Position numbers and translations under genes: made by a program. 56,778 nucleotides of DNA, from IMG/VR virus record IMGVR_UViG_3300027976_000010; one strand, given 5' to 3'. Numbering within the stretch: position 1 is the stretch's first letter; each line of letters opens with the position of its first letter. This document shows, piece by piece, positions 1-56,778 of the stretch. Under the pieces are notes generated by a model. It searched no databases. It saw only the letters and a program-made list of their open reading frames with translations, and had not been told where the DNA came from. This stretch comes from an uncultured virus (IMG/VR IMGVR_UViG_3300027976_000010). Taxonomy: Duplodnaviria; Heunggongvirae; Uroviricota; Caudoviricetes.

Positions 1-331
1 TCGCCGATCGGGGGAGCACAATTGGCTTATTTCTTTTTATGGCCAAATATTTCCTGGTTCCCCCTATTTTGCCAATTTGATTTTCGGATGTTGGGCTACG
101 TCCTCCCCCTTTCGCACTACGTTTTTGGACGGTTCCGGCGGTACCGTACTGCCCAGATTTTGCCGATTGTTTTTTCAGCCATGAGTCGCTCTCCGCGGCT
201 TGCGAAAGTCTCTGTAGGGTATCATGATCGGCGCACGGCATCCACTCACCCTTGTTGCCCTTGTGGACGCCGGAGCACCCCATATACCTGGCGATTTTTA
301 ACGCCTGTCTTTTTTGATTCCCGTCATTCAT
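1..331 (-). CDS. Partial CDS (runs off the left edge) with an N-terminal DUF3721-like Cys/His motif; probable head-module protein
   Basis: Not in the ORF track. My translation from the ATG at 331 (ATGA overlap with the stop of 328..753) is open to position 1: MNDGNQKRQALKIARYMGCSGVHKGNKGEWMPCADHDTL... The A-x3-GC-x-G-x-H...WMPC-x2-H pattern resembles DUF3721. Confidence 0.7.
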   Translation of the reverse strand, partial: MNDGNQKRQALKIARYMGCSGVHKGNKGEWMPCADHDTLQRLSQAAESDSWLKKQSAKSGQYGTAGTVQKRSAKGGGRSPTSENQIGKIGGTRKYLAIKRNKPIVLPRSA

Positions 332-753
332 CGCGGTATCTCTGCGTCGCCGACCCAAATTGTGAATCCTTGAAGTTCCTGTTTTGATGGCTTAATGCCG
401 ATATGGCGCATATAGCTCATCGCCGCCGCCTCTGGGGTGTCGTATAATTTACGGTACGAATTGGCTTCCTCTATATCTATTTCGTATTCGGCGTCTATGG
501 CGGCAAATGAATCATATTCCTTTATCCCGCGTGTGAAAGCAGCCAATTCGCCTAAGAGCAACTCCCTGTAGCGTCGCCCTACACCCAGCGCTCTATAGGA
601 GAATGGCGGATATTTGGCCAGATTGTCATAGGCGTAATAATCTTCCTTAATTTCATTTGTGGCATTGTCGAGTACGGCCGTATCGTCGTCTGATAAAGCC
701 TCTGCGCGGAGCGTTGCTTTTTTGAAAAGTTCAGCAATTGATTGCGTATCCAT
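328..753 (-). CDS. Hypothetical protein, 141 aa
   Basis: Tightly packed in the minus-strand operon; no recognisable motif. Confidence 0.75.
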   Translation of the reverse strand: MDTQSIAELFKKATLRAEALSDDDTAVLDNATNEIKEDYYAYDNLAKYPPFSYRALGVGRRYRELLLGELAAFTRGIKEYDSFAAIDAEYEIDIEEANSYRKLYDTPEAAAMSYMRHIGIKPSKQELQGFTIWVGDAEIPR

Positions 754-762
754 AATCTAAGT

Positions 763-3700
763 CTACCTGCTCTTGTAGATATGCATTGTCTCGCCGTTTG
801 GCATAATAACCCCGAAGGAGTCCATAAATTCCATGGCAGACGCCAAGGAAATGGGCGAATCCAGCACGATTAAGGCCGACCTATTGACCACCATGACGTG
901 GTTGTACATTCCGTATTTGCCTGGGAACATTGAAAGGAATAGCCGTCGTGGATCTTTGTCTATGGAGAAACTATTACCTCCGCCCGACAGATATGCGTCG
1001 TATCCGAGAATTGGGCTCATTGTCACTTCGTCGGTAAGGAAATTGAGATATGTCTGCGCGTTAACGAGGCGACTTATTGCCTGCTGCTGTTCTGATGTCT
1101 CTGCGCCGGAAGCCAACAGCGCATTCCTTTTAATTTCCAGCTGTATATACCATCCGACAATTTCTGCCCGAGTGTTCTTAAACCACTCTAGACCACCGAT
1201 CGGCTCGGAGGCGCTAGGGAAATCATCGCGTGGGTTGTCGTAGACTGAGAATGAAAATTCCGAAGAGTCAGCTAAGTGCATGCCGTCGGACAGAATGGCG
1301 ACCATGACTGCTTTTTGAAGGGCGTGCAAACCATCAAAATCATCCCACTCAACGATCGCCGGCATATTCGGTCGTGCGGTTTCATTCGGATACAGGTTCT
1401 CCCAGGCGGTCCGCCTTCCCGCAGATGGATCCGTCTCATAGCGCTCACTTACACCAGAAGGTTGAACATGTTCGCTTGGGTGGTTGATGGATCTATTAAT
1501 GAATTTATGGATATCCCGAACATGCGTGGCAATCTTTTCTACTTCTTGCGTGGTGCTCAGACGCGATGAACGCGGTATCAATGCCAGGATTGAACCGCGC
1601 GCTTCGTCGCCTGGGTCGTATCCGCCAATTGGGTTTGATGCGGTGGAAAAATTGTCCCCTTCTCCGCCGGCGGATCCCCCTTGGCCGGCAGTAATAAATC
1701 TATCCCCGGAAATATATTCTTGCGCCATTTCGCGTGGCGACCTATCGTCGTTGCCCCTTCTGCTGATTCCGCGGACAATAGGTATGTACATCGGCTGCCC
1801 TTCACTGTCCAGTGTTTTAAGCAATAATTCCATTTCTTCAAGGGTGACCTGTACTGGTAAATCATTAAATCCACTTTGGCCGAGAGTCGCCAGATGCTGA
1901 GCTCGTTGTTGATGGGCGTCTTCCAGTGCGAGTCCGGTACGGTAATCGTGTGAGGCGTCACGGGCTTTTTGTACGGTATCCATAAAATCTATTTGGGAAT
2001 CGTTTAGTTCCGTCGCCACATAGGATTCGCCGGGGTTTAGGACAAGGGGCAGTTGCTCAAAATACCCAAAAGCTCTATTTTTTTCATATAACGCATCAAT
2101 TTCGGCTGGGGTACGATTTATGTAAACTCCATCGGCAGATTTTGGCGGGAATAATATAGCCGGATCGACTCCGCCGACGATTCTCAGCCCTTCGGATTGC
2201 GCCCTAGTCCGGCGAACGGCAAGTTTATTTCTGAGCTTTGCGCTCTCTTCCATTTCGCTCCGTGCGCCACTAATGATTATCGGAAAAACCGAAGGCATAA
2301 CTCGTTCTATAATTGCCTCAACGGTCTCCGCTAGGTCTCCGGCAAGCACGAACTCGCGACGCTGGCGGGAATTATTTTTATTGTCCGGCCTTCTCCACTC
2401 GGTGAGGGAAGCTTCCAGCTTTCTAGTCGCATCGGCGTGCACGCTTTTAAGTTTCGCCCAGGCCTTCATCCAGTCTTGTGGTTGATTGCTGACAAGGGCC
2501 GTGTTTACGGAAGAGATCACCATAGCGACATCGGTGTGGCCAAAATTCCACGAGCTTGTTCGCGTTCTAAGAAATACATCTTGGGTTGAAATATCGGTTC
2601 CCGCCATTTCCGTGCTATTGCGGTAGCTTGAGCGCCGAGAGCTATTAAATGAACTAACGGTGTCGGCTGTTTGCTGTACTCCGTTTATTCTGGGTATTTC
2701 TACGATTTCTATTCCTGGATTTTCGCGTTTAACGCTTTCCGGCAAATCATTCCAGATAGCCCCTCTTGCTTCGGCCCATGTTGAAACGCTGTGACCCTCT
2801 CCGGGCCTTGTTGTGTTTGGAGCGAGTGACAGCTGCACTATGACGGCCTTGCCACCAACAAACCCTTGGTGATTACGAATTTTCGGATACGAGACGATGG
2901 CCCCATTTTTCTTTTTCCGCTGCATCAGGGGCAACGGCTGCATTGTGTTCACTTCCGTATCTATTGTTATCGGCAAGTCTTTATAGTCTTCTTTATACAT
3001 GCCGGAAATCGGGTCTCTGTATAGTTTCGTATTTTCTTCATATATGAACAAGGCGTTTTCTGCAGCGTCAATTGTCCCGTGTTCATTTGTGCTTGTAACT
3101 ACATCGACCCCGACTGGTGCAAGTTCGTTGTTTGGCTCCGGCTGAGTATCAAATACCAATTCGTCATCCACCACGTCGGCGTCCGGAACAAGATTGCCCT
3201 GTGTCGGCGCTGGCCCTGGCGGCAATGCAAGCTGACCGCCAGACCGTACTAGCCGAGGTCGCTGCGGAGGCTTATTCGGTACGGGCGTTTTACGTGATTT
3301 TGGGGATACACGCGCTGGGGCCGTTAAACCGGCATCAGCGATGATCCACTCTCTCATGGCCGGCTTGATTGCGGCCCAATTTTCAGTTTTTAATTTGGAT
3401 GTATTAGATGTTATTGGGTCAAGGAAATCATCAAGGATAACGGCGTTGTGAGCCTGGTTCTGGAGTACGGCGGCTTTTCGGGGCTGGCGTACCGTTAATG
3501 CCTTCATCCATGTGTCAATTGCGTCTTCGTCCAAATTGTCGGCCGGAGACAGCCCCAACCGCGTCCTCCAGCCGTCAGTGAGGCGCTTTTGCGCTTTCGT
3601 AGCTGACGCCTCCAATGATTGTTGCTCGATAGCGGTATATGCTTCCCACCCCTTTAGATTCCGCGCTGTGCGTTGCGACGGAATGATATTGCCGTACAGT

Positions 3701-5208
3701 ACCCGCCGTGGACTATCCTTACTTAGCACTACCTGCCTCATCCGCGCCCGTTGCCCTAATTGGCTATTGACCGCCGGTTCCGGACTTTGGATAGTTGTGT
3801 TCGGCGTAACCGTACGGTTATTTCTGGCCGTTAATCTTTGGGCCAGTCTTTCAAGCCGTAAGGCGGCTCGTTCGCGCATTGTCTCTCGCGGCCCGATATT
3901 ATCTGGGCCGCGGGTTTCCCTGACCCTGGGGCGCACATCGGAAATCCGCAATCTGCCGTCTTGGCGACGCTTACTGATTCTGTCAATTATGTGTGGGCGT
4001 ACTGGAGTTTTGCTTCGCCTTTTTCTACGGAGTTTATTATCATCTAAACTTTGTTCAATCTCATCTAAACTTCGCTCAATCTCGGCGAAACCCTGGTCGA
4101 GTAATAGTTGATCGGTGGTGTTTCTTTCATCGGTTAATACCGTGCCCGGTTCAAGCTCTAATGGCTTGGCGCTATTGTTAATTCTCCGATTCATGCGCGC
4201 CGTGGAAACAGTTACAGGGGATTCATCTGCGAGATTATCTGGTTGGTTCGCTTGATTGTTTCTTGGGGTTACCCGCTCTCCTGTCAGCCGATCAGCAAAC
4301 GCGGCGAGTCTGTTGCCTCGTTTTTTGCGTCGTTCTGACCGATTTGCGGCTGGGCGCTGAGGATTTGGATTATTTAAATCATCGGTATCTTTGGCCAATC
4401 CCGCAATGCGCCTTTCGGTGCGACGCCCCTGTCTTTCAATCCGGTTGGCCGAACGTCTCCCAGCGGCGGCCAGTCCACGCTCGTCCCTTAAAAATCCCCT
4501 GGCCTCAAGTATCCCGCCACGGTCTCCTAGGGTCCGCTTTAGTACGCCGGCATCAGCAAGGGACAGCATTCTTCGGCCTATTCTGCGAGCTGCGCCGGGC
4601 AAACACCCCCGCCCAAATCTATTGGTAAATTGGCCGGCGGTGTATCCACTTTCTGGAGGGCAGCGCCATCTGCCACCACCAGGAAAATTAGGGTCCCACA
4701 TTGCTCGCACGCCCTTTGTGCTAAGTGAAAAAGAAGATGCCGATGAGTCCGAAATGAACGACTTCGCCTTGTAGTGAACGGCGTTCATCTTAAACTGAAC
4801 CTCGATCAGACTTAGGGCGATATCGGTAATTGGCCAATCGGCAACAAGTTCGTATTCTGGCTCGTCGTCCTCAATCAGATTTTCTGGCTCTGGATTATTT
4901 TTGGTTAATAATAGATTCTGTTCGACAAAGTTACTCAGTGCCCCAAACGCGCTATCGCTAAGCAGGCTTTTTAATTTCAAAACTTCATCACTAGATAACG
5001 GGATGACATCGCCAAGGGACAAGTGCATGTCAAGTGATTCGATTATCTCCAGCTTCCTAAAACCCGATTTTCCAGCCCACTTAGCCCAATCTGCACCGTG
5101 TGACATATTGCCGATGTATTTATCTGCGTTGGCGATCGTGGCAATCACCCCATACGCGGAATTATTTGACCCATCTATTACGAGCTGGAACTTATTCATT
5201 TGCGCCAC
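763..5208 (-). CDS. Giant multidomain head-module protein, 1481 aa; shared Cys motif near the N-terminus, ADP-ribosyltransferase-like C-terminal region
   Basis: Long ORF; the likely start is the ATG at 5199, overlapping the upstream stop. Contains RCPPESGYTAGQFTNRFGRGC, an Arg-rich linker, and C-terminal GFNDLP...IVRGI...GGEGDNF...LGYDAY...VVNRSALIV. Confidence 0.85.
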   Translation of the reverse strand: MAQMNKFQLVIDGSNNSAYGVIATIANADKYIGNMSHGADWAKWAGKSGFRKLEIIESLDMHLSLGDVIPLSSDEVLKLKSLLSDSAFGALSNFVEQNLLLTKNNPEPENLIEDDEPEYELVADWPITDIALSLIEVQFKMNAVHYKAKSFISDSSASSFSLSTKGVRAMWDPNFPGGGRWRCPPESGYTAGQFTNRFGRGCLPGAARRIGRRMLSLADAGVLKRTLGDRGGILEARGFLRDERGLAAAGRRSANRIERQGRRTERRIAGLAKDTDDLNNPNPQRPAANRSERRKKRGNRLAAFADRLTGERVTPRNNQANQPDNLADESPVTVSTARMNRRINNSAKPLELEPGTVLTDERNTTDQLLLDQGFAEIERSLDEIEQSLDDNKLRRKRRSKTPVRPHIIDRISKRRQDGRLRISDVRPRVRETRGPDNIGPRETMRERAALRLERLAQRLTARNNRTVTPNTTIQSPEPAVNSQLGQRARMRQVVLSKDSPRRVLYGNIIPSQRTARNLKGWEAYTAIEQQSLEASATKAQKRLTDGWRTRLGLSPADNLDEDAIDTWMKALTVRQPRKAAVLQNQAHNAVILDDFLDPITSNTSKLKTENWAAIKPAMREWIIADAGLTAPARVSPKSRKTPVPNKPPQRPRLVRSGGQLALPPGPAPTQGNLVPDADVVDDELVFDTQPEPNNELAPVGVDVVTSTNEHGTIDAAENALFIYEENTKLYRDPISGMYKEDYKDLPITIDTEVNTMQPLPLMQRKKKNGAIVSYPKIRNHQGFVGGKAVIVQLSLAPNTTRPGEGHSVSTWAEARGAIWNDLPESVKRENPGIEIVEIPRINGVQQTADTVSSFNSSRRSSYRNSTEMAGTDISTQDVFLRTRTSSWNFGHTDVAMVISSVNTALVSNQPQDWMKAWAKLKSVHADATRKLEASLTEWRRPDNKNNSRQRREFVLAGDLAETVEAIIERVMPSVFPIIISGARSEMEESAKLRNKLAVRRTRAQSEGLRIVGGVDPAILFPPKSADGVYINRTPAEIDALYEKNRAFGYFEQLPLVLNPGESYVATELNDSQIDFMDTVQKARDASHDYRTGLALEDAHQQRAQHLATLGQSGFNDLPVQVTLEEMELLLKTLDSEGQPMYIPIVRGISRRGNDDRSPREMAQEYISGDRFITAGQGGSAGGEGDNFSTASNPIGGYDPGDEARGSILALIPRSSRLSTTQEVEKIATHVRDIHKFINRSINHPSEHVQPSGVSERYETDPSAGRRTAWENLYPNETARPNMPAIVEWDDFDGLHALQKAVMVAILSDGMHLADSSEFSFSVYDNPRDDFPSASEPIGGLEWFKNTRAEIVGWYIQLEIKRNALLASGAETSEQQQAISRLVNAQTYLNFLTDEVTMSPILGYDAYLSGGGNSFSIDKDPRRLFLSMFPGKYGMYNHVMVVNRSALIVLDSPISLASAMEFMDSFGVIMPNGETMHIYKSR

Positions 5209-7303
5209 CGATAAAATTCTTAATTGCGCCGACGGACCCTAACAGCCGGCGAACACGCGTTTCGTATAGTTGTTTAAGTATCGTGAGGTGGTTCCGTTCG
5301 GCGTCTGTAAGTTCTCCGTCAATTGTGAGTCTTTGGGCGAAATCTGCGAAATTGAAATTGTTGGCTTTGCTCAGTAGGCGCTCCAGCATTTCAAGCACTA
5401 TCTTCTTCTGTCTTGCGTTGATTTCGGCGAAGTAATAACGATATGTTAATTTATCATTTTCTAAAAGTAATTTATTTATCGGCATGCCGATACGTGCGGT
5501 TTTTTCTTTTATCGATAGTCCGGCGAGTCCTGCGGATATGACCGGAGAACCGAAGCTTCGTACGGCCGCCCCCGTGTCGATCGTGAATATGGATGACGGA
5601 TTACGCATTCTGGTGTCGGTTAAAAGGTCCGCAATAAACAGGGTCGCAATATCCGATGGATTTGCCGATTTCAAACCAGATCCCCTTGCCGAACGGCCAC
5701 CGGAAATCGCATCTTCCGGAAGAGAAACCAAATACGGCCTTCGGGTTCCGGTCCCGGCGAACCAAATGTCTGTTGATGCTAGTCCTAAATGTGCCTGGAC
5801 CTCGGATGAAAACATTGCCCCGAGATGTTCAAATTCCGTGGTCGGCGAAACTTCAAGAATTTTTTGGCGATCGAGACTGTGCTCGGTAATTTTAGAATTT
5901 ATTTTTTTGGAGTCGACAATTGAGCTTTTTGCCAAAGCCGTTGCGCGGATATGTGGCCGGATATTCCCTATTTGCCCACCATTTGAAATTAGATTAAGCG
6001 CTTCGTCAAGACTTTCAACAAACCCCGCCTCGTCTTCAATTTGCGTTTTTCTCACCTTTTTAATTTTAGCGACATTTGTTTTTTTGAAGGCCTCCGCATA
6101 CCAGCGACGCATTTGCTTTGGCGTTTTTGATCCAGGTACATTAACTTCAATTATGTCATTCGCGCCAGATGCATTCACAAATTGCTGTTCATACGCCATG
6201 GCCCCATTCATTTCTGCGGCAATCATTTCAAGACGACCTGCCGGGTTTGAACTAGCTCGCATTGATTCTGCGCTTGCGATGGTTTTCCCGAGTTTGCGAC
6301 TTTCCCCAGGGGATAGGTTTCGTTTTTTGCGCAATGAAATAGATGATCCGTCTGGCAGGACGTAGAGAAGCTGGGTAACTCCGGTATTCGACAGCATTCC
6401 AAGTTCGGAACGACCGATGTCTGACGGGGTGACGGCATTGATAATATATGAGGCCCCCTCCATATCCCGCGAGTCCGGAACGGTGCGTAACACACTTGCG
6501 GAAACAACCGGTGTCAAAACAACGCCATCCCGCCTTACCATTCGTGCCAGTCGACGATTAACGGTAGACATTTCGGCAACGACATTACCGATTGCTTGTT
6601 TGTAAAGAGCGAAATTCATTCGCCCCACTTTTGGTATTAAAATATTCGGGCGCCGTATTGATGACGTTTGACCATTGGGCTTTAAGGCTTGCACCGGTCT
6701 GCCATTTATTGAAATTTCCCGTGGTGAATTATCCGCCGCGATGGTGCCTACATTCAGTAATTGATTGGCGATAGATAGCGCTAACTGGAAAAGCTGTTTG
6801 CCGCATGTGCTGTAATATTTGTCCGTAAACCTGCCCCCAAATTGAAATCCTTCCGGGCACCGAAAGCCGCGTGTCGGCTTAACCTGTCCGGGAAGCGTGC
6901 GTGCAAGTACGTTTGGGGCTCCACCGCGGCCACCCGGGATGGCAAGAGACCATGCCGTTGAGCGTATTGGATTTGCCCTCCCACCAGGAACGATCGGAGC
7001 AACAACTGACTTTAGTTCCTGAGTTGAGGGAAGGTTTATATTGATTATGTCGGCCTTAAAACGCACGCTCTGATCGTAGGCCGATATGTTTTTCCCTGCT
7101 GCCGTCATTTGGGCGCATTTAAATTCAATTGCCTTTTGTTTATCGTTAAGAATCAGAAGGGGCAATAAATAAATGTTTGGTCGAGAAATTGCCATCGCCG
7201 GCATGAGCTTGCGAGTCCGGGATTCCCCGGACTTGATACAGCCAACGCACTCCGCTGCTTCATGTCGTTTACTCAAACTCGAGCTCCCAATTATTGTCAT
7301 CAC
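5192..7303 (-). CDS. Multidomain head-module protein, 703 aa; shared Cys motif, degenerate HipA/PI3K-like C-terminal region
   Basis: Long ORF; a possible TTG start at 7276 has GGGAG upstream. Contains RCPEGFQFGGRFTDKYYSTC and FSSEVQAHLGL...FIADLLTDTRMRNPSSI. Confidence 0.85.
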   Translation of the reverse strand: MMTIIGSSSLSKRHEAAECVGCIKSGESRTRKLMPAMAISRPNIYLLPLLILNDKQKAIEFKCAQMTAAGKNISAYDQSVRFKADIININLPSTQELKSVVAPIVPGGRANPIRSTAWSLAIPGGRGGAPNVLARTLPGQVKPTRGFRCPEGFQFGGRFTDKYYSTCGKQLFQLALSIANQLLNVGTIAADNSPREISINGRPVQALKPNGQTSSIRRPNILIPKVGRMNFALYKQAIGNVVAEMSTVNRRLARMVRRDGVVLTPVVSASVLRTVPDSRDMEGASYIINAVTPSDIGRSELGMLSNTGVTQLLYVLPDGSSISLRKKRNLSPGESRKLGKTIASAESMRASSNPAGRLEMIAAEMNGAMAYEQQFVNASGANDIIEVNVPGSKTPKQMRRWYAEAFKKTNVAKIKKVRKTQIEDEAGFVESLDEALNLISNGGQIGNIRPHIRATALAKSSIVDSKKINSKITEHSLDRQKILEVSPTTEFEHLGAMFSSEVQAHLGLASTDIWFAGTGTRRPYLVSLPEDAISGGRSARGSGLKSANPSDIATLFIADLLTDTRMRNPSSIFTIDTGAAVRSFGSPVISAGLAGLSIKEKTARIGMPINKLLLENDKLTYRYYFAEINARQKKIVLEMLERLLSKANNFNFADFAQRLTIDGELTDAERNHLTILKQLYETRVRRLLGSVGAIKNFIGGANE

Positions 7304-7922
7304 AAACGTAATTTACAAAATCTGGTTCCATTTCAGAAAAATCTTGAAGGACCTTAATGGCGTGGCCCCAGTCGGCTTCGGTCAAAACCGGGACAAATGG
7401 ATCATCCGTCCCTGCAAATCCCGCCTGAGCACTTTTTCGCCCGGAACGGGATGTAATCTTTTTTATCCTGTCGTCAAATTCGCTATCGTTCCAAATTGAA
7501 CCCCGCACCGCTCCCTTCAGTTTCTTGCGACAATTTTTCATCCCTGGGTGATGGCATCCCTCGTTTGGCCATAATCCGGTTGTTTCGTGGTGTAGCCAGG
7601 CACAGATGTTATCCAGTGGATATAGTTCTGGATGGTCGGCCAGTATCACCCGGCATCTACGGAAACCACCCGGCTTCTTCATTATTGGTCGCCAGTACCT
7701 GAGCAATCTCTCTAAATTCCCTCGTCGTGGTCCGTATCCGCGGAGAACATCACCGGTAACGCGTTCCTGGGGAATGGCGTCAATAGCGACCTTGCTCTCG
7801 GTTGAGACATAGTCCCCCATCGCATCAAGGATATCTAGAACTCCGTTGCTGGCTTCGGCGTTCGGCTGTTCATGTATGTTAATGGCCATAAATCCGCCCA
7901 ATGGCCCTTGTTCGCTTGTCAT
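7269..7922 (-). CDS. Conserved phage head-associated protein with a Cys/His domain
   Basis: LERLLRYW...PGGFRRC...NICAWLHHETTGLWP resembles a YW/PGDFxRC/CxxLH/TGxWP domain I recall from actinophage head-maturation proteins. Confidence 0.8.
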   Translation of the reverse strand: MTSEQGPLGGFMAINIHEQPNAEASNGVLDILDAMGDYVSTESKVAIDAIPQERVTGDVLRGYGPRRGNLERLLRYWRPIMKKPGGFRRCRVILADHPELYPLDNICAWLHHETTGLWPNEGCHHPGMKNCRKKLKGAVRGSIWNDSEFDDRIKKITSRSGRKSAQAGFAGTDDPFVPVLTEADWGHAIKVLQDFSEMEPDFVNYVCDDNNWELEFE

Positions 7923-8317
7923 TTCAGATCCTTCGCTGCCTTGTCGGCACCAAGGGCTAAATCGCCATTTTTTAGTGATTCAGATATGTCTATTGGGGAC
8001 CCGAGTGCCGTACGGGTCTTCGCTTCCAATCCGTTAACTTTCTCCATTAAGTCTCGCACAGTCCACGCCTTTACGGCGGGAGTCATTTTTTGGAAATTCT
8101 GGTCACCGATCATCCGCTTAAACAGATCGCCCGCCCACTGCATTTTTGGTGGACTTGGCGAAAAGTTGTCGACAATCCCGGCCATATTGCCGGTGGGGCT
8201 ATATGACACTGGTCCGCCCGGTTGGGCCATATCGGCCAATTCCGAAACGGGCGTTTTGGCAATCCGTTCCAGCAATTCAATAAATTGCTTCTCGGTCTTA
8301 TTTGTATTAATTTCCAC
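7919..8317 (-). CDS. Hypothetical protein, 132 aa, with a PTGNM variant of the GSM motif
   Basis: Overlaps both neighbours in the operon; SPTGNMAG at 8183-8197. Confidence 0.75.
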   Translation of the reverse strand: MEINTNKTEKQFIELLERIAKTPVSELADMAQPGGPVSYSPTGNMAGIVDNFSPSPPKMQWAGDLFKRMIGDQNFQKMTPAVKAWTVRDLMEKVNGLEAKTRTALGSPIDISESLKNGDLALGADKAAKDLK

Positions 8318-11300
8318 TATCTACCATCCCGTCTTCTATTAAATTCCGCGCCCAATCAATCATGCGTTTATATATTTTCTCAATACGCGCTCGCTCTATT
8401 TCGTCAAAATGGTCAAGCGTGCCAGTTGCCGCTAGCACTTGCGCGAGATGCATTTCAGCATAGGCCTCAGAGTTGGATCCTGGATAATTTTCCGGGTTTG
8501 CGATTTGGTCTGGATAAAATGCGGGCCCTGCATACGTAGACAGATACGGGATCAATTTTACGAGTGCCTCTATGTCGTCATCGCCAAGGTTTTTCCAACC
8601 GTTGTTGCCCTGCATGATCAGTCCGTCATTGACACGGCTGAGCATCCGGTGATAATTATCAGGATCTGCCATTTTATTTAACGCGGATATAATATATTTC
8701 CGCTCATTGAACTGACCGTCATCATCAAACCACGCTGATTTTCCGTAAACGTCATTACCAAAATTTTGCATAAATTCAGCAATCGCATTTGGATTAGTGG
8801 TCCGTATGTCGGTCATTTGTCGCCCTATGTTATTCACATCAAATGACTGTTTATTTATCCAATGATATACCGGCACTAGTGCTGTAACTTTTTCATATAG
8901 TTCACGCAGTCTTTCAGCGGCCACATCATATTGGCTTCTCATGACCCTGTCCATGAGGCGCATTTGGTCTAGCGCCGACTCCTGAGATGACACGGATAAA
9001 TTGAAAATTGCCAATAGGTCCATCGGCGTTTGCCCCATAATAGAAGCAAGTCCGCTATTCTCAAACATGGCACTGGTGTCAGCGCCGTTATTTCTGGCGT
9101 CCGTGGCCATTGAATCAAAGAGGGACAACACGGATCCAAACTCATCCAATTGCTGTCTCATTTGTTGGAGGATTCCCGTCATCTCCTTGAATGCGGAGTG
9201 TGACGCTAGCGCGTCATTGACATGCTCAAAAACAAATGTCGACGCTAGGGAATTATACAATGGTTTGGCGAGCGGTGAATCAAGACCGTCCTCAATCGCC
9301 GAAAGTTCAGTGATTGTTCTTCTGAACTCCCCTACGGTATTTAGCCCACGAGAACTGTGTTGATTTGCTGCCAGCGGGGAGCGTCTCCAGTTTCCGACCG
9401 AATCAAGAACGTGTCCGAACTCGTGGGTCGCAATTAAAAATGAAGCCGCCTGGGCTATTTCATCTAGGTCGGCATCCGCCCGTGCGGTTGCGGCGGAAAC
9501 GATCTGTCCCCTCATTGACGGATTTGATTCTGCGGAACGCATAGCATTGTCAAATTTATCCGCAGCATCTTTGATAAGTTGCGTTAGAACAACGGAGCCG
9601 ACATTGTCTATTAGTTGGCCTCCCTCGCTATTATTTTCTAGCAATCTGTACATTTCGTCTATGAAAACGCCGATGTTTCGGTCTCCGATTTGATCAAGCT
9701 GTATTTCAAACGAGTTACCATCTTTCATGTTCTGGAACGATGGGTATTTGCCGTGGCCAGATGTGGTGCTTGGTATTTGAACAATGACGGTTTTCACGCC
9801 ACGCCTCAGTCGCGGCTGAATTGTGGACTCCCATTTGGTTAAATCGCCCGCCCCGGACTCGGAGACGACAGGGGAATTTTCCATATCCGGATACGGTAAC
9901 CCCTCCCTCAGGCCCGGCAGCATCCTGTGAAATTCTGGTCGGAAATTTGACCCATCGGACATTGCTGCCGTTTCGTATGTCGGGCGAACCGATGTTGCGC
10001 CGACTGGTCCGTCAAATGACGGAGCGTCGGGCATGCTTGACGGAGAGAATATTAGACTAATATCCTGAAAGGCTTCAGGGTATTGATCTAGGTGATGCAT
10101 CAATGAATAATACGCTCCGAGCTCGGTTGGGGAAACCACGGTGTCGTTTCCGCTATAGCGACCTCCGAGGGCCGATTTCATGGCGCTCATTGCGGGTATT
10201 AACCAATACGCCGGGACGAGATCTAAATTAATATTTCGCTTGCCGAGACCGTCTTTGGCGGTGGCAAGTTTGTCGAGTACGTCGCCGATAGTTCGCGGCC
10301 TGCCGTTGAATTTTTGATCAATATTGTCTTCAATTCTAAGCATTAAACTTTTATATGCGTCAAGATCTACAAGCCAATCATTGTCGGTGCTTCTGGCAAG
10401 CGGATTGCCGGGGCCGAGTGCCATACTTCCGGTGGGCGCACTGTCATAATTCCGCCGAGAGGCGACTGATGCGAAACTTGGCGTAGTGTTCACGCGTCTT
10501 CCTCGGATTTTAGATGCACCACGCCTGCGCCTATTTTTTCGGTTCTCGTTCAACGCGCCAATATGCACCAATTCTGGCGCACGAGGGCCAACCGGACGTT
10601 CCCATCGCGTGCGATCCTGTCGGATGCCGTCCCCGTCGCCGTCTCGGGCGTTCGGGTCATAGACGATTCCCGAACGCATTCTATTCCCGGTTAGGCCACG
10701 ACCAAGAACCTTACTAGAGACAATATCTGTAACTTTTGTAAAATATAATACTTTCGCATTTGTGTAATTATATGGAGTTGATCCGCCGGCTGTTTGTATT
10801 TTGGTCTGCCTTGTAGTCGGGAGCGCTGATTTATATGTCAATCCGCCCGTTGACAATCCCTCATCCAAACTCGGCATCCTAGCTTTACCAAAAATTGCCT
10901 CTATGACATCAAGAAATTCAGCCATCGATATGCCGTCCGTATTTTCCGGCCCGTTTACGAAATCCCTAATTAATTTCATTCCATTTCCGCCCTGAAATAA
11001 CAGTGCGCCCAACTCCGCTACCATCTCGGTAGTATTACTTTGACCGTAGATGGAACCAAGAAAGTCCATCATAATACCAATATCGTCTTCGCTCACGAGG
11101 TGGCCCGAGGCATTTTGTGTCCCCGTGGATTTATTTGGAGAGTTTATATCCCCAGGCATTGCGTCGGCATAGATTTTTTTCCACCAATCGTGTTCGCCAA
11201 TAATGCCGATTCGCTCCATTGCGTCATTGACTCTCTCAAACATTTCGGCGATTTGTTTTTTGGTTGCACCGCTATCCCTCATTATTTGTTCTGCGCTTCT

Positions 11301-13553
11301 TGGGCTATTACCACTGGTGCTAATGAAAATCATATAAAATTCAAGTAATGCGCTTATTCTCTCTGTCGCTGGCGCCATACTGCGCCATTGCGTTTTCAAT
11401 CTGTCTATCGCCTGTCGCATTATTGAGCCATCAGCGGCATCGTCTAGATTAATCGGCCGTTGTCCCCTGACCCAATCCGACCACTTCGTGTCGTCAATGC
11501 CCATCAGAGTTTGCACTTTGCGAGCGAAATCAGCGAGATGTTCCATTTCGTGGGCGGCCGTATAGTGCAAAAGATCCGAATTGTTATTTGGCCGTCCGCT
11601 CGCCAAATAATGTTCGCCCGCGGTTAGTCGCCAGCGATTAAGGGCAGCGTCCGTAAGCGCGTTTGGGTTAATAACAATCTGACCGGCCATTGGCGCGTCA
11701 GCACGTGCCATAATCTTCTTACGCTGATCGGGATCTTGCCAAAGTTTGCTTGCCCCAATATCCACTTCGTCGTCGGTGGCGCCCGCCCCAAGTCGGCCTC
11801 TCGCATCGGCCTGAAAGGCCGGCCAAATCGCGGCAAGGTCATCGGCGGTTAGGAATGGGCTTGCGTCGCGCTGGGACCATCGTGTCTGTATCCCCAATTG
11901 GTTGAGCATATTTTCGGCGTTGCCCCGTCGCTCTACGGGCTTCATCCCGCGCACTTGCGCTCTTAGCATCTCCGTATCGGACCATCCTCCTCCGAGTACG
12001 TCGCCAATAGAAACGCCCGTGAGCATCATTGCTGGGATGGAGCCATTTTCTCCCGCTGTCCTTTCTATTGCGACAGAAAAGCCATCGAGAATGGTGCCGA
12101 TATTAGATATAATTTGATCGTATTCCCTTAACGAAAAAGGGTGATCGCCAGATTGTAGCGACATTGAATTTCTTAATTTTTCACGAAGCTGTTTTGCAAT
12201 TTTTGGGTCAGAGGCATTATTCGTACTCCATTTTGCTATATCCGGGTCCCATCCCTCAATCAAGTCCTGTTGATTCATGAACCGGTACGTTCCGGTGCGC
12301 GGATCAAAAAGCTCAACCTCTCCGTATACGTCCGTTTTCGTATTTAAAATTGATACCGGTGCATGCATTAAATTTGGATTTCCGCCGTGTCTTCCTAGAG
12401 TCTCATGATATAAGGCGATACTCGCATCAAACGGTCTTCCGTCTGGGTTCGATTTCAACCATTCCTTCTTTCGGTCCGTAACGCGGCTTACGGGCCGCAC
12501 GAGACGGGCGGCGTAGTCAAACATACGTTGTCTCATGGTCGCACGGGGTAATATTCGGACTGCCCGCGCGTCGCCGTCATCGGCGCCCATTGACCCAGAT
12601 ACCTCTTCTCCCGTGCGGCTAACGCGTAATGGTCTAACTCTGTTACCCGTTCTCCCTAATATTTCGCGCATTGTTTCTACGGCTTGCTTGGGTGTTTTGG
12701 GTGATTTCGGACCCGGCGCATTGGGTTTCGGCGCATTCAAATTTGGAATGGCCGCAGCAATATTATCTAGGGGGCCGTCGCCGCCGCCGGGGATATCGCA
12801 TCCGAGACCAAAAATATTTGTAAACCTATTCGCGGCCGGGCTTCCTGGGCCGCAACGGAGTTTATTCAAACCATCGCGCCAAATTCCAAAACCGGTCTGC
12901 AAATTTCGCCTAGCCAGATCAAAGTCGAGAAGGTTTCTTCTGCCCATACCTAATCCCGCCCCTAAAATCCCTTTTTCCGATAACCCCTGTCTCGGTTCGG
13001 CGACGCGAACGTACCTCTCATCGGGAAGCCACATTCGGTTGAGTACTTCGTCAACGGTTGGATTACGGAAACTCTCTAATGGCGAACCCCCGCCCGAGTG
13101 TTGACACAAATTGAGCGACATGCCTGGCGGGGACAGCGGAAGCGAGTCCCCTGGTTTCCATTTTGAAGCCCATGCCTCAAAGGTGGTTGTTGGGATATAT
13201 TTATACTCCTCTTCCGGCTTTGTTTTTGGCTTTTGTCGCTTGGGAGACTGGGAGACGGATTTGGTTTTCCACCAATCATCTAGACTTTTCCCGGCCATAT
13301 CCACAATTCTTTTATTGGCCCAGTCCATATTTGAATTATCAACGATACTCGCTGTTGATGTGCGTAATATGTCGGTATCAAATGCGGTTAAATCACTCAA
13401 TTCGCCAGTTATTCCGTTTTGTAAAAATCTTGACCCATCCGGCATTTGGTAGATGGTTTTAGAGTCGCTAGATGCAATAATCTTGGCGTTTAGGGGAATT
13501 GAGGATCGTGGGAAGCCCATTTTATATAGCAGCTTTCTGGTTAATGGCATCAC
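8307..13553 (-). CDS. Giant polyvalent-type protein, 1748 aa, with two zincin-like (HExxH) metallopeptidase domains
   Basis: AAHEMEHLAD (11538-11552) with downstream TEMVAE, and ATHEFGHVLD (9411-9425) with downstream SEAYAE. Also carries the Cys motif, the ARDGDGDG motif and two GSM motifs. Confidence 0.88.
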   Translation of the reverse strand: MMPLTRKLLYKMGFPRSSIPLNAKIIASSDSKTIYQMPDGSRFLQNGITGELSDLTAFDTDILRTSTASIVDNSNMDWANKRIVDMAGKSLDDWWKTKSVSQSPKRQKPKTKPEEEYKYIPTTTFEAWASKWKPGDSLPLSPPGMSLNLCQHSGGGSPLESFRNPTVDEVLNRMWLPDERYVRVAEPRQGLSEKGILGAGLGMGRRNLLDFDLARRNLQTGFGIWRDGLNKLRCGPGSPAANRFTNIFGLGCDIPGGGDGPLDNIAAAIPNLNAPKPNAPGPKSPKTPKQAVETMREILGRTGNRVRPLRVSRTGEEVSGSMGADDGDARAVRILPRATMRQRMFDYAARLVRPVSRVTDRKKEWLKSNPDGRPFDASIALYHETLGRHGGNPNLMHAPVSILNTKTDVYGEVELFDPRTGTYRFMNQQDLIEGWDPDIAKWSTNNASDPKIAKQLREKLRNSMSLQSGDHPFSLREYDQIISNIGTILDGFSVAIERTAGENGSIPAMMLTGVSIGDVLGGGWSDTEMLRAQVRGMKPVERRGNAENMLNQLGIQTRWSQRDASPFLTADDLAAIWPAFQADARGRLGAGATDDEVDIGASKLWQDPDQRKKIMARADAPMAGQIVINPNALTDAALNRWRLTAGEHYLASGRPNNNSDLLHYTAAHEMEHLADFARKVQTLMGIDDTKWSDWVRGQRPINLDDAADGSIMRQAIDRLKTQWRSMAPATERISALLEFYMIFISTSGNSPRSAEQIMRDSGATKKQIAEMFERVNDAMERIGIIGEHDWWKKIYADAMPGDINSPNKSTGTQNASGHLVSEDDIGIMMDFLGSIYGQSNTTEMVAELGALLFQGGNGMKLIRDFVNGPENTDGISMAEFLDVIEAIFGKARMPSLDEGLSTGGLTYKSALPTTRQTKIQTAGGSTPYNYTNAKVLYFTKVTDIVSSKVLGRGLTGNRMRSGIVYDPNARDGDGDGIRQDRTRWERPVGPRAPELVHIGALNENRKNRRRRGASKIRGRRVNTTPSFASVASRRNYDSAPTGSMALGPGNPLARSTDNDWLVDLDAYKSLMLRIEDNIDQKFNGRPRTIGDVLDKLATAKDGLGKRNINLDLVPAYWLIPAMSAMKSALGGRYSGNDTVVSPTELGAYYSLMHHLDQYPEAFQDISLIFSPSSMPDAPSFDGPVGATSVRPTYETAAMSDGSNFRPEFHRMLPGLREGLPYPDMENSPVVSESGAGDLTKWESTIQPRLRRGVKTVIVQIPSTTSGHGKYPSFQNMKDGNSFEIQLDQIGDRNIGVFIDEMYRLLENNSEGGQLIDNVGSVVLTQLIKDAADKFDNAMRSAESNPSMRGQIVSAATARADADLDEIAQAASFLIATHEFGHVLDSVGNWRRSPLAANQHSSRGLNTVGEFRRTITELSAIEDGLDSPLAKPLYNSLASTFVFEHVNDALASHSAFKEMTGILQQMRQQLDEFGSVLSLFDSMATDARNNGADTSAMFENSGLASIMGQTPMDLLAIFNLSVSSQESALDQMRLMDRVMRSQYDVAAERLRELYEKVTALVPVYHWINKQSFDVNNIGRQMTDIRTTNPNAIAEFMQNFGNDVYGKSAWFDDDGQFNERKYIISALNKMADPDNYHRMLSRVNDGLIMQGNNGWKNLGDDDIEALVKLIPYLSTYAGPAFYPDQIANPENYPGSNSEAYAEMHLAQVLAATGTLDHFDEIERARIEKIYKRMIDWARNLIEDGMVDSGN

Positions 13554-13572
13554 TGCATCTCTGCGTGATCCA

Positions 13573-13578
13573 ATTATA
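13573..13578 (-). promoter_or_regulatory. Candidate -10 hexamer (TATAAT) upstream of the 1748-aa gene
   Basis: Perfect TATAAT on the minus strand in the 13554-13648 gap, about 20 nt before the start codon; no clear -35. Confidence 0.35.
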
Positions 13579-13648
13579 GACCCGATAACAAATTAGCATA
13601 GGAATACCGTATGACAATTGGAACAGGGTGCCGATGGGTATTATTCGG

Positions 13649-16600
13649 TTATTGTTCATTGTTTTTCTTGTCCCTCTGATACCGTTCGTCAAAGTAGCGT
13701 CGGCGGCGTTCCTTTATTGCCTCAGGGCTAATAAATCTGCGCGATTTTGGGGAAAACCGCTTTCTCCGAGATGTTAGAAATTTGGCCAGAGCTTCCAGAT
13801 CAAGTGTCCCATCAGATCTTAGCATCTTTCCTATTTCGTCCATCAATGCGGTCCGCTCATTTTCGTCAATCCGCCAATTCCTGGACTCCCTAATTCCCCC
13901 ATAGTTTTTAGGAATCAAGAAGCCGCGGCGGGTACTGCGCATCCCGCCGTCCTTATTGAGCCCAATCATTTGCGCGAGTGCGATATTGGTGTTTCTGACA
14001 AGATTTATCGCAGCTGGCGAATCCGCATCCCCAGCAACTTGGTCGGAGTTGCGGGCCATTGCCCCAATCATTTCATAGACGGTCTGCATCAAAATGCTTG
14101 GCGAACGGCCCAATGCATTGGCTGCGGTTGGCGTCAGGGTGTCATTGAGCATTATCAAAAAATCAAAATTTCCGTTACGCTCATCTTTATCCATCGGGCC
14201 GATAATTTGATTGAGATTTTCAGCCAATCGGCCGTTTTTAATCCCGATTTGGCTAAGCGTTATTGGGTTGGCCCCTGCATTATATTGATCTGGGAAGTCA
14301 GGCTGATCGTCACCATATAGGGTTACCCTGCCATCGGCCAAAATTGTCTCATAGTCATTTAGGTCGCTAGTGTCCCATTCCCTGGAGTGGGGCCTGGTGG
14401 GCCTTGTTGTATGCGGTAAGCGAACATCGACATAGTCGCCTGCCTGGTCGGAGTCTGTATATGACAACATTCTAGAACGTGCGCTGGGGGCATCGTCATC
14501 GTCGCCGAATCGATTTGAGTATTTAAAAGTCGGTTCGTCGGATTTGAAAAATTGTGCTCGGTTTTCCAGAAACATGCCCAGATCTAATTCGGAGTCTCCG
14601 GTGGCATTATCGACACCAAGCGGAGAATTCTCTTCGCCCGTATTTAATATGGCCCCGATCATGTCGTATAGGGAATCTCTTTCGGAATCAGAAATGCGCC
14701 AAGCACGGGGTTTCATTTCTCCATCTGCGTGTTTTGTATTTACAATCCATCCGTCTGGTGTCGCAGTGGCAAAATTACCCAGTTGCCCAAATTTAATTAC
14801 ATCTTTGTTCAATTTTTCCGGAGCGACATATTCCCTAAATGGCCAATCCCTGCCTTGCATTTCCGCAAGATTTATTTCGGCATTTATTTGTGCGTCAATC
14901 CCCCATCGTTGATTAATCGACTGGCCGGCGTTGCGCATGTCTTCCCAAACCACATCGTTATTATCATTTTCGTCAGGCCGCGCAAGCGCAGAGAGATATT
15001 TGAGTGCTTCGGCCATTACAAATTTAACCTTGTCATGGCGCCGTTGGGTTTCGTTAATCAGTTTGTTTTCATTCCACTGTTCGTCATCCTGGGGTAGCCA
15101 TTCATTCGGGCTAGTTCTAATATGCGGCCCAGCTTCTCTTAGCACCTCAAAATCTCGTGCGGTTATTTCCGGCAATGAGTCAGACAGCATCAGCCAATAG
15201 TCAAACCAATCGCGGGTCTCTAATTCGTCCATCGGCCATCGGGTCGACGGGATAGGCCTGCGGCCACTCAGCAGTGCGTCCCCGCGGGAAACATTATCTA
15301 ACCAAGTATCAACCGGATTGGCATGATTGTTGAAATTGCCGTTATTCCGCAGAGCTGCAATTTTGTCCCTATTAGCAAATCGCCCAGGCGGTAAAGTAAT
15401 TTTACTTAGTTCCATTCGTTTCGGAGTCGAGCCGCCTAGCGGGCCGATTATCGGCGATTGCTTGCTCGCTCGATTTTTGAAAAATGCCTTAACGCCTGAT
15501 CCGTCTAGCCATTGCGCTGGATCGGCTAATTTGTTTTTCTGTCTATCTTTAGTTATTGCGCGGCCGAGGTCCGCCAGCGCCTGTTCCCTTTCGTCCCTAA
15601 ACCAAAACCACAGCTTCCTGGCGTCATCATGGCGTGTAACTAACCAGCCGTTCGGGGTAGATTCAACTTTCTTAATAAACGGGTTTGCAATATCTCCAGC
15701 AAGAATAGGGAAATCGGCTCCGTCTATATTATTTTCCGCCATCATCTTTCTTCCTGCGCGTCGCAGATTTGCAACTGTATTCATTTCGGAATCGTCGCGT
15801 CCCATCTGGCCCATCAATAGTTTTGCCAAAGCCATCCGCGGGAAAGAATTCTGGAAAAATAAACCATCATTTATTTGCTCCCCATTGTTGGCGTTTTCCA
15901 GCACCCACGATTGCGTGTCATTTAGCATGATCGCAAAATCAAACCAATCGCGCGCTTCGGCGGCGCCGATTATGTTTTCCCCAGCATAGGGATTTATCAC
16001 TAGGTCGCTGGGTCGCCGACCGGTGGTCGGGTTGTCACCCATGGATGTGGTCCGTTGTAAAAAATACTCATGGAGTGGATTGGCAATTAATGAGTCGCTT
16101 TTCATGCGTTTGCGCAGTCCGGCCATACCGCCAACAAATCCGGATGCCAACTGCTCGGAAAAATCGCCTCTCCAATTGCTGTCGGTGTTTTTTTTATTGC
16201 CGGCCATCGACCCAGAAACCGTTCCGTCGCCATATTCATATTTCCGTTTTTTGAGCGGCGTGCTATCCCCTGGGGGCCCCGGGTTATCCCAGTACTCGCG
16301 TCTACCAAATCTGATTCCGCCCTCGCTTAACGAAGCCTGCAATAACAAGAGCGAGTTAAATTCCTTATCTAGACCTAGTATTTGAGCAGAGCGAGTCATT
16401 TTCCAAAATCGTGTTGGGTATGCGAGCCATGGGTCCTGTCCTGTATCCCAATCAATATCGGCGATGTAGTCATCTGTGTCAATATCCCAACCAAGGGCTA
16501 GTGCTTGGATATGAATTGCCTCAGCCACATTGTTCAGAAATCGTTTATTTCTTTTCAGCCTAGAAAGCGGTTTGCCGGCGATATTATATTTATTTCCATA

Positions 16601-17422
16601 CCCTCCACTGCCCCTGTCAATCGGAAATGCCCACCAGTCGTAGTGTGCATTGTGGATTGTGTCCCATCGTGATTTGGCGACTAAATCCCGGTGTCTAGCC
16701 AGCGTTAAGGCCTGTTGCGTGATTACATATCTATCCCCAGCGTATTTCGTTTTATTATGGTAATCGTCAAATTTCTTGGGACCCGATGAGGGCTTCGCTA
16801 CGCTCGTTCCCGGATACGTTCTGCCGAGTATGTCACTTTGGGGCTTATAAAATGGCAGTGCCGCTAGGTCTGATTCGTCTATGTCAAAATCATTCGGATC
16901 GATCGTGTCATCCAGGCCGGAATTTCTTAAATATTCCCGCCAGGCGCTAGCGTAATCAACGGAATCATCCCAAGGTTCATCCTCAAAAATCTCTGGCACC
17001 CCAGAACGCCGTACGATGAAATCGTCTTCTGGGAACAAACTATCCTGTTCGTAATCCAATAGCGATAGCGGGGTATCCTCGTCAATATCCGCAGAGTCAA
17101 ATTCTGGATCAGTAACATCGCTGTCGCCGATTAGATCGTTGACAAACTTGCGAGCCTTGCGGCGCTTAGAGCGCTTGCTACCAGCCATTGAGCCAGTCGG
17201 GGTCGGATCGATAACCCCGCGACCCCTATTAATTGTCGGGATTCCCTCTAGGACGAATAGATCATTATCTGCATTCCGCGCCGTGGCGGGGTTCATGTCC
17301 CTCTGGGGGCCGCCGATTGGCGAACCGATGCCCTTTTGCGAAGTCAGAAAATTTGATTTACGGTGTGTTCGTCGGTTTTGACGAACGTCGTTATGGGATT
17401 TTGTGTTTTCGGCGTCGGCCAT
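13649..17422 (-). CDS. Giant multidomain protein, 1257 aa; ARNADND module, OGFr_N/DUF1810-like domain, three internal repeats
   Basis: Long ORF. HYDWWAFPI...YPTRFWKMTRSAQILG; three copies of a (W/N)FD(F/Y)xxMLxD...TxxG(W/F)xx...Wx5ER...FxxxR unit; two GSM motifs. Confidence 0.88.
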   Translation of the reverse strand: MADAENTKSHNDVRQNRRTHRKSNFLTSQKGIGSPIGGPQRDMNPATARNADNDLFVLEGIPTINRGRGVIDPTPTGSMAGSKRSKRRKARKFVNDLIGDSDVTDPEFDSADIDEDTPLSLLDYEQDSLFPEDDFIVRRSGVPEIFEDEPWDDSVDYASAWREYLRNSGLDDTIDPNDFDIDESDLAALPFYKPQSDILGRTYPGTSVAKPSSGPKKFDDYHNKTKYAGDRYVITQQALTLARHRDLVAKSRWDTIHNAHYDWWAFPIDRGSGGYGNKYNIAGKPLSRLKRNKRFLNNVAEAIHIQALALGWDIDTDDYIADIDWDTGQDPWLAYPTRFWKMTRSAQILGLDKEFNSLLLLQASLSEGGIRFGRREYWDNPGPPGDSTPLKKRKYEYGDGTVSGSMAGNKKNTDSNWRGDFSEQLASGFVGGMAGLRKRMKSDSLIANPLHEYFLQRTTSMGDNPTTGRRPSDLVINPYAGENIIGAAEARDWFDFAIMLNDTQSWVLENANNGEQINDGLFFQNSFPRMALAKLLMGQMGRDDSEMNTVANLRRAGRKMMAENNIDGADFPILAGDIANPFIKKVESTPNGWLVTRHDDARKLWFWFRDEREQALADLGRAITKDRQKNKLADPAQWLDGSGVKAFFKNRASKQSPIIGPLGGSTPKRMELSKITLPPGRFANRDKIAALRNNGNFNNHANPVDTWLDNVSRGDALLSGRRPIPSTRWPMDELETRDWFDYWLMLSDSLPEITARDFEVLREAGPHIRTSPNEWLPQDDEQWNENKLINETQRRHDKVKFVMAEALKYLSALARPDENDNNDVVWEDMRNAGQSINQRWGIDAQINAEINLAEMQGRDWPFREYVAPEKLNKDVIKFGQLGNFATATPDGWIVNTKHADGEMKPRAWRISDSERDSLYDMIGAILNTGEENSPLGVDNATGDSELDLGMFLENRAQFFKSDEPTFKYSNRFGDDDDAPSARSRMLSYTDSDQAGDYVDVRLPHTTRPTRPHSREWDTSDLNDYETILADGRVTLYGDDQPDFPDQYNAGANPITLSQIGIKNGRLAENLNQIIGPMDKDERNGNFDFLIMLNDTLTPTAANALGRSPSILMQTVYEMIGAMARNSDQVAGDADSPAAINLVRNTNIALAQMIGLNKDGGMRSTRRGFLIPKNYGGIRESRNWRIDENERTALMDEIGKMLRSDGTLDLEALAKFLTSRRKRFSPKSRRFISPEAIKERRRRYFDERYQRDKKNNEQ
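17205..17298. repeat. Dispersed direct repeat, copy 1 (partner at 26267-26360)
   Basis: 17205-17250 is identical over 46 bp to 26267-26312 (ggatcgataaccccgcgacccctattaattgtcgggattccctcta). Ungapped similarity continues to 17298/26360 at a constant offset of 9062. Confidence 0.95.
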
Positions 17423-17436
17423 GCCGCACCGCCGAT

Positions 17437-19260
17437 CTATTCTGACTCGTTGTAAATACTTGAAGAATTATCGGCTTCCTGGGCGAGCATTTCAAATTCA
17501 AGAAGCGTTGATAGGAAGTTGTCTTCTCCTGATTTCCCCGAAGAGGCAAACTTCTTTTTTGTTTCTTCGTCAATCCAGTTCTCGGGAATTAAATTCTCGA
17601 GCTTGAGGGACATGGCGCGCTCCATGATGTGCAGTTTCGCAACGTCTGCGTTCTTGGCGCGACCATGGGCCGTAATTGCATTACGGAGATCGGTTTCATC
17701 AACAATTGGGAAAGAGCCATCCGGAAGTGCATTCCCCTTGGATGCGTGTCCTGCGCGTTGCTCGTCTGAATAGGCACGCTTAAGGGCTATCTCTGCGGCT
17801 TCGGCCTCAATAGACGAAGCCTCTTCTTGGGTGTACTCATCATAGCCAAGCACATCGCCGTCAAGAGACACGAACACATCGTATGATTTTCCATCAATGC
17901 CCTCTATCTCAACGGCGTACGCATCAAAGCCCTCAAAGATATCGGCCTCAACCGCCATGACATCACCCTGAATGCTCTTGGTTGCAATAGACGCCGCTTC
18001 CGAAAAACTAATCAATTCGGTTGGCTGGAATCCGGATTTGACTTCAAGAACTTCCTGATTTAGCATATGCCAACCAAGAACCTCGCCCGTTGAGCCGTCA
18101 AAGAAGGCCTCAATTGGTTTCCCGTCCTTGCGCTCAACATCAACAACAAAGATATCCGCGATGTCCGAGTATCCGGAATCAAGAACCTTGCCGCTGAACA
18201 TGTCTTCGGCGCGACCTTCAATCTCCAAAAGCGCAGGCATTGATCCTTCTTTTACGCAACCGCCTGGGCAACCTTCACAAACACCAGCGCCGCTTGAGTA
18301 GACCTTGCGCTCCAGTGAACACACGAAGGCATCGGCACCAAACTCTCCCGATTTGTATCCCATTGATCGGAGTCTTCTTTGCTCCATTATTTGTCTGCCA
18401 GGGACTTCGTCGTCGGTTTCGTCAACCAGTGCGTCATCTTCTGCTTCCGGCGCAACTGGAGCGGCCGGCTTCTTTCTTCTTGGCGCCGAACGCATCGCAA
18501 GAATTTCATCCATTTGCGGTTCCTCTTCAGCCGGTATGCGGCTGGTCTCGTAGGCCTCGTCTGCCACGTCGCCAGTTATGTCGGCGGTGTCTGTTGCCGG
18601 ATCCGGCAACGCCACATCGGCGATTTCAGCAACACCTTCGGTCTCAGCAACACCTTCGGCTTCGGCCGCATCTTCGGCTTCGGCCGCATCTTCGGCTTCG
18701 GTGGCCAGATCTCTTAGCTTTTGCTTCTTCTTCTCTTCTTCGGCAAGAAGAGCTTCGTCCTCTTCGGTAAGAGTATCTCCGTATGCGCGCACTGCCGCCT
18801 TTTCCTCAAGGGCAATGCGTGAGCCGCGCTTACGCGTAGGAGTTTGTGTTGCGTTATCTGGCGTATTTTTCATAATTTCATCATCCTCGGCTATTTCAAG
18901 CGCTTCATCTTCCTCAACTACGTCTACTTTCACTGACACCGCAACAGCACCACATTTTCCACAAGCTAACTGACCCTTAACGTAACCACACTCACTTACG
19001 TCTAATCCTTTTGCACATTCAATTAAGTCACCGTCTGCACCGATTTTTACGACTGACTTTTCGTCCGTTGCCATTGTTTGCTCCTTGAACTGCATGGTTG
19101 TTGAAAGACAACCTTTCGGATTGGAGCAACCGCCGCAGGGAAACTGTTTTTTCTCTCCAGTTACCATGCAGTTGTATTTCGCTTTACCTCCGTTTTGTTG
19201 TGCAGGTTTAGCATAACCCATAACAGCGCCTTTTGGGGTGTGATCGCTATCGCTGGTCAT
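17437..19260 (-). CDS. Head-module protein, 607 aa: three Cys clusters, acidic linker, two PepSY-like domains and a DUF6582-like C-terminal domain
   Basis: Three CxxC-containing clusters. ISFSEAASIATKSIQGDVMAVE...YAVEIEGIDGKSYDVFVSLDGDVL and a preceding similar unit ending FFDGSTGEVL are PepSY-like. ALPDGSFPI...DLRNAITAHGRA...IPENW is DUF6582-like. Confidence 0.85.
   Translation of the reverse strand: MTSDSDHTPKGAVMGYAKPAQQNGGKAKYNCMVTGEKKQFPCGGCSNPKGCLSTTMQFKEQTMATDEKSVVKIGADGDLIECAKGLDVSECGYVKGQLACGKCGAVAVSVKVDVVEEDEALEIAEDDEIMKNTPDNATQTPTRKRGSRIALEEKAAVRAYGDTLTEEDEALLAEEEKKKQKLRDLATEAEDAAEAEDAAEAEGVAETEGVAEIADVALPDPATDTADITGDVADEAYETSRIPAEEEPQMDEILAMRSAPRRKKPAAPVAPEAEDDALVDETDDEVPGRQIMEQRRLRSMGYKSGEFGADAFVCSLERKVYSSGAGVCEGCPGGCVKEGSMPALLEIEGRAEDMFSGKVLDSGYSDIADIFVVDVERKDGKPIEAFFDGSTGEVLGWHMLNQEVLEVKSGFQPTELISFSEAASIATKSIQGDVMAVEADIFEGFDAYAVEIEGIDGKSYDVFVSLDGDVLGYDEYTQEEASSIEAEAAEIALKRAYSDEQRAGHASKGNALPDGSFPIVDETDLRNAITAHGRAKNADVAKLHIMERAMSLKLENLIPENWIDEETKKKFASSGKSGEDNFLSTLLEFEMLAQEADNSSSIYNESE
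18626..18700. repeat. Imperfect 18-bp tandem repeat (about four units) encoding AEDAAE/AEGVAE
   Basis: cagcaacaccttcgg twice, then cggccgcatcttcggctt twice; in-frame low-complexity acidic linker. Confidence 0.8.
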
Positions 19261-19395
19261 TTTTGTGTATCTATTTACTGCTATTACTTGAACTCTGTAA
19301 TTGTTGTGAAAATTTTATGCATTTATCAATCAAGTTTATCTCTTTTCTCACTGCCGCGGCAGCGGATGGCATTATTGGACCACGGGATAGGGCTG

Positions 19396-22300
19396 TCATG
19401 ATTTTTGCGCAACCATGCTGACGATAGACGGCAATATATACCGTGGGAATTTACCCGATACCAAAGAGTCTTTCTCCTCTCGGCCTATCCCGCTTCGGCT
19501 GTCATTCATTGAATCAAATTGGTCGGCCATAAGGTAGTTATTGGTCTTTTCCATTCTCCGTTTTAGGTTCATATGGAACCAATTACGCCTTCGTTGTAGT
19601 TTGAGAAGATATGCCAGAACATGCCCAATTTCGGTTACGATGGCGGAAGTCATATCCACCAGTGGTGTATCGGGGTAACTTTCCCTGATTTCCGGCGTGC
19701 TAAATGGCTCCCCGGGAATACCCATACGGGTTCTGTCTAGGCCCCCCGTGCGGCCCCTATCCAAACCTCCCGTATGGACTTTATCCAAATATTCAAGTCT
19801 TCCTAAAAGGGTGTCTAGGGACGAGTCCGCCACCACCCACCCCTTGAATAGCATTTCATTACTCGCATCCTCGGCACCCCCGAATGGCATTGAAGCTGGG
19901 CCACGATGATAATTCTGTATCGCTATTTCGGCATGGCGCTTCGTAACTTCTTCTCCGTGGCGGCGGAGAGGGTCATTTGAAATCCATTTACTTCCAGGCA
20001 ATCTCCCCATCATTGACCCAGATGGGCCGTCATCAAACGACAGCTGTTCTTGGGTCAAATCTTGAGTCTGCGCCGGCGGGCTTTGTGACGGCCCCTGATC
20101 GGGCGTGGCTTGTGGGTTTGGAGAATTTCTCGCACGCAAACTGCCCCGTTGCGTACTCGGCCCCCTATCCATGCGTCTGGCCGCACTTAGCGCATCCTCG
20201 CGTCTTCCGTATGCCTCTCCGGTCGGCGAATTATTATTATGCGTATCAATTATGGACCACGAACCATCTGGATTCGGCCTAATGTCGTAACGTTGCTCGA
20301 TATAGGCCATTGACCCGCTAGGACCGCCGGGGGGCTGATATGACGGGGCGTTATACAGATCTTCAAGGAAAGTTCCGAGCGTGTCTTTTAATTTAGAATC
20401 GGCCGGCTCGCCGGTTTCGGGCGATACGAAAAACCCGCCATACGGCCCACCGCGTGATTCTATGTAATCCCGGTCTCTCGGATTGCCGTTCTCATCAAAT
20501 GAAATTCCGTTATTTATTTCTACCGCGCTATCGAGCCAGCTGTCGTAGCCATCGCCGAGCTCTTGTTTTTTCAAATCAAGCATGTTTTCAAATTTCTTAC
20601 GCCTATCAATCAGGATCATTTTTTCTGCTCGCTCAAATGGGGACATCCCGGCCATCTGCTTGATTTCGGCCAAATCGCGACCCCGCGACGCATAACCAAC
20701 AACATTCTCTGGCGTTATATCTAGGTCGCCGGCGATAGAAAGGACATCATAGGTAAATCCATCAAAAACCTCCGGGAGGCCGTCGACTATGATTGTTTCA
20801 CTGGCCCTCATGTCTAGTAGGTGGTGAAGATCCATCAGGTCATCCATGGATGGGTTTTCCCAGTCCCTATTTTCCATGTTGGTGAATCTTGCGCCTATTT
20901 GCAAAGCGACAGATTCCCAATCATCTGGACCGTACACATTTTGAAGCCGTCTATCGATTAGGCGGCTACCGCTTAATGGTATTTTGGGTTGACCTCCACT
21001 TGGATGCAGGGACATGCTCCCGCTTGGGTCATCCCCGTTAATATTATTTCTAATTGCTACGGCTTCTGGACTGGCCAAGAATCTAGATTGAATTTCTGAC
21101 CCGATATTTTCAATGTCCCGCAAAAACCTTGATCTTGTTGCGTTATCCTTGGGATGAGGCCTCTCGGATCCAAAGAGTTGTTCAATTGATTCATTAAATA
21201 ACTCTCGCAGTTCGTCCGTTGTTTTGCTTGACAGGTCCTCGCCGCGTCGCAATGCCATGCTCCCGCTGGGGCTATTACTGCTGTATCTGAGATCGAGCTC
21301 GCCTAATACGTAGTCGATATTCCTAACTGTGTCAAAATCCGATGAGCTTAAATCAAGGGTCATTTCTAGGTCGTCAAATAATATATCCCCACGATCGATA
21401 TCATCCTGAATATCGCCGACCCTGTCAAGGGCGGAAATTTCACGTGCGCGTTCCCTGTCGACCACATTGAGTCGCCTGCGTATATTATGCTCACTCGTTC
21501 CATGGCGACGAGCAAGTTGCCTTATTGCGTCCGCATCGGAAGTTGACGACATTAAATCATTCAGCTCATTGTATATTTGCGCATTATAGGAATCATCCAT
21601 TGCGCGATCTGACGAATTAGTTGGCCTTGCGTAACGCCCCATTGAACCCGACGGATTTGCCATTTCAAAGACGCTTATATCCACGTTGCCGGTAAGCAAA
21701 TACTCCCCATTTGGGGCTCTCTCAATTTCTATGCCGAATTCATCGACGTAAGATTTGCCATCCGTGCGCATAACTCGATCGATAGCCGCGAATCTATCCA
21801 GGAGGTCATTGGTCTGCGCCGCGTCAATGGGGGCATCCGAATGGAGTCTGGATATAATCGTTTGCAATTCTTGGTCTTGTTCTTCGCGGGGCATTGCTGC
21901 GTATCTCGCATCATGCTTATTCGGTGTCCAGTATGACGGAGGAAAATAATTATTGACTCGTGTCGGAGTGAGGTCCATGGAGCCGCTTATTGAATTGTCG
22001 GTGGAATCGGTAGATTTTTTGTGCGATATCCGCGCTTGTTCCCTCTGTCTGTTATGGTCGGCGACCATAACCCCCAGCGGAATATTGACAAAATTCCGCC
22101 TACCCGGTGTTCGCTCTGCGCCGGTGAGTATTGATCCGATCGCCCTACCCGACGCCACCGGATCATTGGGTCTATCCATATTTATCTCAGAGACATCAAA
22201 TTTTTTCCGTATATTGTCGTCGCTATCAGTAGCGTGGAGAAACCACAGATCCGAGAACTCCGATAATGAGGCGCCCGCCTCGACATCAAGAAACGAAACG

Positions 22301-25300
22301 GTATACGGTTTGTTGCCGTACATAAACGAGACTCTATTATTAGAACGAGCCGCATCCAATAACTGACCAATTTTTTCCTTATTATTAACCGAGCCACTAA
22401 TGGCAATAGTTTTTCCAATCACCCCGCGTGTTCCGACTCTTATCATTTCCCGTTCGCGGGGCGCAGTATTTCCGGAGCGCTCCTTTTTGGGCGCTTCTCT
22501 CTCTTCACGAGGCGCTCTCTCTTCGCGAGGCGCCCTTTCCCTGGATCGTCTGTCGTTTTCATTATCCACATTGTCGCCCCAGGCGCCGGGGTCTGCCTCA
22601 TCTTCCCGTATTCGCCGTGCTTCTTCGCCTGAATCGGCTGGCTTATCGCGCGGGCGACGTTCGCCGCTTCCGCCACCGGTCTGCCGTTCTCCACTAAATC
22701 GCGTATTCGGCGGATCAGTTTTAGGCTTACTTGCGTTCTTATCTAAATTTTTATCGTAGCCGACTATCCGATCTACTCGGTAATTTTTTTCGTCTATGCC
22801 GTCTCCGCCAATGACATAGTGGACTCCGGTATGCGGATTTTTCCCCATCCGCGCCGAACGCAGAACTCTCGTCGTCGTTGGTGTGCCGTCGTTTTTATTG
22901 TAGCCAAATTGCAACGGTTTTCCGGTTTTAATATGGGCGCTCACGGCATCAACAATGCTCTCGGTGGTATTATTTCTGCCTATCGTAATATGGGTATCGC
23001 TTTCATCCCATCCGTCCGGTCGCGTCATGTCCATCCCGTAAAGTCCAAGCTCCCGATATTCAGCTTCAACATCTTCGGCATCTATATCTTCACCGGACGC
23101 CCTGCGCAATCTTGCTTCCTCTACCCACGGCTTACTACTTATCATCACGGCTTCTTCGTTTGGAACCCGACCGCGCTGGAAGTTAACACGCTCTACCAGT
23201 TCATCGTATTCATCACCGACCTCATTTGCCGGCCAATGTAATCCTCCGCCTCTTTCCCAGCCCTGCTGATCTGCGCCGCGTGGATGATTCCATTTACGAA
23301 GAACGCCGTTTTCGTCCGCGACAACATACCGGTTTGACTGGCGACTGGTATCACCGATATTTACCGTTGCATAACGCGTTATTTCGCCGGTGTCCATATC
23401 TACATGACTACGCGTCATATCGGAAAGATCAACGGAATCCACTTTTGCCAGTTTCTCCGCCCATGTGTCGTCCTCGGGGGCTTCTGGCGACACGTCCGAT
23501 GGCCCTGGTAGGTTTTCCGGTCCGTCAACCCTGAGGATTGGGATATCTGTTGCGCCCTGCCGACTTGGCGCAACACCGCTGTCATCAAAACCTTTAAGTA
23601 GGCTTCGTAAATAGGCCCACTGTTTTTCTGATAATGTCCCACTCATGCTGTATCGGTTCGCGATGCTTGTGACAACGGTAAGTTTTTTGCCCTGATCCGA
23701 TTTTGGATCAATGCCCATGTCCACGGCTGGGTTAAAAACACCGAGCCTGTCGGCTTTGGCTATTAGGTCATCGGCGTCTGGGGCAATAATATCCGTCTGT
23801 GGATCTTTTGTGATGGTCTTTGAGGCACTGTCTTTACCTCCATAACGGAATTGCCATGTTGATTGCTTCCACCATTGATGAGTTAATCCGCGCCCGGCCG
23901 TAGCCAGCCTTTTTCCAGTACCGGTCTGGAGAAGTGCGTCCAATTTTTCCTTATCGGACATCGCCACTTCAATGACATTGGGGACGACGTTTTCAACCTT
24001 CCCGGCGTTGTGGAACTGAATACCGAATTCGCTTTCGCTGGAATTAAATAAAACAAGATTCCGGCCGCTATCCCGACCTGTAGTAAGAGACGGCGTAATC
24101 GAGAAATTAATTTCCTTTCCATTACCGTCGACATAATGACCGGAGATTATGCCGTCCTTAAATTTTATTGGTCCTGTTTTTGATGCGATTTCCAGAATAT
24201 CAGCTTCTGCCGACGAAACAAATGCGTGATGATCCTGGTGGCGTGTCCAGTAAGTGTTCTGACCGTCATCAAATTCTGGACCGTTTGGCATACGCTCGCC
24301 AATTAATTCATGAATTGGTTTTTGTCCAATTTCCGGATACGACGCGCGCCGAGCGCGAATAAACGGTTTATCCGGATTCGTTCTATCAATTTGTATGTCG
24401 TAGTTCTCGTATTCTCCGTCTTTATTAAGAGTTGCCACCGAGTCGCCGGCCCTGTGTTTTTTGGTGCCGAATTTCATTGATCCGCTTGGACTGCTGTTGA
24501 AATTATCATCCTCTAATATTCGTGCGAATTCATCAAAGGAAGATGTTGCGGATGCATAATTAAACTGTTTGTCAAATTCCGTTGGCCCGATTGTGCGGGT
24601 TGATTCCGTTCCGTCCGACAGTGCTTGAACAATATAAGGTCCATTTTCGTCGGCTCCGAATGTCGACCGGATCACCGTTGGCTGATCATCCGCCAACCCA
24701 GATAGTTTCCTAAGCTTAGAAATAGCCTTTTGTTCTCGTTGCCGTACTTCCTCCCGCGATAAACCGGTTTCGTCGGCTGTGTCGACCAGGGATGCGCCGT
24801 TGAGGCGTAATTTTAATATTCTTCTATCGGATTCCGTTACAGAATCCCGGTGTCTATTTACAAGGGAGCGCATCTCGGCGCGTCGCGGGCTCTCGGATGC
24901 TGAGAGATTTATTGCATGGCCACGAATTCGCGCAATAGTTTCATTCTTGGAAAGATCGTTATCTTTTGCAAGTTTATCAATCGAGTCATCGCCGTATTTG
25001 TCGTAAAGGCGTCTATTTAATTTTTCGTCTGGCCCGCTCCGCTCATTGTCATTATCTGATGACATCCGCAAGATTGACGCCATCGACCCAGTTGGGGCAT
25101 CGGTACCAAAATTCCCCGATACAACATCGGGTACCGCATCCGTTAAATCCTGATTGGCGTTATCGTCTTTTAAATCGCTGACGTCCTCCGCCATTGCCAG
25201 CGCGTCAATTGCTAATTGCATTCCGACTGGCAGATCTATATCGTCATTTAATTCTAAAAAATTTCGCAATTTTGATAAGGCTAGTTGTTCTGATCTACGA

Positions 25301-27672
25301 ACGGAATATCTGTCAGTCCCAAGTCTCTGTGCTGCTTCGTCGAGTGTCTCCCCATCAAGTCTGCGCTTCAACAAATCGATAGAATCGCTAGAAAGCGGGA
25401 TGGACGGATTGTCCAGCGCTCTGCGCGACAATCTATTTGGATGAGTTTCGCCGAGATTCCGCAGCGAGCTTATGTGGCGTACTTCCAACTGTCTAATTTC
25501 TTCTCTGGTTTTTCCAAATTCGTGTGATGCTTGATCGAGAGACATCCCACCGTGCTGGCGAGCTAGGTATATATTTCTCGCCAATTCCGCTTGGGCCTGC
25601 CTAGAGCCGCCAATGTTTCCGCGCGCGGAAACAGCGTCCGGCAGTTTTTCCCCAGTGAATGAGCTTGCATCGTTTCCTCTACTCCGCTCAATTGCGTACC
25701 GCTGCTGGATCAGCTGCTGTAGTCTTCGTCTGTCCCGGATCAATTCCGGAGCTGAACGGTTCGTATTTTCAAAGGTGTTAGTTAGCGAGGCGGTAGCTAA
25801 TCGTCGGTTAATGGCATCCATCTCGGTGTCTATGCTCTCAAGAGAAGAGCTCATGCTCCCGCTCGGATTAGCCGTGCTTGCCCGGCCGACAGGGACTAGT
25901 GGCCGTACTGGCACTGGTGGTGCATCTGGGACCCTTGGTCGCTCTGGAATCGGAGGCGTTACTGGTCTTGGTGGCGGCGTCGGCGCTGGTTCCGGTTTTG
26001 GCACGGGGCGCGGCGGGGTCTTCCATGGTTCGCGTTCTGGTGGAACGGTTATCGGTGGTGGACGCCCTGGTTCCTTTTGAGGTTCTTTTTCTGGAACTTT
26101 TTCTGGAACTTTTTCGGGTTCTTCGTCTGGCTTCCTACGCGGTATCGCTGGCGCAACTTCAGGAATTTCTTCGGGGACCTCGCGCGGCTGTGGCACCGAT
26201 GGCATCATTTCGGCCCCGCGACGATTTCGGTTCAAATTGGGGACATTTGCATCGCTCCCCGGCGTTGGATCGATAACCCCGCGACCCCTATTAATTGTCG
26301 GGATTCCCTCTAAGACAAATTCATCATTGTCGGCGTTGCGGGCCGTCATCGGGTTCATGTTTGTACGCCGTCTATTGAGACTTGGTCGTAGCCCCTTTGC
26401 CTCAATGCCGCTGAGTACGGTCGTGATTGCGGTTATGGCATCTGGTTGCAGGGTGTCGTAGTTTTGAACAACAATCCCCTCGGTCAAAATTTTTATTGAG
26501 AAGCCGTGATATTCGCTAACCGTTCTAACTGTGTCAAAAATATCCGCCGATTCCACCGGATCGGTTGGACTAATAATTACATGGGTGCCAGGGTTCGCTA
26601 ATTTGAACTCGGACAGGGTCATCGCCGATTTTGAATCCCCGCAAGAGCCGCCGTGGATAGCGCACTCATCACAGCAACTATCCTTTTTATCGGCCGAGAA
26701 TGTCAGCACATCCAGAATATTTTGGCCGATTGCCGGTAGCATCGCCAATGTGATGCCGGGCGCGATTGTTTCCCCATTTTCCCTGCTACCCAGCGAAGAA
26801 TGAATAGGAATATAAATTGTTTCTGGTCGCACCTGTTGCGCTGTTCCAAACATGAATTCATCACCGTCGTAATGGTATGTGGCCCGCATCGTTTCCGTAG
26901 ATTGTCCGGCTCCCATTTCAAAGATGGCAATATCGTGGTCGGCACTAACCAGGCGAACGGGGCCGCCAAAGTGCGCAGACAGCGCCCGCGTTAAATCCGC
27001 CGCTCTTCCAACCACGGTATTAATAGGGTTGGTAACCGCTTCGTAAATCGCAGTTACTTGGTTTTTCATCTCAGCACCATTGGGGCCGGCGAGTGCTGAA
27101 TTATTAGCAGGATCCGCGGCGGGCTCATCAGACTTGATGGATATCGTCCCTGTCAACTGATTCGCCCCATGGAGAACAGGGCTGACTTCGTACAGCTCTA
27201 CTTCTTTTAATAGGTTGGCCTGCTGGGTGCTATCAAATACCGCATCTAACGTTTTGTAGCCGATTGACCACTCTTGGTCAAACCCAAAAAACCCGACGTT
27301 AGCAAATGCCTCGCGTCCCTTTTCTGCTTTTAGATTAAATTGGACCTTTGCATAAAGTCCGCCAATGCCGGCCTTTTTCATTTTTGTCGGTAGCCGCGGA
27401 TCGTTTGGGCCGACCTCGTATATTTCAAGGACCTTCCCAATGGGCTCGTTCCAATTGTGGCCCCAAACAACCCGTGGCTTTCTTCTTTTTAGCGAGTTCG
27501 TAAAACAGCCCGGAAGGCATACATCCCCGACGGAATCCTTATTGCCAATGCCCGCCACGAAGCATTCAATGATCCCAAGCGCTTCATCTATATTGAATTG
27601 ACCGGTTAACGACTTGTACTCGTAATCGCGAATGGGGGAGAGCGTGTCAGTCATGGGGTCCTTAATAGACAA
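19396..27672 (-). CDS. HK97-family prohead protease fused to an approximately 2150-aa array of cargo domains (putative polyprotein), 2758 aa
   Basis: The N-terminal ~180 aa carry Peptidase_S78-type motifs (DSVGD, VWGHNWNEPIG, GLYAK, EWSIGY, LYEVSPVLHGAN), and the gene lies directly downstream of the portal. After that come the ARNADND module, a Pro-rich linker, nine [P/I][S/T]GSM motifs, three sigma-region-4-like HTHs and two WYL-like domains. Confidence 0.92.
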   Translation of the reverse strand: MSIKDPMTDTLSPIRDYEYKSLTGQFNIDEALGIIECFVAGIGNKDSVGDVCLPGCFTNSLKRRKPRVVWGHNWNEPIGKVLEIYEVGPNDPRLPTKMKKAGIGGLYAKVQFNLKAEKGREAFANVGFFGFDQEWSIGYKTLDAVFDSTQQANLLKEVELYEVSPVLHGANQLTGTISIKSDEPAADPANNSALAGPNGAEMKNQVTAIYEAVTNPINTVVGRAADLTRALSAHFGGPVRLVSADHDIAIFEMGAGQSTETMRATYHYDGDEFMFGTAQQVRPETIYIPIHSSLGSRENGETIAPGITLAMLPAIGQNILDVLTFSADKKDSCCDECAIHGGSCGDSKSAMTLSEFKLANPGTHVIISPTDPVESADIFDTVRTVSEYHGFSIKILTEGIVVQNYDTLQPDAITAITTVLSGIEAKGLRPSLNRRRTNMNPMTARNADNDEFVLEGIPTINRGRGVIDPTPGSDANVPNLNRNRRGAEMMPSVPQPREVPEEIPEVAPAIPRRKPDEEPEKVPEKVPEKEPQKEPGRPPPITVPPEREPWKTPPRPVPKPEPAPTPPPRPVTPPIPERPRVPDAPPVPVRPLVPVGRASTANPSGSMSSSLESIDTEMDAINRRLATASLTNTFENTNRSAPELIRDRRRLQQLIQQRYAIERSRGNDASSFTGEKLPDAVSARGNIGGSRQAQAELARNIYLARQHGGMSLDQASHEFGKTREEIRQLEVRHISSLRNLGETHPNRLSRRALDNPSIPLSSDSIDLLKRRLDGETLDEAAQRLGTDRYSVRRSEQLALSKLRNFLELNDDIDLPVGMQLAIDALAMAEDVSDLKDDNANQDLTDAVPDVVSGNFGTDAPTGSMASILRMSSDNDNERSGPDEKLNRRLYDKYGDDSIDKLAKDNDLSKNETIARIRGHAINLSASESPRRAEMRSLVNRHRDSVTESDRRILKLRLNGASLVDTADETGLSREEVRQREQKAISKLRKLSGLADDQPTVIRSTFGADENGPYIVQALSDGTESTRTIGPTEFDKQFNYASATSSFDEFARILEDDNFNSSPSGSMKFGTKKHRAGDSVATLNKDGEYENYDIQIDRTNPDKPFIRARRASYPEIGQKPIHELIGERMPNGPEFDDGQNTYWTRHQDHHAFVSSAEADILEIASKTGPIKFKDGIISGHYVDGNGKEINFSITPSLTTGRDSGRNLVLFNSSESEFGIQFHNAGKVENVVPNVIEVAMSDKEKLDALLQTGTGKRLATAGRGLTHQWWKQSTWQFRYGGKDSASKTITKDPQTDIIAPDADDLIAKADRLGVFNPAVDMGIDPKSDQGKKLTVVTSIANRYSMSGTLSEKQWAYLRSLLKGFDDSGVAPSRQGATDIPILRVDGPENLPGPSDVSPEAPEDDTWAEKLAKVDSVDLSDMTRSHVDMDTGEITRYATVNIGDTSRQSNRYVVADENGVLRKWNHPRGADQQGWERGGGLHWPANEVGDEYDELVERVNFQRGRVPNEEAVMISSKPWVEEARLRRASGEDIDAEDVEAEYRELGLYGMDMTRPDGWDESDTHITIGRNNTTESIVDAVSAHIKTGKPLQFGYNKNDGTPTTTRVLRSARMGKNPHTGVHYVIGGDGIDEKNYRVDRIVGYDKNLDKNASKPKTDPPNTRFSGERQTGGGSGERRPRDKPADSGEEARRIREDEADPGAWGDNVDNENDRRSRERAPREERAPREEREAPKKERSGNTAPREREMIRVGTRGVIGKTIAISGSVNNKEKIGQLLDAARSNNRVSFMYGNKPYTVSFLDVEAGASLSEFSDLWFLHATDSDDNIRKKFDVSEINMDRPNDPVASGRAIGSILTGAERTPGRRNFVNIPLGVMVADHNRQREQARISHKKSTDSTDNSISGSMDLTPTRVNNYFPPSYWTPNKHDARYAAMPREEQDQELQTIISRLHSDAPIDAAQTNDLLDRFAAIDRVMRTDGKSYVDEFGIEIERAPNGEYLLTGNVDISVFEMANPSGSMGRYARPTNSSDRAMDDSYNAQIYNELNDLMSSTSDADAIRQLARRHGTSEHNIRRRLNVVDRERAREISALDRVGDIQDDIDRGDILFDDLEMTLDLSSSDFDTVRNIDYVLGELDLRYSSNSPSGSMALRRGEDLSSKTTDELRELFNESIEQLFGSERPHPKDNATRSRFLRDIENIGSEIQSRFLASPEAVAIRNNINGDDPSGSMSLHPSGGQPKIPLSGSRLIDRRLQNVYGPDDWESVALQIGARFTNMENRDWENPSMDDLMDLHHLLDMRASETIIVDGLPEVFDGFTYDVLSIAGDLDITPENVVGYASRGRDLAEIKQMAGMSPFERAEKMILIDRRKKFENMLDLKKQELGDGYDSWLDSAVEINNGISFDENGNPRDRDYIESRGGPYGGFFVSPETGEPADSKLKDTLGTFLEDLYNAPSYQPPGGPSGSMAYIEQRYDIRPNPDGSWSIIDTHNNNSPTGEAYGRREDALSAARRMDRGPSTQRGSLRARNSPNPQATPDQGPSQSPPAQTQDLTQEQLSFDDGPSGSMMGRLPGSKWISNDPLRRHGEEVTKRHAEIAIQNYHRGPASMPFGGAEDASNEMLFKGWVVADSSLDTLLGRLEYLDKVHTGGLDRGRTGGLDRTRMGIPGEPFSTPEIRESYPDTPLVDMTSAIVTEIGHVLAYLLKLQRRRNWFHMNLKRRMEKTNNYLMADQFDSMNDSRSGIGREEKDSLVSGKFPRYILPSIVSMVAQKS
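26267..26360. repeat. Dispersed direct repeat, copy 2 (partner at 17205-17298)
   Basis: 46-bp exact core 26267-26312; encodes MNPxTARNADNDxFVLEGIPTINRGRGVIDP in both genes. Confidence 0.95.
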
Positions 27673-27737
27673 TATTAAACTAATAAACCGCTTTTGACGG
27701 GAACGGTTTTAATAAACTACGGAATTTGTGGAACGCT

Positions 27738-29957
27738 CTATCCAATGTCAAATCGCAAGCGGCATCTGCAATTAATTGTTAAATGTGGCGGTGCAAATGG
27801 ATCGCCCGGGAATCTGATTAGATCATCACCGACCCTAAATGGCTCAAGCATCCCAACCGATTTGCCACTGAGCGCTACGTGTTCTGGTCGCACCAATGGG
27901 TCTCTCTCCGAAATCCAAGTTTTATTTATTGCGCCGATGGACCTGCCAGTGTAATAGGTGCCAGCGTTAAATGCCGTTTGGGACTCATGTTCAGCTATTG
28001 TGCGACGGCGTTTTGTCAGCAGGTTTACAAAAATCGCCGCCACTGCGGCCTGCAGCATCCCCGCTCTGTCCTCGTCGTCGTCCAGCGATGTTGCGATAAG
28101 AACGGCTGCGGCTATTTCGGCCGCTGTTGTTGAGTTAACTTTTTCAAACCGCTCCATTTGGGAGTCAAGATGTTCCTTGGCGTCTTGCTCATCTATTTCG
28201 CCTTGCATGTTTGCCTCTTGGGAAACGATTACGGCCGCATCATTCATTATTCCCGAAAGAATCGGACGCATATCTTGATTCATTTGTTTATTCCAGACTG
28301 CAATATCAAAAATAGCCTCTGGATCTAAGGATTTTGCCTCAAGTCCCTTTTTGGATTTATTACCCGACGCTTTCTCTAGAATCACACGTTGCTGTCTTTC
28401 AAAATATCTTTCTAAGCTGCTGTCCAGAATTTCCGTCCATCGGTCGGATGACTCTTCCGCTTTTGTTGCCCACTCATCCATGGGCGTGTCTTTTGTTGTA
28501 ATGTCATCGTCTGATTTTCCCGATATTCCGCCCATTGACGCTGCCTGTTGGGCGGCGATGGCTTCGGCATTTAGTGTTGCCGTCATTCCCTCCGCCGGTT
28601 GTGGTACGACTTCCGGTCCGAATCCCGTTGCGGGCGGCAACATTGGTGGAACCCCGGGAGCTTGTGGCGCGCCCGGCGCACCCTGGAGGGGCGCGTCCAC
28701 CTGTTGCTGAACGGTCGGATCAAACTTTTTATTGGTATAGCCAATCGGCGTTAGGTTGGGATTCGCCAGCATCGCATCCATTAATTCTGAATCAATATTC
28801 TTCCTGCCGGCTCCCTCCCTGTATTCGTTGCCACTGATTAGCCCCTGTTGGAATTCGTTAAGCAGATATCTGTCTCGTTCTTGTTTGTAAAGAACAAGCA
28901 CCGGCACGTCGGTCACGTCAAAATCGACATAGTACTTTGGGTGTAGTTCGTCCAGGCCACGCGCAAGCAACTCTAGGTGTGGGAGCATTGTTTCATTCCA
29001 GAAAACCTTGTGCTCTTCTGCGGCGTTTGAGAATGTTCGCCCAGCGGCGTTTCCGATTACCGATTCAGGGACCCCGAATGCCGCCAGAATCTCCTCTTTT
29101 TGCAACTGGCGCATTTGTACATAGTTAGCATCGCGCGGGCTCTGTCCGGTATCGACAAAATCCACCCCTTCATCCGACGAGACGACCGTAACCGCCCCGG
29201 CTCTATTTATATTGCCCCTAAACCGGTTTCTTAGCTCATCTTTGTCGTCGTCATCAATTTCTCCACGCACGACCAAGAGGCCACCAGGTCGACCATCATT
29301 CAACAAAAAGTTCCTATTGTAGATTTTTGCTAAATTCTCTATTTCAATAGCTATTCCCGCGGCCTCCATTGGAGTTAACGATAGATAGGGATCGAGCGGG
29401 TGCGGCTTTCTTATCCAAACGACATCGTCTGGATTAAGGATTATCTTTGTGCCGTTACGCATGTCAACCTCAAAGCCGGAAACAAATGTTCTCGGATCGG
29501 GGATGGGCGCAGTATGTTGCGGTGGCAGTAATTGTAAGGCGATTAGTTCGCCATTACGACCGCGGACCTTTTCAATAAAAGCCCCACGAGAAGACATAAG
29601 CAATTGTGACGATAGACGATATCTAAAAACAAAGGAATTTTCCCCTACGTTCGCTTTTGTATTTAACAGACTTAAGATTGATTCGTCCTTATCGCGCAGA
29701 ATGCGCCCCTGAGGGCTATTGTCCGCTCTTAATATCGCCGGCAAGCGAGATTGATTTCCCGCAATTGCGTCTATGCATCTACTTACCCAGGTGACTTTCT
29801 GGAACCCCTCTTTATAGGCTCTTTCAATATCCCAAGAGTCGCGGTACGGCCTACCCACATTGGCTGGGTTATATGAAACCGGTGCGCCCAGCCCGACATG
29901 GGCATTTTTGGATTGCGATGAACGCAAACCCTTGTTCTGTGATGAATTCCACGCCAT
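27738..29957 (-). CDS. Phage portal protein (HK97-like) with a C-terminal MuF (head morphogenesis) domain
   Basis: Portal motifs: VSRCIDAIA, GAFIEKVR...LQLLPP, PLDPYLSLTPMEAA, FLLNDGRPGGLL, EILAAFGVP. The C-terminus KTWISERDPLVRPEH...FPGDP...INCRC is the MuF signature. Confidence 0.93.
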   Translation of the reverse strand: MAWNSSQNKGLRSSQSKNAHVGLGAPVSYNPANVGRPYRDSWDIERAYKEGFQKVTWVSRCIDAIAGNQSRLPAILRADNSPQGRILRDKDESILSLLNTKANVGENSFVFRYRLSSQLLMSSRGAFIEKVRGRNGELIALQLLPPQHTAPIPDPRTFVSGFEVDMRNGTKIILNPDDVVWIRKPHPLDPYLSLTPMEAAGIAIEIENLAKIYNRNFLLNDGRPGGLLVVRGEIDDDDKDELRNRFRGNINRAGAVTVVSSDEGVDFVDTGQSPRDANYVQMRQLQKEEILAAFGVPESVIGNAAGRTFSNAAEEHKVFWNETMLPHLELLARGLDELHPKYYVDFDVTDVPVLVLYKQERDRYLLNEFQQGLISGNEYREGAGRKNIDSELMDAMLANPNLTPIGYTNKKFDPTVQQQVDAPLQGAPGAPQAPGVPPMLPPATGFGPEVVPQPAEGMTATLNAEAIAAQQAASMGGISGKSDDDITTKDTPMDEWATKAEESSDRWTEILDSSLERYFERQQRVILEKASGNKSKKGLEAKSLDPEAIFDIAVWNKQMNQDMRPILSGIMNDAAVIVSQEANMQGEIDEQDAKEHLDSQMERFEKVNSTTAAEIAAAVLIATSLDDDEDRAGMLQAAVAAIFVNLLTKRRRTIAEHESQTAFNAGTYYTGRSIGAINKTWISERDPLVRPEHVALSGKSVGMLEPFRVGDDLIRFPGDPFAPPHLTINCRCRLRFDIG

Positions 29958-29966
29958 TGTTTACGC

Positions 29967-30155
29967 CTACTCCATCCCAAGCAAAAAGCCGACTACGCCA
30001 CAAGCAACACCAAGGGAGATAAATCCTGCGGGGACGTTAATTAAAAATGCACCTATACCACCTAACAGTATAAAGCAAAATATCAGAATATTGGCAACCA
30101 TTGCACGATTCAGTATCTTTGCCTGTGCTGTTCTAACCCAATTGGGGATATTCAT
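29967..30155 (-). CDS. Small membrane protein preceding the portal
   Basis: 62 aa with two hydrophobic segments; this position is common upstream of HK97-type portals. Confidence 0.75.
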   Translation of the reverse strand: MNIPNWVRTAQAKILNRAMVANILIFCFILLGGIGAFLINVPAGFISLGVACGVVGFLLGME

Positions 30156-30227
30156 TATCCTCTTTCACTTCCGCGACCTTTTGGCACGGTAGTCTAAATC
30201 TATCACTAAAGATGGACGCGGAGACAA

Positions 30228-32558
30228 ATGACTGATTGGGAGAAAGTTTACGAGTACCTACAGCCGCGCCCGTCGCTGTTTTGCCTAGAGGAACCGTCGC
30301 TCACGCAGAAGGTTTTTCTTCGGACCTATGCGCTTGAAGCCCTATTTGGTGGAGCAGCTGGTGGCGGGAAAAGTTCCGCACTGCTCATGAGTGCTCTACA
30401 GTACGTGGACGTGCCGAATTATTCGGCCATTTTGTTCCGGCGGACATTCTCGGACCTATCTCTCCCCGGCGCACTTATGGACAGATTCAAATTCTGGGTC
30501 GCCGAAAATGACCAAATACACTGGAACAACAATAGCTTTATCGCCACCTTCCCATCGGGGGCGCGAATAACCTTTGGTTACCTTAATAACAAGGACGACT
30601 TTCAGCGGTATAAGGGCCCGTGCATTAAGGGAACAGAGGTTTTAACTACTTCCGGATGGAGGAAAATAGAAGATATTCAGGTTGGCGAATTGGTCGCTTC
30701 AATGAATCCGGAAACACGAGAATGGGATTATCAATCGGTAACCCATACGTGGGTCTATGACCACGACGGACTAATCTATAGTCCGAGAGAGGGCTCGGAT
30801 GTTTCGTTCGCCGTGACCGCAGACCACACATGGTGGGTTTCAACGCAGAGGGTAAAGAAACTTCGCAAATACAGAACGGATGAATTGCCAATAGCGGCAA
30901 GATTCCCACAGGCGGGTCATTTTATTGGCGGTATTGACACGGGGGCATCCGTGTTCCCGAGTTCGGCGCGAGGCAGACAGCATAGTTCTGACATCATTTT
31001 CGGCGCAGAGAATTGGGCAACTTTCCTTGGTTGGCATATTGCGGAGGGGTGTACTAATAAAGGAACCATACAAATTTCGCTCCACGACGGACACAGCAGG
31101 ACATACAAGGATGTCCTGGTGAGTCTGCTTGAACATTCCGGTGCTTATGTCAGGGATAGCCCCAGGAATCTTGTATTCACAAATACAAAACTCGCCGACT
31201 GGCTGGATGAACATACCGGCAAGGGCGCTTATCACAAACGGATTCCCGACGAGGTCTTTACCTGGAAAACAAAATACGCTCGGCTTCTTTTGCAATCCTT
31301 GGTTGAAGGGGACGGAACATGGCGCACCGAAAAAAGTGGTCACTATGTAACTGTTTCGCGCGAGTTGGCCGATGGCGTGATGAGGCTTGCACAGCATTGT
31401 GGCTTTAGGGCCACCCTTAATGAGCGCCAGGACCACACCACTACGCCCGATGGAAAAGAACACGATGTTTTGGCGTTCCATGTGTTTTTACTTGAAACAG
31501 CCGACCAAGATAGAATGATTTCTTTTGGCGATGGACAACCAATAGTTGCCAAGCATTACGTCGGCACCGTTCACTGCTTAACTGTTCCCCCTCATCACAC
31601 CTTTTTAACTAGACACAATGGACGCGTTGTCTGGACTGGAAACTCGGAGTTTCAATTCATTGGGATGGACGAAGTAACGGAAATCCGGGAATCGGATTAC
31701 AGATATCTATTTTCCCGTTTGCGTCGACCGGCTAGCGGCGAACTGTCAAAGGTCCCATTGAGGATGCGCGCTGCATCAAACCCTGCGCCGAATTGGGTCA
31801 GGCAGCGATTTATCGTTGAGGGCGACACTACAAATCGGATATTTGTACCATCGCTTTTGACGGATAACCCCGGCATTGACGTTGAGTCGTATCGCATGGC
31901 CCTAGCGGCCCTAGATCCAATTGAGCGACGCCGCCTAGAAGAGGGCGACTGGTGGGCAACAACATTGGGGACCCTATTTGACCGAGAATCCTTTGTTATT
32001 ATTGACCCCTCAGAGGTCCCAGCTGCTGGGATGGGTGCTAGGGCTTGTAGGTTTTGGGATTTAGCCGCCACCGAACCCCATCCCGGGAACACGGATCCAG
32101 ACTGGACCGTTGGCACGCTCGGCCTATTTGAATCCGGCATTTTTTACATATTGGATATTAAGCGAGTTAGAGTAAAGGGCGAAAAGGTTGAACGTCTGGT
32201 CGCCCAGACGGCCGCCGAAGATGGACCGAGTGTGGCGGTGCGTATGGAGCAGGAGCCCGGATCGTCTGGGAAGGCCCTTATCGACCAATATGCCAGATAT
32301 ATTCTTCCAGGGCATGATTTTTTAGGAATTCGCTCGACTGGGGATAAATTAACCCGAGCCAGGCCATTTGCCGCGGCTGCCGCCAACGGCAATGTGAGGC
32401 TTGTCCGTGGCCCGTGGCTTAGCGATTGGCTTGACGAGGCGTCGTCCTTTCCTGAGGCCTGTAGCCATGATGACCAGGTTGACTCCGCCGTTGGAGCTTT
32501 TACACATTTAGCTGGTTTGGGGTTGCCTTTTAGGCGGCCAACGGTTATCATCATCTGA
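30228..32558 (+). CDS. terL: Terminase large subunit, intein-containing
   Basis: Walker A FGGAAGGGKS. Walker B region YKG|SEFQFIGMDE is restored after intein removal. Coupling motif ASNP; nuclease motifs FWDLAA, EQEPGSSGK, HDDQVDS. Confidence 0.95.
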   Translation: MTDWEKVYEYLQPRPSLFCLEEPSLTQKVFLRTYALEALFGGAAGGGKSSALLMSALQYVDVPNYSAILFRRTFSDLSLPGALMDRFKFWVAENDQIHWNNNSFIATFPSGARITFGYLNNKDDFQRYKGPCIKGTEVLTTSGWRKIEDIQVGELVASMNPETREWDYQSVTHTWVYDHDGLIYSPREGSDVSFAVTADHTWWVSTQRVKKLRKYRTDELPIAARFPQAGHFIGGIDTGASVFPSSARGRQHSSDIIFGAENWATFLGWHIAEGCTNKGTIQISLHDGHSRTYKDVLVSLLEHSGAYVRDSPRNLVFTNTKLADWLDEHTGKGAYHKRIPDEVFTWKTKYARLLLQSLVEGDGTWRTEKSGHYVTVSRELADGVMRLAQHCGFRATLNERQDHTTTPDGKEHDVLAFHVFLLETADQDRMISFGDGQPIVAKHYVGTVHCLTVPPHHTFLTRHNGRVVWTGNSEFQFIGMDEVTEIRESDYRYLFSRLRRPASGELSKVPLRMRAASNPAPNWVRQRFIVEGDTTNRIFVPSLLTDNPGIDVESYRMALAALDPIERRRLEEGDWWATTLGTLFDRESFVIIDPSEVPAAGMGARACRFWDLAATEPHPGNTDPDWTVGTLGLFESGIFYILDIKRVRVKGEKVERLVAQTAAEDGPSVAVRMEQEPGSSGKALIDQYARYILPGHDFLGIRSTGDKLTRARPFAAAAANGNVRLVRGPWLSDWLDEASSFPEACSHDDQVDSAVGAFTHLAGLGLPFRRPTVIII
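30618..31643 (+). mobile_element. Intein (342 aa, class-3 type) with a LAGLIDADG homing endonuclease
   Basis: Block A PCIKGTEVLTTSGW, block B VTADHTWW, LAGLIDADG-like FLGWHIAEG and LLQSLVEGDG, block F VHCLTV, block G VVWTGN followed by Ser+1. Confidence 0.92.
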
Positions 32559-32584
32559 TATAACCACGAAGCCTTAGGGGCGCC

Positions 32585-33103
32585 ATGATTCCAGATGTAA
32601 CTGTTGAGACAATCAGTAGAAAAATTAAATCCGTTGCGGACGACCTGCTGATTCTTTCTAGAATGCTGGCGCAGATGACGGATGATAAGACCGCGACCAT
32701 GGACGATGTTTATCCGATCATCCTTGAGATGAACGACCTAAAGAGCGATATGGCCATAGTTTACGACACTGCCACATTCCTTATTTCCACAAAAATGGGG
32801 ACAATCCCAGAGTACATAACGCCCAACGGAATAAAAATTGAAAAGCGGGCCGGTAGCGACCGAAAAACGTGGGACCACATCGGGATTGCAAAAAATGTAG
32901 CAAGTCGCTTGGGCGACATGGCTATTGACATGCAGACCGGAGAGGTGATAATGTCGCCGCAGGACATGGTTGTAAAGCTTCTAGATTACTGCAATCCATC
33001 GTATTGGCGCGTAAAGGAACTTTCCAAAATCGGAATTAACGCCGATAGATACTGCGAAGTAAGCGAAGCGAAGACAAGCATTATTGTTCGGCGAGTAAAG
33101 TAA
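32585..33103 (+). CDS. Hypothetical phage protein, 172 aa
   Basis: Intact ORF with GGGG upstream; RKTWDH and PSYWRV motifs; function unknown. Confidence 0.8.
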   Translation: MIPDVTVETISRKIKSVADDLLILSRMLAQMTDDKTATMDDVYPIILEMNDLKSDMAIVYDTATFLISTKMGTIPEYITPNGIKIEKRAGSDRKTWDHIGIAKNVASRLGDMAIDMQTGEVIMSPQDMVVKLLDYCNPSYWRVKELSKIGINADRYCEVSEAKTSIIVRRVK

Positions 33104-33153
33104 CTACAGACTGTTTATTAACATATAACACCAACAAGTAAGTAGGAGAGATT

Positions 33154-33825
33154 ATGACATTGACATATTCGCAGTTAACCGAGGTGTTCCCGCCGGAAAT
33201 GGAACGGACCCTAAACAAGGGGGGAACGAATTTTACCTACATCCCCGTAAGCGAAATAATTACCCGTTTGAATAAAGTTCTCGGCGTCGAGCAATGGTCC
33301 TTCACGGTGGAGAGGTGCGAGCGCGATGCGATTGATCCCGATTTCGTGATTGCTCATGTTCGTCTCGTGTGGAACGTCGCCGGGGCCGCGGAGGTAATAC
33401 GCGACGGAATTGGTGGGCAAAAAATTAAGCGCACTAAAGCCGGCATCATTGTCGATTTGGGTGATGAATTCAAGGGCGCAATTTCGGATGCTTTGAAAAA
33501 GGCGGCGCAGACACTTGGCGTTGGTTTATACTTGGCCCGCTCCGATGACGCGATAGAGATCGAGCAAGTGATAGACGATCAATACTCTCGCCCAGAACAA
33601 CCACCCGTCGATCCGGAGCATTTAATTCTGTGGAGCAATTTCACTGGTATGACCCAGAAACTCACGGATGACGGAAAAAAGAAATTGCGTCAGAAATGGG
33701 AAACATTTAGCAATAATGCGCCGGCTCCGTCTGGTCCGTCCGTGGTTACAAGTGCAGAACTCGTGTTTTTGATTGAGGAAGCCGCCATAATATCCCTCGG
33801 GGGAGTTCCGGTAGCCGTTTCATGA
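33154..33825 (+). CDS. Rad52/Rad22-family (Sak-like) single-strand annealing protein
   Basis: FTYIPVSEIITRLNKVLGVEQWSF and FKGAISDALKKAAQTLGVGLYL; AGGAG ribosome-binding site upstream. Confidence 0.9.
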   Translation: MTLTYSQLTEVFPPEMERTLNKGGTNFTYIPVSEIITRLNKVLGVEQWSFTVERCERDAIDPDFVIAHVRLVWNVAGAAEVIRDGIGGQKIKRTKAGIIVDLGDEFKGAISDALKKAAQTLGVGLYLARSDDAIEIEQVIDDQYSRPEQPPVDPEHLILWSNFTGMTQKLTDDGKKKLRQKWETFSNNAPAPSGPSVVTSAELVFLIEEAAIISLGGVPVAVS

Positions 33826-34613
33826 CGGGCGTAGTCGGCGATCTGCCATACGAATTGCCGGAATATTTTTCTCCGTCGTCTCTGTCTACATTTGTGCAAT
33901 GCCCGTTGAAGTATAAGTATTCGCGGGTGAACAAGATGAGTGAGCCACCGACGATGCAGACATTGATGGGCAACTTTGTCCACGATGTGCTTGAGAATTT
34001 TTATTTAACCATCCCGGGTCCAGAGCGTAATCAGGCTTCAGCAAAAGCTGTATCATCTCAGATATGGGCAGAGGGTGGCTGGGCCGAAAGGGTTAGTCCG
34101 TATCTCGGCAAAACAAAGCTAAATGACTTTCTGTGGAATTCGTGGTGGTGTATCGAGAATGTATTTAAGCTTGAATCGCCCGAATCAATAGTGCCAAGTG
34201 GTGTTGAAACAGAACTGAACGGACACATACGCGGAATCCGGATCAAGGGATTTATCGACCGCTGGGGCCCAATTAATGGTCAACTGACTGTATCTGATTA
34301 TAAAACCGGGAAAACCCCAAAGCCTCGTTATTTGGATGATAAGTTTCCTCAGTTGCTTATTTATGCAATCGTTTTGGCAGAAACCGAAGACGTCAAGGTC
34401 GACTTAGTTGAGCTACTGTACCTAAAAGACGCGACTCGTTTTTCTAAAGAGGTAACGCAGACGGATGTAGATTCCGTTTCCACAATGGTCGAGTCGGTGA
34501 GCGAACGCGTACATACCGCGTTTGACACGAATAAGTGGCCGGCTAATCCAACGATACTTTGCAACTGGTGTCACTTTAAGACTACGGTCTGTGAATATTG
34601 GAACAAGCAATAG
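33822..34613 (+). CDS. Cas4/RecB-like PD-(D/E)xK exonuclease with Fe-S-type cysteines
   Basis: SPSSLSTFVQCP, GNFVH, IKGFIDR, DYKTGK, QLLIYA, CNWCHFKTTVC. Confidence 0.9.
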   Translation: MTGVVGDLPYELPEYFSPSSLSTFVQCPLKYKYSRVNKMSEPPTMQTLMGNFVHDVLENFYLTIPGPERNQASAKAVSSQIWAEGGWAERVSPYLGKTKLNDFLWNSWWCIENVFKLESPESIVPSGVETELNGHIRGIRIKGFIDRWGPINGQLTVSDYKTGKTPKPRYLDDKFPQLLIYAIVLAETEDVKVDLVELLYLKDATRFSKEVTQTDVDSVSTMVESVSERVHTAFDTNKWPANPTILCNWCHFKTTVCEYWNKQ

Positions 34614-34638
34614 ATTAAATACCCATGGTGGGGGATAT

Positions 34639-35172
34639 ATGAATACGGTTAAACGCGAAATGTCGGACGATGCGTTTGCATATCTTGTTGCGCAGGATGT
34701 CAAAAACAAAACCAGTGGCGAGCAAAAAGCCCTGCTGCGGTTACATGATAATTGTGACCGGTGGGTATTGTGCCTAAATGAATTGCTGAATAACATCAAT
34801 GACCAAATTGACGACATCCAATCTGACTACGACGCAGACACGGACCTTTATAGTTCAATGAGCGTGGACGGCGTTTTGTTGTTGGCCGAGACGCACATAT
34901 ATTACAAGGCCAAGTTGCGAAAGATTCAAAGTTTTAGGCGTCATATTGATAGAAGTATCACCGAAGCTACAAATCTATTAGAAGTTTATATTCAGACGAA
35001 TGATCAGGCCGACGCTCATGCGTTAACGGAAATTTGTCGTGCGGCCATTATCGAGCATCAAAAATGTCTTGATAAACATGATGTTGAACCGACGCAATGG
35101 GATACCGCCCTGTGGGCGTCGCTGGACGGAGAGTGGTTATTTGATGAGATACTAGATGGGGAGGTCAATTGA
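34639..35172 (+). CDS. Hypothetical helical protein
   Basis: In-frame ATG at 34639 with GGGGGA upstream, inside the 34522..35172 ORF. Confidence 0.75.
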   Translation: MNTVKREMSDDAFAYLVAQDVKNKTSGEQKALLRLHDNCDRWVLCLNELLNNINDQIDDIQSDYDADTDLYSSMSVDGVLLLAETHIYYKAKLRKIQSFRRHIDRSITEATNLLEVYIQTNDQADAHALTEICRAAIIEHQKCLDKHDVEPTQWDTALWASLDGEWLFDEILDGEVN

Positions 35173-35471
35173 AACAGAGATCTGAAAAAACTCAGAAAAA
35201 ATATATAGAGCGCCGGAAATTGGTGGTGGAAATGCTCGCCGCTATCCCATGGTGCCAGGCGTGCCCGATTTTTGCACAGCATGACGAAAAGAAGATGTAC
35301 AGGCGCAATCCGTCTACTGATCTGCACGAGATAAAGCGCCGGTCGCAGGGCGGATCGATTTTGGATAAGGAAAATATAATGTGCGTATGTAGACCGTGTC
35401 ATTCCAGAATTGGGGACCAACCCCAATTAGCTTTTGACTTGGGTCTAGCTAAACACGGCTGGGAAGAATAA
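35169..35471 (+). CDS. Small HNH endonuclease-like protein
   Basis: CQAC...DLHEIKRRSQGGS...ENIMCVCRPCH; TTG start overlapping the upstream stop. Confidence 0.85.
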   Translation: MKQRSEKTQKKYIERRKLVVEMLAAIPWCQACPIFAQHDEKKMYRRNPSTDLHEIKRRSQGGSILDKENIMCVCRPCHSRIGDQPQLAFDLGLAKHGWEE

Positions 35472-35557
35472 TAGGCGCAGATAAACAAGTATACATCTCA
35501 TATTTTTTAAAATGAATAACTTTGTTTATCGGTTCATATTTTTGGGGGTGTAAACTA

Positions 35558-35623
35558 GAGAGCCTTAGGACCGTTATAGGCGCAAAGACCGGGTGGGGGA
35601 GCTCACTCGGTTTTTGCGTCCTA
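35558..35623 (+). ncRNA. Candidate small RNA whose 5' segment is antisense to the 23S rRNA helix-69 region, followed by a long terminator-like hairpin
   Basis: TAAACT (-10-like) at 35551-35556. CCTTAGGACCGTTATAG at 35563-35579 is the reverse complement of conserved 23S CUAUAACGGUCCUAAGG. Then a stem accgggtggg-ggag-ctcactcggt followed by a T-tract. Confidence 0.5.
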
Positions 35624-35674
35624 TTTATTTCGTGAATATTTAGATTATTATTTACGGCATCGTCTATTTTCAAA

Positions 35675-35683
35675 TGCTACGCT
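35675..35683 (+). promoter_or_regulatory. Candidate extended -10 promoter (TGcTACGCT)
   Basis: TG-n-TAnnnT after an AT-rich stretch in the 35472-35846 intergenic region. Confidence 0.35.
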
Positions 35684-35787
35684 TTACCTATCTAGCCAAA
35701 TTGTATCCGAACCGAAACGAGGGGCAGGTGGTCAAAGATCTGGTAGGCAAACTACGGCAAATCGCATAAGTAAATTTATTTACATGC

Positions 35788-35823
35788 AACCCGCCGGGCC
35801 GGCTAGATGTTCGGCGGGTTTTT
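35788..35823 (+). terminator. Rho-independent terminator-like hairpin
   Basis: aacccgccg ... cggcgggtt inverted repeat followed by ttt. Confidence 0.65.
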
Positions 35824-35846
35824 GCCAATGCGGCTAGTATCCCATT

Positions 35847-36395
35847 ATGCGAAATATAAGGTTGCTGGGCCTAGATTTATCATTACGATCCACGGGTCAT
35901 TCGCACGCCGGGGTTACCGGAGTTATAACGCCCAGCACGAATGGCGTTGAGCGCCTAGACGAAGTCTCCGAATCAATTATTAAAATTATTTCCCTAAACG
36001 CTATTGACGTTGCGCTGATTGAGGGCTATTCTTTTGCTTCACGAAGCGGTCAGGCTTTTTCAATTGGTGAGCTCGGCGGCGTTGTGAGATTAAGCCTATT
36101 TAGAGCCGGGATACCATTTGTAGAAATACCGCCAACCTGCCGTGCGAAATTTGCCACAGGACGGGGGAACGCTTCAAAGACCGAAGTGGTTTCATCGGTA
36201 TCGGCGCGAACGGGAATTATTTGGAGTGGCAAAGGTGGAGATGACCGATGCGATGCCTGGATCCTGGAAGAAATGGCACAAACGCACTTAGGTGTAAATA
36301 ATTACAGCTGGCCCAGCATCAACAAAGAGGGACTTAAGGCTGTAGATTGGAAGCAATTAGACGTGGTTTACGAAAGGATACGCAGTGAGGAATAG
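35847..36395 (+). CDS. ruvC: RuvC-like Holliday junction resolvase
   Basis: LLGLDLSLRSTG, ALIEG, ELGGVVRL, ATGRGNASK, DDRCDA. Confidence 0.9.
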   Translation: MRNIRLLGLDLSLRSTGHSHAGVTGVITPSTNGVERLDEVSESIIKIISLNAIDVALIEGYSFASRSGQAFSIGELGGVVRLSLFRAGIPFVEIPPTCRAKFATGRGNASKTEVVSSVSARTGIIWSGKGGDDRCDAWILEEMAQTHLGVNNYSWPSINKEGLKAVDWKQLDVVYERIRSEE

Positions 36396-36720
36396 CCCGA
36401 TTAGTCAGGTCGATGTTGAGGAAGAAATTCTTAGACTGCTCCAGTCGCTTGAAGACGAAACGGAAGCGTTTGAAACGCTTGCGGTCGATTCGGCAAAAAA
36501 AGAAGCAACATACAAGTCCAATTGGGCCAAATCATACCTCAGCGCAAAGGGTTCAATCCGAGAGCGAGAGGCATGGGCCGACTATCAGATGGGTGACGAG
36601 AACTACGATTACAAAATATCGGAGGGTCTTGTTCGGGCCAAACGCGAAAAGCTGTTATCTCTACGTACCGGCATAGACGCCCTTCGGACTCTCAATGCGA
36701 ACGTGAGGCATCAGGTATGA
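36385..36720 (+). CDS. Small coiled-coil phage protein
   Basis: GTG start overlapping the ruvC end; helical heptad pattern; stop overlaps the next ATG. Confidence 0.75.
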   Translation: MRNSPISQVDVEEEILRLLQSLEDETEAFETLAVDSAKKEATYKSNWAKSYLSAKGSIREREAWADYQMGDENYDYKISEGLVRAKREKLLSLRTGIDALRTLNANVRHQV

Positions 36721-37502
36721 CGACCGTGAACGGCATACACCCGTCGCTGGCGGAAATGGCCATTGACATTAACAAACTAATACCATTAGAAAAAAATCCA
36801 CGGCATGGAAATGTCACTGCGATTGCGGCGTCGTACGAGGAGTTTGGACAGCTGAAGCCAATCGTTGTCACGAAAAATGCGAATGACACATTTACGGTTA
36901 TCGCCGGCAACCACCAGTTACAGGCCGCAATAAAGCTCGGCTGGGACCAGATTGCGGCCGTGGTGGTTGATATTGACGACAGCAAGGCTGTTGCTTTCGC
37001 TTTGGCTGATAATAGAACAAGCGCACTGGGCGAAACGGATCAGTCATTATTGATTAGCATAATAAACGAACTAGCAGATACGAACAAAAGTTTATTTGAC
37101 AACCTTGGCTGGGACGAGTTTGAAATTGCGTCACTTTCTGTTGACGAAATCCGAAGTTCAAAAAATGATAATCGTTCCGGGTATGTGGCGCCTCCGGAAA
37201 TTAATCCGTTTAAACCCATTGATGATGCAACGCCCCATATTGAAATTGGTCAAAATAATGAAAATGTATACGTCGCATCTCCGGACGTGGATGAATCTGA
37301 TGCCGTCTCGCTTGGAAGCCCTGCTGTCGGTGTCCGCGGCGGAGAAAAAGCAGTAGTTCAATATACGCTAGTTTTTGACGATTCGTCTCAACAGCGCAAT
37401 TGGTATGACTTTATACGGTACCTTCGCGGTGATGTCGCCTATGTCGGAGATACAACCGCATCAAAGCTCATTGAGTTTATAAAAACGCACGCGGATTTCT
37501 AA
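36717..37502 (+). CDS. ParB/Srx N-terminal domain protein
   Basis: NPRHGN...FGQLKPIVV...VIAGNHQLQAAIKLGW...LADNRTS. Confidence 0.88.
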   Translation: MTTVNGIHPSLAEMAIDINKLIPLEKNPRHGNVTAIAASYEEFGQLKPIVVTKNANDTFTVIAGNHQLQAAIKLGWDQIAAVVVDIDDSKAVAFALADNRTSALGETDQSLLISIINELADTNKSLFDNLGWDEFEIASLSVDEIRSSKNDNRSGYVAPPEINPFKPIDDATPHIEIGQNNENVYVASPDVDESDAVSLGSPAVGVRGGEKAVVQYTLVFDDSSQQRNWYDFIRYLRGDVAYVGDTTASKLIEFIKTHADF

Positions 37503-38665
37503 TGCCGCGCCAGCGTATGTTTCTTGCTATGTCCTGCCTTGAAGCCGCGCGCCAACGAATGCGTCATATTTATGACACGTTTGACACCGTATGTATTCAG
37601 TTCTCCGGGGGCAAGGACAGTACGGCGATTTTGTACTTAGCAAAAGAAATTCACGAAGAACGAAACCTTGGGCCAGTAAAAGTTATTTTCCGAGATGAAG
37701 AAATGTTAAGTCCGACAATAGTGAAATTTGTTGAAGAGGTTAGGAATTACGATTGGGTTGATATGGAGTGGTATTGCCTTCCCCAGGGAACGGATGTATG
37801 GGTTCTTGGCCGGCGACAATATTGTCTATTGTGGTCGGCGGCCAGGGCAAAAGAGGGGCGACTAACTAGGGTAATGCCGAGTTGGGCAATAAGGGCCGAA
37901 GATTTTGGCCTAGATCCGGATAAGCCGATCAAGGAAACAATTGATTATTATACGATGCAAGGGAAACGAGGCAAGGTCGCATTCGTGTTAGGCGTGCGCG
38001 CGAACGAGTCGATGATTAGGTATCGCTCCCTTGTGCAGAAACTCCACGAGAACTACATCGTAATCCCGTATAGGTCAAAACGCAATATCCCGTTGCGGTT
38101 TGCTAAGCCGATCTATGATTGGACGACTGATGATGTTTTTAAATATATCACCGAAGAACATAATGCCCCATATTGCGAGTACTACGATTTGGCTGCCGCT
38201 ACAGGAAGTAATACCCGCGTCGGGATACCGTTACATGCCGTCGCAATTAGGCGAATAGGGGATGTGATCGCAACGGAGCCATCATTTTATGATGACCTGG
38301 TTGCGGTGTATCCCCACATAGATGCCCAGAGGAGGCTGTGGGCGGACTATGACATTGAGGCGGTCATAATGGGATATGCGCAGTCGGGGTGGGACGGCGT
38401 CAGGGATTGTATCGACGAAAATGTATTGACTCCAGGGCTCAAACAGCGGGCCCTTGCTTACGCGGGAGATTTCCGCAAAAAAAATGTTAAGGAGCCGAGA
38501 TCGTATCCGGTTCATTGGTTAATTCGCAATCTACTTCTTCACGAATTTATTGGCACATCCCCCCACCCAATTGGACCGGGGACCAGGGCTTACACGATCC
38601 AGATACAGGAAGCATCCGACCTTGCCGATATGGACTCCGTTGACATTATTGATGAGCGCCGATAG
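37502..38665 (+). CDS. PAPS-reductase-like PP-loop protein (IbrA-like)
   Basis: FSGGKDS, FRDEE, GVRANESMIR, KPIYDWTTDDVFKY. Confidence 0.88.
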   Translation: MPRQRMFLAMSCLEAARQRMRHIYDTFDTVCIQFSGGKDSTAILYLAKEIHEERNLGPVKVIFRDEEMLSPTIVKFVEEVRNYDWVDMEWYCLPQGTDVWVLGRRQYCLLWSAARAKEGRLTRVMPSWAIRAEDFGLDPDKPIKETIDYYTMQGKRGKVAFVLGVRANESMIRYRSLVQKLHENYIVIPYRSKRNIPLRFAKPIYDWTTDDVFKYITEEHNAPYCEYYDLAAATGSNTRVGIPLHAVAIRRIGDVIATEPSFYDDLVAVYPHIDAQRRLWADYDIEAVIMGYAQSGWDGVRDCIDENVLTPGLKQRALAYAGDFRKKNVKEPRSYPVHWLIRNLLLHEFIGTSPHPIGPGTRAYTIQIQEASDLADMDSVDIIDERR

Positions 38666-38677
38666 GATGATCGGATA

Positions 38678-39235
38678 ATGATAAATCTCATCGATTCCAG
38701 TAAACTCGTAAATTACAAATCAATAAGGCCCGCGCCGTGGCGCTCAACCCACACATTAAAGCCAGATCTAAAGGTACTGTCCGGTTCCCTGGGCGATATT
38801 GGGTGGGTATCCCCATTGATTGTCCAACTATCGACTGGTTACATTATCGACGGATTCCACCGATGGGTGTGCGCGCAGACGAATAAGCAAATTCTGGAGC
38901 GCGATGACGGGATGGTCCCGGTCATATTTTTTGACATAGATGAAATAGACTCAATCGTCATGCATCTGCGTTTGAACCGCGGGAGGGGGCAGATTGTGAC
39001 AAAACTAATGTCCAATGCAATTAGGACTATAATGTTTTCACGGAAATATACCGAAGATGAGCTTAAAGACCTATTAACAATCACAAATTCGGAAATGGGC
39101 GTGCTGGTCGATGGATCGGTCATAAAAGAGCGAAAAATCAAAGAGCACGTTTATTCTCGTGCGTGGGTGCCAATAGAAGCTGAGTCGCCGGCGGGTCAAC
39201 CGGTTCTTGAACGGCCACCCAACAAGGATCGCTAA
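38678..39235 (+). CDS. ParB-like protein (IbrB-like)
   Basis: GWVSPLIV...IIDGFHRW...RLNRGRG directly after the IbrA-like gene. Confidence 0.85.
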   Translation: MINLIDSSKLVNYKSIRPAPWRSTHTLKPDLKVLSGSLGDIGWVSPLIVQLSTGYIIDGFHRWVCAQTNKQILERDDGMVPVIFFDIDEIDSIVMHLRLNRGRGQIVTKLMSNAIRTIMFSRKYTEDELKDLLTITNSEMGVLVDGSVIKERKIKEHVYSRAWVPIEAESPAGQPVLERPPNKDR

Positions 39236-39298
39236 CCTGCTGGGTTTAAACGTGCTATTGGTGTAAAATACCAAGTAGCCATTGACCCGGAGGTCTTA

Positions 39299-39571
39299 AT
39301 GAATTTTCCTTCTGACGTAGAAGATGAGGAGCTTGTTGCCGAAGCTGTAGATCTCATCCCCGAAAGACGACTGACCGGAACGGGTCTTGCGGTTATCCCA
39401 AGACCGGCATCACAAAGGCGCCCTTCTTGGTGGAGAAGGGCCACGGCCTATGCGGTTAGGCGGCTCGCTGATCGGTTGCAATTCGGTCAGGGCAGAAGAG
39501 AAAGAACTGCGCCTGGCGAAGGCCGAACCTTGGCGGCGGAGGCAAGAAGAAGACTACTCGGCAGAGGTTAG
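39299..39571 (+). CDS. Small protein with acidic N-terminus and Arg-rich C-terminus
   Basis: GGAGG ribosome-binding site just upstream of the ATG; ends 8 nt before the connector gene. Confidence 0.7.
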   Translation: MNFPSDVEDEELVAEAVDLIPERRLTGTGLAVIPRPASQRRPSWWRRATAYAVRRLADRLQFGQGRRERTAPGEGRTLAAEARRRLLGRG

Positions 39572-39579
39572 GCACAATT

Positions 39580-40434
39580 ATGCTCGTCTCACTCGCTGAG
39601 CTAAAAACGTTTATGGATATATCCCTGACGGCACGTCAAGAAGACGCCGCCGAGATGGTCCTGGCTGGATTACAGAGTGAATTGGAATCATTTTTAAATC
39701 GGCCCGTACAACCAACTACCGTCACCGAAGAGCATGTTATCCCGAGTCATTCCGCCGGCATTCCGGGAACAACATTTATGTACAACATCAGCCTGGATAC
39801 ATCGGGGAATTTGCCAAATTTCATCACCCCAAGTCACATGATCTCTTTGCGCAACTCACCAGTAATCAGCGTTTTAAGCGTTTCGGTTGCCGGTTCCGTG
39901 CGGGAGAATCTCTTTCTCGCAGAATCGATTCGCAAGGTAGCGACGGTCACGGAAGCGTCCAAGGTTGATGACTCAATTGTTTTTACAGCGGACAATTCAT
40001 TTACCATAGGTCAGTATGTGCGGATTACTAGTGCCCTTCCAACGCAATACAATATCCAAAATCTACAGATAACATCAGTGTCGGCAACAACATTCACCGT
40101 CGCTTATACCGCGTCTATCGACGCATACATATCGGGCGGAGCGGCGATTGCCACCGGTAGCGACTACACCGTGCATCGTTACGGCGTTGAAATTTTTGCC
40201 GGCTATCCAAATGAGATTGTCACGGTTAATTATTCCGGCGGACTAGATGGAGATGGGATAAAGGTTTTTAAAATTATGGTACTTAGGGCTGCCACGCGGG
40301 AAATTCAAAACATGCACGACGATACTGTTGGAATGAAAGATTTAACTACGCGAAATGTCGCCCCCCTGGAAACTGGGTTTTTAGAAAAAGAATTAATAGC
40401 GATGCGCAAATACCGCAGACGAAGGATTTCGTAG
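39580..40434 (+). CDS. Head-tail connector/adaptor protein
   Basis: N-terminal LVSLAELKTFM...ELESFLNR, LRNSPVISVLSV, VTVNYSGG and C-terminal RKYRRRRI; first gene of the neck/tail block. Confidence 0.8.
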   Translation: MLVSLAELKTFMDISLTARQEDAAEMVLAGLQSELESFLNRPVQPTTVTEEHVIPSHSAGIPGTTFMYNISLDTSGNLPNFITPSHMISLRNSPVISVLSVSVAGSVRENLFLAESIRKVATVTEASKVDDSIVFTADNSFTIGQYVRITSALPTQYNIQNLQITSVSATTFTVAYTASIDAYISGGAAIATGSDYTVHRYGVEIFAGYPNEIVTVNYSGGLDGDGIKVFKIMVLRAATREIQNMHDDTVGMKDLTTRNVAPLETGFLEKELIAMRKYRRRRIS

Positions 40435-40435
40435 C

Positions 40436-41047
40436 ATGTATAGATTCACAAGGGGTGACGATATGACTGTCTCTCTTAGTTCCAATTTAAATAAGGCAAG
40501 TTGGACAAAGGTGATGGTGGAAATTAAAGGAACAGAACAATCAATCAGAATGTCTGGATTCGGCAAATCGCCCGGACAGGCCTACGATGTTGACTTTGAT
40601 CCAGATTTCGCAGCCATATATACGGCTATGGGCAAAATGCTCGCAAAGGCCGAAACAATAACTCCTCTGTTTCCTTCTTTCAGCGCTTATATCAGAACAT
40701 CAAATGCCGCAAACTTTGCAACGAACGGACTTCCGGTTGGGGGATGGCGACCATTAAGCCCTGCTTATGGAGCGTGGAAATTGGCCCACGGATTCCCCGT
40801 TCCCATGGTTATAACGGGAAAATTATTGAGCAGTCTTACCGTCGGGCTGGTAGATATTCCGCGATCCTCAACGTCAATTGTTTTTAGGGGGGCGCCTGTT
40901 AAGTATGCAAAATTTCACCAGTACGGCACAAGGCATATGCCCGCTCGCCAAATAGTTTTTGAGCCAGCTGGCTTTGGGGAGTTTGCTGCGGGTCTTATCG
41001 GCAAATGGATTGTCGGATTTGAAAAAGATGAATTTGGGGTCGGCTGA
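40436..41047 (+). CDS. Virion morphogenesis / tail completion protein (Mu gpG/P2 gpS-like)
   Basis: WRPLSPAY...TGKLLSSL...YAKFHQYGTRHMPARQ. Confidence 0.82.
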   Translation: MYRFTRGDDMTVSLSSNLNKASWTKVMVEIKGTEQSIRMSGFGKSPGQAYDVDFDPDFAAIYTAMGKMLAKAETITPLFPSFSAYIRTSNAANFATNGLPVGGWRPLSPAYGAWKLAHGFPVPMVITGKLLSSLTVGLVDIPRSSTSIVFRGAPVKYAKFHQYGTRHMPARQIVFEPAGFGEFAAGLIGKWIVGFEKDEFGVG

Positions 41048-41691
41048 TGCCCGTTGTAATTACTGAGGCAATGTATGGCCCGCAGTTCGCGAAACAGTTT
41101 GTCAATGATTTTTTACGGATCGACATCCCTCTCCGACTGAATAGATATAGAAATGCGTGGGGGGTTAGTTCTTCCGAACTTCCAGACTTTGAAGAAATTA
41201 TCGGCTACGAACCCCTTGTCCTTGATAGGTGGCCGACAATAGTAACCGTTGCTATATCTACAAAAAAATTAACTAGGTCCGGTCATAGCGCCACCGGGGA
41301 TCCCGAATATTTTGTGAATTATGGAATGAGGACATATGTCTGGGCTCGGGCTGACGGACCAGAGGCGACCACGATTATGAGAGATCGTCTCACCGTTGTC
41401 GTCAGATCGGCCCTTCTCGATCACCCATGCCTGCAGCGGGCCAATCCGATGCGGGATGCCGTTATCGACGAGTCCTCGGTAAGTGAGGAGTATTCAGAAC
41501 TGACCCTACTCAAGGGTGACCGATTTTTGGCCGGGGCGTATATTTCGTATGATTTAAGAATAGAAGAACCAGTAATGCGTGAGCCAATCGCCGAACTTGA
41601 GGAAATCAGGTTCTTTATAAACCAAAAAAATCTAGAGGAATCGTTACTGGCGGATTCTGACGTCCTGGCGGCCGTTGTCACATTTCCCTAA
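41047..41691 (+). CDS. Probable tail terminator / neck protein
   Basis: Position between the morphogenesis gene and the sheath; WPTIVTV and alternating beta-strand pattern. The call is mainly syntenic. Confidence 0.6.
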   Translation: MPVVITEAMYGPQFAKQFVNDFLRIDIPLRLNRYRNAWGVSSSELPDFEEIIGYEPLVLDRWPTIVTVAISTKKLTRSGHSATGDPEYFVNYGMRTYVWARADGPEATTIMRDRLTVVVRSALLDHPCLQRANPMRDAVIDESSVSEEYSELTLLKGDRFLAGAYISYDLRIEEPVMREPIAELEEIRFFINQKNLEESLLADSDVLAAVVTFP

Positions 41692-41700
41692 TCTGGCCAT

Positions 41701-42027
41701 ATGCTTTTCTATACCCTGACTGGGGTTGTCTTGCAATTGCCGGCTGAATTCAGTAATTTGATACAGGTGCAGAATGTCTCTTCTCGTATTTTGGAGATTT
41801 CCGAGATTGGTAGACATCTGGCCCCTGGGGCTGTATGTCTCATTGAGCCGTCGGACAGGGTCGGAATGGCGGCGGTTTCTAGCGGTCTGGCGATTATTAT
41901 CCCATTTTCCGAAGGAGATTACCTTTCCGACATAAGGCCGGTGCTTAAAAGGAAACTGAACGCCTATGTGCCGTTTGTCGGCAGCGGTATAGGGCATTCG
42001 TCACCGGGCTGCTGTCCGGTGGTGTAA
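41701..42027 (+). CDS. Hypothetical protein
   Basis: ATG 9 nt after the previous stop; function unknown. Confidence 0.5.
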   Translation: MLFYTLTGVVLQLPAEFSNLIQVQNVSSRILEISEIGRHLAPGAVCLIEPSDRVGMAAVSSGLAIIIPFSEGDYLSDIRPVLKRKLNAYVPFVGSGIGHSSPGCCPVV

Positions 42028-42066
42028 ACTTGTTTAGCCAATAGGACACAATCAACAAAAAAAAAA

Positions 42067-42103
42067 TTGGTTGCTAAATAAACCCATTGCATAATGGTAT
42101 TAT
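42067..42103 (+). promoter_or_regulatory. Candidate promoter for the sheath/tube operon
   Basis: TTGGTT-17-CATAAT and an overlapping extended -10 TGgTATTAT after an A-tract. Confidence 0.45.
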
Positions 42104-42154
42104 CGTTTTGGCTGAACTCCTCGCTTAACTACGAGGAAAATGGAGGAAATTAAA

Positions 42155-43606
42155 ATGCCCGGTATCGTACTCACAACAGCAACTGCAACTGGCCCATCTG
42201 GCACAACTGCAAATCCAACATCGGCCCTATTCGTCGCTGGACAAACAGAAAAGGGCCCACAGGGCGGAGCGTTGCTGGTTTCAAGCCTTGCCGACTACAT
42301 CCTGCTTTATGGGAACTCCATCTCAACGGCGTACACATACGAAACGGTTGAAACATTTTTCCAAGAGGGCGGAACACGTTGCTTCATCTCAAGGGCAATC
42401 CCGGATGATGCCGTTTCCGCTTCGTCTTCGTTGGTGGATAGCGTCGCCTTAGAGGCACTTAAGTTGCTGGCGTCCGGCGAGGGCACATGGGCAAACACCC
42501 AGCTGACCGCATCTGTTGTAAATTCCACAACGTCATTTAAAGTTAAAGTAAAAAGTAATACAGTAATTGTTTACAGTAGCCCGGCATTCACGACTGTTGC
42601 CCAGGCCGTATCCGAAATAAATAGCTCAGCGCAGGCACGAATCTATGTTTCTGCCGTACCCGGCGCATCCGCCCTACTGCCAGCAACCGTAACGGATCAA
42701 GTATTCGCCGGTGGTGACGATGGAGCTGTAACAATGGACGCAGGCGACGTGGTTGAAGCAATCGCGGTTTTTGGGTCAGTAACAGGGCCGGGCGCCGTTT
42801 GTGCACCGGGTATGTATGACGACACCGTCTATGACGCATTGATTGCACACGCAAAGTCCATGAATAGAGTTGCGTTGCTCGGCTTTGGACAAGACGAAAC
42901 ATCAAGCGGCGCTATAGCCAAAGCGGATGAGTATCAGGAAACAGCTGGTGCGGACGGGGCAGCCTGGTTTTATCCATGGGTAAAAATACCACGCGGCGAG
43001 ATTAGTATTAGTGTTCCGTGTGAGGGCTATGTGGCAGGCAAGAGAGCTAAGCAACATAACCAGGTCGGCTCTTGGGCCGCATACGCCGGGATAAAGACAC
43101 AGGCTCAATTTGTTAGCGGAGTGGAGTATGCAATTGGTTCGGCTGCCGGTAATCTTCTTGACGCCGGAAACGTCAATCCAATTAGATTGATAGCCGGTGG
43201 TGTCAGGATATACGGAGCGCGTTCGGCATCCTCAGATAACGCAAATTACCGATACATAAACGCCAGAGAGACACTGAATTACATTGTTACGCAGGCGGAA
43301 CTGAAACTTGAGTCGCTGGTTTTTTCGGTCATTGACGGAAGACAATCTTTATTCGGCGAAGTGCAGGCCGTCCTGGTCTCCCTACTCGATCCGCTATCAA
43401 CATCTGGTGGTCTTTTCTCAGCGTACGATTTAAATGGCAAATTTATTGATCCCGGTTATAAGGTCAATGTTTCTGATGCAATTAATCCGCTGTCACAGTT
43501 AGCCACTGGCGTGGTTAAGGCAAAGGTTAGCTGTCGCGTTTCTTCCATCGGAGATACGATAGAAGTTGAAATAACCAAATCAAACCTAGTTTCAACACTC
43601 GGTTAA
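42155..43606 (+). CDS. Contractile tail sheath protein
   Basis: MPGI start after GGAGG; FVAGQTEKGP, FFQEGGTRCFISR, GTWAN, WFYPWVK, VNPIR, IYGARS, YRYINAR. Confidence 0.92.
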   Translation: MPGIVLTTATATGPSGTTANPTSALFVAGQTEKGPQGGALLVSSLADYILLYGNSISTAYTYETVETFFQEGGTRCFISRAIPDDAVSASSSLVDSVALEALKLLASGEGTWANTQLTASVVNSTTSFKVKVKSNTVIVYSSPAFTTVAQAVSEINSSAQARIYVSAVPGASALLPATVTDQVFAGGDDGAVTMDAGDVVEAIAVFGSVTGPGAVCAPGMYDDTVYDALIAHAKSMNRVALLGFGQDETSSGAIAKADEYQETAGADGAAWFYPWVKIPRGEISISVPCEGYVAGKRAKQHNQVGSWAAYAGIKTQAQFVSGVEYAIGSAAGNLLDAGNVNPIRLIAGGVRIYGARSASSDNANYRYINARETLNYIVTQAELKLESLVFSVIDGRQSLFGEVQAVLVSLLDPLSTSGGLFSAYDLNGKFIDPGYKVNVSDAINPLSQLATGVVKAKVSCRVSSIGDTIEVEITKSNLVSTLG

Positions 43607-43622
43607 ACGGAGGACATAGGCA

Positions 43623-44078
43623 ATGGGACTGAAATTCGCGCAAAGACAACTACTGGCAAAAATCAAGCCAGTACTAGAAGGTGTCCATCCTGATTTAACT
43701 GGCTATTTTGCCCAGGTATCTGGCGGTGAAATAACCGCGGCCGTTGAAAAGCTTTATGTCGGTGGTCAACAATTCCCGGAATTATTGTGTGCGCCGGCTG
43801 AAACTGGCGATATCACAATGACTCGTCACTATGACAAGGATTTGGATGTGACACATCTCGGAAACTTGCGGACTCTTGTCGGCAGGGCTTTTTACGACAT
43901 CACGATTTTTAGACTGAATTGCGATATCGCGTCGGGGGTTCCAGATCGTTCCTACTCGGGGGCATTGCTAGTCGGCCTAACCGAGCCAGATGGCGATTCT
44001 TCCTCGGGCGCCCCGGCAACGTTTGCGTTGACATTTGCCATCAATGGCAGGGCCGCACCAGTAGCGTTCGGTATTTAG
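43623..44078 (+). CDS. Tail tube protein
   Basis: Follows the sheath; GGAGG ribosome-binding site; FAQVSGGE...GDITMTR...PDGDSSS pattern of T4 gp19-like tubes. Confidence 0.82.
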   Translation: MGLKFAQRQLLAKIKPVLEGVHPDLTGYFAQVSGGEITAAVEKLYVGGQQFPELLCAPAETGDITMTRHYDKDLDVTHLGNLRTLVGRAFYDITIFRLNCDIASGVPDRSYSGALLVGLTEPDGDSSSGAPATFALTFAINGRAAPVAFGI

Positions 44079-44081
44079 CTA

Positions 44082-44103
44082 AAACCGGCATGAAAGCCGG
44101 TTT
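44082..44103 (+). terminator. Terminator-like hairpin after the tube gene
   Basis: aaaccggc-atgaaa-gccggttt perfect 8-bp stem. Confidence 0.6.
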
Positions 44104-44151
44104 GTAGTAGGCTGACGAGTTACGCCGTCCCTGCTATGTGTATGCTAGGTT

Positions 44152-44655
44152 ATGCCAATGGCCCAAAACAACGAAACCCCATCAGTAACATCCGCCCCCG
44201 TCGAGACAGAGGATTCAATCCTCAAGCAATTGAAACAAGTGATTGCGCGAAAAGTTGAACGACATGATGTTTTCATTGACGTTCCGGAGCGTTCGGGAGT
44301 AAAGCTCCTCGTGTCCCCGAATGTCACGCAGCAACAGCTGCGCGCATGGCAAAAACAAAATGGCGGAGACAGCCCAAAGGGCATGGATTCAACGCGGTTC
44401 GCATGCACCGTAGTCGGACAGACGACAAAGGGAATTTTCTTTAACGGGAACGAAGCACAGGACGACGGATGGCCACTGACTTTTGCCTCTGCGTCCGTTC
44501 TTGAAATGACGGGAACCGTCAAGGCAATTCCCGATTGTGTTCAAAAATTCTTTGGCCTGGATGCTCACGTTGAGGCCGCGGCGCTGGCGATTATTGAAGC
44601 GTGCGGTTTTGGTGACACGATCACGGCCGAGAGTTCAGAAAACCCTACGAAGTAG
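44152..44655 (+). CDS. Tail assembly chaperone (short form)
   Basis: Lies between tube and tape measure; ends ENPTK over the slippery heptamer A AAC CCT. Confidence 0.8.
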   Translation: MPMAQNNETPSVTSAPVETEDSILKQLKQVIARKVERHDVFIDVPERSGVKLLVSPNVTQQQLRAWQKQNGGDSPKGMDSTRFACTVVGQTTKGIFFNGNEAQDDGWPLTFASASVLEMTGTVKAIPDCVQKFFGLDAHVEAAALAIIEACGFGDTITAESSENPTK

Positions 44656-44831
44656 CAATTGAAGAGCTGACCGAAGATCCGCGGGTTATTGCGGCGGCCA
44701 GGCTCGGAGAATTGTGGGGTACCGACCCAATTCGGATCCTTGATTCAACCACCGATGAGTGGATAATTCGTTACGCCTGTGCTAAAGTAATAGAGGCTGA
44801 TCGCCACAAGCAGGAGGCGGATAACCGCTAA
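44640..44831 (+). CDS. Tail assembly chaperone C-terminal extension reached by a -1 ribosomal frameshift
   Basis: The -1 frame is open for 63 codons from AAACCCT (44640-44646) to TAA at 44829-44831 and has no ATG: PYEVAIEELTEDPRVIAAARLGELWGTDP... Confidence 0.75.
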   Translation, partial: KPYEVAIEELTEDPRVIAAARLGELWGTDPIRILDSTTDEWIIRYACAKVIEADRHKQEADNR

Positions 44832-44864
44832 TAACAAGGCCATTCAGCGGGGCGAGAGGTTCAC

Positions 44865-47800
44865 ATGCCAGATGTAGATGTAGACGTAAAGTTCAGCACC
44901 AAGGGTCTTTCCGCTGTTTTGGCGTCCGTTAATGGCCTCAACGCGGCAATGTCAAAACAGAATAGAGGGCTAAGTAGTTACGGAAATAATCTGTCCGGCG
45001 CCATGAAGGGGCACCAAGGACTTAACAGGGAAGTTTCTATTAGCTCAAGATTAATGAATAAACTTAATAAGTCAATGCGCATGCTGTTCTGGACGGCAAT
45101 TGCATTTGTCGCCGAGTTTGTAATAACAGCAGCGACACTGGCGTCGGTTAACTTACTGCTTAAAACCGGACAGGCACTTTCCAAGGCATACGGGATAGCT
45201 CTCGGTGGCGTCGCTGCTGCCGTAGTATCTTTGACCGCCGCGATATCTGTCGGTTTGGCGGCGTTTGTTGAATATACCGCCGCTATGACGGCGTTTAATT
45301 ATAAGGGGAGCGCCGCTATCGGCGACGGGATGGCTCGGTCGGCTTCAGCAATGCGAAGCTTTGCGAAAGATACAGGTTTGGCCACTCTTGGTATAGTCGG
45401 CTTAACCCAGGCATACAAGGTCATGGCGATACAGGGGGCGGTGACGTCGGCCCAAAGAAGAGCGCTCGCAGGGGCTCTTGATTTTAGCGCCACAACAGCC
45501 GACCCGAGTAAGAGCGCCCAACAAATCGCCGCATTCATCGGTATTTTGGCTAAAGAAAAAAAATACGGAGCGAAATCAGCCGCCGCCGCTCAGCAAATTA
45601 GTCCAGAATTCGTAAAGGCAATTGGGTCTCAAAAGGATAAGTCCGCAGCCGGGATAATGCAAAATCTTGCCAGCGGGAGTATCTCCACGAAGGCTGGCCT
45701 TGGAGGTCAAAATGCGCTTATGTCCCAAACTCTAGTTGGGCAATTCAAAGCTTATACGGCATCATTGGCCATTCAGTTTGCGGATTTCGGCGAAGGTCTT
45801 CTTGAGCCAGTTAAGGATCTTCTGGAAAGTTATTTTAAAGTGCTGCGAAATACATTTAGAAGAATTCAAGGGGTGACGCAAGAGTTCGCAAAAATGAAGT
45901 TACTTCCCGGTATGACAACACTCGGAGAAAAACTTGGAAACTTTGTCGTTACACTAACTCGGAAATACCTGCCATTGGTTGAGGGCGCTTCGGGTTACCT
46001 TGCAAAAACATGGACCGACTTAAGAAAATCGTTTTCCGAATTTGTTGAATCTTTGCAAAAATTTAAAGCCGGGTCAACCATCATTACGAAAACATTCGGA
46101 CCGGCAATTATAGAGTTCTTTAAAGTATTTGGCCGAAATGCTGAAAAGCTAGCGTACCTCGCTGAAGATAATAAAGATACTTTTCTTACATGGGGAGTAG
46201 CGTTGCAGAATCTAATTGCGTCGCTCGGTGATTTTTTCGCCGGCTTAAAGGTGGCGTTTACAGAGGCATTGCCTGTTCTTACGGCGATCGTTAACGCGCT
46301 ATCGGCGCTATTGCGTGGGCTTGGGCGCGTCGCTAGCGCTGTTGGAACATTTCAGGCATTTGGCGGCCAGTTCGCTCCCGATGGGGGTGCTGGTAAAAGC
46401 GGAACAAGATTTGCCGGGCTTGGTCCATTCGCTGGGGCCGCGGTAGCCGGGGGAATGTTTATGGCTATGAGCAAAGGCAGAAGAAGGAGATTCCGTGGGG
46501 CCGTTCTAAATGACCCAGCGGCTGGAGCTAGCCGTTACGCCGCGGCCGTCGCAGGCAATCAAAAATCGATGAGTCAAACCATATTCGGTAGCGGTAGGGG
46601 CAGAACGCGTGCACTAGGTTCATTTAGCAGCGGAATAGATGACGTCGCTTCAGGGGTGGCCCTCAGTCGCTGGCGGGAAATAAATGGCCGGAATCAATAC
46701 GGCTTCCGTCAATTTTCCGAGAAAGAAATGCAGGCTGGTACGGCATTTAGCAAAGTCCGAGGCAATTTCATAACGCCGTATAACCCAAATTCGCCAGTTA
46801 ACCAATCAGCCATGCCACTGGGCCTCAGTGGGGCGGCCGCGAAACAGTGGCATAACCGCCGGATAACGACACAACTGAGAAGGGCGAATGCAGAAAATGC
46901 CAGTATTAGACAGCTCAGATTTAGAGATCTTCGTTCAAATAACGCATATAACACAGCGGTGGGATCCGGCAGAGGCCAAAGATTTGATGATGCGTTCAGG
47001 AATAGGGGGACCACTGGTCTTGGTGGTGTGGGCTTTAACCCACCATCGACATCTGCCGCGCGGTTCTTTGCCATTAAAACGAAAATGAACGCAGCAATGC
47101 GCGGCAGGGGCGAGCAAATGCAGGCCGGCCTAAGACAACAAATGTCCCCTGGACTAGGCATGGCCGGAATGATGTTGATGTCAAGCGGCGCACTTGACAA
47201 GATACAAGACAGAACTACGCGTAATGCCGCCACAGGGGCCGCAATGGGCTCGATCATGGGTGGAAAAGGAATGCTTATTGGCGGCGGACTCGGAATGATG
47301 GCGGGCCAAACAAGTTACGCAAAAGGAATGCTTGGCGGCGGAGCGGCCGGATACGCAACCGCGGCCTCGTTTACATCCGGGATGCCGGAACAGGTAAAGG
47401 CCGTAGCAAGAATCGCCGGTTTCTTAATCGGCACCGCGGCCGGGGCGATAATGGTCAAAAGTAACCGTACAAAACTTTCAAAGGCCGCTGCCAGCAGTAT
47501 TAATACCGGAATTATGAGCGATGTTGTAACCGCCATGTTGAGGGACAAAGACCTTTCAACAACCGGCGCGCGGGATGTCTTGAAGAGGAAAAGCGGACAG
47601 CGCGATTCCGCCATAAGACTGGGCGGGAAAGCAGGAATCCAACAATTATACGATCAGGGATTTTTTGGAAGCACCAGTACGGCGGAAGGGAAAACCGCCG
47701 CCCAGGCGGCCATGGCCAACGCGAACCTTGATCGCACTTCGTTCTATAAAACCGCCGGGGTAGGCTCATCCGTAGACACACAAAATAAGTTGGCGCTTGA

Positions 47801-49244
47801 TAATTTTGATGAAAGAATAAAACTATTAATGCAACGGTTTGGAGTTGATAGACGTGGCGCCGCCGCTATGGCGAAAAAGAGTGGGATTGATCTGTTTAAC
47901 ACATCGTTAACCGTTGGCAATATGTTTGAGCGCCTCGGTAAAAAAATGAGAATGACCGCCGAAGATCTTAAGTTCGCATTGCTGGATATCGGAGTCGGGG
48001 CGATGGCGGAGCTTGACAAGTTCCGCAAGCGTAGAGGCGTCACTGAAGCCGTAAGAAAACAAACAATGAACCTAAAGGAGCTTGGCGGCAATGCGACCGT
48101 TGATGATTTTATTGATTTCCAGCAAACGCAGTTTGATTACAATTCACTGATTAATGCCGATGATCCCGCGAAACAACTTCAGATGTTCGCTGATATGGCC
48201 AGCGGGGCAATGTTTAAGCCGGGTGGCTTATTTGACGGTAATAAAGAACTTGAAAGACAATTCAATACAAAATATGACATCGGCGGTGGCGTATTAGCGT
48301 CAGGGGCGGATATGTCTGCGGCGGCAGGGAAAAAGGGTCTTTCTGGTGCTGCCGGCGTGGGGGCCCAGGGCGTCGCCGGACTACTAGCCGATAGGGGTTT
48401 TGAATTAGATAATCAAGAAATGAGCCGGGTGACCACTCAGTTACAAAACGCCATAACGGGCGATCCTCAAAAACTTGGAGTGCTTCAAGACTTCCTTGCG
48501 AACAAAGATGTTTCAGCAATGGATGGCAATCAGATTTTGGAAGAAATGGCAAAGGTCGGGCTTATCGGCGATCTTACCGGCCTAAATGCAGAACGTTCAT
48601 TCCAGGCGCTAGTGGCCGAAAATCTCACCAAGCTTGGGGCCGAATGGGGACAGCAGTTCTTGGATGCACTGACGGTCGGATTTGATGACAAGCCAGAGTG
48701 GTGGGAAAATGCTCCGCCATGGTGGCAGAAGGGGCTGAAGGTTGACCAGAATGGGAATCCTACGCCCGACACCTATTCTCCACGGCGTGGTCTCGTGGGC
48801 GACACACGGATACCGCGGGCGCTTGGAGCGACACTCGGTGCCCACTCCAGGTTCGATTCCATGCTCACCGGAAGTCGCTCAATTACAAGTTCATTTAGAA
48901 CGGATATGCTCGGCTCTCCAAGTTCCGATCATTTAGCTGGTCGCGCATACGACCTAGTTGGCCAAAATCTCGGCCAGTATTCAAAGATGATTAATGACTC
49001 TGGCGGCTTTGCTGAATTCCATGGAGTTGGTGGAACTCGGCACCTTCATGTGGTCCCACCGCTGGGCGATACAAGAACATCACGATCAGTCAGTGGAGTA
49101 AAGGGATCCAAAGCTGGGAATAATGTAGTAACCCCGGTTACCGTTAATGTTTATGGGGGACCCGGCCAATCAGCCGAGCTACTTGCCCAAAAGGTTATGG
49201 ACGTAATCGCGCGGGCGCAACAAAATGCAGTAGAGCGGTCGTAA
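44865..49244 (+). CDS. Tape measure protein with a C-terminal M15-like zinc peptidase domain
   Basis: 1459 aa, Ala/Gly-rich and helical with hydrophobic segments, in the expected position; ITSSFR...SDHLAGRAYDL...HLHV near the C-terminus. Confidence 0.9.
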   Translation: MPDVDVDVKFSTKGLSAVLASVNGLNAAMSKQNRGLSSYGNNLSGAMKGHQGLNREVSISSRLMNKLNKSMRMLFWTAIAFVAEFVITAATLASVNLLLKTGQALSKAYGIALGGVAAAVVSLTAAISVGLAAFVEYTAAMTAFNYKGSAAIGDGMARSASAMRSFAKDTGLATLGIVGLTQAYKVMAIQGAVTSAQRRALAGALDFSATTADPSKSAQQIAAFIGILAKEKKYGAKSAAAAQQISPEFVKAIGSQKDKSAAGIMQNLASGSISTKAGLGGQNALMSQTLVGQFKAYTASLAIQFADFGEGLLEPVKDLLESYFKVLRNTFRRIQGVTQEFAKMKLLPGMTTLGEKLGNFVVTLTRKYLPLVEGASGYLAKTWTDLRKSFSEFVESLQKFKAGSTIITKTFGPAIIEFFKVFGRNAEKLAYLAEDNKDTFLTWGVALQNLIASLGDFFAGLKVAFTEALPVLTAIVNALSALLRGLGRVASAVGTFQAFGGQFAPDGGAGKSGTRFAGLGPFAGAAVAGGMFMAMSKGRRRRFRGAVLNDPAAGASRYAAAVAGNQKSMSQTIFGSGRGRTRALGSFSSGIDDVASGVALSRWREINGRNQYGFRQFSEKEMQAGTAFSKVRGNFITPYNPNSPVNQSAMPLGLSGAAAKQWHNRRITTQLRRANAENASIRQLRFRDLRSNNAYNTAVGSGRGQRFDDAFRNRGTTGLGGVGFNPPSTSAARFFAIKTKMNAAMRGRGEQMQAGLRQQMSPGLGMAGMMLMSSGALDKIQDRTTRNAATGAAMGSIMGGKGMLIGGGLGMMAGQTSYAKGMLGGGAAGYATAASFTSGMPEQVKAVARIAGFLIGTAAGAIMVKSNRTKLSKAAASSINTGIMSDVVTAMLRDKDLSTTGARDVLKRKSGQRDSAIRLGGKAGIQQLYDQGFFGSTSTAEGKTAAQAAMANANLDRTSFYKTAGVGSSVDTQNKLALDNFDERIKLLMQRFGVDRRGAAAMAKKSGIDLFNTSLTVGNMFERLGKKMRMTAEDLKFALLDIGVGAMAELDKFRKRRGVTEAVRKQTMNLKELGGNATVDDFIDFQQTQFDYNSLINADDPAKQLQMFADMASGAMFKPGGLFDGNKELERQFNTKYDIGGGVLASGADMSAAAGKKGLSGAAGVGAQGVAGLLADRGFELDNQEMSRVTTQLQNAITGDPQKLGVLQDFLANKDVSAMDGNQILEEMAKVGLIGDLTGLNAERSFQALVAENLTKLGAEWGQQFLDALTVGFDDKPEWWENAPPWWQKGLKVDQNGNPTPDTYSPRRGLVGDTRIPRALGATLGAHSRFDSMLTGSRSITSSFRTDMLGSPSSDHLAGRAYDLVGQNLGQYSKMINDSGGFAEFHGVGGTRHLHVVPPLGDTRTSRSVSGVKGSKAGNNVVTPVTVNVYGGPGQSAELLAQKVMDVIARAQQNAVERS

Positions 49245-49245
49245 C

Positions 49246-50958
49246 ATGGCATTCGGCAGAGAACGCGTAAGCACGGAGCTCACGATCCTAATTCCCTCAC
49301 GTGAGGCGGCTAAATCCAGCGCCCTATCAACGAAAAGAGCCGGGGATCTTGCCATGGCCGGGCCGCAGGCTAGATCAATGGAGCAGGCAACCGTTATTGG
49401 CAAAGCGGCTCGACTGCTTTATGAATTTCCTTTTGGGATTTCATCATTTACGCACGACGGCATTGGCCTGTCCTATTCGGAAATACAGAGACCTTTAAAT
49501 ACTCCATTATTGGATACCGCCAACGCCAAATTGGAACGATGTTCTTTTGAATTCGTCATTGCTCATCCGCTCGATTCTTTATTTATATCAATCGATGATT
49601 CGCTAAATTTGCTAAAAGATATGGCCAATGAGAATACACCAGTAACTTTTAAAAATGTTCATAAATTACTGTCGGGGAAATCTTGGAATATAGATTCCCT
49701 TGGGTTTACCATCACCAGAATAAATCAAGCCGGCGCAGCAACGGCCTGCACCGCCACAATAAGTCTTATAGAAAACATCCCGAGACCTAATGAACGATTT
49801 TTGTCGCTGCCGAAATTTTCTTATGTTGTTCCAAAGGGGAGTTCTGCTACCGGTGGTGGCCGCGGTGGTGGCACTACTACTGGATCCACCTGGAAAGTAT
49901 ACGCCATAACACTTCCAAGCCAGAACCAACTAAATCTGTTTGTTACAACACTGACAACTGGTGGTAATACAATAGCGGACGGCGTGACTATAGGGCTAAC
50001 CGGCATTGGCACTCCGACCCCCCTTAGCGATCCGGGGTTCTTTGACAAATTGGGCATTAAGGTCGCCTCGGTTACCACGGTTAGCGAGCTCGTGAATGTC
50101 GGCGTAACGCCCGTTGCATTAAAGGGGAAAATTACTATTAATCTGCAAAATCCCGTTAATAACCATATTTTTCCTACCGGTATTATTGCGGGTTATATTG
50201 CAGACATGCAACTCGTTGATGGTAGATTGACATTCGGCACCGGCATAAGCCTTACCGGATCCAGCCCAAAGCCGGAGCAAGGGGATTCCAAGGGGGTGTC
50301 GTATAATGTCATTGCCTACCGAAGAGCACACCTGGAAGGAAATGTTGAAATTCGGGTCGTTTCAGACGAAATAGGTAATTTTTTGCCGCAAAGCATAATC
50401 ACCGTTGCGTCCCAAACGGATGCATTCCCAAGCAGTATAGTCGGGCGAGGTTTTGTTGTGGCGGGGGTTGTTGCGACGACAACAGCGGGGCAGTACATCG
50501 TCTCCTACCAAGCATCTGCGCCGACCGCAGTTGATGGCGCCATGATACTCGCTAATGGGTGGATGCAGGTTACTAAAGCTAATATACCCAACGCAGGCGT
50601 TCTGACAAATATGAACCTCAGCAACAGAAATCCAAATACGGGTAGAGTGGTTCTGTCGGGGGCCGATGTGTGGGAGAGTATTATATTGGGAAAAACAAAG
50701 GTTCCATGGCCAACTGTGGACAAAGCATTTGATGCGAACCAGGTACGCGCAAGCAGCTTTGACAATTTGTCAAAGGATACGGAGAGCAAACGGGCGTTCA
50801 TAGCAGCGTGGGATATATTTAACCGAAATATGAGGATTACGGAAATGCCCCTTGATATAGCCGATACCAAATTTGTACTCGAGTTTAAGAGCGTGGTGAC
50901 CGGCGACGGCTGGTTGGATAATGGAAAACGACGAGGGTACTTTAGGATAACCGGCTAA
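49246..50958 (+). CDS. Baseplate / tube-initiator-like protein with a beta-rich extension
   Basis: Follows the tape measure; YSEIQRP...CSFEF...WNIDSL...ATISLIE pattern of tube-fold initiators. Confidence 0.65.
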   Translation: MAFGRERVSTELTILIPSREAAKSSALSTKRAGDLAMAGPQARSMEQATVIGKAARLLYEFPFGISSFTHDGIGLSYSEIQRPLNTPLLDTANAKLERCSFEFVIAHPLDSLFISIDDSLNLLKDMANENTPVTFKNVHKLLSGKSWNIDSLGFTITRINQAGAATACTATISLIENIPRPNERFLSLPKFSYVVPKGSSATGGGRGGGTTTGSTWKVYAITLPSQNQLNLFVTTLTTGGNTIADGVTIGLTGIGTPTPLSDPGFFDKLGIKVASVTTVSELVNVGVTPVALKGKITINLQNPVNNHIFPTGIIAGYIADMQLVDGRLTFGTGISLTGSSPKPEQGDSKGVSYNVIAYRRAHLEGNVEIRVVSDEIGNFLPQSIITVASQTDAFPSSIVGRGFVVAGVVATTTAGQYIVSYQASAPTAVDGAMILANGWMQVTKANIPNAGVLTNMNLSNRNPNTGRVVLSGADVWESIILGKTKVPWPTVDKAFDANQVRASSFDNLSKDTESKRAFIAAWDIFNRNMRITEMPLDIADTKFVLEFKSVVTGDGWLDNGKRRGYFRITG

Positions 50959-50973
50959 ATACAGGAGAAAATT

Positions 50974-52473
50974 TTGTCCAGCGAACCCATATATACCGGA
51001 TACCCCAAGTGGCCCGTCCCCATTGAGTGGGGAAATATGATTCTTGAATCACGGCCACAGGTGCGAACAAGCACGGCTAATGGAATCACAAAAATCAATG
51101 CTAACGGCAAAGATTTTTCCACCCTGATAACGGCGACAATAAATTTACGGGAAAAGGGCAAAAAAATACAAATAAATCTGCCGTTATTAAGCACAAACGG
51201 CAGAAAAATTTACACGCAGGTTGAAGCCCTTGCGCAATATAAAAAGGATGGATTTCATTTAGGTAAATTCACATTAGACAAAATTAATTACCATAAAAGA
51301 TCTGACCCAAAGGGTACGACGCCACTCCATTACGTCGCCGCCGTCTATGCCGAGTTATTAAGTATCTCGGAAGGCAAAAAAATTACCGCTCAGCTGGTTC
51401 GCCTAAAAACGGCATTTAATGCAAAAGATTATTCAATTTCGGAATCGCCAAGCGTAGAAGATGTGTTAAATATTTTCAATATTTCAGGGCTCCCGGATAC
51501 GGAACAAAGAACGGTGGCCGGGCGCCTTATATCTCTGTCTGTTAGTTATGACTGGGGTCAATCGTCCCAAATCGCACTATCGTTTTACGACCCGGACTAC
51601 ACGATGATAGAAAATCGCTATTTTGATGTTCGTAGAGATGTCACCTATCGCGGGCTAAAATATGAAATCGGGAGTGTGACATCCGGCCCAGGACAGGGCG
51701 GTTCTCCTGTTGTGAATATTCAGTGTTGGCCCAAATCGGTTCAACTCATGAAGCGAGATAAACGGCCTCAGAATATCGCCGGGACAAACGGATATGACTA
51801 CGCAAAAGCAATAGCCCGAGCCATGAACCTTGGTTTTGCCGGACGGAAATCAGGGAAACAACAGGCCCTGGTTAAAGCGAGCAATAGCACAACAGACGAA
51901 AGTGTCTGGAATGTTTTCACTAGTTCCGGAACCGAAAACGCATATATCGCCTTTGAGTGTGACGGGCAGTTAATATACGGATCACAGTCATGGATGCTCT
52001 GGAAATTCGGGCTGTCTTCAAAGATTAGCCCCAAAGGGGTGCCGCAAAAATATATTGATCTGCGTTATGATCCCAATAAACCAAACAATGGAGCCATACC
52101 CGCCCACATGGTTGAGGAACCGTTTTTTTTATATGATGACGCTCTGTTGCCCGGAGGCGGAAATCCGATCATCCCCACAATCATACAAACACCCGTTCCG
52201 GATAATGGGGTTTTTGAGTTAACAACATGGCCAAATGTTGAATATTCTGAAAATAATGCCCTTCAGGGAAACGGTAGCGCATCGGTTGCTTCGCCGAATG
52301 GAAAATTGTTACGCCCCGGTTATACCGTATACTTAACATCAGTGCCGCCATTTTTTAGAGGCGGTTATTTGGTTAGCAGCGTAAGCTTTGATGAGTTCAA
52401 CAATCAACCGGTTCAAATACAATTTCAAACTCCTGAAAAACCCAAAGATCAACAGAAGCCAGTTACGGAATAG
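50974..52473 (+). CDS. Baseplate hub protein (gp27/gpD-like) with an extra N-terminal domain
   Basis: SQIALSFYDP, AFECDGQLIYGS, LRPGYTVYL...GGYLVSSV; synteny. Confidence 0.75.
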   Translation: MSSEPIYTGYPKWPVPIEWGNMILESRPQVRTSTANGITKINANGKDFSTLITATINLREKGKKIQINLPLLSTNGRKIYTQVEALAQYKKDGFHLGKFTLDKINYHKRSDPKGTTPLHYVAAVYAELLSISEGKKITAQLVRLKTAFNAKDYSISESPSVEDVLNIFNISGLPDTEQRTVAGRLISLSVSYDWGQSSQIALSFYDPDYTMIENRYFDVRRDVTYRGLKYEIGSVTSGPGQGGSPVVNIQCWPKSVQLMKRDKRPQNIAGTNGYDYAKAIARAMNLGFAGRKSGKQQALVKASNSTTDESVWNVFTSSGTENAYIAFECDGQLIYGSQSWMLWKFGLSSKISPKGVPQKYIDLRYDPNKPNNGAIPAHMVEEPFFLYDDALLPGGGNPIIPTIIQTPVPDNGVFELTTWPNVEYSENNALQGNGSASVASPNGKLLRPGYTVYLTSVPPFFRGGYLVSSVSFDEFNNQPVQIQFQTPEKPKDQQKPVTE

Positions 52474-52478
52474 GATCC

Positions 52479-52877
52479 ATGCTAAACGCACGCTTTACGC
52501 CAATAAACCGCGGCAAGGGATCCCAAAATCTGCTCGTCCCAAATGCTACATATATCGCCAAGGTGGTCCGCACATCCGGGGGCGTTTATGTAAATGTCCC
52601 AAATTTATCGCCAAACCAAATTTTTGGTCCGTGTAAGGTATTCACAAAATATCCGGTTGTTGGCGAATCGGTTCTCGTGGGATTTCTTGAGGGGAAGCGG
52701 AGTAATCTTGTGCTCCTTGGTAGTGGCGGACAGAATTATCGTCTATCAAACGTGGATACGCCCACCCTGGACAAGGATGCCGCTAATAAGAAATATGTTG
52801 ACGACCAAATATTGGCATTACAGACCCAACTTACGATCCTCATCGACCTTCGCTCGCCGAATACTCACACCCACTAA
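52479..52877 (+). CDS. Baseplate spike (gpV-like OB-fold)
   Basis: AKVV...VNVP...PVVGESVLVGFLEG...LVLLG; also DAANKKYVD. Confidence 0.8.
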   Translation: MLNARFTPINRGKGSQNLLVPNATYIAKVVRTSGGVYVNVPNLSPNQIFGPCKVFTKYPVVGESVLVGFLEGKRSNLVLLGSGGQNYRLSNVDTPTLDKDAANKKYVDDQILALQTQLTILIDLRSPNTHTH

Positions 52878-52906
52878 AAACCCGATTGTGATGGCACACT
52901 AGTTAT

Positions 52907-53209
52907 ATGCAAACCTTAGTATTTCCCCTGACATTCGGGAGCAATGGACGGGCGGCCGTCTATGACAGCTCTCAGCGCGTTTTTTTTGACCAAGTAATTG
53001 CCCTGACGGTGCGGATTGAACCAGGAGAACTACCGCTTGATCCCGGCTTTGGAACCGTCGACCCGACATTTGATACCGGAGAGCCAAATGGGCTAAGATC
53101 TTCATTGGCTCAATATTGGCCGCAGATCAGAGTTAGCGCAATTGAACGTTTTGATATTTCGGATAGCGGAAATGTCAGCATATTCGTAGACTACACAACA
53201 GAGGATTAA
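52907..53209 (+). CDS. Baseplate wedge protein (gp25/gpW-like)
   Basis: PGELPLDPGFG and YWPQIRV motifs. Confidence 0.82.
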   Translation: MQTLVFPLTFGSNGRAAVYDSSQRVFFDQVIALTVRIEPGELPLDPGFGTVDPTFDTGEPNGLRSSLAQYWPQIRVSAIERFDISDSGNVSIFVDYTTED

Positions 53210-53210
53210 T

Positions 53211-54737
53211 ATGGCGTCCCCGGATTTTAGTACATACATAGATTTCACCGAGTTTGACAAGCAGCCCGGGATCCTGTATCTAGATGCAGTTACCTACGCG
53301 CAAGAGGCTCTTCCTGAATTTAATCCAACGCCGGGGACCATAGAGGACGCTCTTCTACAGGCCGGAGCGTATATTGGCGCCGCGACAATGGGGGCCATTA
53401 ATAGGTTGCCGGACGGATTAATGGAAGGCGTGCTGGCGATGTTGGGTGTCTCCAGGGATGACGCCACATCGTCAACAGTCGACGTTGAATTTGAATTATT
53501 TGACGCCGGGGATGTCGTGGAAGGGTCTACGACATATATCTATAGTTTTTTTGACGGCGTTCAAACGCTTGAATACCCATTCGTACTATTAAACGGCATT
53601 GTTGCTCTCGCCGGAGAAACAACCGTCGCCGGATCGCTAGTGTCATCGGTTGTCGGAGTAATACCGGCAATCGCAATCGGGACACAGCTAACCCCGGCCT
53701 CCCCTAGCTCTACATTATTCTCTGTTACAACGACATCCGCTGTTAGTTCCGGATCGTCAGCCGAATCTGATAGTGAATTTCTAGATAGGGCTGTTACTTA
53801 TTTACAGAGTCTTAGTAGGGTTTTGACTACTGCGACGCAAATTGAAAATTATATTTTGCTTACATACGCATCTACCGTAAAACGGTGTAAGGTTTATGAT
53901 TTAGTACAAGCTGCGCAGTTTTCGGCATCCGCGGAGAACTCTACGCACTCTGGGACGGTAGCCACAATAACCACCAGCGCGGCTTTTGGGGCGGCGTCCG
54001 AAATGGTTATTTCCGAAGGACCCCCAATTGATGGAACGACATACAGGATTATAACTCCACAATTTTACGGCGTGGACGGATATACCGAAGCGTTGAGAAG
54101 TGGCACGTTCACCGTCAGTAGTGACTCCCTGGTGGTAGACGGAACAACCGGAACCGTGACATACGACGATGGCGTTAGCTCGGAAATAGATCCCGGTCCG
54201 CTCGTGGATGTTGTGATGATGGATACGCTTTTATCAACATATGTTGCAAACAATCAAATAGCTGGGAACTTCACTATTTTTGTATCCGGAGATGATGGAG
54301 CGCCAATTGGCCGTACACAAAAAACAGCAATTTATACCGACGTCGCGGGCAGGATACAAGCCGGGCTTAATTTCACGGTTTTAGATGCGTGGACGTACGA
54401 CATAGGCGTGACCATTACCCTAAGCGTTTTATCCGGACACGTTTCTTCCGATGTGGTGTCGGCGGTAACGGAAGAAATTGAAGAATATATATCCCCGAAT
54501 AACTGGGCGAATTTTGGGACAGAAATGCGGCTGTACGATATTGTGGGAAGGGCGCTATCCACGCCCGGGGTAGCATATATCTCGTCCGTCGTTGGTTCGA
54601 TCCCGTCGTATCCAGATTCCCATACGGGGAATCAGCTACTTGTTTCAGAAGTCGCCCCAGGCGGGCAGATCACCGGTTATAGCTCTATGTATATCGGATT
54701 ACTCCCACGCGCAAGCGTTACTGTTGTGGCCCTGTAA
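53211..54737 (+). CDS. Baseplate J-like protein
   Basis: PEFNPTPGTIEDALL, GSSAESDSEFLDRA, VLTTATQIENY, TPGVAYI. Confidence 0.85.
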   Translation: MASPDFSTYIDFTEFDKQPGILYLDAVTYAQEALPEFNPTPGTIEDALLQAGAYIGAATMGAINRLPDGLMEGVLAMLGVSRDDATSSTVDVEFELFDAGDVVEGSTTYIYSFFDGVQTLEYPFVLLNGIVALAGETTVAGSLVSSVVGVIPAIAIGTQLTPASPSSTLFSVTTTSAVSSGSSAESDSEFLDRAVTYLQSLSRVLTTATQIENYILLTYASTVKRCKVYDLVQAAQFSASAENSTHSGTVATITTSAAFGAASEMVISEGPPIDGTTYRIITPQFYGVDGYTEALRSGTFTVSSDSLVVDGTTGTVTYDDGVSSEIDPGPLVDVVMMDTLLSTYVANNQIAGNFTIFVSGDDGAPIGRTQKTAIYTDVAGRIQAGLNFTVLDAWTYDIGVTITLSVLSGHVSSDVVSAVTEEIEEYISPNNWANFGTEMRLYDIVGRALSTPGVAYISSVVGSIPSYPDSHTGNQLLVSEVAPGGQITGYSSMYIGLLPRASVTVVAL

Positions 54738-55961
54738 ATGGCTGCTGTAATAAATCGCCTGAGCGCCGATGCGTCAAAATTAAAGAATTTAAACGCATCC
54801 GGTTTATGGATTTCCAATAACTGCTCGGTCGACTCAACGGAAAATTCGGAATTCTCTACAGATACGACATATAAACAATTACGGATTTCGCCTACGGCCG
54901 CATCGTGTTCATTATCTTTAGATGTTGTAAAACTTAATGAAGAGGATATCGGCGAAGATATTATATTAACATTCGCCACTGCGGTGCCATCCGGCGGATC
55001 GATTGCTATAGTTCTTGGCGATGCGCTGGGTCTCGGCCCAGATGTTACAACTAACTACACAATCGCAGCCACAAACGCGGAGGGCATCTCACAGACGGGC
55101 CTTGACAACCCAAGATGGGGCATTGTCCGAAGCGAAAAAATAAACCTTATACAGCGAAATTCCGTCGGGCCACACCTAAAAATTACGATTACCTTTACTC
55201 CCAATTCTCAATCAGATGTTATTTTATTCACGCGTCCAGTTGTATCTGGGAAATATGATTTTTGGAAATACGGGGAGGCGACACGCCAGCTGGCCAAGAA
55301 AATGCCGGACCACCTGGTTAACTCGCAGCCGTACCAGCAGGAGCCGGACGATGCATTTTTAAGATTTGTCGACGTGGCGTTTGAGTCATCCGATAGATCG
55401 ATTAAGGCCCTGTATCGGTACAGATACCAAAATGACCTTTTGTTTTATGTCCCAGATGATGACGCCGCCAAAAGTAGACTTGTTGATCCGGATTTTGTAG
55501 ACAATGGCGCCCTGCCGTGGCTGATCCAGTTTTCCGGAACTGAGCCTATAAAAAAACTAAACTCATCGGTGGATCCATCGGATCCGTTTATACTTAATAG
55601 CAGTCTTCTTGATGGCCCAGATACCATTAGATTTTCGGCGTCCGGGGAACTGGATCCGCCGACCAATACGTCTGAAGTACAGCGCGAATTTCAGTCATGG
55701 CAGGCAAAATACGGATTTTACGGCATGGCCGCTGGAACCATTCCGGCAATTGAATCCGCAGTTAAACGAGTAATGATTGGTGAAAAAGCAGTGGTAATCA
55801 CCCACCAGCCATACGGCCCATTTACGCTTTTGATTGAAACGCCCTGGGACCAAACATACGGCGGCGCCGAAGACTTGATCGGAACGAGTTCGCCAATAGT
55901 GGTAGAAGCCGTTAACTACGCCAAACCGGTCGGCGTGAAAATTGAACATATCTTTACATAG
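54738..55961 (+). CDS. Baseplate wedge / tail protein I-like
   Basis: FLRFVD, LVDPD...LPWLIQFSG, GTIPAIESAVK, AKPVGVKI. Confidence 0.78.
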   Translation: MAAVINRLSADASKLKNLNASGLWISNNCSVDSTENSEFSTDTTYKQLRISPTAASCSLSLDVVKLNEEDIGEDIILTFATAVPSGGSIAIVLGDALGLGPDVTTNYTIAATNAEGISQTGLDNPRWGIVRSEKINLIQRNSVGPHLKITITFTPNSQSDVILFTRPVVSGKYDFWKYGEATRQLAKKMPDHLVNSQPYQQEPDDAFLRFVDVAFESSDRSIKALYRYRYQNDLLFYVPDDDAAKSRLVDPDFVDNGALPWLIQFSGTEPIKKLNSSVDPSDPFILNSSLLDGPDTIRFSASGELDPPTNTSEVQREFQSWQAKYGFYGMAAGTIPAIESAVKRVMIGEKAVVITHQPYGPFTLLIETPWDQTYGGAEDLIGTSSPIVVEAVNYAKPVGVKIEHIFT

Positions 55962-55970
55962 GGGGGCCAT

Positions 55971-56216
55971 ATGGACAACAGTGATGAAATAAACTCCATA
56001 TTTGATGAAATGCTTAAGGACGCCAAGGCGACCAAAGTTATCTCCAATTTCATTATGGTTGCCGAGGTCATTGGCGATGAGACCGAATTGATTATTTCCG
56101 TCTCTAGCTCCATGACCCCATGGATGGCGAATGGTATGCTTAATTCGGCGATTGATATTGTCGCCAGCGGAGAACACGAGACATACAACAATAACCGTAA
56201 TTCCGAGGAGGAATAA
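55971..56216 (+). CDS. Hypothetical protein, 81 aa
   Basis: GGGGGG upstream; stop overlaps the holin start. Confidence 0.75.
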   Translation: MDNSDEINSIFDEMLKDAKATKVISNFIMVAEVIGDETELIISVSSSMTPWMANGMLNSAIDIVASGEHETYNNNRNSEEE

Positions 56217-56431
56217 TGAGCAGCAAGTTCTTAAAAGAGTCAGCAGAAAATGCAGTTAAGGTATTTGTGGCAGCATGGCTTGGCGCATCGGCGGCAACCG
56301 GCTTGTCATTTGAGTCATTGACGAATTCGGCAAATCTTGAGGTCGGCGTTGTCGCTTTGGCGGCATCGGTCGCAATGGCGATGGGATTGAAGAACGTCGG
56401 CAAAAACAAGGATAGCGGTTCTATTCTTTAA
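56216..56431 (+). CDS. Holin (r1t-like)
   Basis: 71 aa with two hydrophobic helices; FLKESAENAVKVF resembles the r1t-holin ERAxKTF motif; GAGGAGG upstream. Confidence 0.7.
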   Translation: MSSKFLKESAENAVKVFVAAWLGASAATGLSFESLTNSANLEVGVVALAASVAMAMGLKNVGKNKDSGSIL

Positions 56432-56499
56432 GATAGACCGTCCTTTTTGGGGGCACTCCCTAGCATATAATTCATTGAGACGATGACTAGGAGCGACTT

Positions 56500-56778
56500 T
56501 TGATAGCTGGGATATACAACATTTTATGTGAGGCCGGCTCTACATTTGGTCGCGTACTAGATGTCCAGGAACCAGACCTGCTTGTCGACCCTACTGGGGC
56601 GACATATATGGTCATGAACCTTGAACACTTTACCGCCCGAATGCAGGTTCGCAGAACCATTGAATCGACAACCGTGATGGTCGAGCTTACGACCGAAAAT
56701 GGGAGAATTGCGATTGAGGGCGCGATAGGCAGGATTACCCTCAGCATGAGCGACATGGTAACGGCAGCTATTGAAACT
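56500..56778 (+). CDS. Partial CDS (runs off the right edge): beta-sandwich tail/virion accessory protein
   Basis: Not in the ORF track. TTG start after AGGAG, with TATAAT at 56466-56471. Translation IAGIYNILCEAGSTF...FTARMQVRR...ELTTENGRI...GRITLS is a common phage virion beta-sandwich pattern. Confidence 0.75.
   Translation, partial: MIAGIYNILCEAGSTFGRVLDVQEPDLLVDPTGATYMVMNLEHFTARMQVRRTIESTTVMVELTTENGRIAIEGAIGRITLSMSDMVTAAIET

Follow-up and report, generated by a model that had tools for sequence, protein, structure and literature searches.

An uncultured member of the Caudoviricetes encodes an HK97-type prohead protease that is continuous with a very long C-terminal extension, and the question raised by this locus is whether the extension is a polyprotein that is cut into separate proteins at a short recurring peptide, as an initial annotation of this DNA had proposed. 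The window, meaning the whole stretch of DNA analyzed, is 56,778 nucleotides long and belongs to the examined contig of 74,450 nt; this contig is a genome fragment, and genome-wide statements on this phage rest on these 74 kb. Our answer is that the giant proteins encoded here are probably head-internal polyproteins that would be cut at a linker motif by the fused S78 protease, packaged and injected.

A giant protease fusion is punctuated by a recurring pentapeptide

The protease-cargo polyprotein (P0001) begins with 606 aa that comprise the protease domain, two small folded domains, a module shared with other giant proteins and a Pro-rich linker, and these are followed by nine cargo pieces (Table 1). 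Since relatives align from residue 7, the true start is likely Met7. The pentapeptide [PI][ST]GSM occurs nine times, with every coordinate exactly as previously annotated, compared to a mean of 0.006 and a maximum of 1 in 2000 shuffles, and all nine GSM tripeptides of P0001 lie within it. Cutting at the motif gives 606, 257, 202, 833, 112, 128, 81, 235, 99 and 205 aa, which reproduces the piece lengths proposed earlier.

Table 1. Coordinates of P0001, its putative processing sites and neighboring features (aa numbering as in P0001).
Feature	Position	Strand	Details
Protease-cargo polyprotein P0001, 2758 aa	19396..27672	-	open for 2758 codons
Peptidase_S78 (HK97-type) prohead protease domain, aa 34-177	27142..27573	-	PF04586, 41.1 bits, cut-off 21
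Two small folded domains, aa 219-282 and 349-427	26392..27018	-	AF2 pLDDT 73-88
Shared ~46-aa module, ..MNPxTARNADNDxFVLEGIPTINRGRGVIDPTP	26260..26397	-	in P0001
Pro-rich linker, about aa 495-600	25873..26190	-	translation; disordered in model
Site 1 PSGSM, aa 603-607	25852..25866	-	pLDDT<50 coil; P.G.M in 5/8 relatives
Site 2 PTGSM, aa 860-864	25081..25095	-	PSGA[VI] in 8/8 relatives
Sigma70_r4 HTH in piece 2, aa 944-989	24706..24843	-	Pfam 49.1 bits, E 3.9e-13
Site 3 PSGSM, aa 1062-1066	24475..24489	-	P[VI]GxM in 8/8 relatives
Site 4 ISGSM, aa 1895-1899	21976..21990	-	P[VFH]G[SA][IL] in 8/8 relatives
Site 5 PSGSM, aa 2007-2011	21640..21654	-	PFGKM in 8/8 relatives
Site 6 PSGSM, aa 2135-2139	21256..21270	-	P[VI]GAM in 8/8 relatives
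Site 7 PSGSM, aa 2216-2220	21013..21027	-	P.G.M in 7/8 relatives
Site 8 PSGSM, aa 2451-2455	20308..20322	-	next piece has free-standing 46-77-aa homologs
Site 9 PSGSM, aa 2550-2554	20011..20025	-	P.G.M in 8/8 relatives
Portal-MuF fusion	27738..29957	-	Phage_portal 1.2e-49, Phage_Mu_F 5.8e-07 (Pfam); PHROG 2662
607-aa acidic, Cys-rich scaffold-like protein	17437..19260	-	tail homology to ChisanaKitsune protease-scaffold
1257-aa protein	13649..17422	-	PTGSM 17186-17200; VSGSM 16205-16219
1748-aa protein	8307..13553	-	VSGSM 12588-12602; PTGSM 10422-10436
132-aa ORF	7919..8317	-	PTGNM 8183-8197
Second polyprotein, 5437 aa, 11 sites, beyond window	C1:57169-73482; L081:390-16703

In addition to its Pfam match, the protease domain matched the head maturation proteases of PHROG 80 (E 3.9e-28), and H72 (in WGHN) and S136 (in EWSIGY), which by analogy with HK97 gp4 we take to be the catalytic pair, are invariant in 49 distinct domains, including that of the Gordonia phage ChisanaKitsune. 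PDB sequence searches with this domain, the 607-aa ORF and a 703-aa ORF returned nothing. The structure model of the domain aligned with T4 gp21 (5jbl; VIA-align Z 10.0, rmsd 2.9 over 125 aa) and with the VZV protease (Z 7.0), and Foldseek gave a match to the EBV protease (probability 0.91, E 0.03) that is weaker than the VIA-align match; the modeled fold is assemblin-like. The two small domains that follow are kept in relatives whether the fusion is short or long, the short-fusion clade being 63-65% identical over P0001 aa 3-290 (tblastn). A cystatin/NTF2-like identity for aa 217-286 was considered and dropped, because Z scores of only 5-7 lie in the generic range.

The motif recurs in neighboring ORFs and in related phages

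A six-frame scan of the contig with [PVI][ST]G[SN]M produced 25 matches, all 25 in frame and distributed over five same-strand ORFs: nine in P0001, two each in the 1257-aa and 1748-aa proteins, one in the 132-aa ORF and 11 in the 5437-aa protein. None was found on the opposite strand or in any other frame of the 74-kb contig. The five ORFs total 11,332 aa, where the mean over 2000 shuffles was 0.0575, no shuffle exceeded 2 matches and the reversed sequences had 0, so that the regular expression is clearly enriched in this genome (25 sites versus 0.06 expected from shuffles). The implied limitation of the motif to the protease fusion was not upheld, since the same code is present in five ORFs here and in at least three clades of relatives. 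As had been claimed, codons differ between sites and both Ser codon families are used: the nine 15-nt stretches of P0001 all differ from one another, and there are 24 distinct 15-mers among the 25 contig sites, which identifies the motif as a conserved peptide and not a DNA repeat.

GenBank phages searched with P0001 gave matches to the protease domain alone, at ≤40% identity, and no cultured relative of the cargo; a search for related loci found none with a single cargo sequence and eight with a cargo alignment. Over 80 loci (174,258 aa) there were 148 matches to the family signal versus 17 on reversed sequences. The homologs carry 6-14 sites versus 0.4-1.0 expected, and aligning the nine P0001 sites with eight relatives of 28-45% identity (72 aligned cells) showed that [PIV].[GA].[MLIV] is kept in 68 cells and P.[GA].M in 51. 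Thus, both the enrichment in homologs and the positional conservation on which the initial annotation depended were found. Per-column conservation is 0.20-0.24 upstream of the site versus 0.85 for P(-4) and 0.94 for G(-2), and the family-wide consensus is [P/I/V]-x-G-x-M with positions -4, -2 and 0 fixed. Clades differ in its rendering, with PSGSM in this phage, GPVGxM in G001, GPxAxM in P0011/L086, ISGRM in G002 and VSGKM in L019; the relatives show no constraint at -1 (A, S, K, R, E or L) and prefer V at -3 and S/A/G at +1. In clades L005, L012, L025, L061 and L071, motif enrichment was absent in the roughly 10 kb examined of each.

The relative G001 is a complete genome of 173,962 bp with terminal repeats and has the same layout as this phage. 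Its three syntenic ORFs (9,407 aa) hold 24 P.G.M matches, compared to just two in all its other six-frame ORFs of at least 100 aa (62,133 aa). In an alignment of the 5437-aa protein with its G001 homolog (36% identity), 11 of 11 sites correspond to G(-2) and M/I/V(0), and 10 of 11 to P(-4). Conservation in the 1748-aa protein is partial, its PTGSM site aligning to GPLGKI in G001 and its VSGSM site not being conserved there. In three genomes the motif is limited to genes between the protease and the capsid protein.

Sites coincide with the borders of exchangeable modules

Comparison between genomes showed that pieces match end to end (128 to 128, 81 to 82, 235 to 236 and 99 to 102 aa) and that a given genome has or lacks a piece as a whole. 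The core of piece 8 occurs elsewhere as free proteins of 46-77 aa, which begin one to a few residues before RYDI, the start of the piece; no free homologs of similar length were found for piece 7, and the ESM Atlas gave no usable match for piece 3. A per-piece Pfam scan identified two more Sigma70_r4 stretches in piece 1, and in the polyproteins together three Sigma70_r4 stretches, Clp_N, NUDIX and Zeta_toxin fall in separate pieces; most cargo pieces match no recognized Pfam family. Each Pfam domain is confined to one piece. The earlier statement that sigma-4-like, WYL-like and HTH domains never cross a motif stands insofar as no Pfam match spans one; the WYL match itself is below its cut-off in P0001 (18.1 versus 21.8 bits). 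Pfam gave no metallopeptidase match in the polyproteins (E up to 5 for P0001 and 0.1 for the others), and no peptidase family other than S78 was found in the ORFs scanned.

Structure models, in which low pLDDT serves as a proxy for disorder, place the sites outside folded domains as predicted, all seven modeled sites lying in low-pLDDT coil and none being buried. In one model (m46d58cb5c818), six of six sites are wholly in coil of pLDDT<50 versus 20% of 5-mers, and site 1 is likewise in a second; both models have low confidence overall (mean pLDDT 53.7 and 55.8), the alignments behind them being shallow (5 and 24 sequences). Site flanks are hydrophilic (P 0.007 and 0.012). A fold search with the cargo model returned generic helical-bundle matches alone (Z ≤8.6).

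A further peptide, NPSGPM, recurs in relatives just after the protease and was considered as an autocleavage site. It was dropped because it lies inside a DUF6321 domain that podophages of Pelagibacter, Methylophilales and cyanobacteria encode as a free protein, with G-P-M partly kept there; the peptide may be a feature of the DUF6321 fold, a family for which the searched literature held no paper.

The giant genes occupy a head-assembly block

The locus around P0001 is the part of a large uncultured myovirus genome that encodes head assembly. Directly upstream is the portal-MuF fusion gene, whose MuF domain (aa 649-734) ends the portal fusion and carries no toxin; Pfam found no MuF match in the polyproteins. 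The 607-aa protein shares 54% identity at aa ~494-562 with the C-terminal tail of the 501-aa ChisanaKitsune protease-scaffold, and its aa 283-601 are kept in 61 of 80 loci. It was also considered as the capsid protein and rejected, since it is without similarity to the ChisanaKitsune capsid protein and its tail is that of the protease-scaffold; it contains a doubtful KEGSM followed by an invariant Pro. The capsid protein of this genome starts at the contig end and is partial. About 46 kb of giant-protein genes separate the portal and protease from the capsid-protein gene, and G000, G001 and G002 all have giant genes in the interval from protease to capsid protein.

This genome and G001 each have three copies of the ~46-aa module shared among these proteins, and the G002 block has two; every copy lies in the N-terminal part of a giant protein, making the module a candidate capsid-targeting signal. 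In the 1257-aa protein the N-terminal module (17183-17362) runs directly into PTGSM, and this junction is kept in the counterparts in G001 (PTPGGPVGQM) and G002 (PTPGGEISGRM); the arrangement of module then motif may represent a removable targeting propeptide. Examination of the leader/mature boundary of five capsid proteins (the partial protein of this genome and those of G001, G002, G003 and ChisanaKitsune) revealed [PIV]xGxM in none. The motif-free capsid leader weakens the link between motif and protease, and implies either that the protease has a second specificity or that another enzyme reads the motif.

A processing mechanism and its alternatives

In the mechanism that we propose, precursors would be drawn into the assembling prohead via the protease-scaffold fusion or the ~46-aa N-terminal module. 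Their modules would fold independently and be joined by hydrophilic, disordered linkers with one copy of the signal each; besides many unknowns, the modules include HTHs of the sigma-70 region-4 type, a Clp N-domain, a NUDIX hydrolase and a zeta-toxin-like kinase. The protease would bind the linker as an extended strand in which Pro/Ile/Val, Gly and Met occupy P5, P3 and P1, respectively, and cut after Met, ahead of a small residue (A/S/G). About 30 separate proteins would be released and kept in the head with the DNA, and some of them would be delivered into the host cell at infection. The initial annotation had suggested, as an example, a cut at GS↓M. Position -1 is free to vary in relatives while -4, -2 and 0 are fixed, which makes such a cut unlikely; the cut is probably after Met rather than before it, because the alternating fixed positions fit P5-P3-P1.

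Several other explanations of the motif have to be weighed. It could be a real processing site that is read by another protease, either a host enzyme after injection or a hidden module, with the S78 domain performing ordinary head maturation. We regard this as unlikely, given that no further peptidase family was found among the ORFs scanned, that the motif is limited in three genomes to genes between the protease and the capsid protein, that the protease-cargo fusion in cis is kept in all giants found, and that the P5/P3/P1 alternation, Val at P4 and small P1' match assemblin-fold proteases. Nevertheless, such an enzyme would accommodate the motif-free leader in five of five capsid proteins, most modules are without a recognized family and leave room for a hidden protease, and cutting of polyvalent proteins after injection has been proposed (Iyer et al. 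2017, PMC5512222). It is also compatible with S78 domains that are 69-85% identical across clades with differing motif variants, an identity at which enzyme-site co-variation is not demonstrable. Slightly less likely again is that the motif is left uncut and acts as a hinge or docking peptide at module borders of intact giants, contacting the capsid interior, scaffold, DNA or a chaperone. A flexible-linker location would suit a docking peptide too, and phage N4 packages its virion RNA polymerase without processing it (PMC5512222). However, a docking peptide need not sit exactly at every module border, and this explanation accounts neither for the exchange of whole modules at the borders nor for the free homolog that starts there; moreover, a three-position alternating signature beside a small residue is typical of protease sites, and an N-terminal module running directly into the motif resembles a removable propeptide.

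That every site ends in ATG, and that three of the nine P0001 sites read GGGAGCATG, raises the further idea that the Met residues are internal translation starts of several genes, or else that the motif reflects a repeat or a recombination signal at the DNA level. Both were rejected as highly improbable in view of the non-Met aligned sites and the 24 distinct 15-mers. Specifically, Leu, Ile or Val replace Met in relatives (PSGA[VI] and PVGS[IL] in 16 of 72 cells), G001 carries GPIGKI and GPVGKV at aligned sites, conserved residues lie upstream of Met and in frame, and no stop codon separates the pieces. Most sites also lack a purine-rich stretch, and where one is present it ends 2 nt before the ATG. 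Polyprotein processing by the fused protease thus remains the reading that we prefer.

A broader proposal, in which we place slightly less than even confidence, is that a family of 140-175-kb aquatic myoviruses uses RNA-virus-style polyproteins. In it, an HK97-type protease with the undescribed specificity [P/I/V]-x-G-x-Met, cutting before a small residue, would convert precursors of up to 5437 aa, one of them led by the protease, into about 30 packaged and injected proteins (sigma-region-4 mimics, a Clp N-domain, a NUDIX enzyme and a zeta-like kinase among them), and the cut sites would be seams for module swapping. If this proposal is true, the set of packaged and injected proteins could be deduced from sequence alone. 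Even in the narrower case that the motif is a cutting code, a sequence rule would predict, with no need for proteomics, the capsid-loaded proteins and how they are divided; what phage heads contain has long been a blind spot. It would also follow that tailed dsDNA phages can devote at least one third of a 74-kb stretch to polyproteins, a mode of expression regarded as typical of RNA viruses, and that HK97-type proteases, a very common family, have a further specificity with Met at P1, Gly at P3 and Pro/Ile/Val at P5. Such a specificity would bear on the sensing of prohead proteases by bacterial immune systems (PMC12991175) and on use of the site as a tool. Since most pieces are without a family, the giants would also represent a large reservoir of unknown early-acting modules with pre-marked boundaries.

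Relation to known systems

The giants' system would be a variant of prohead-protease processing and of "polyvalent" phage proteins; a literature search, mostly outside subscription journals, turned up neither this motif nor an S78-fused polyprotein. On the sequence features compared here, we view it as working like head maturation of the T4/phiKZ type without being a member of that group. The likeness consists of an assemblin-fold maturation protease and a short alternating motif in several head proteins. The motif is I/L-x-E for T4 gp21 (PMC12991175) and A-x-E for SPN3US gp245, with Val at P4 and Ser at P1' (PMC10052503), a preference that matches V(-3) and S/A/G(+1) in the relatives here. 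In T4/phiKZ-like systems N-terminal targeting propeptides are removed at the motif, as might be the case for the module-then-motif layout, and 13 of the 14 sites reported in nine SPN3US substrates are N-terminal propeptide removals (PMC10052503). The differences are that the present protease belongs to Pfam S78 (HK97 type) and not to the T4 gp21 family, that P1 is Glu in T4 and SPN3US whereas the fixed residue that would be P1 here is Met (or L/I/V) and never Glu, and that sites lie between modules along proteins of 1257-5437 aa, up to 11 in each, where T4/phiKZ-like substrates have mainly one N-terminal propeptide. Also unlike those systems, the protease is the first module of one polyprotein and the capsid leader is without the motif.

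Polyvalent proteins (Iyer, Burroughs, Anand, de Souza and Aravind 2017, PMC5512222) resemble the giants in being huge, in combining many unrelated effector-type domains, a zeta-toxin-like kinase among them, and in being encoded beside virion genes. In that proposal they are packaged, enter the host along with the DNA and are split into units, as would be the case here, with an embedded zincin-like MPTase suggested for the processing. No MPTase-like Pfam match corresponding to this hub was found in the giants, although a divergent one may lie among the many pieces that match no family; the giants have a countable junction motif and a fused S78 protease. The parts of that paper available to us name neither a linker signal nor a prohead protease fusion. 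MuF polymorphic toxins, in the portions of Jamet et al. 2017 (PMC5576092) accessible to us, likewise join head-packaged cargo to a head-assembly protein, whereas here MuF is on the portal without a toxin and the cargo is on the protease or another N-terminal module.

A further comparison is ChisanaKitsune, whose 501-aa "capsid maturation protease" has an N-terminal S78 domain 37% identical to the one described here and which has the portal-protease-capsid order in common. Its protease carries a scaffold tail, whereas in this phage the scaffold is a separate gene and the protease bears about 2150 aa of cargo. The cleavage consensus of herpesvirus proteases is (V/L/I)-x-A↓S. Both RNA-virus polyproteins and the herpesvirus assemblin-scaffold precursor contain the protease within the precursor together with repeated short sites, the layout for which cutting is proposed here; the present system, however, belongs to a tailed dsDNA phage, and what it yields would be cargo of the capsid in place of replication proteins. 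Finally, ChisanaKitsune encodes an RNA ligase, a VIP2-like ADP-ribosyltransferase and an HNH protein, all candidate effectors, as separate genes between its portal and protease.

Distribution of the motif

All nine copies of [PI][ST]GSM that the initial annotation had reported in the giant, an S78 protease fused to cargo in 2758 codons without a stop, were recovered at identical coordinates (shuffle mean 0.006, maximum 1 in 2000 shuffles), and every GSM tripeptide of this protein lies within the pentapeptide. The motif is a genome-wide signal rather than a single-gene feature: a six-frame scan with [PVI][ST]G[SN]M of the single 74,450-nt virus contig to which the window belongs gave 25 matches, all 25 in frame in the giant, in three further minus-strand ORFs of the window and in a 5437-aa ORF, and zero on the other strand. 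Shuffles of these five ORFs (11,332 aa) yielded 0.0575 matches on average and at most 2; their reversed sequences had none. The 25 sites comprise 24 different 15-mers, in agreement with the earlier proposal that the peptide, not a DNA repeat, is conserved.

Coordinates of the motif-bearing ORFs, their domains and other features discussed in the text
Feature	Location	Strand	Remark
Giant	19396-27672	-	nine [PI][ST]GSM
Peptidase_S78	giant aa 34-177		Pfam
Sigma70_r4	giant aa 944-989		Pfam
Small domain after protease	giant aa 217-286; 26392-27018	-
~46-aa module	giant aa ~430-475; 1257-aa protein aa ~30-75; 5437-aa protein aa ~115-165
607-aa ORF	17437-19260	-
1257-aa ORF	13649-17422	-	PTGSM, VSGSM
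1748-aa ORF	8307-13553	-	VSGSM, PTGSM
132-aa ORF	7919-8317	-	PTGNM
217-aa ORF	7269-7922	-	Cys/His-rich
5437-aa ORF	contig C1:57169-73482; related locus L081:390-16703	+ (on L081)	just past window start; 11 sites
Terminase large subunit	30228-32558	+	LAGLIDADG_3 at aa 351-405
PAPS-reductase-like and two ParB-like genes	36717-39235	+
1459-aa ORF	44865-49244	+
DUF6321 (PF19846)	L026:10547-10846 and other relatives

Pieces of the giant proteins

The motif divides the giant into an N-terminal segment of 606 aa and then pieces of 257, 202, 833, 112, 128, 81, 235, 99 and 205 aa, the latter as initially described. Of the domains initially placed within pieces, Sigma70_r4 was matched, with two more stretches in the first piece after site 1 when each piece was scanned against Pfam; the WYL-like domain fell under the cut-off. 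No domain match crosses a motif. The 5437-aa protein has Clp_N, NUDIX and Zeta_toxin matches one per piece. These pieces are its last: one of 173 aa that is a complete Clp N-domain, a NUDIX hydrolase and a zeta-toxin-like kinase.

Ten giants of 2242-3806 aa (28-43% identity) were identified when proteins were searched with aa 1880-2758. When these are cut at the motif, their pieces correspond end to end with those of the window (128/128, 81/82, 235/236 and 99/102 aa), and whole pieces are gained or lost among them (88 aa, 100 aa, a pair of 42 and ~300 aa, and a terminal 412 aa). A profile search run exhaustively against 1.84 billion representatives returned only 24 matches, including free 46-77-aa proteins that resemble the core of piece 8 and begin M(x)ERYDI, as piece 8 does after the motif Met. 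The pieces of the giant are modules.

Conservation among relatives

Protease relatives were found on 220 IMG/VR stretches, from which 80 loci were kept; their protease fusions are mostly 666-1000 aa, reaching 2391-3984 aa in the giants of one clade. The ten giants carry 6-14 copies of P.[GA].M each versus 0.4-1.0 expected. In a MAFFT alignment of the window's giant with eight of these ten, [PIV].[GA].[MLIV] is kept in 68 of 72 site-by-relative cells, P.[GA].M in 51, and nothing in 4. The 5437-aa protein and its 5347-aa homolog in G001, a complete related genome, are 36% identical, and all 11 sites retain G at -2 and M, I or V at 0 (numbered from the motif Met), with P at -4 in 10. Three syntenic ORFs of G001 (9,407 aa) hold 24 P.G.M, and its remaining six-frame ORFs of at least 100 aa (62,133 aa) only 2. 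The short-fusion clade likewise has giants between the protease and capsid genes; in complete genome G002 those in this interval (1721, 2480, 1280 and 3464 aa) have ISGRM-type sites, and VSGKM or [VI]TGAM is seen in further clades. The 80 loci together (174,258 aa) contain [PIV][STVA]G.M 148 times versus 17 on reversed sequences; some clades show no motif enrichment within the available locus DNA. We consider it probable that the motif is a conserved processing signal that delimits modules.

The giant of the window lacks DUF6321, a 70-aa domain that in relatives separates the protease from the domain that follows and that also exists as a small free-standing protein in Pelagibacter, Methylophilales, Microcystis and cyanobacterial podophages.

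The sites have flanks of above-average hydrophilicity (P 0.007 upstream, 0.012 downstream), and identity to relatives is 0.20-0.24 at -15 to -6, compared with 0.85 at P(-4), 0.94 at G(-2) and 0.62 at Met. When aa 1880-2758 were modeled with AF2 (mean pLDDT 53.7), six of six sites lay wholly in coil of pLDDT <50, compared with only 20% of all 5-mers (nominal p 7e-5). A model of aa 1-640 (mean pLDDT 55.8) shows a protease at aa 27-167, confident small domains at 219-282 and 349-427, and disorder from aa 427 onward, site 1 included. Both models are weak overall, and the location of the sites in linkers is a matter of consistency rather than proof.

Proposed cut position and the fused protease

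The 25 sites of this genome have P20 V4 I1 at -4, S20 T5 at -3, G25 at -2, S24 N1 at -1 and M25 at 0, followed by A10 S3 G3 and others at +1. Among 70 distinct sites of relatives, -1 is variable (A17, S14, K12, R12 and others); relatives mostly have V at -3 and S, A or G at +1, and Met is replaceable by L, I or V. Bound as a strand, the motif would direct P5, P3 and P1 toward the enzyme and be cut after Met, because the fixed residues occupy alternate positions and a variable residue stands just before Met. The GS|M cut initially suggested is unlikely, since the variable position would fall at P1. A format of alternate fixed positions is also described for two proteases of this fold, T4 gp21 (I/L-x-E; PMC12991175) and SPN3US gp245 (A-x-E, plus a P4 Val and a P1' Ser; PMC10052503). 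Across 49 distinct domains, H72 and S136 never vary, and the protease model matches T4 gp21 (Z 10.0, rmsd 2.9, 125 aa) and the VZV protease (Z 7.0); Foldseek likewise ranked herpesvirus proteases and gp21 at the top, weakly.

Several observations count against a link between this protease and the motif. No such motif occurs at the leader/mature boundary in any of five aligned capsid proteins, the scaffold-like protein offers as its sole candidate KEGSM followed by an invariant Pro, and protease domains are 69-85% identical between clades with different motif variants. In addition, one recurrent "site" of relatives lies within DUF6321 and may be a fold feature of that domain. On balance, we lean toward the fused S78 protease reading the motif, with the cut made after Met and within the prohead. 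Injection of the products as effectors is a more tentative proposal, with chances slightly under even. The observation behind the initial annotation stands and is much extended, and its interpretation is supported in part.

The small domain after the protease is modeled as a cystatin/NTF2/VirB8-like alpha+beta fold (Z 5-7, a generic range); a protease-inhibitor-like fold adjoining a protease would be curious but is unproven.

The closest mechanistic parallels are T4 and phiKZ/SPN3US head maturation, although there the protease, of another family, mostly removes N-terminal propeptides and cuts after Glu. Copies of a ~46-aa sequence (..MNPxTARNADNDxFVLEGIPTINRGRGVIDPTP), three each in this genome and G001 and two in the G002 block, are confined to N-terminal parts of giants. 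Directly after the copy in the 1257-aa protein, and after those in its counterparts from G001 and G002, comes the motif. This is the layout of T4-type capsid-targeting propeptides, and we infer that the ~46-aa sequence is a candidate targeting module. The conceptually nearest systems are polyvalent proteins, for which processing by an embedded MPTase was proposed, with no junction motif described in the accessible part of that account (Iyer et al. 2017, PMC5512222). Our literature search, incomplete in coverage, turned up neither this motif nor an S78-fused polyprotein.

Gene neighborhood

The minus strand encodes, in order, a portal-MuF fusion, the protease polyprotein, a 607-aa acidic Cys-rich protein, ORFs of 1257, 1748, 132, 217, 703, 1481 and 141 aa, the 5437-aa ORF and finally the beginning of an HK97-like capsid protein, cut off where the contig ends (32% identity to aa 1-214 of the capsid protein of Gordonia phage ChisanaKitsune, E 4e-16). 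The 607-aa protein is scaffold-like because its C-terminal tail shares 54% identity with that of the 501-aa ChisanaKitsune protease-scaffold. Given these two assignments, the ~46 kb of giant genes lie within the head-assembly module. The protease-to-capsid gap in complete relatives is ~45 kb in G001 (173,962 bp), ~35 kb in G002 (137,811 bp) and ~20 kb in G003 (144,873 bp). In ChisanaKitsune, a cultured distant relative (locus L090, phage positions 7882-25507), separate genes between portal and protease annotated as RNA ligase, VIP2-like ADP-ribosyltransferase toxin and 970-aa HNH protein may be an unfused counterpart of the cargo block.

The 607-aa ORF was ruled out as the capsid protein. Its product has two Cys clusters invariant in 28 sequences (C82/C91/C100/C103 and C314/C328/C331/C335) that look like zinc ribbons, unusual for a scaffold, and an invariant M341-P342 after the second (KEGSM-P here, PEGKM-P in L041, L044 and L045). 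The 217-aa protein has homologs of 60-76% identity in 39 of 80 loci; the one in the L012-L018 clade is contained in the 666-aa protease fusion ORF.

The plus strand carries terminase, recombination (Erf-like, exonuclease, RuvC-like), ParB-like and PAPS-reductase-like genes and myovirus tail genes (sheath, tube, chaperone, baseplate). In the terminase large subunit, LAGLIDADG_3 between Terminase_6N and Terminase_6C suggests an intein or homing-endonuclease insertion. The PAPS-reductase-like gene (PHROG 2302, E 1e-72), flanked by two ParB-like nuclease/partition genes, may form a DNA-modification cassette with them. The 1459-aa ORF after the tail assembly chaperone, which has no family match, presumably encodes the tape measure protein, by position.

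Follow-up and report, generated by a model that had tools for sequence, protein, structure and literature searches.

Comparative sequence evidence indicates that the largest intergenic gap in a 56,778-nt stretch of DNA from an uncultured lake phage (hereafter the window) holds a member of a real, uncatalogued family of phage small RNAs, the near-invariant 5' end of which is antisense to helix 69 (H69) of canonical 23S rRNA. Among the functions considered, we rank pairing with the 23S H69–H70 junction (positions 1914–1930) first, because complementarity reaches into the 23S flanks in independent lineages and we came upon no other target; we would put this reading at slightly under an even chance. 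For the wider family an rRNA target is well supported by sequence comparison, but it is put in question for the actinophage group to which the window's RNA probably belongs, since the actinomycete version of H69 differs from the one that the seed would match.

Anatomy and conservation of the small-RNA gene

The window belongs to a viral contig of 74 kb in IMG/VR (completeness ~50% by estimate) and encodes portal, terminase, sheath and baseplate proteins. Its large terminase (30228–32558, + strand; 776 aa) carries a LAGLIDADG_3 match at residues 351–405, between the N- and C-terminal terminase domains, and the insertion looks like an intein with a homing endonuclease. On the opposite strand (19396–27672, -), one 2758-aa open frame combines a prohead protease (residues 16–193) with sigma-70 region 4 (residues 944–989); frames near it, of 1257–1748 aa, had no family match. 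The small-RNA element lies between a gene for a small HNH endonuclease upstream (35169–35471, +; 100 aa, HNH only; Pfam HNH 21.6 bits, phrog_15522 1.5e-15) and an apparently leaderless gene for a RuvC-like resolvase downstream (35847–36395, +; phrog_159 1.4e-27), in a recombination module that also encodes a Rad52-like protein and a PD-(D/E)XK exonuclease. The 375-nt gap between the two (35472–35846) is the largest between open reading frames (ORFs) taken as genes; the second largest measures 270 nt (29958–30227), and an apparent gap past 55961 holds two small + strand ORFs.

Read along the + strand, the element begins with TAAACT (35551–35556), a -10-like box of the TAnnnT type read from the sequence, which a 6-nt spacer (agagag) separates from the 17-nt seed CCTTAGGACCGTTATAG (35563–35579), where the transcript is predicted to start. 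The seed runs into a terminator-type hairpin of 19 pairs (10 G-C, 4 G-U) with a 4-nt loop (35579–35620), directly followed by the U-rich tail CTATTTATTT (35621–35630), the likely 3' end of the RNA. A preliminary description made from the sequence alone had proposed a ~60-nt small-RNA unit in the largest non-coding gap of the window, with a 17-mer 6 nt past TAAACT and then a hairpin and T-tract; all of these parts were found again at the same positions, and the comparative data below argue for the unit itself. The exact seed is present in a single copy, and neither strand of the window holds a second copy with two or fewer mismatches (0 of 100 shuffles matched). In the window's own predicted fold the last 4 nt of the seed join the stem. 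The four G-U pairs make the hairpin favor the + strand, and a covariance model scores the element at 75.5 bits on this strand versus 19.5 bits on the other, which renders unlikely the earlier suggestion of a decoy encoded on the opposite strand. Rfam 15 at gathering score and ARAGORN both returned nothing in the window; with E up to 10, Rfam gave only two chance-level matches in the gap.

The exact 17-mer occurs in ~120 IMG/VR stretches, and just one of the 118 listed is an rRNA gene (L097, a true 23S). We scored the listed stretches for a TAnnnT box 6–7 nt ahead of the 17-mer and for a hairpin (10 pairs or more, beginning no further than 4 nt from the 17-mer). Both features occur together in 94 of the 118, in the promoter-hairpin context that the preliminary description had anticipated in virus contigs; 15 show a hairpin alone and 9 lack both. 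By comparison, a universal 23S 17-mer used as control was found in three IMG/VR stretches, all rRNA, making the seed ~40 times commoner. The element also recurs in synteny, the point on which the preliminary description had staked its proposal: among 80 loci found through their RuvC-like proteins (56–67% identical to that of the window, save one 100% copy), the covariance model identified a single copy at 51, in every case on the same strand as RuvC, with an exact seed in 38 and a variant in 13. At four of the 29 remaining loci the DNA upstream is too short for a decision; most of the others have HNH abutting RuvC, so that the small-RNA unit behaves as an inserted cassette.

Each part of the gene is conserved in its own manner. 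Among 59 distinct upstream sequences, 47 have a TAnnnT box ending 6–7 nt ahead of the 17-mer; other registers give counts of 2–12. Across 43 distinct sequences, 15 of the 17 seed columns are invariant, the consensus fold by RNAalifold has no pairs in the seed, and the shared 14-pair stem is 96% paired (81% in shuffles; 33–57% in slid registers), with compensatory changes at 12 of its 14 pairs, a result matched by 0 of 500 shuffles. At least four U residues fall within 10 nt past the stem in 77 of 109 hairpin-bearing loci. The commonest hairpin arm was found in 41 IMG/VR stretches, 39 of which are this RNA; the seed is present in all 39 (36 exact, three with T as first base), and no other seed was seen on the same scaffold among these 39 small-RNA matches. 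Scanning metagenomes brought in 78 further stretches, and 28 hairpin variants among them were new. Together these features make a strong case for the gene model.

One set of relatives departs from this plan. In class B (L028, L036, L037, L039 and relatives), a separate lineage that encodes WhiB (two WhiB genes on one contig), the RNA has a 14-nt 5' extension that includes the mini-hairpin GCGAAAGC, and a downstream UAGCGGUCU is predicted to sequester two-thirds of the seed, on its 3' side, so that just a short toehold stays free.

In cultured phages, blastn of a 2-kb region and of the 91-nt element found nothing real, the 17-mer itself being below the reach of BLAST. A match to the seed region in Klebsiella phage TTM-TASP117, a 19-nt partial match beside an assembly gap, was rejected as chance. 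In Flavobacterium phage immuto, the source of the closest cultured relative of the ribonucleotide reductase (RNR) encoded next to the L025 element, there is no copy within two mismatches. A scan of bacterial genomes yielded 24 matches: seven in 23S genes, where the base after the 17-mer is unusual, and others that mostly look like chance matches within coding sequence; since none was of the window's type, the scan gave no host. In two Myxococcus species (L214, 2497–2560, and L222), GCTA plus the 17-mer, 21 nt antisense to 23S in all, is followed by a hairpin in a chromosomal intergenic region with an ATP-grasp gene on one side and a YceI gene on the other, and the delta-proteobacterial MAGs L216 and L219 have 21- and 23-nt versions. 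Judging from their sequences, these copies may be bacterial counterparts of the phage RNA in culturable organisms.

An alignment of 26 relatives revealed a second conserved non-coding element of ~133 nt in the same gap (35691–35823, +), with its own -10-like box (35678–35683) and terminator (35790–35823). A 5' stretch of the element, UCUAGCC, pairs with the loop of its terminator and does so with covariation, CUAGC/GCUAG being replaced by CCAGC/GCUGG in 7 of the 26 relatives. A purine block (35719–35733) is complementary to the 3' tail of 16S rRNA: when the conserved block alone was folded with 16S, duplex energies were -17 to -25 kcal/mol, values reached in 0–7 of 200 shuffle trials for 10 of 11 variants, and the signal was weak with E. 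coli 16S as the partner. No start codon follows the purine block. The second element is missing from short-gap relatives and is possibly a partner RNA of the small RNA.

Complementarity to helix 69 of 23S rRNA

The reverse complement of the seed is identical to positions 1914–1930 of the annotated E. coli 23S gene (2904 nt), bearing out to the nucleotide a match that the preliminary description had placed at about these positions. Throughout this stretch the Rfam bacterial LSU consensus is in upper case, except at U1923, which is marked variable. Other exact matches between the window and 23S are 13-mers at most, i.e., background, and the longest to 16S is a 14-mer. The predicted duplex of the seed with canonical 23S has an energy of -28.1 kcal/mol, compared with -17.3 +/- 1.9 for shuffled seeds and -6.4 for H69 alone.

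Other lineages stretch the complementarity beyond the 17-mer, to 28 nt in L062 (with one G-U pair), 25 in L002, 23 in L069, 22 in L027 and L066, and 20 in L025 and L015. These lineages occupy other gene contexts, following an RNR or a non-specific endonuclease gene, beside lysozyme, or in tRNA islands. The anti-23S stretch of the L025 lineage forms, in the predicted fold, a hairpin complementary to H69, a shape that would permit loop-loop contact. Substitutions within the seed are also largely compatible with 23S pairing: among the RuvC relatives we found A8G at six loci, first-base C to T at two, C to A at four, and C to A with A16G at one, and three of the four substitution types (first-base C to U, A8G and A16G) keep the pairing via G-U, whereas first-base C to A does not. 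The C9U seed of L457, a separate lineage, is likewise G-U compatible. As transitions are common anyway, these variants are only modest evidence for selection on pairing.

The model that we favor predicts transcription, the exact RNA ends, an rRNA target in vivo and an effect on ribosomes as follows. An RNA of ~60–68 nt would be transcribed from the 35551–35630 region under its own TAnnnT promoter, starting at or next to C35563 and ending at the hairpin and U-rich tail. Its first 13–17 nt, single-stranded, would serve as a fixed base-pairing seed, and the variable, covarying hairpin would only stabilize and terminate the RNA. The putative target at 1914–1930 extends from the 3' half of the loop of H69 through its 3' strand and the linker, and pairing there would unfold H69 or block its formation, most plausibly on new or free large-subunit RNA, with disturbed 50S maturation or subunit joining during infection as the expected consequence. 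The m3-pseudouridine at position 1915 cannot form a Watson-Crick pair and would thus favor binding to immature rRNA. According to PMC5449589, the H69 pseudouridines are made by RluD. Blocking this site can be harmful, as a synthetic PNA against H69 is described in a review as blocking translation and E. coli growth (Kulik 2017, per PMC10777018). Full-text searching of the literature found no description of a phage RNA antisense to 23S.

Probable hosts and candidate targets

The phages most closely related to that of the window probably infect Actinomycetota. Each of the five complete relatives (140–172 kb) encodes two or three WhiB proteins, which marks the family as actinophage-like; among 14 control genomes Corynebacterium glutamicum alone gave WhiB matches. 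For the portal and RuvC proteins, the closest cultured relatives likewise come from actinophages (29–45% identity). A protein atlas comparison was informative about the host at the level of phylum only, and WhiB was not found in the window's own contig, ~50% complete as it is. TAGTAT (35835–35840) is followed by 6 nt and then the ATG of the RuvC-like gene, a box and spacing that recur at the start codon in relatives and match the 6-nt geometry of the small-RNA box; this promoter grammar and the apparently leaderless gene are also in keeping with actinobacteria.

This host assignment conflicts with a perfect rRNA match. In our sample, which was confined to the class Actinomycetes, CTATAACCATCCTAAGG was present in 7 of 7 species from five orders and in all 11 gene copies of five records. 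These 23S genes read CCAUC where the seed requires CGGUC, giving two central mismatches at seed positions 9 and 10, both invariant in the phage family. The preliminary description had named the CCAUCC-for-CGGUCC difference correctly, yet its expectation that the seed would covary with the 23S of the predicted host was not supported, as an actinophage-like family carries a non-actinomycete seed. In the probable actinobacterial hosts the proposed duplex would therefore consist of 8 + 7 bp around a 2x2 mismatch, unless the hosts have canonical H69. Against the whole rRNA operon of Arthrobacter, the seed-H69 duplex reached -19.3 kcal/mol, no better than shuffled seeds (-18.3 +/- 1.7), and a site in the 16S-23S spacer gave -20.0 kcal/mol, while an actinomycete-type seed on Arthrobacter H69 would give -27.8 kcal/mol. 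Such a seed was found in two IMG/VR stretches, neither small-RNA-like, and a search for any non-C at seed position 9 returned ~150 stretches, mostly chance or coding, with one convincing small RNA, L457 (C9U). Two viral contigs, L350 and L351, share a 24-nt motif (1501–1524) that holds the actinomycete-type 17-mer; an extended -10 box, TGCTATACT, lies just ahead on the other strand, so that a transcript there would start 23S-like, in the sense orientation.

The mismatch with actinomycete H69 implies that the hosts have canonical H69, that an imperfect 8 + 7 bp duplex is enough, or that the RNA has another target. We think it unlikely, but worth serious consideration, that this is a genuine base-pairing small RNA whose true target in these actinophages is another host RNA with the canonical or a near-copy sequence, its likeness to canonical 23S reflecting ancestry from, or convergence with, phages of other hosts. 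The two mismatched but invariant seed positions, an rRNA-operon pairing no stronger than that of shuffled seeds, and the absence of actinomycete-type seeds from small-RNA layouts in our scans all fit this explanation. However, the search for such a target yielded no candidate: the five complete relatives contain no sense copy of the 17-mer with three or fewer mismatches, and within two mismatches five actinomycete replicons (6.8 Mb) contain sense copies of the seed target only in their 23S genes. Several lineages, moreover, lengthen their complementarity specifically into the 23S flanks. Somewhat less probable in our judgment is that the hosts are actinobacterial lineages that keep canonical H69, in which case the seed would be a perfect match and would report the host. 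Such hosts would account for a strictly canonical seed and for A8G, which fits a natural H69 variant with C at 1923 (U1923 being variable in the Rfam consensus), and the sample covered only five orders of one class, Actinomycetes; against them stand the variant H69 common to all seven sampled actinomycetes and the absence of canonical H69 from the actinobacterial genomes examined. The 23S helix-69 FISH probe used for freshwater Actinobacteria, HGC69a, targets the variant 5' strand and speaks against canonical-H69 hosts as well.

Explanations that dispense with a functional RNA fare far worse. The canonical 23S stretch is a classic homing-endonuclease target, an HNH gene adjoins the element, and the interval between HNH and RuvC either has or lacks the cassette, as with an insertion. 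These points could suggest a site acting at the DNA level, such as a target for a homing endonuclease or for att integration, a site of packaging or protein binding, or an HNH guide. This is very improbable given a strand-specific hairpin with four G-U pairs and compensatory changes, a -10 box at a fixed distance, direct terminal repeats in three complete relatives and no integrase family among the 35 ORFs scanned. In other lineages the element adjoins RNR, lysozyme and tRNA genes with no HNH, and conversely some loci have HNH but no element; this independence makes an HNH guide unlikely. Both the att or homing target and the HNH guide that the preliminary description had listed as alternatives thus lose ground. 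A guide of the IscB/Cas9 type was rejected as well, as there is no large RuvC-HNH effector: the neighbor is a 100-aa HNH only, and the downstream RuvC-like gene falls in another family, that of Holliday-junction resolvases. It is scarcely credible that the element is just the terminator of the HNH operon with a fortuitous 17-mer. By chance, a few percent of stretches of this size should share a 17-mer with some rRNA (~0.03, estimated with one rRNA set), but the 17-mer stays invariant while the hairpin and flanking proteins diverge and is ~40-fold enriched in IMG/VR over the control, so the conservation data contradict a chance match.

Relation to known systems and significance

The predicted RNA has the layout of small RNAs of the RybB and OmrA/B type, with a putative promoter of its own, a 5' single-stranded seed, a variable terminator hairpin and a U-rich tail in ~60 nt, but it is encoded by a phage, and its 17-nt seed matches rRNA rather than mRNA leaders, the target here being predicted. 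The probable hosts are not known to have Hfq. Antisense RNAs that present a loop, such as CopA/CopT and RNA I/RNA II, resemble the L025 hairpin complement of H69, whereas the window's RNA shows a linear 5' seed and would target rRNA rather than a replication or mRNA leader. Archaeal and eukaryotic box C/D and H/ACA guides are likewise small RNAs that pair over 10–20 nt with conserved rRNA (see also PMC6009581); the phage RNA differs in lacking such boxes, in having no partner protein genes nearby and in its bacterial-virus origin. The closest parallel in target is the PNA of Kulik et al. 2017, also antisense to H69 and reported in PMC10777018 to invade the hairpin, which indicates that the site is vulnerable to antisense. 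The PNA is a man-made 13-mer, while the phage RNA is natural and would cover the H69 loop, its 3' strand and the linker to H70. Finally, phage proteins that bind host ribosomes on infection, as described in PMC10914614, share the aim at the host translation machinery, but those factors are proteins and the effector proposed here is an RNA.

The family is plentiful in lake viromes, and its anatomy is simple and testable. We also make a broader but tentative proposal, which we consider more probably wrong than right: many tailed phages of several host phyla may encode RNAs that pair with functional rRNA centers, with H69 as the target of one type. If true, the neighboring RNA in this phage may target the 16S 3' tail, and such RNAs would amount to a previously undescribed, RNA-based takeover or disabling of ribosomes. 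The canonical seed in actinophages would then mean either that the hosts possess a helix 69 unlike the one expected or that the duplex is imperfect by design; the comparison of this seed with actinomycete helix 69 is sharp enough to decide between rRNA and another target. Phages are known to act on ribosomes by means of proteins. Were a conserved phage RNA to target rRNA, it would add a new way of taking over the host and would set an example from nature for antisense antibacterials directed at helix 69.
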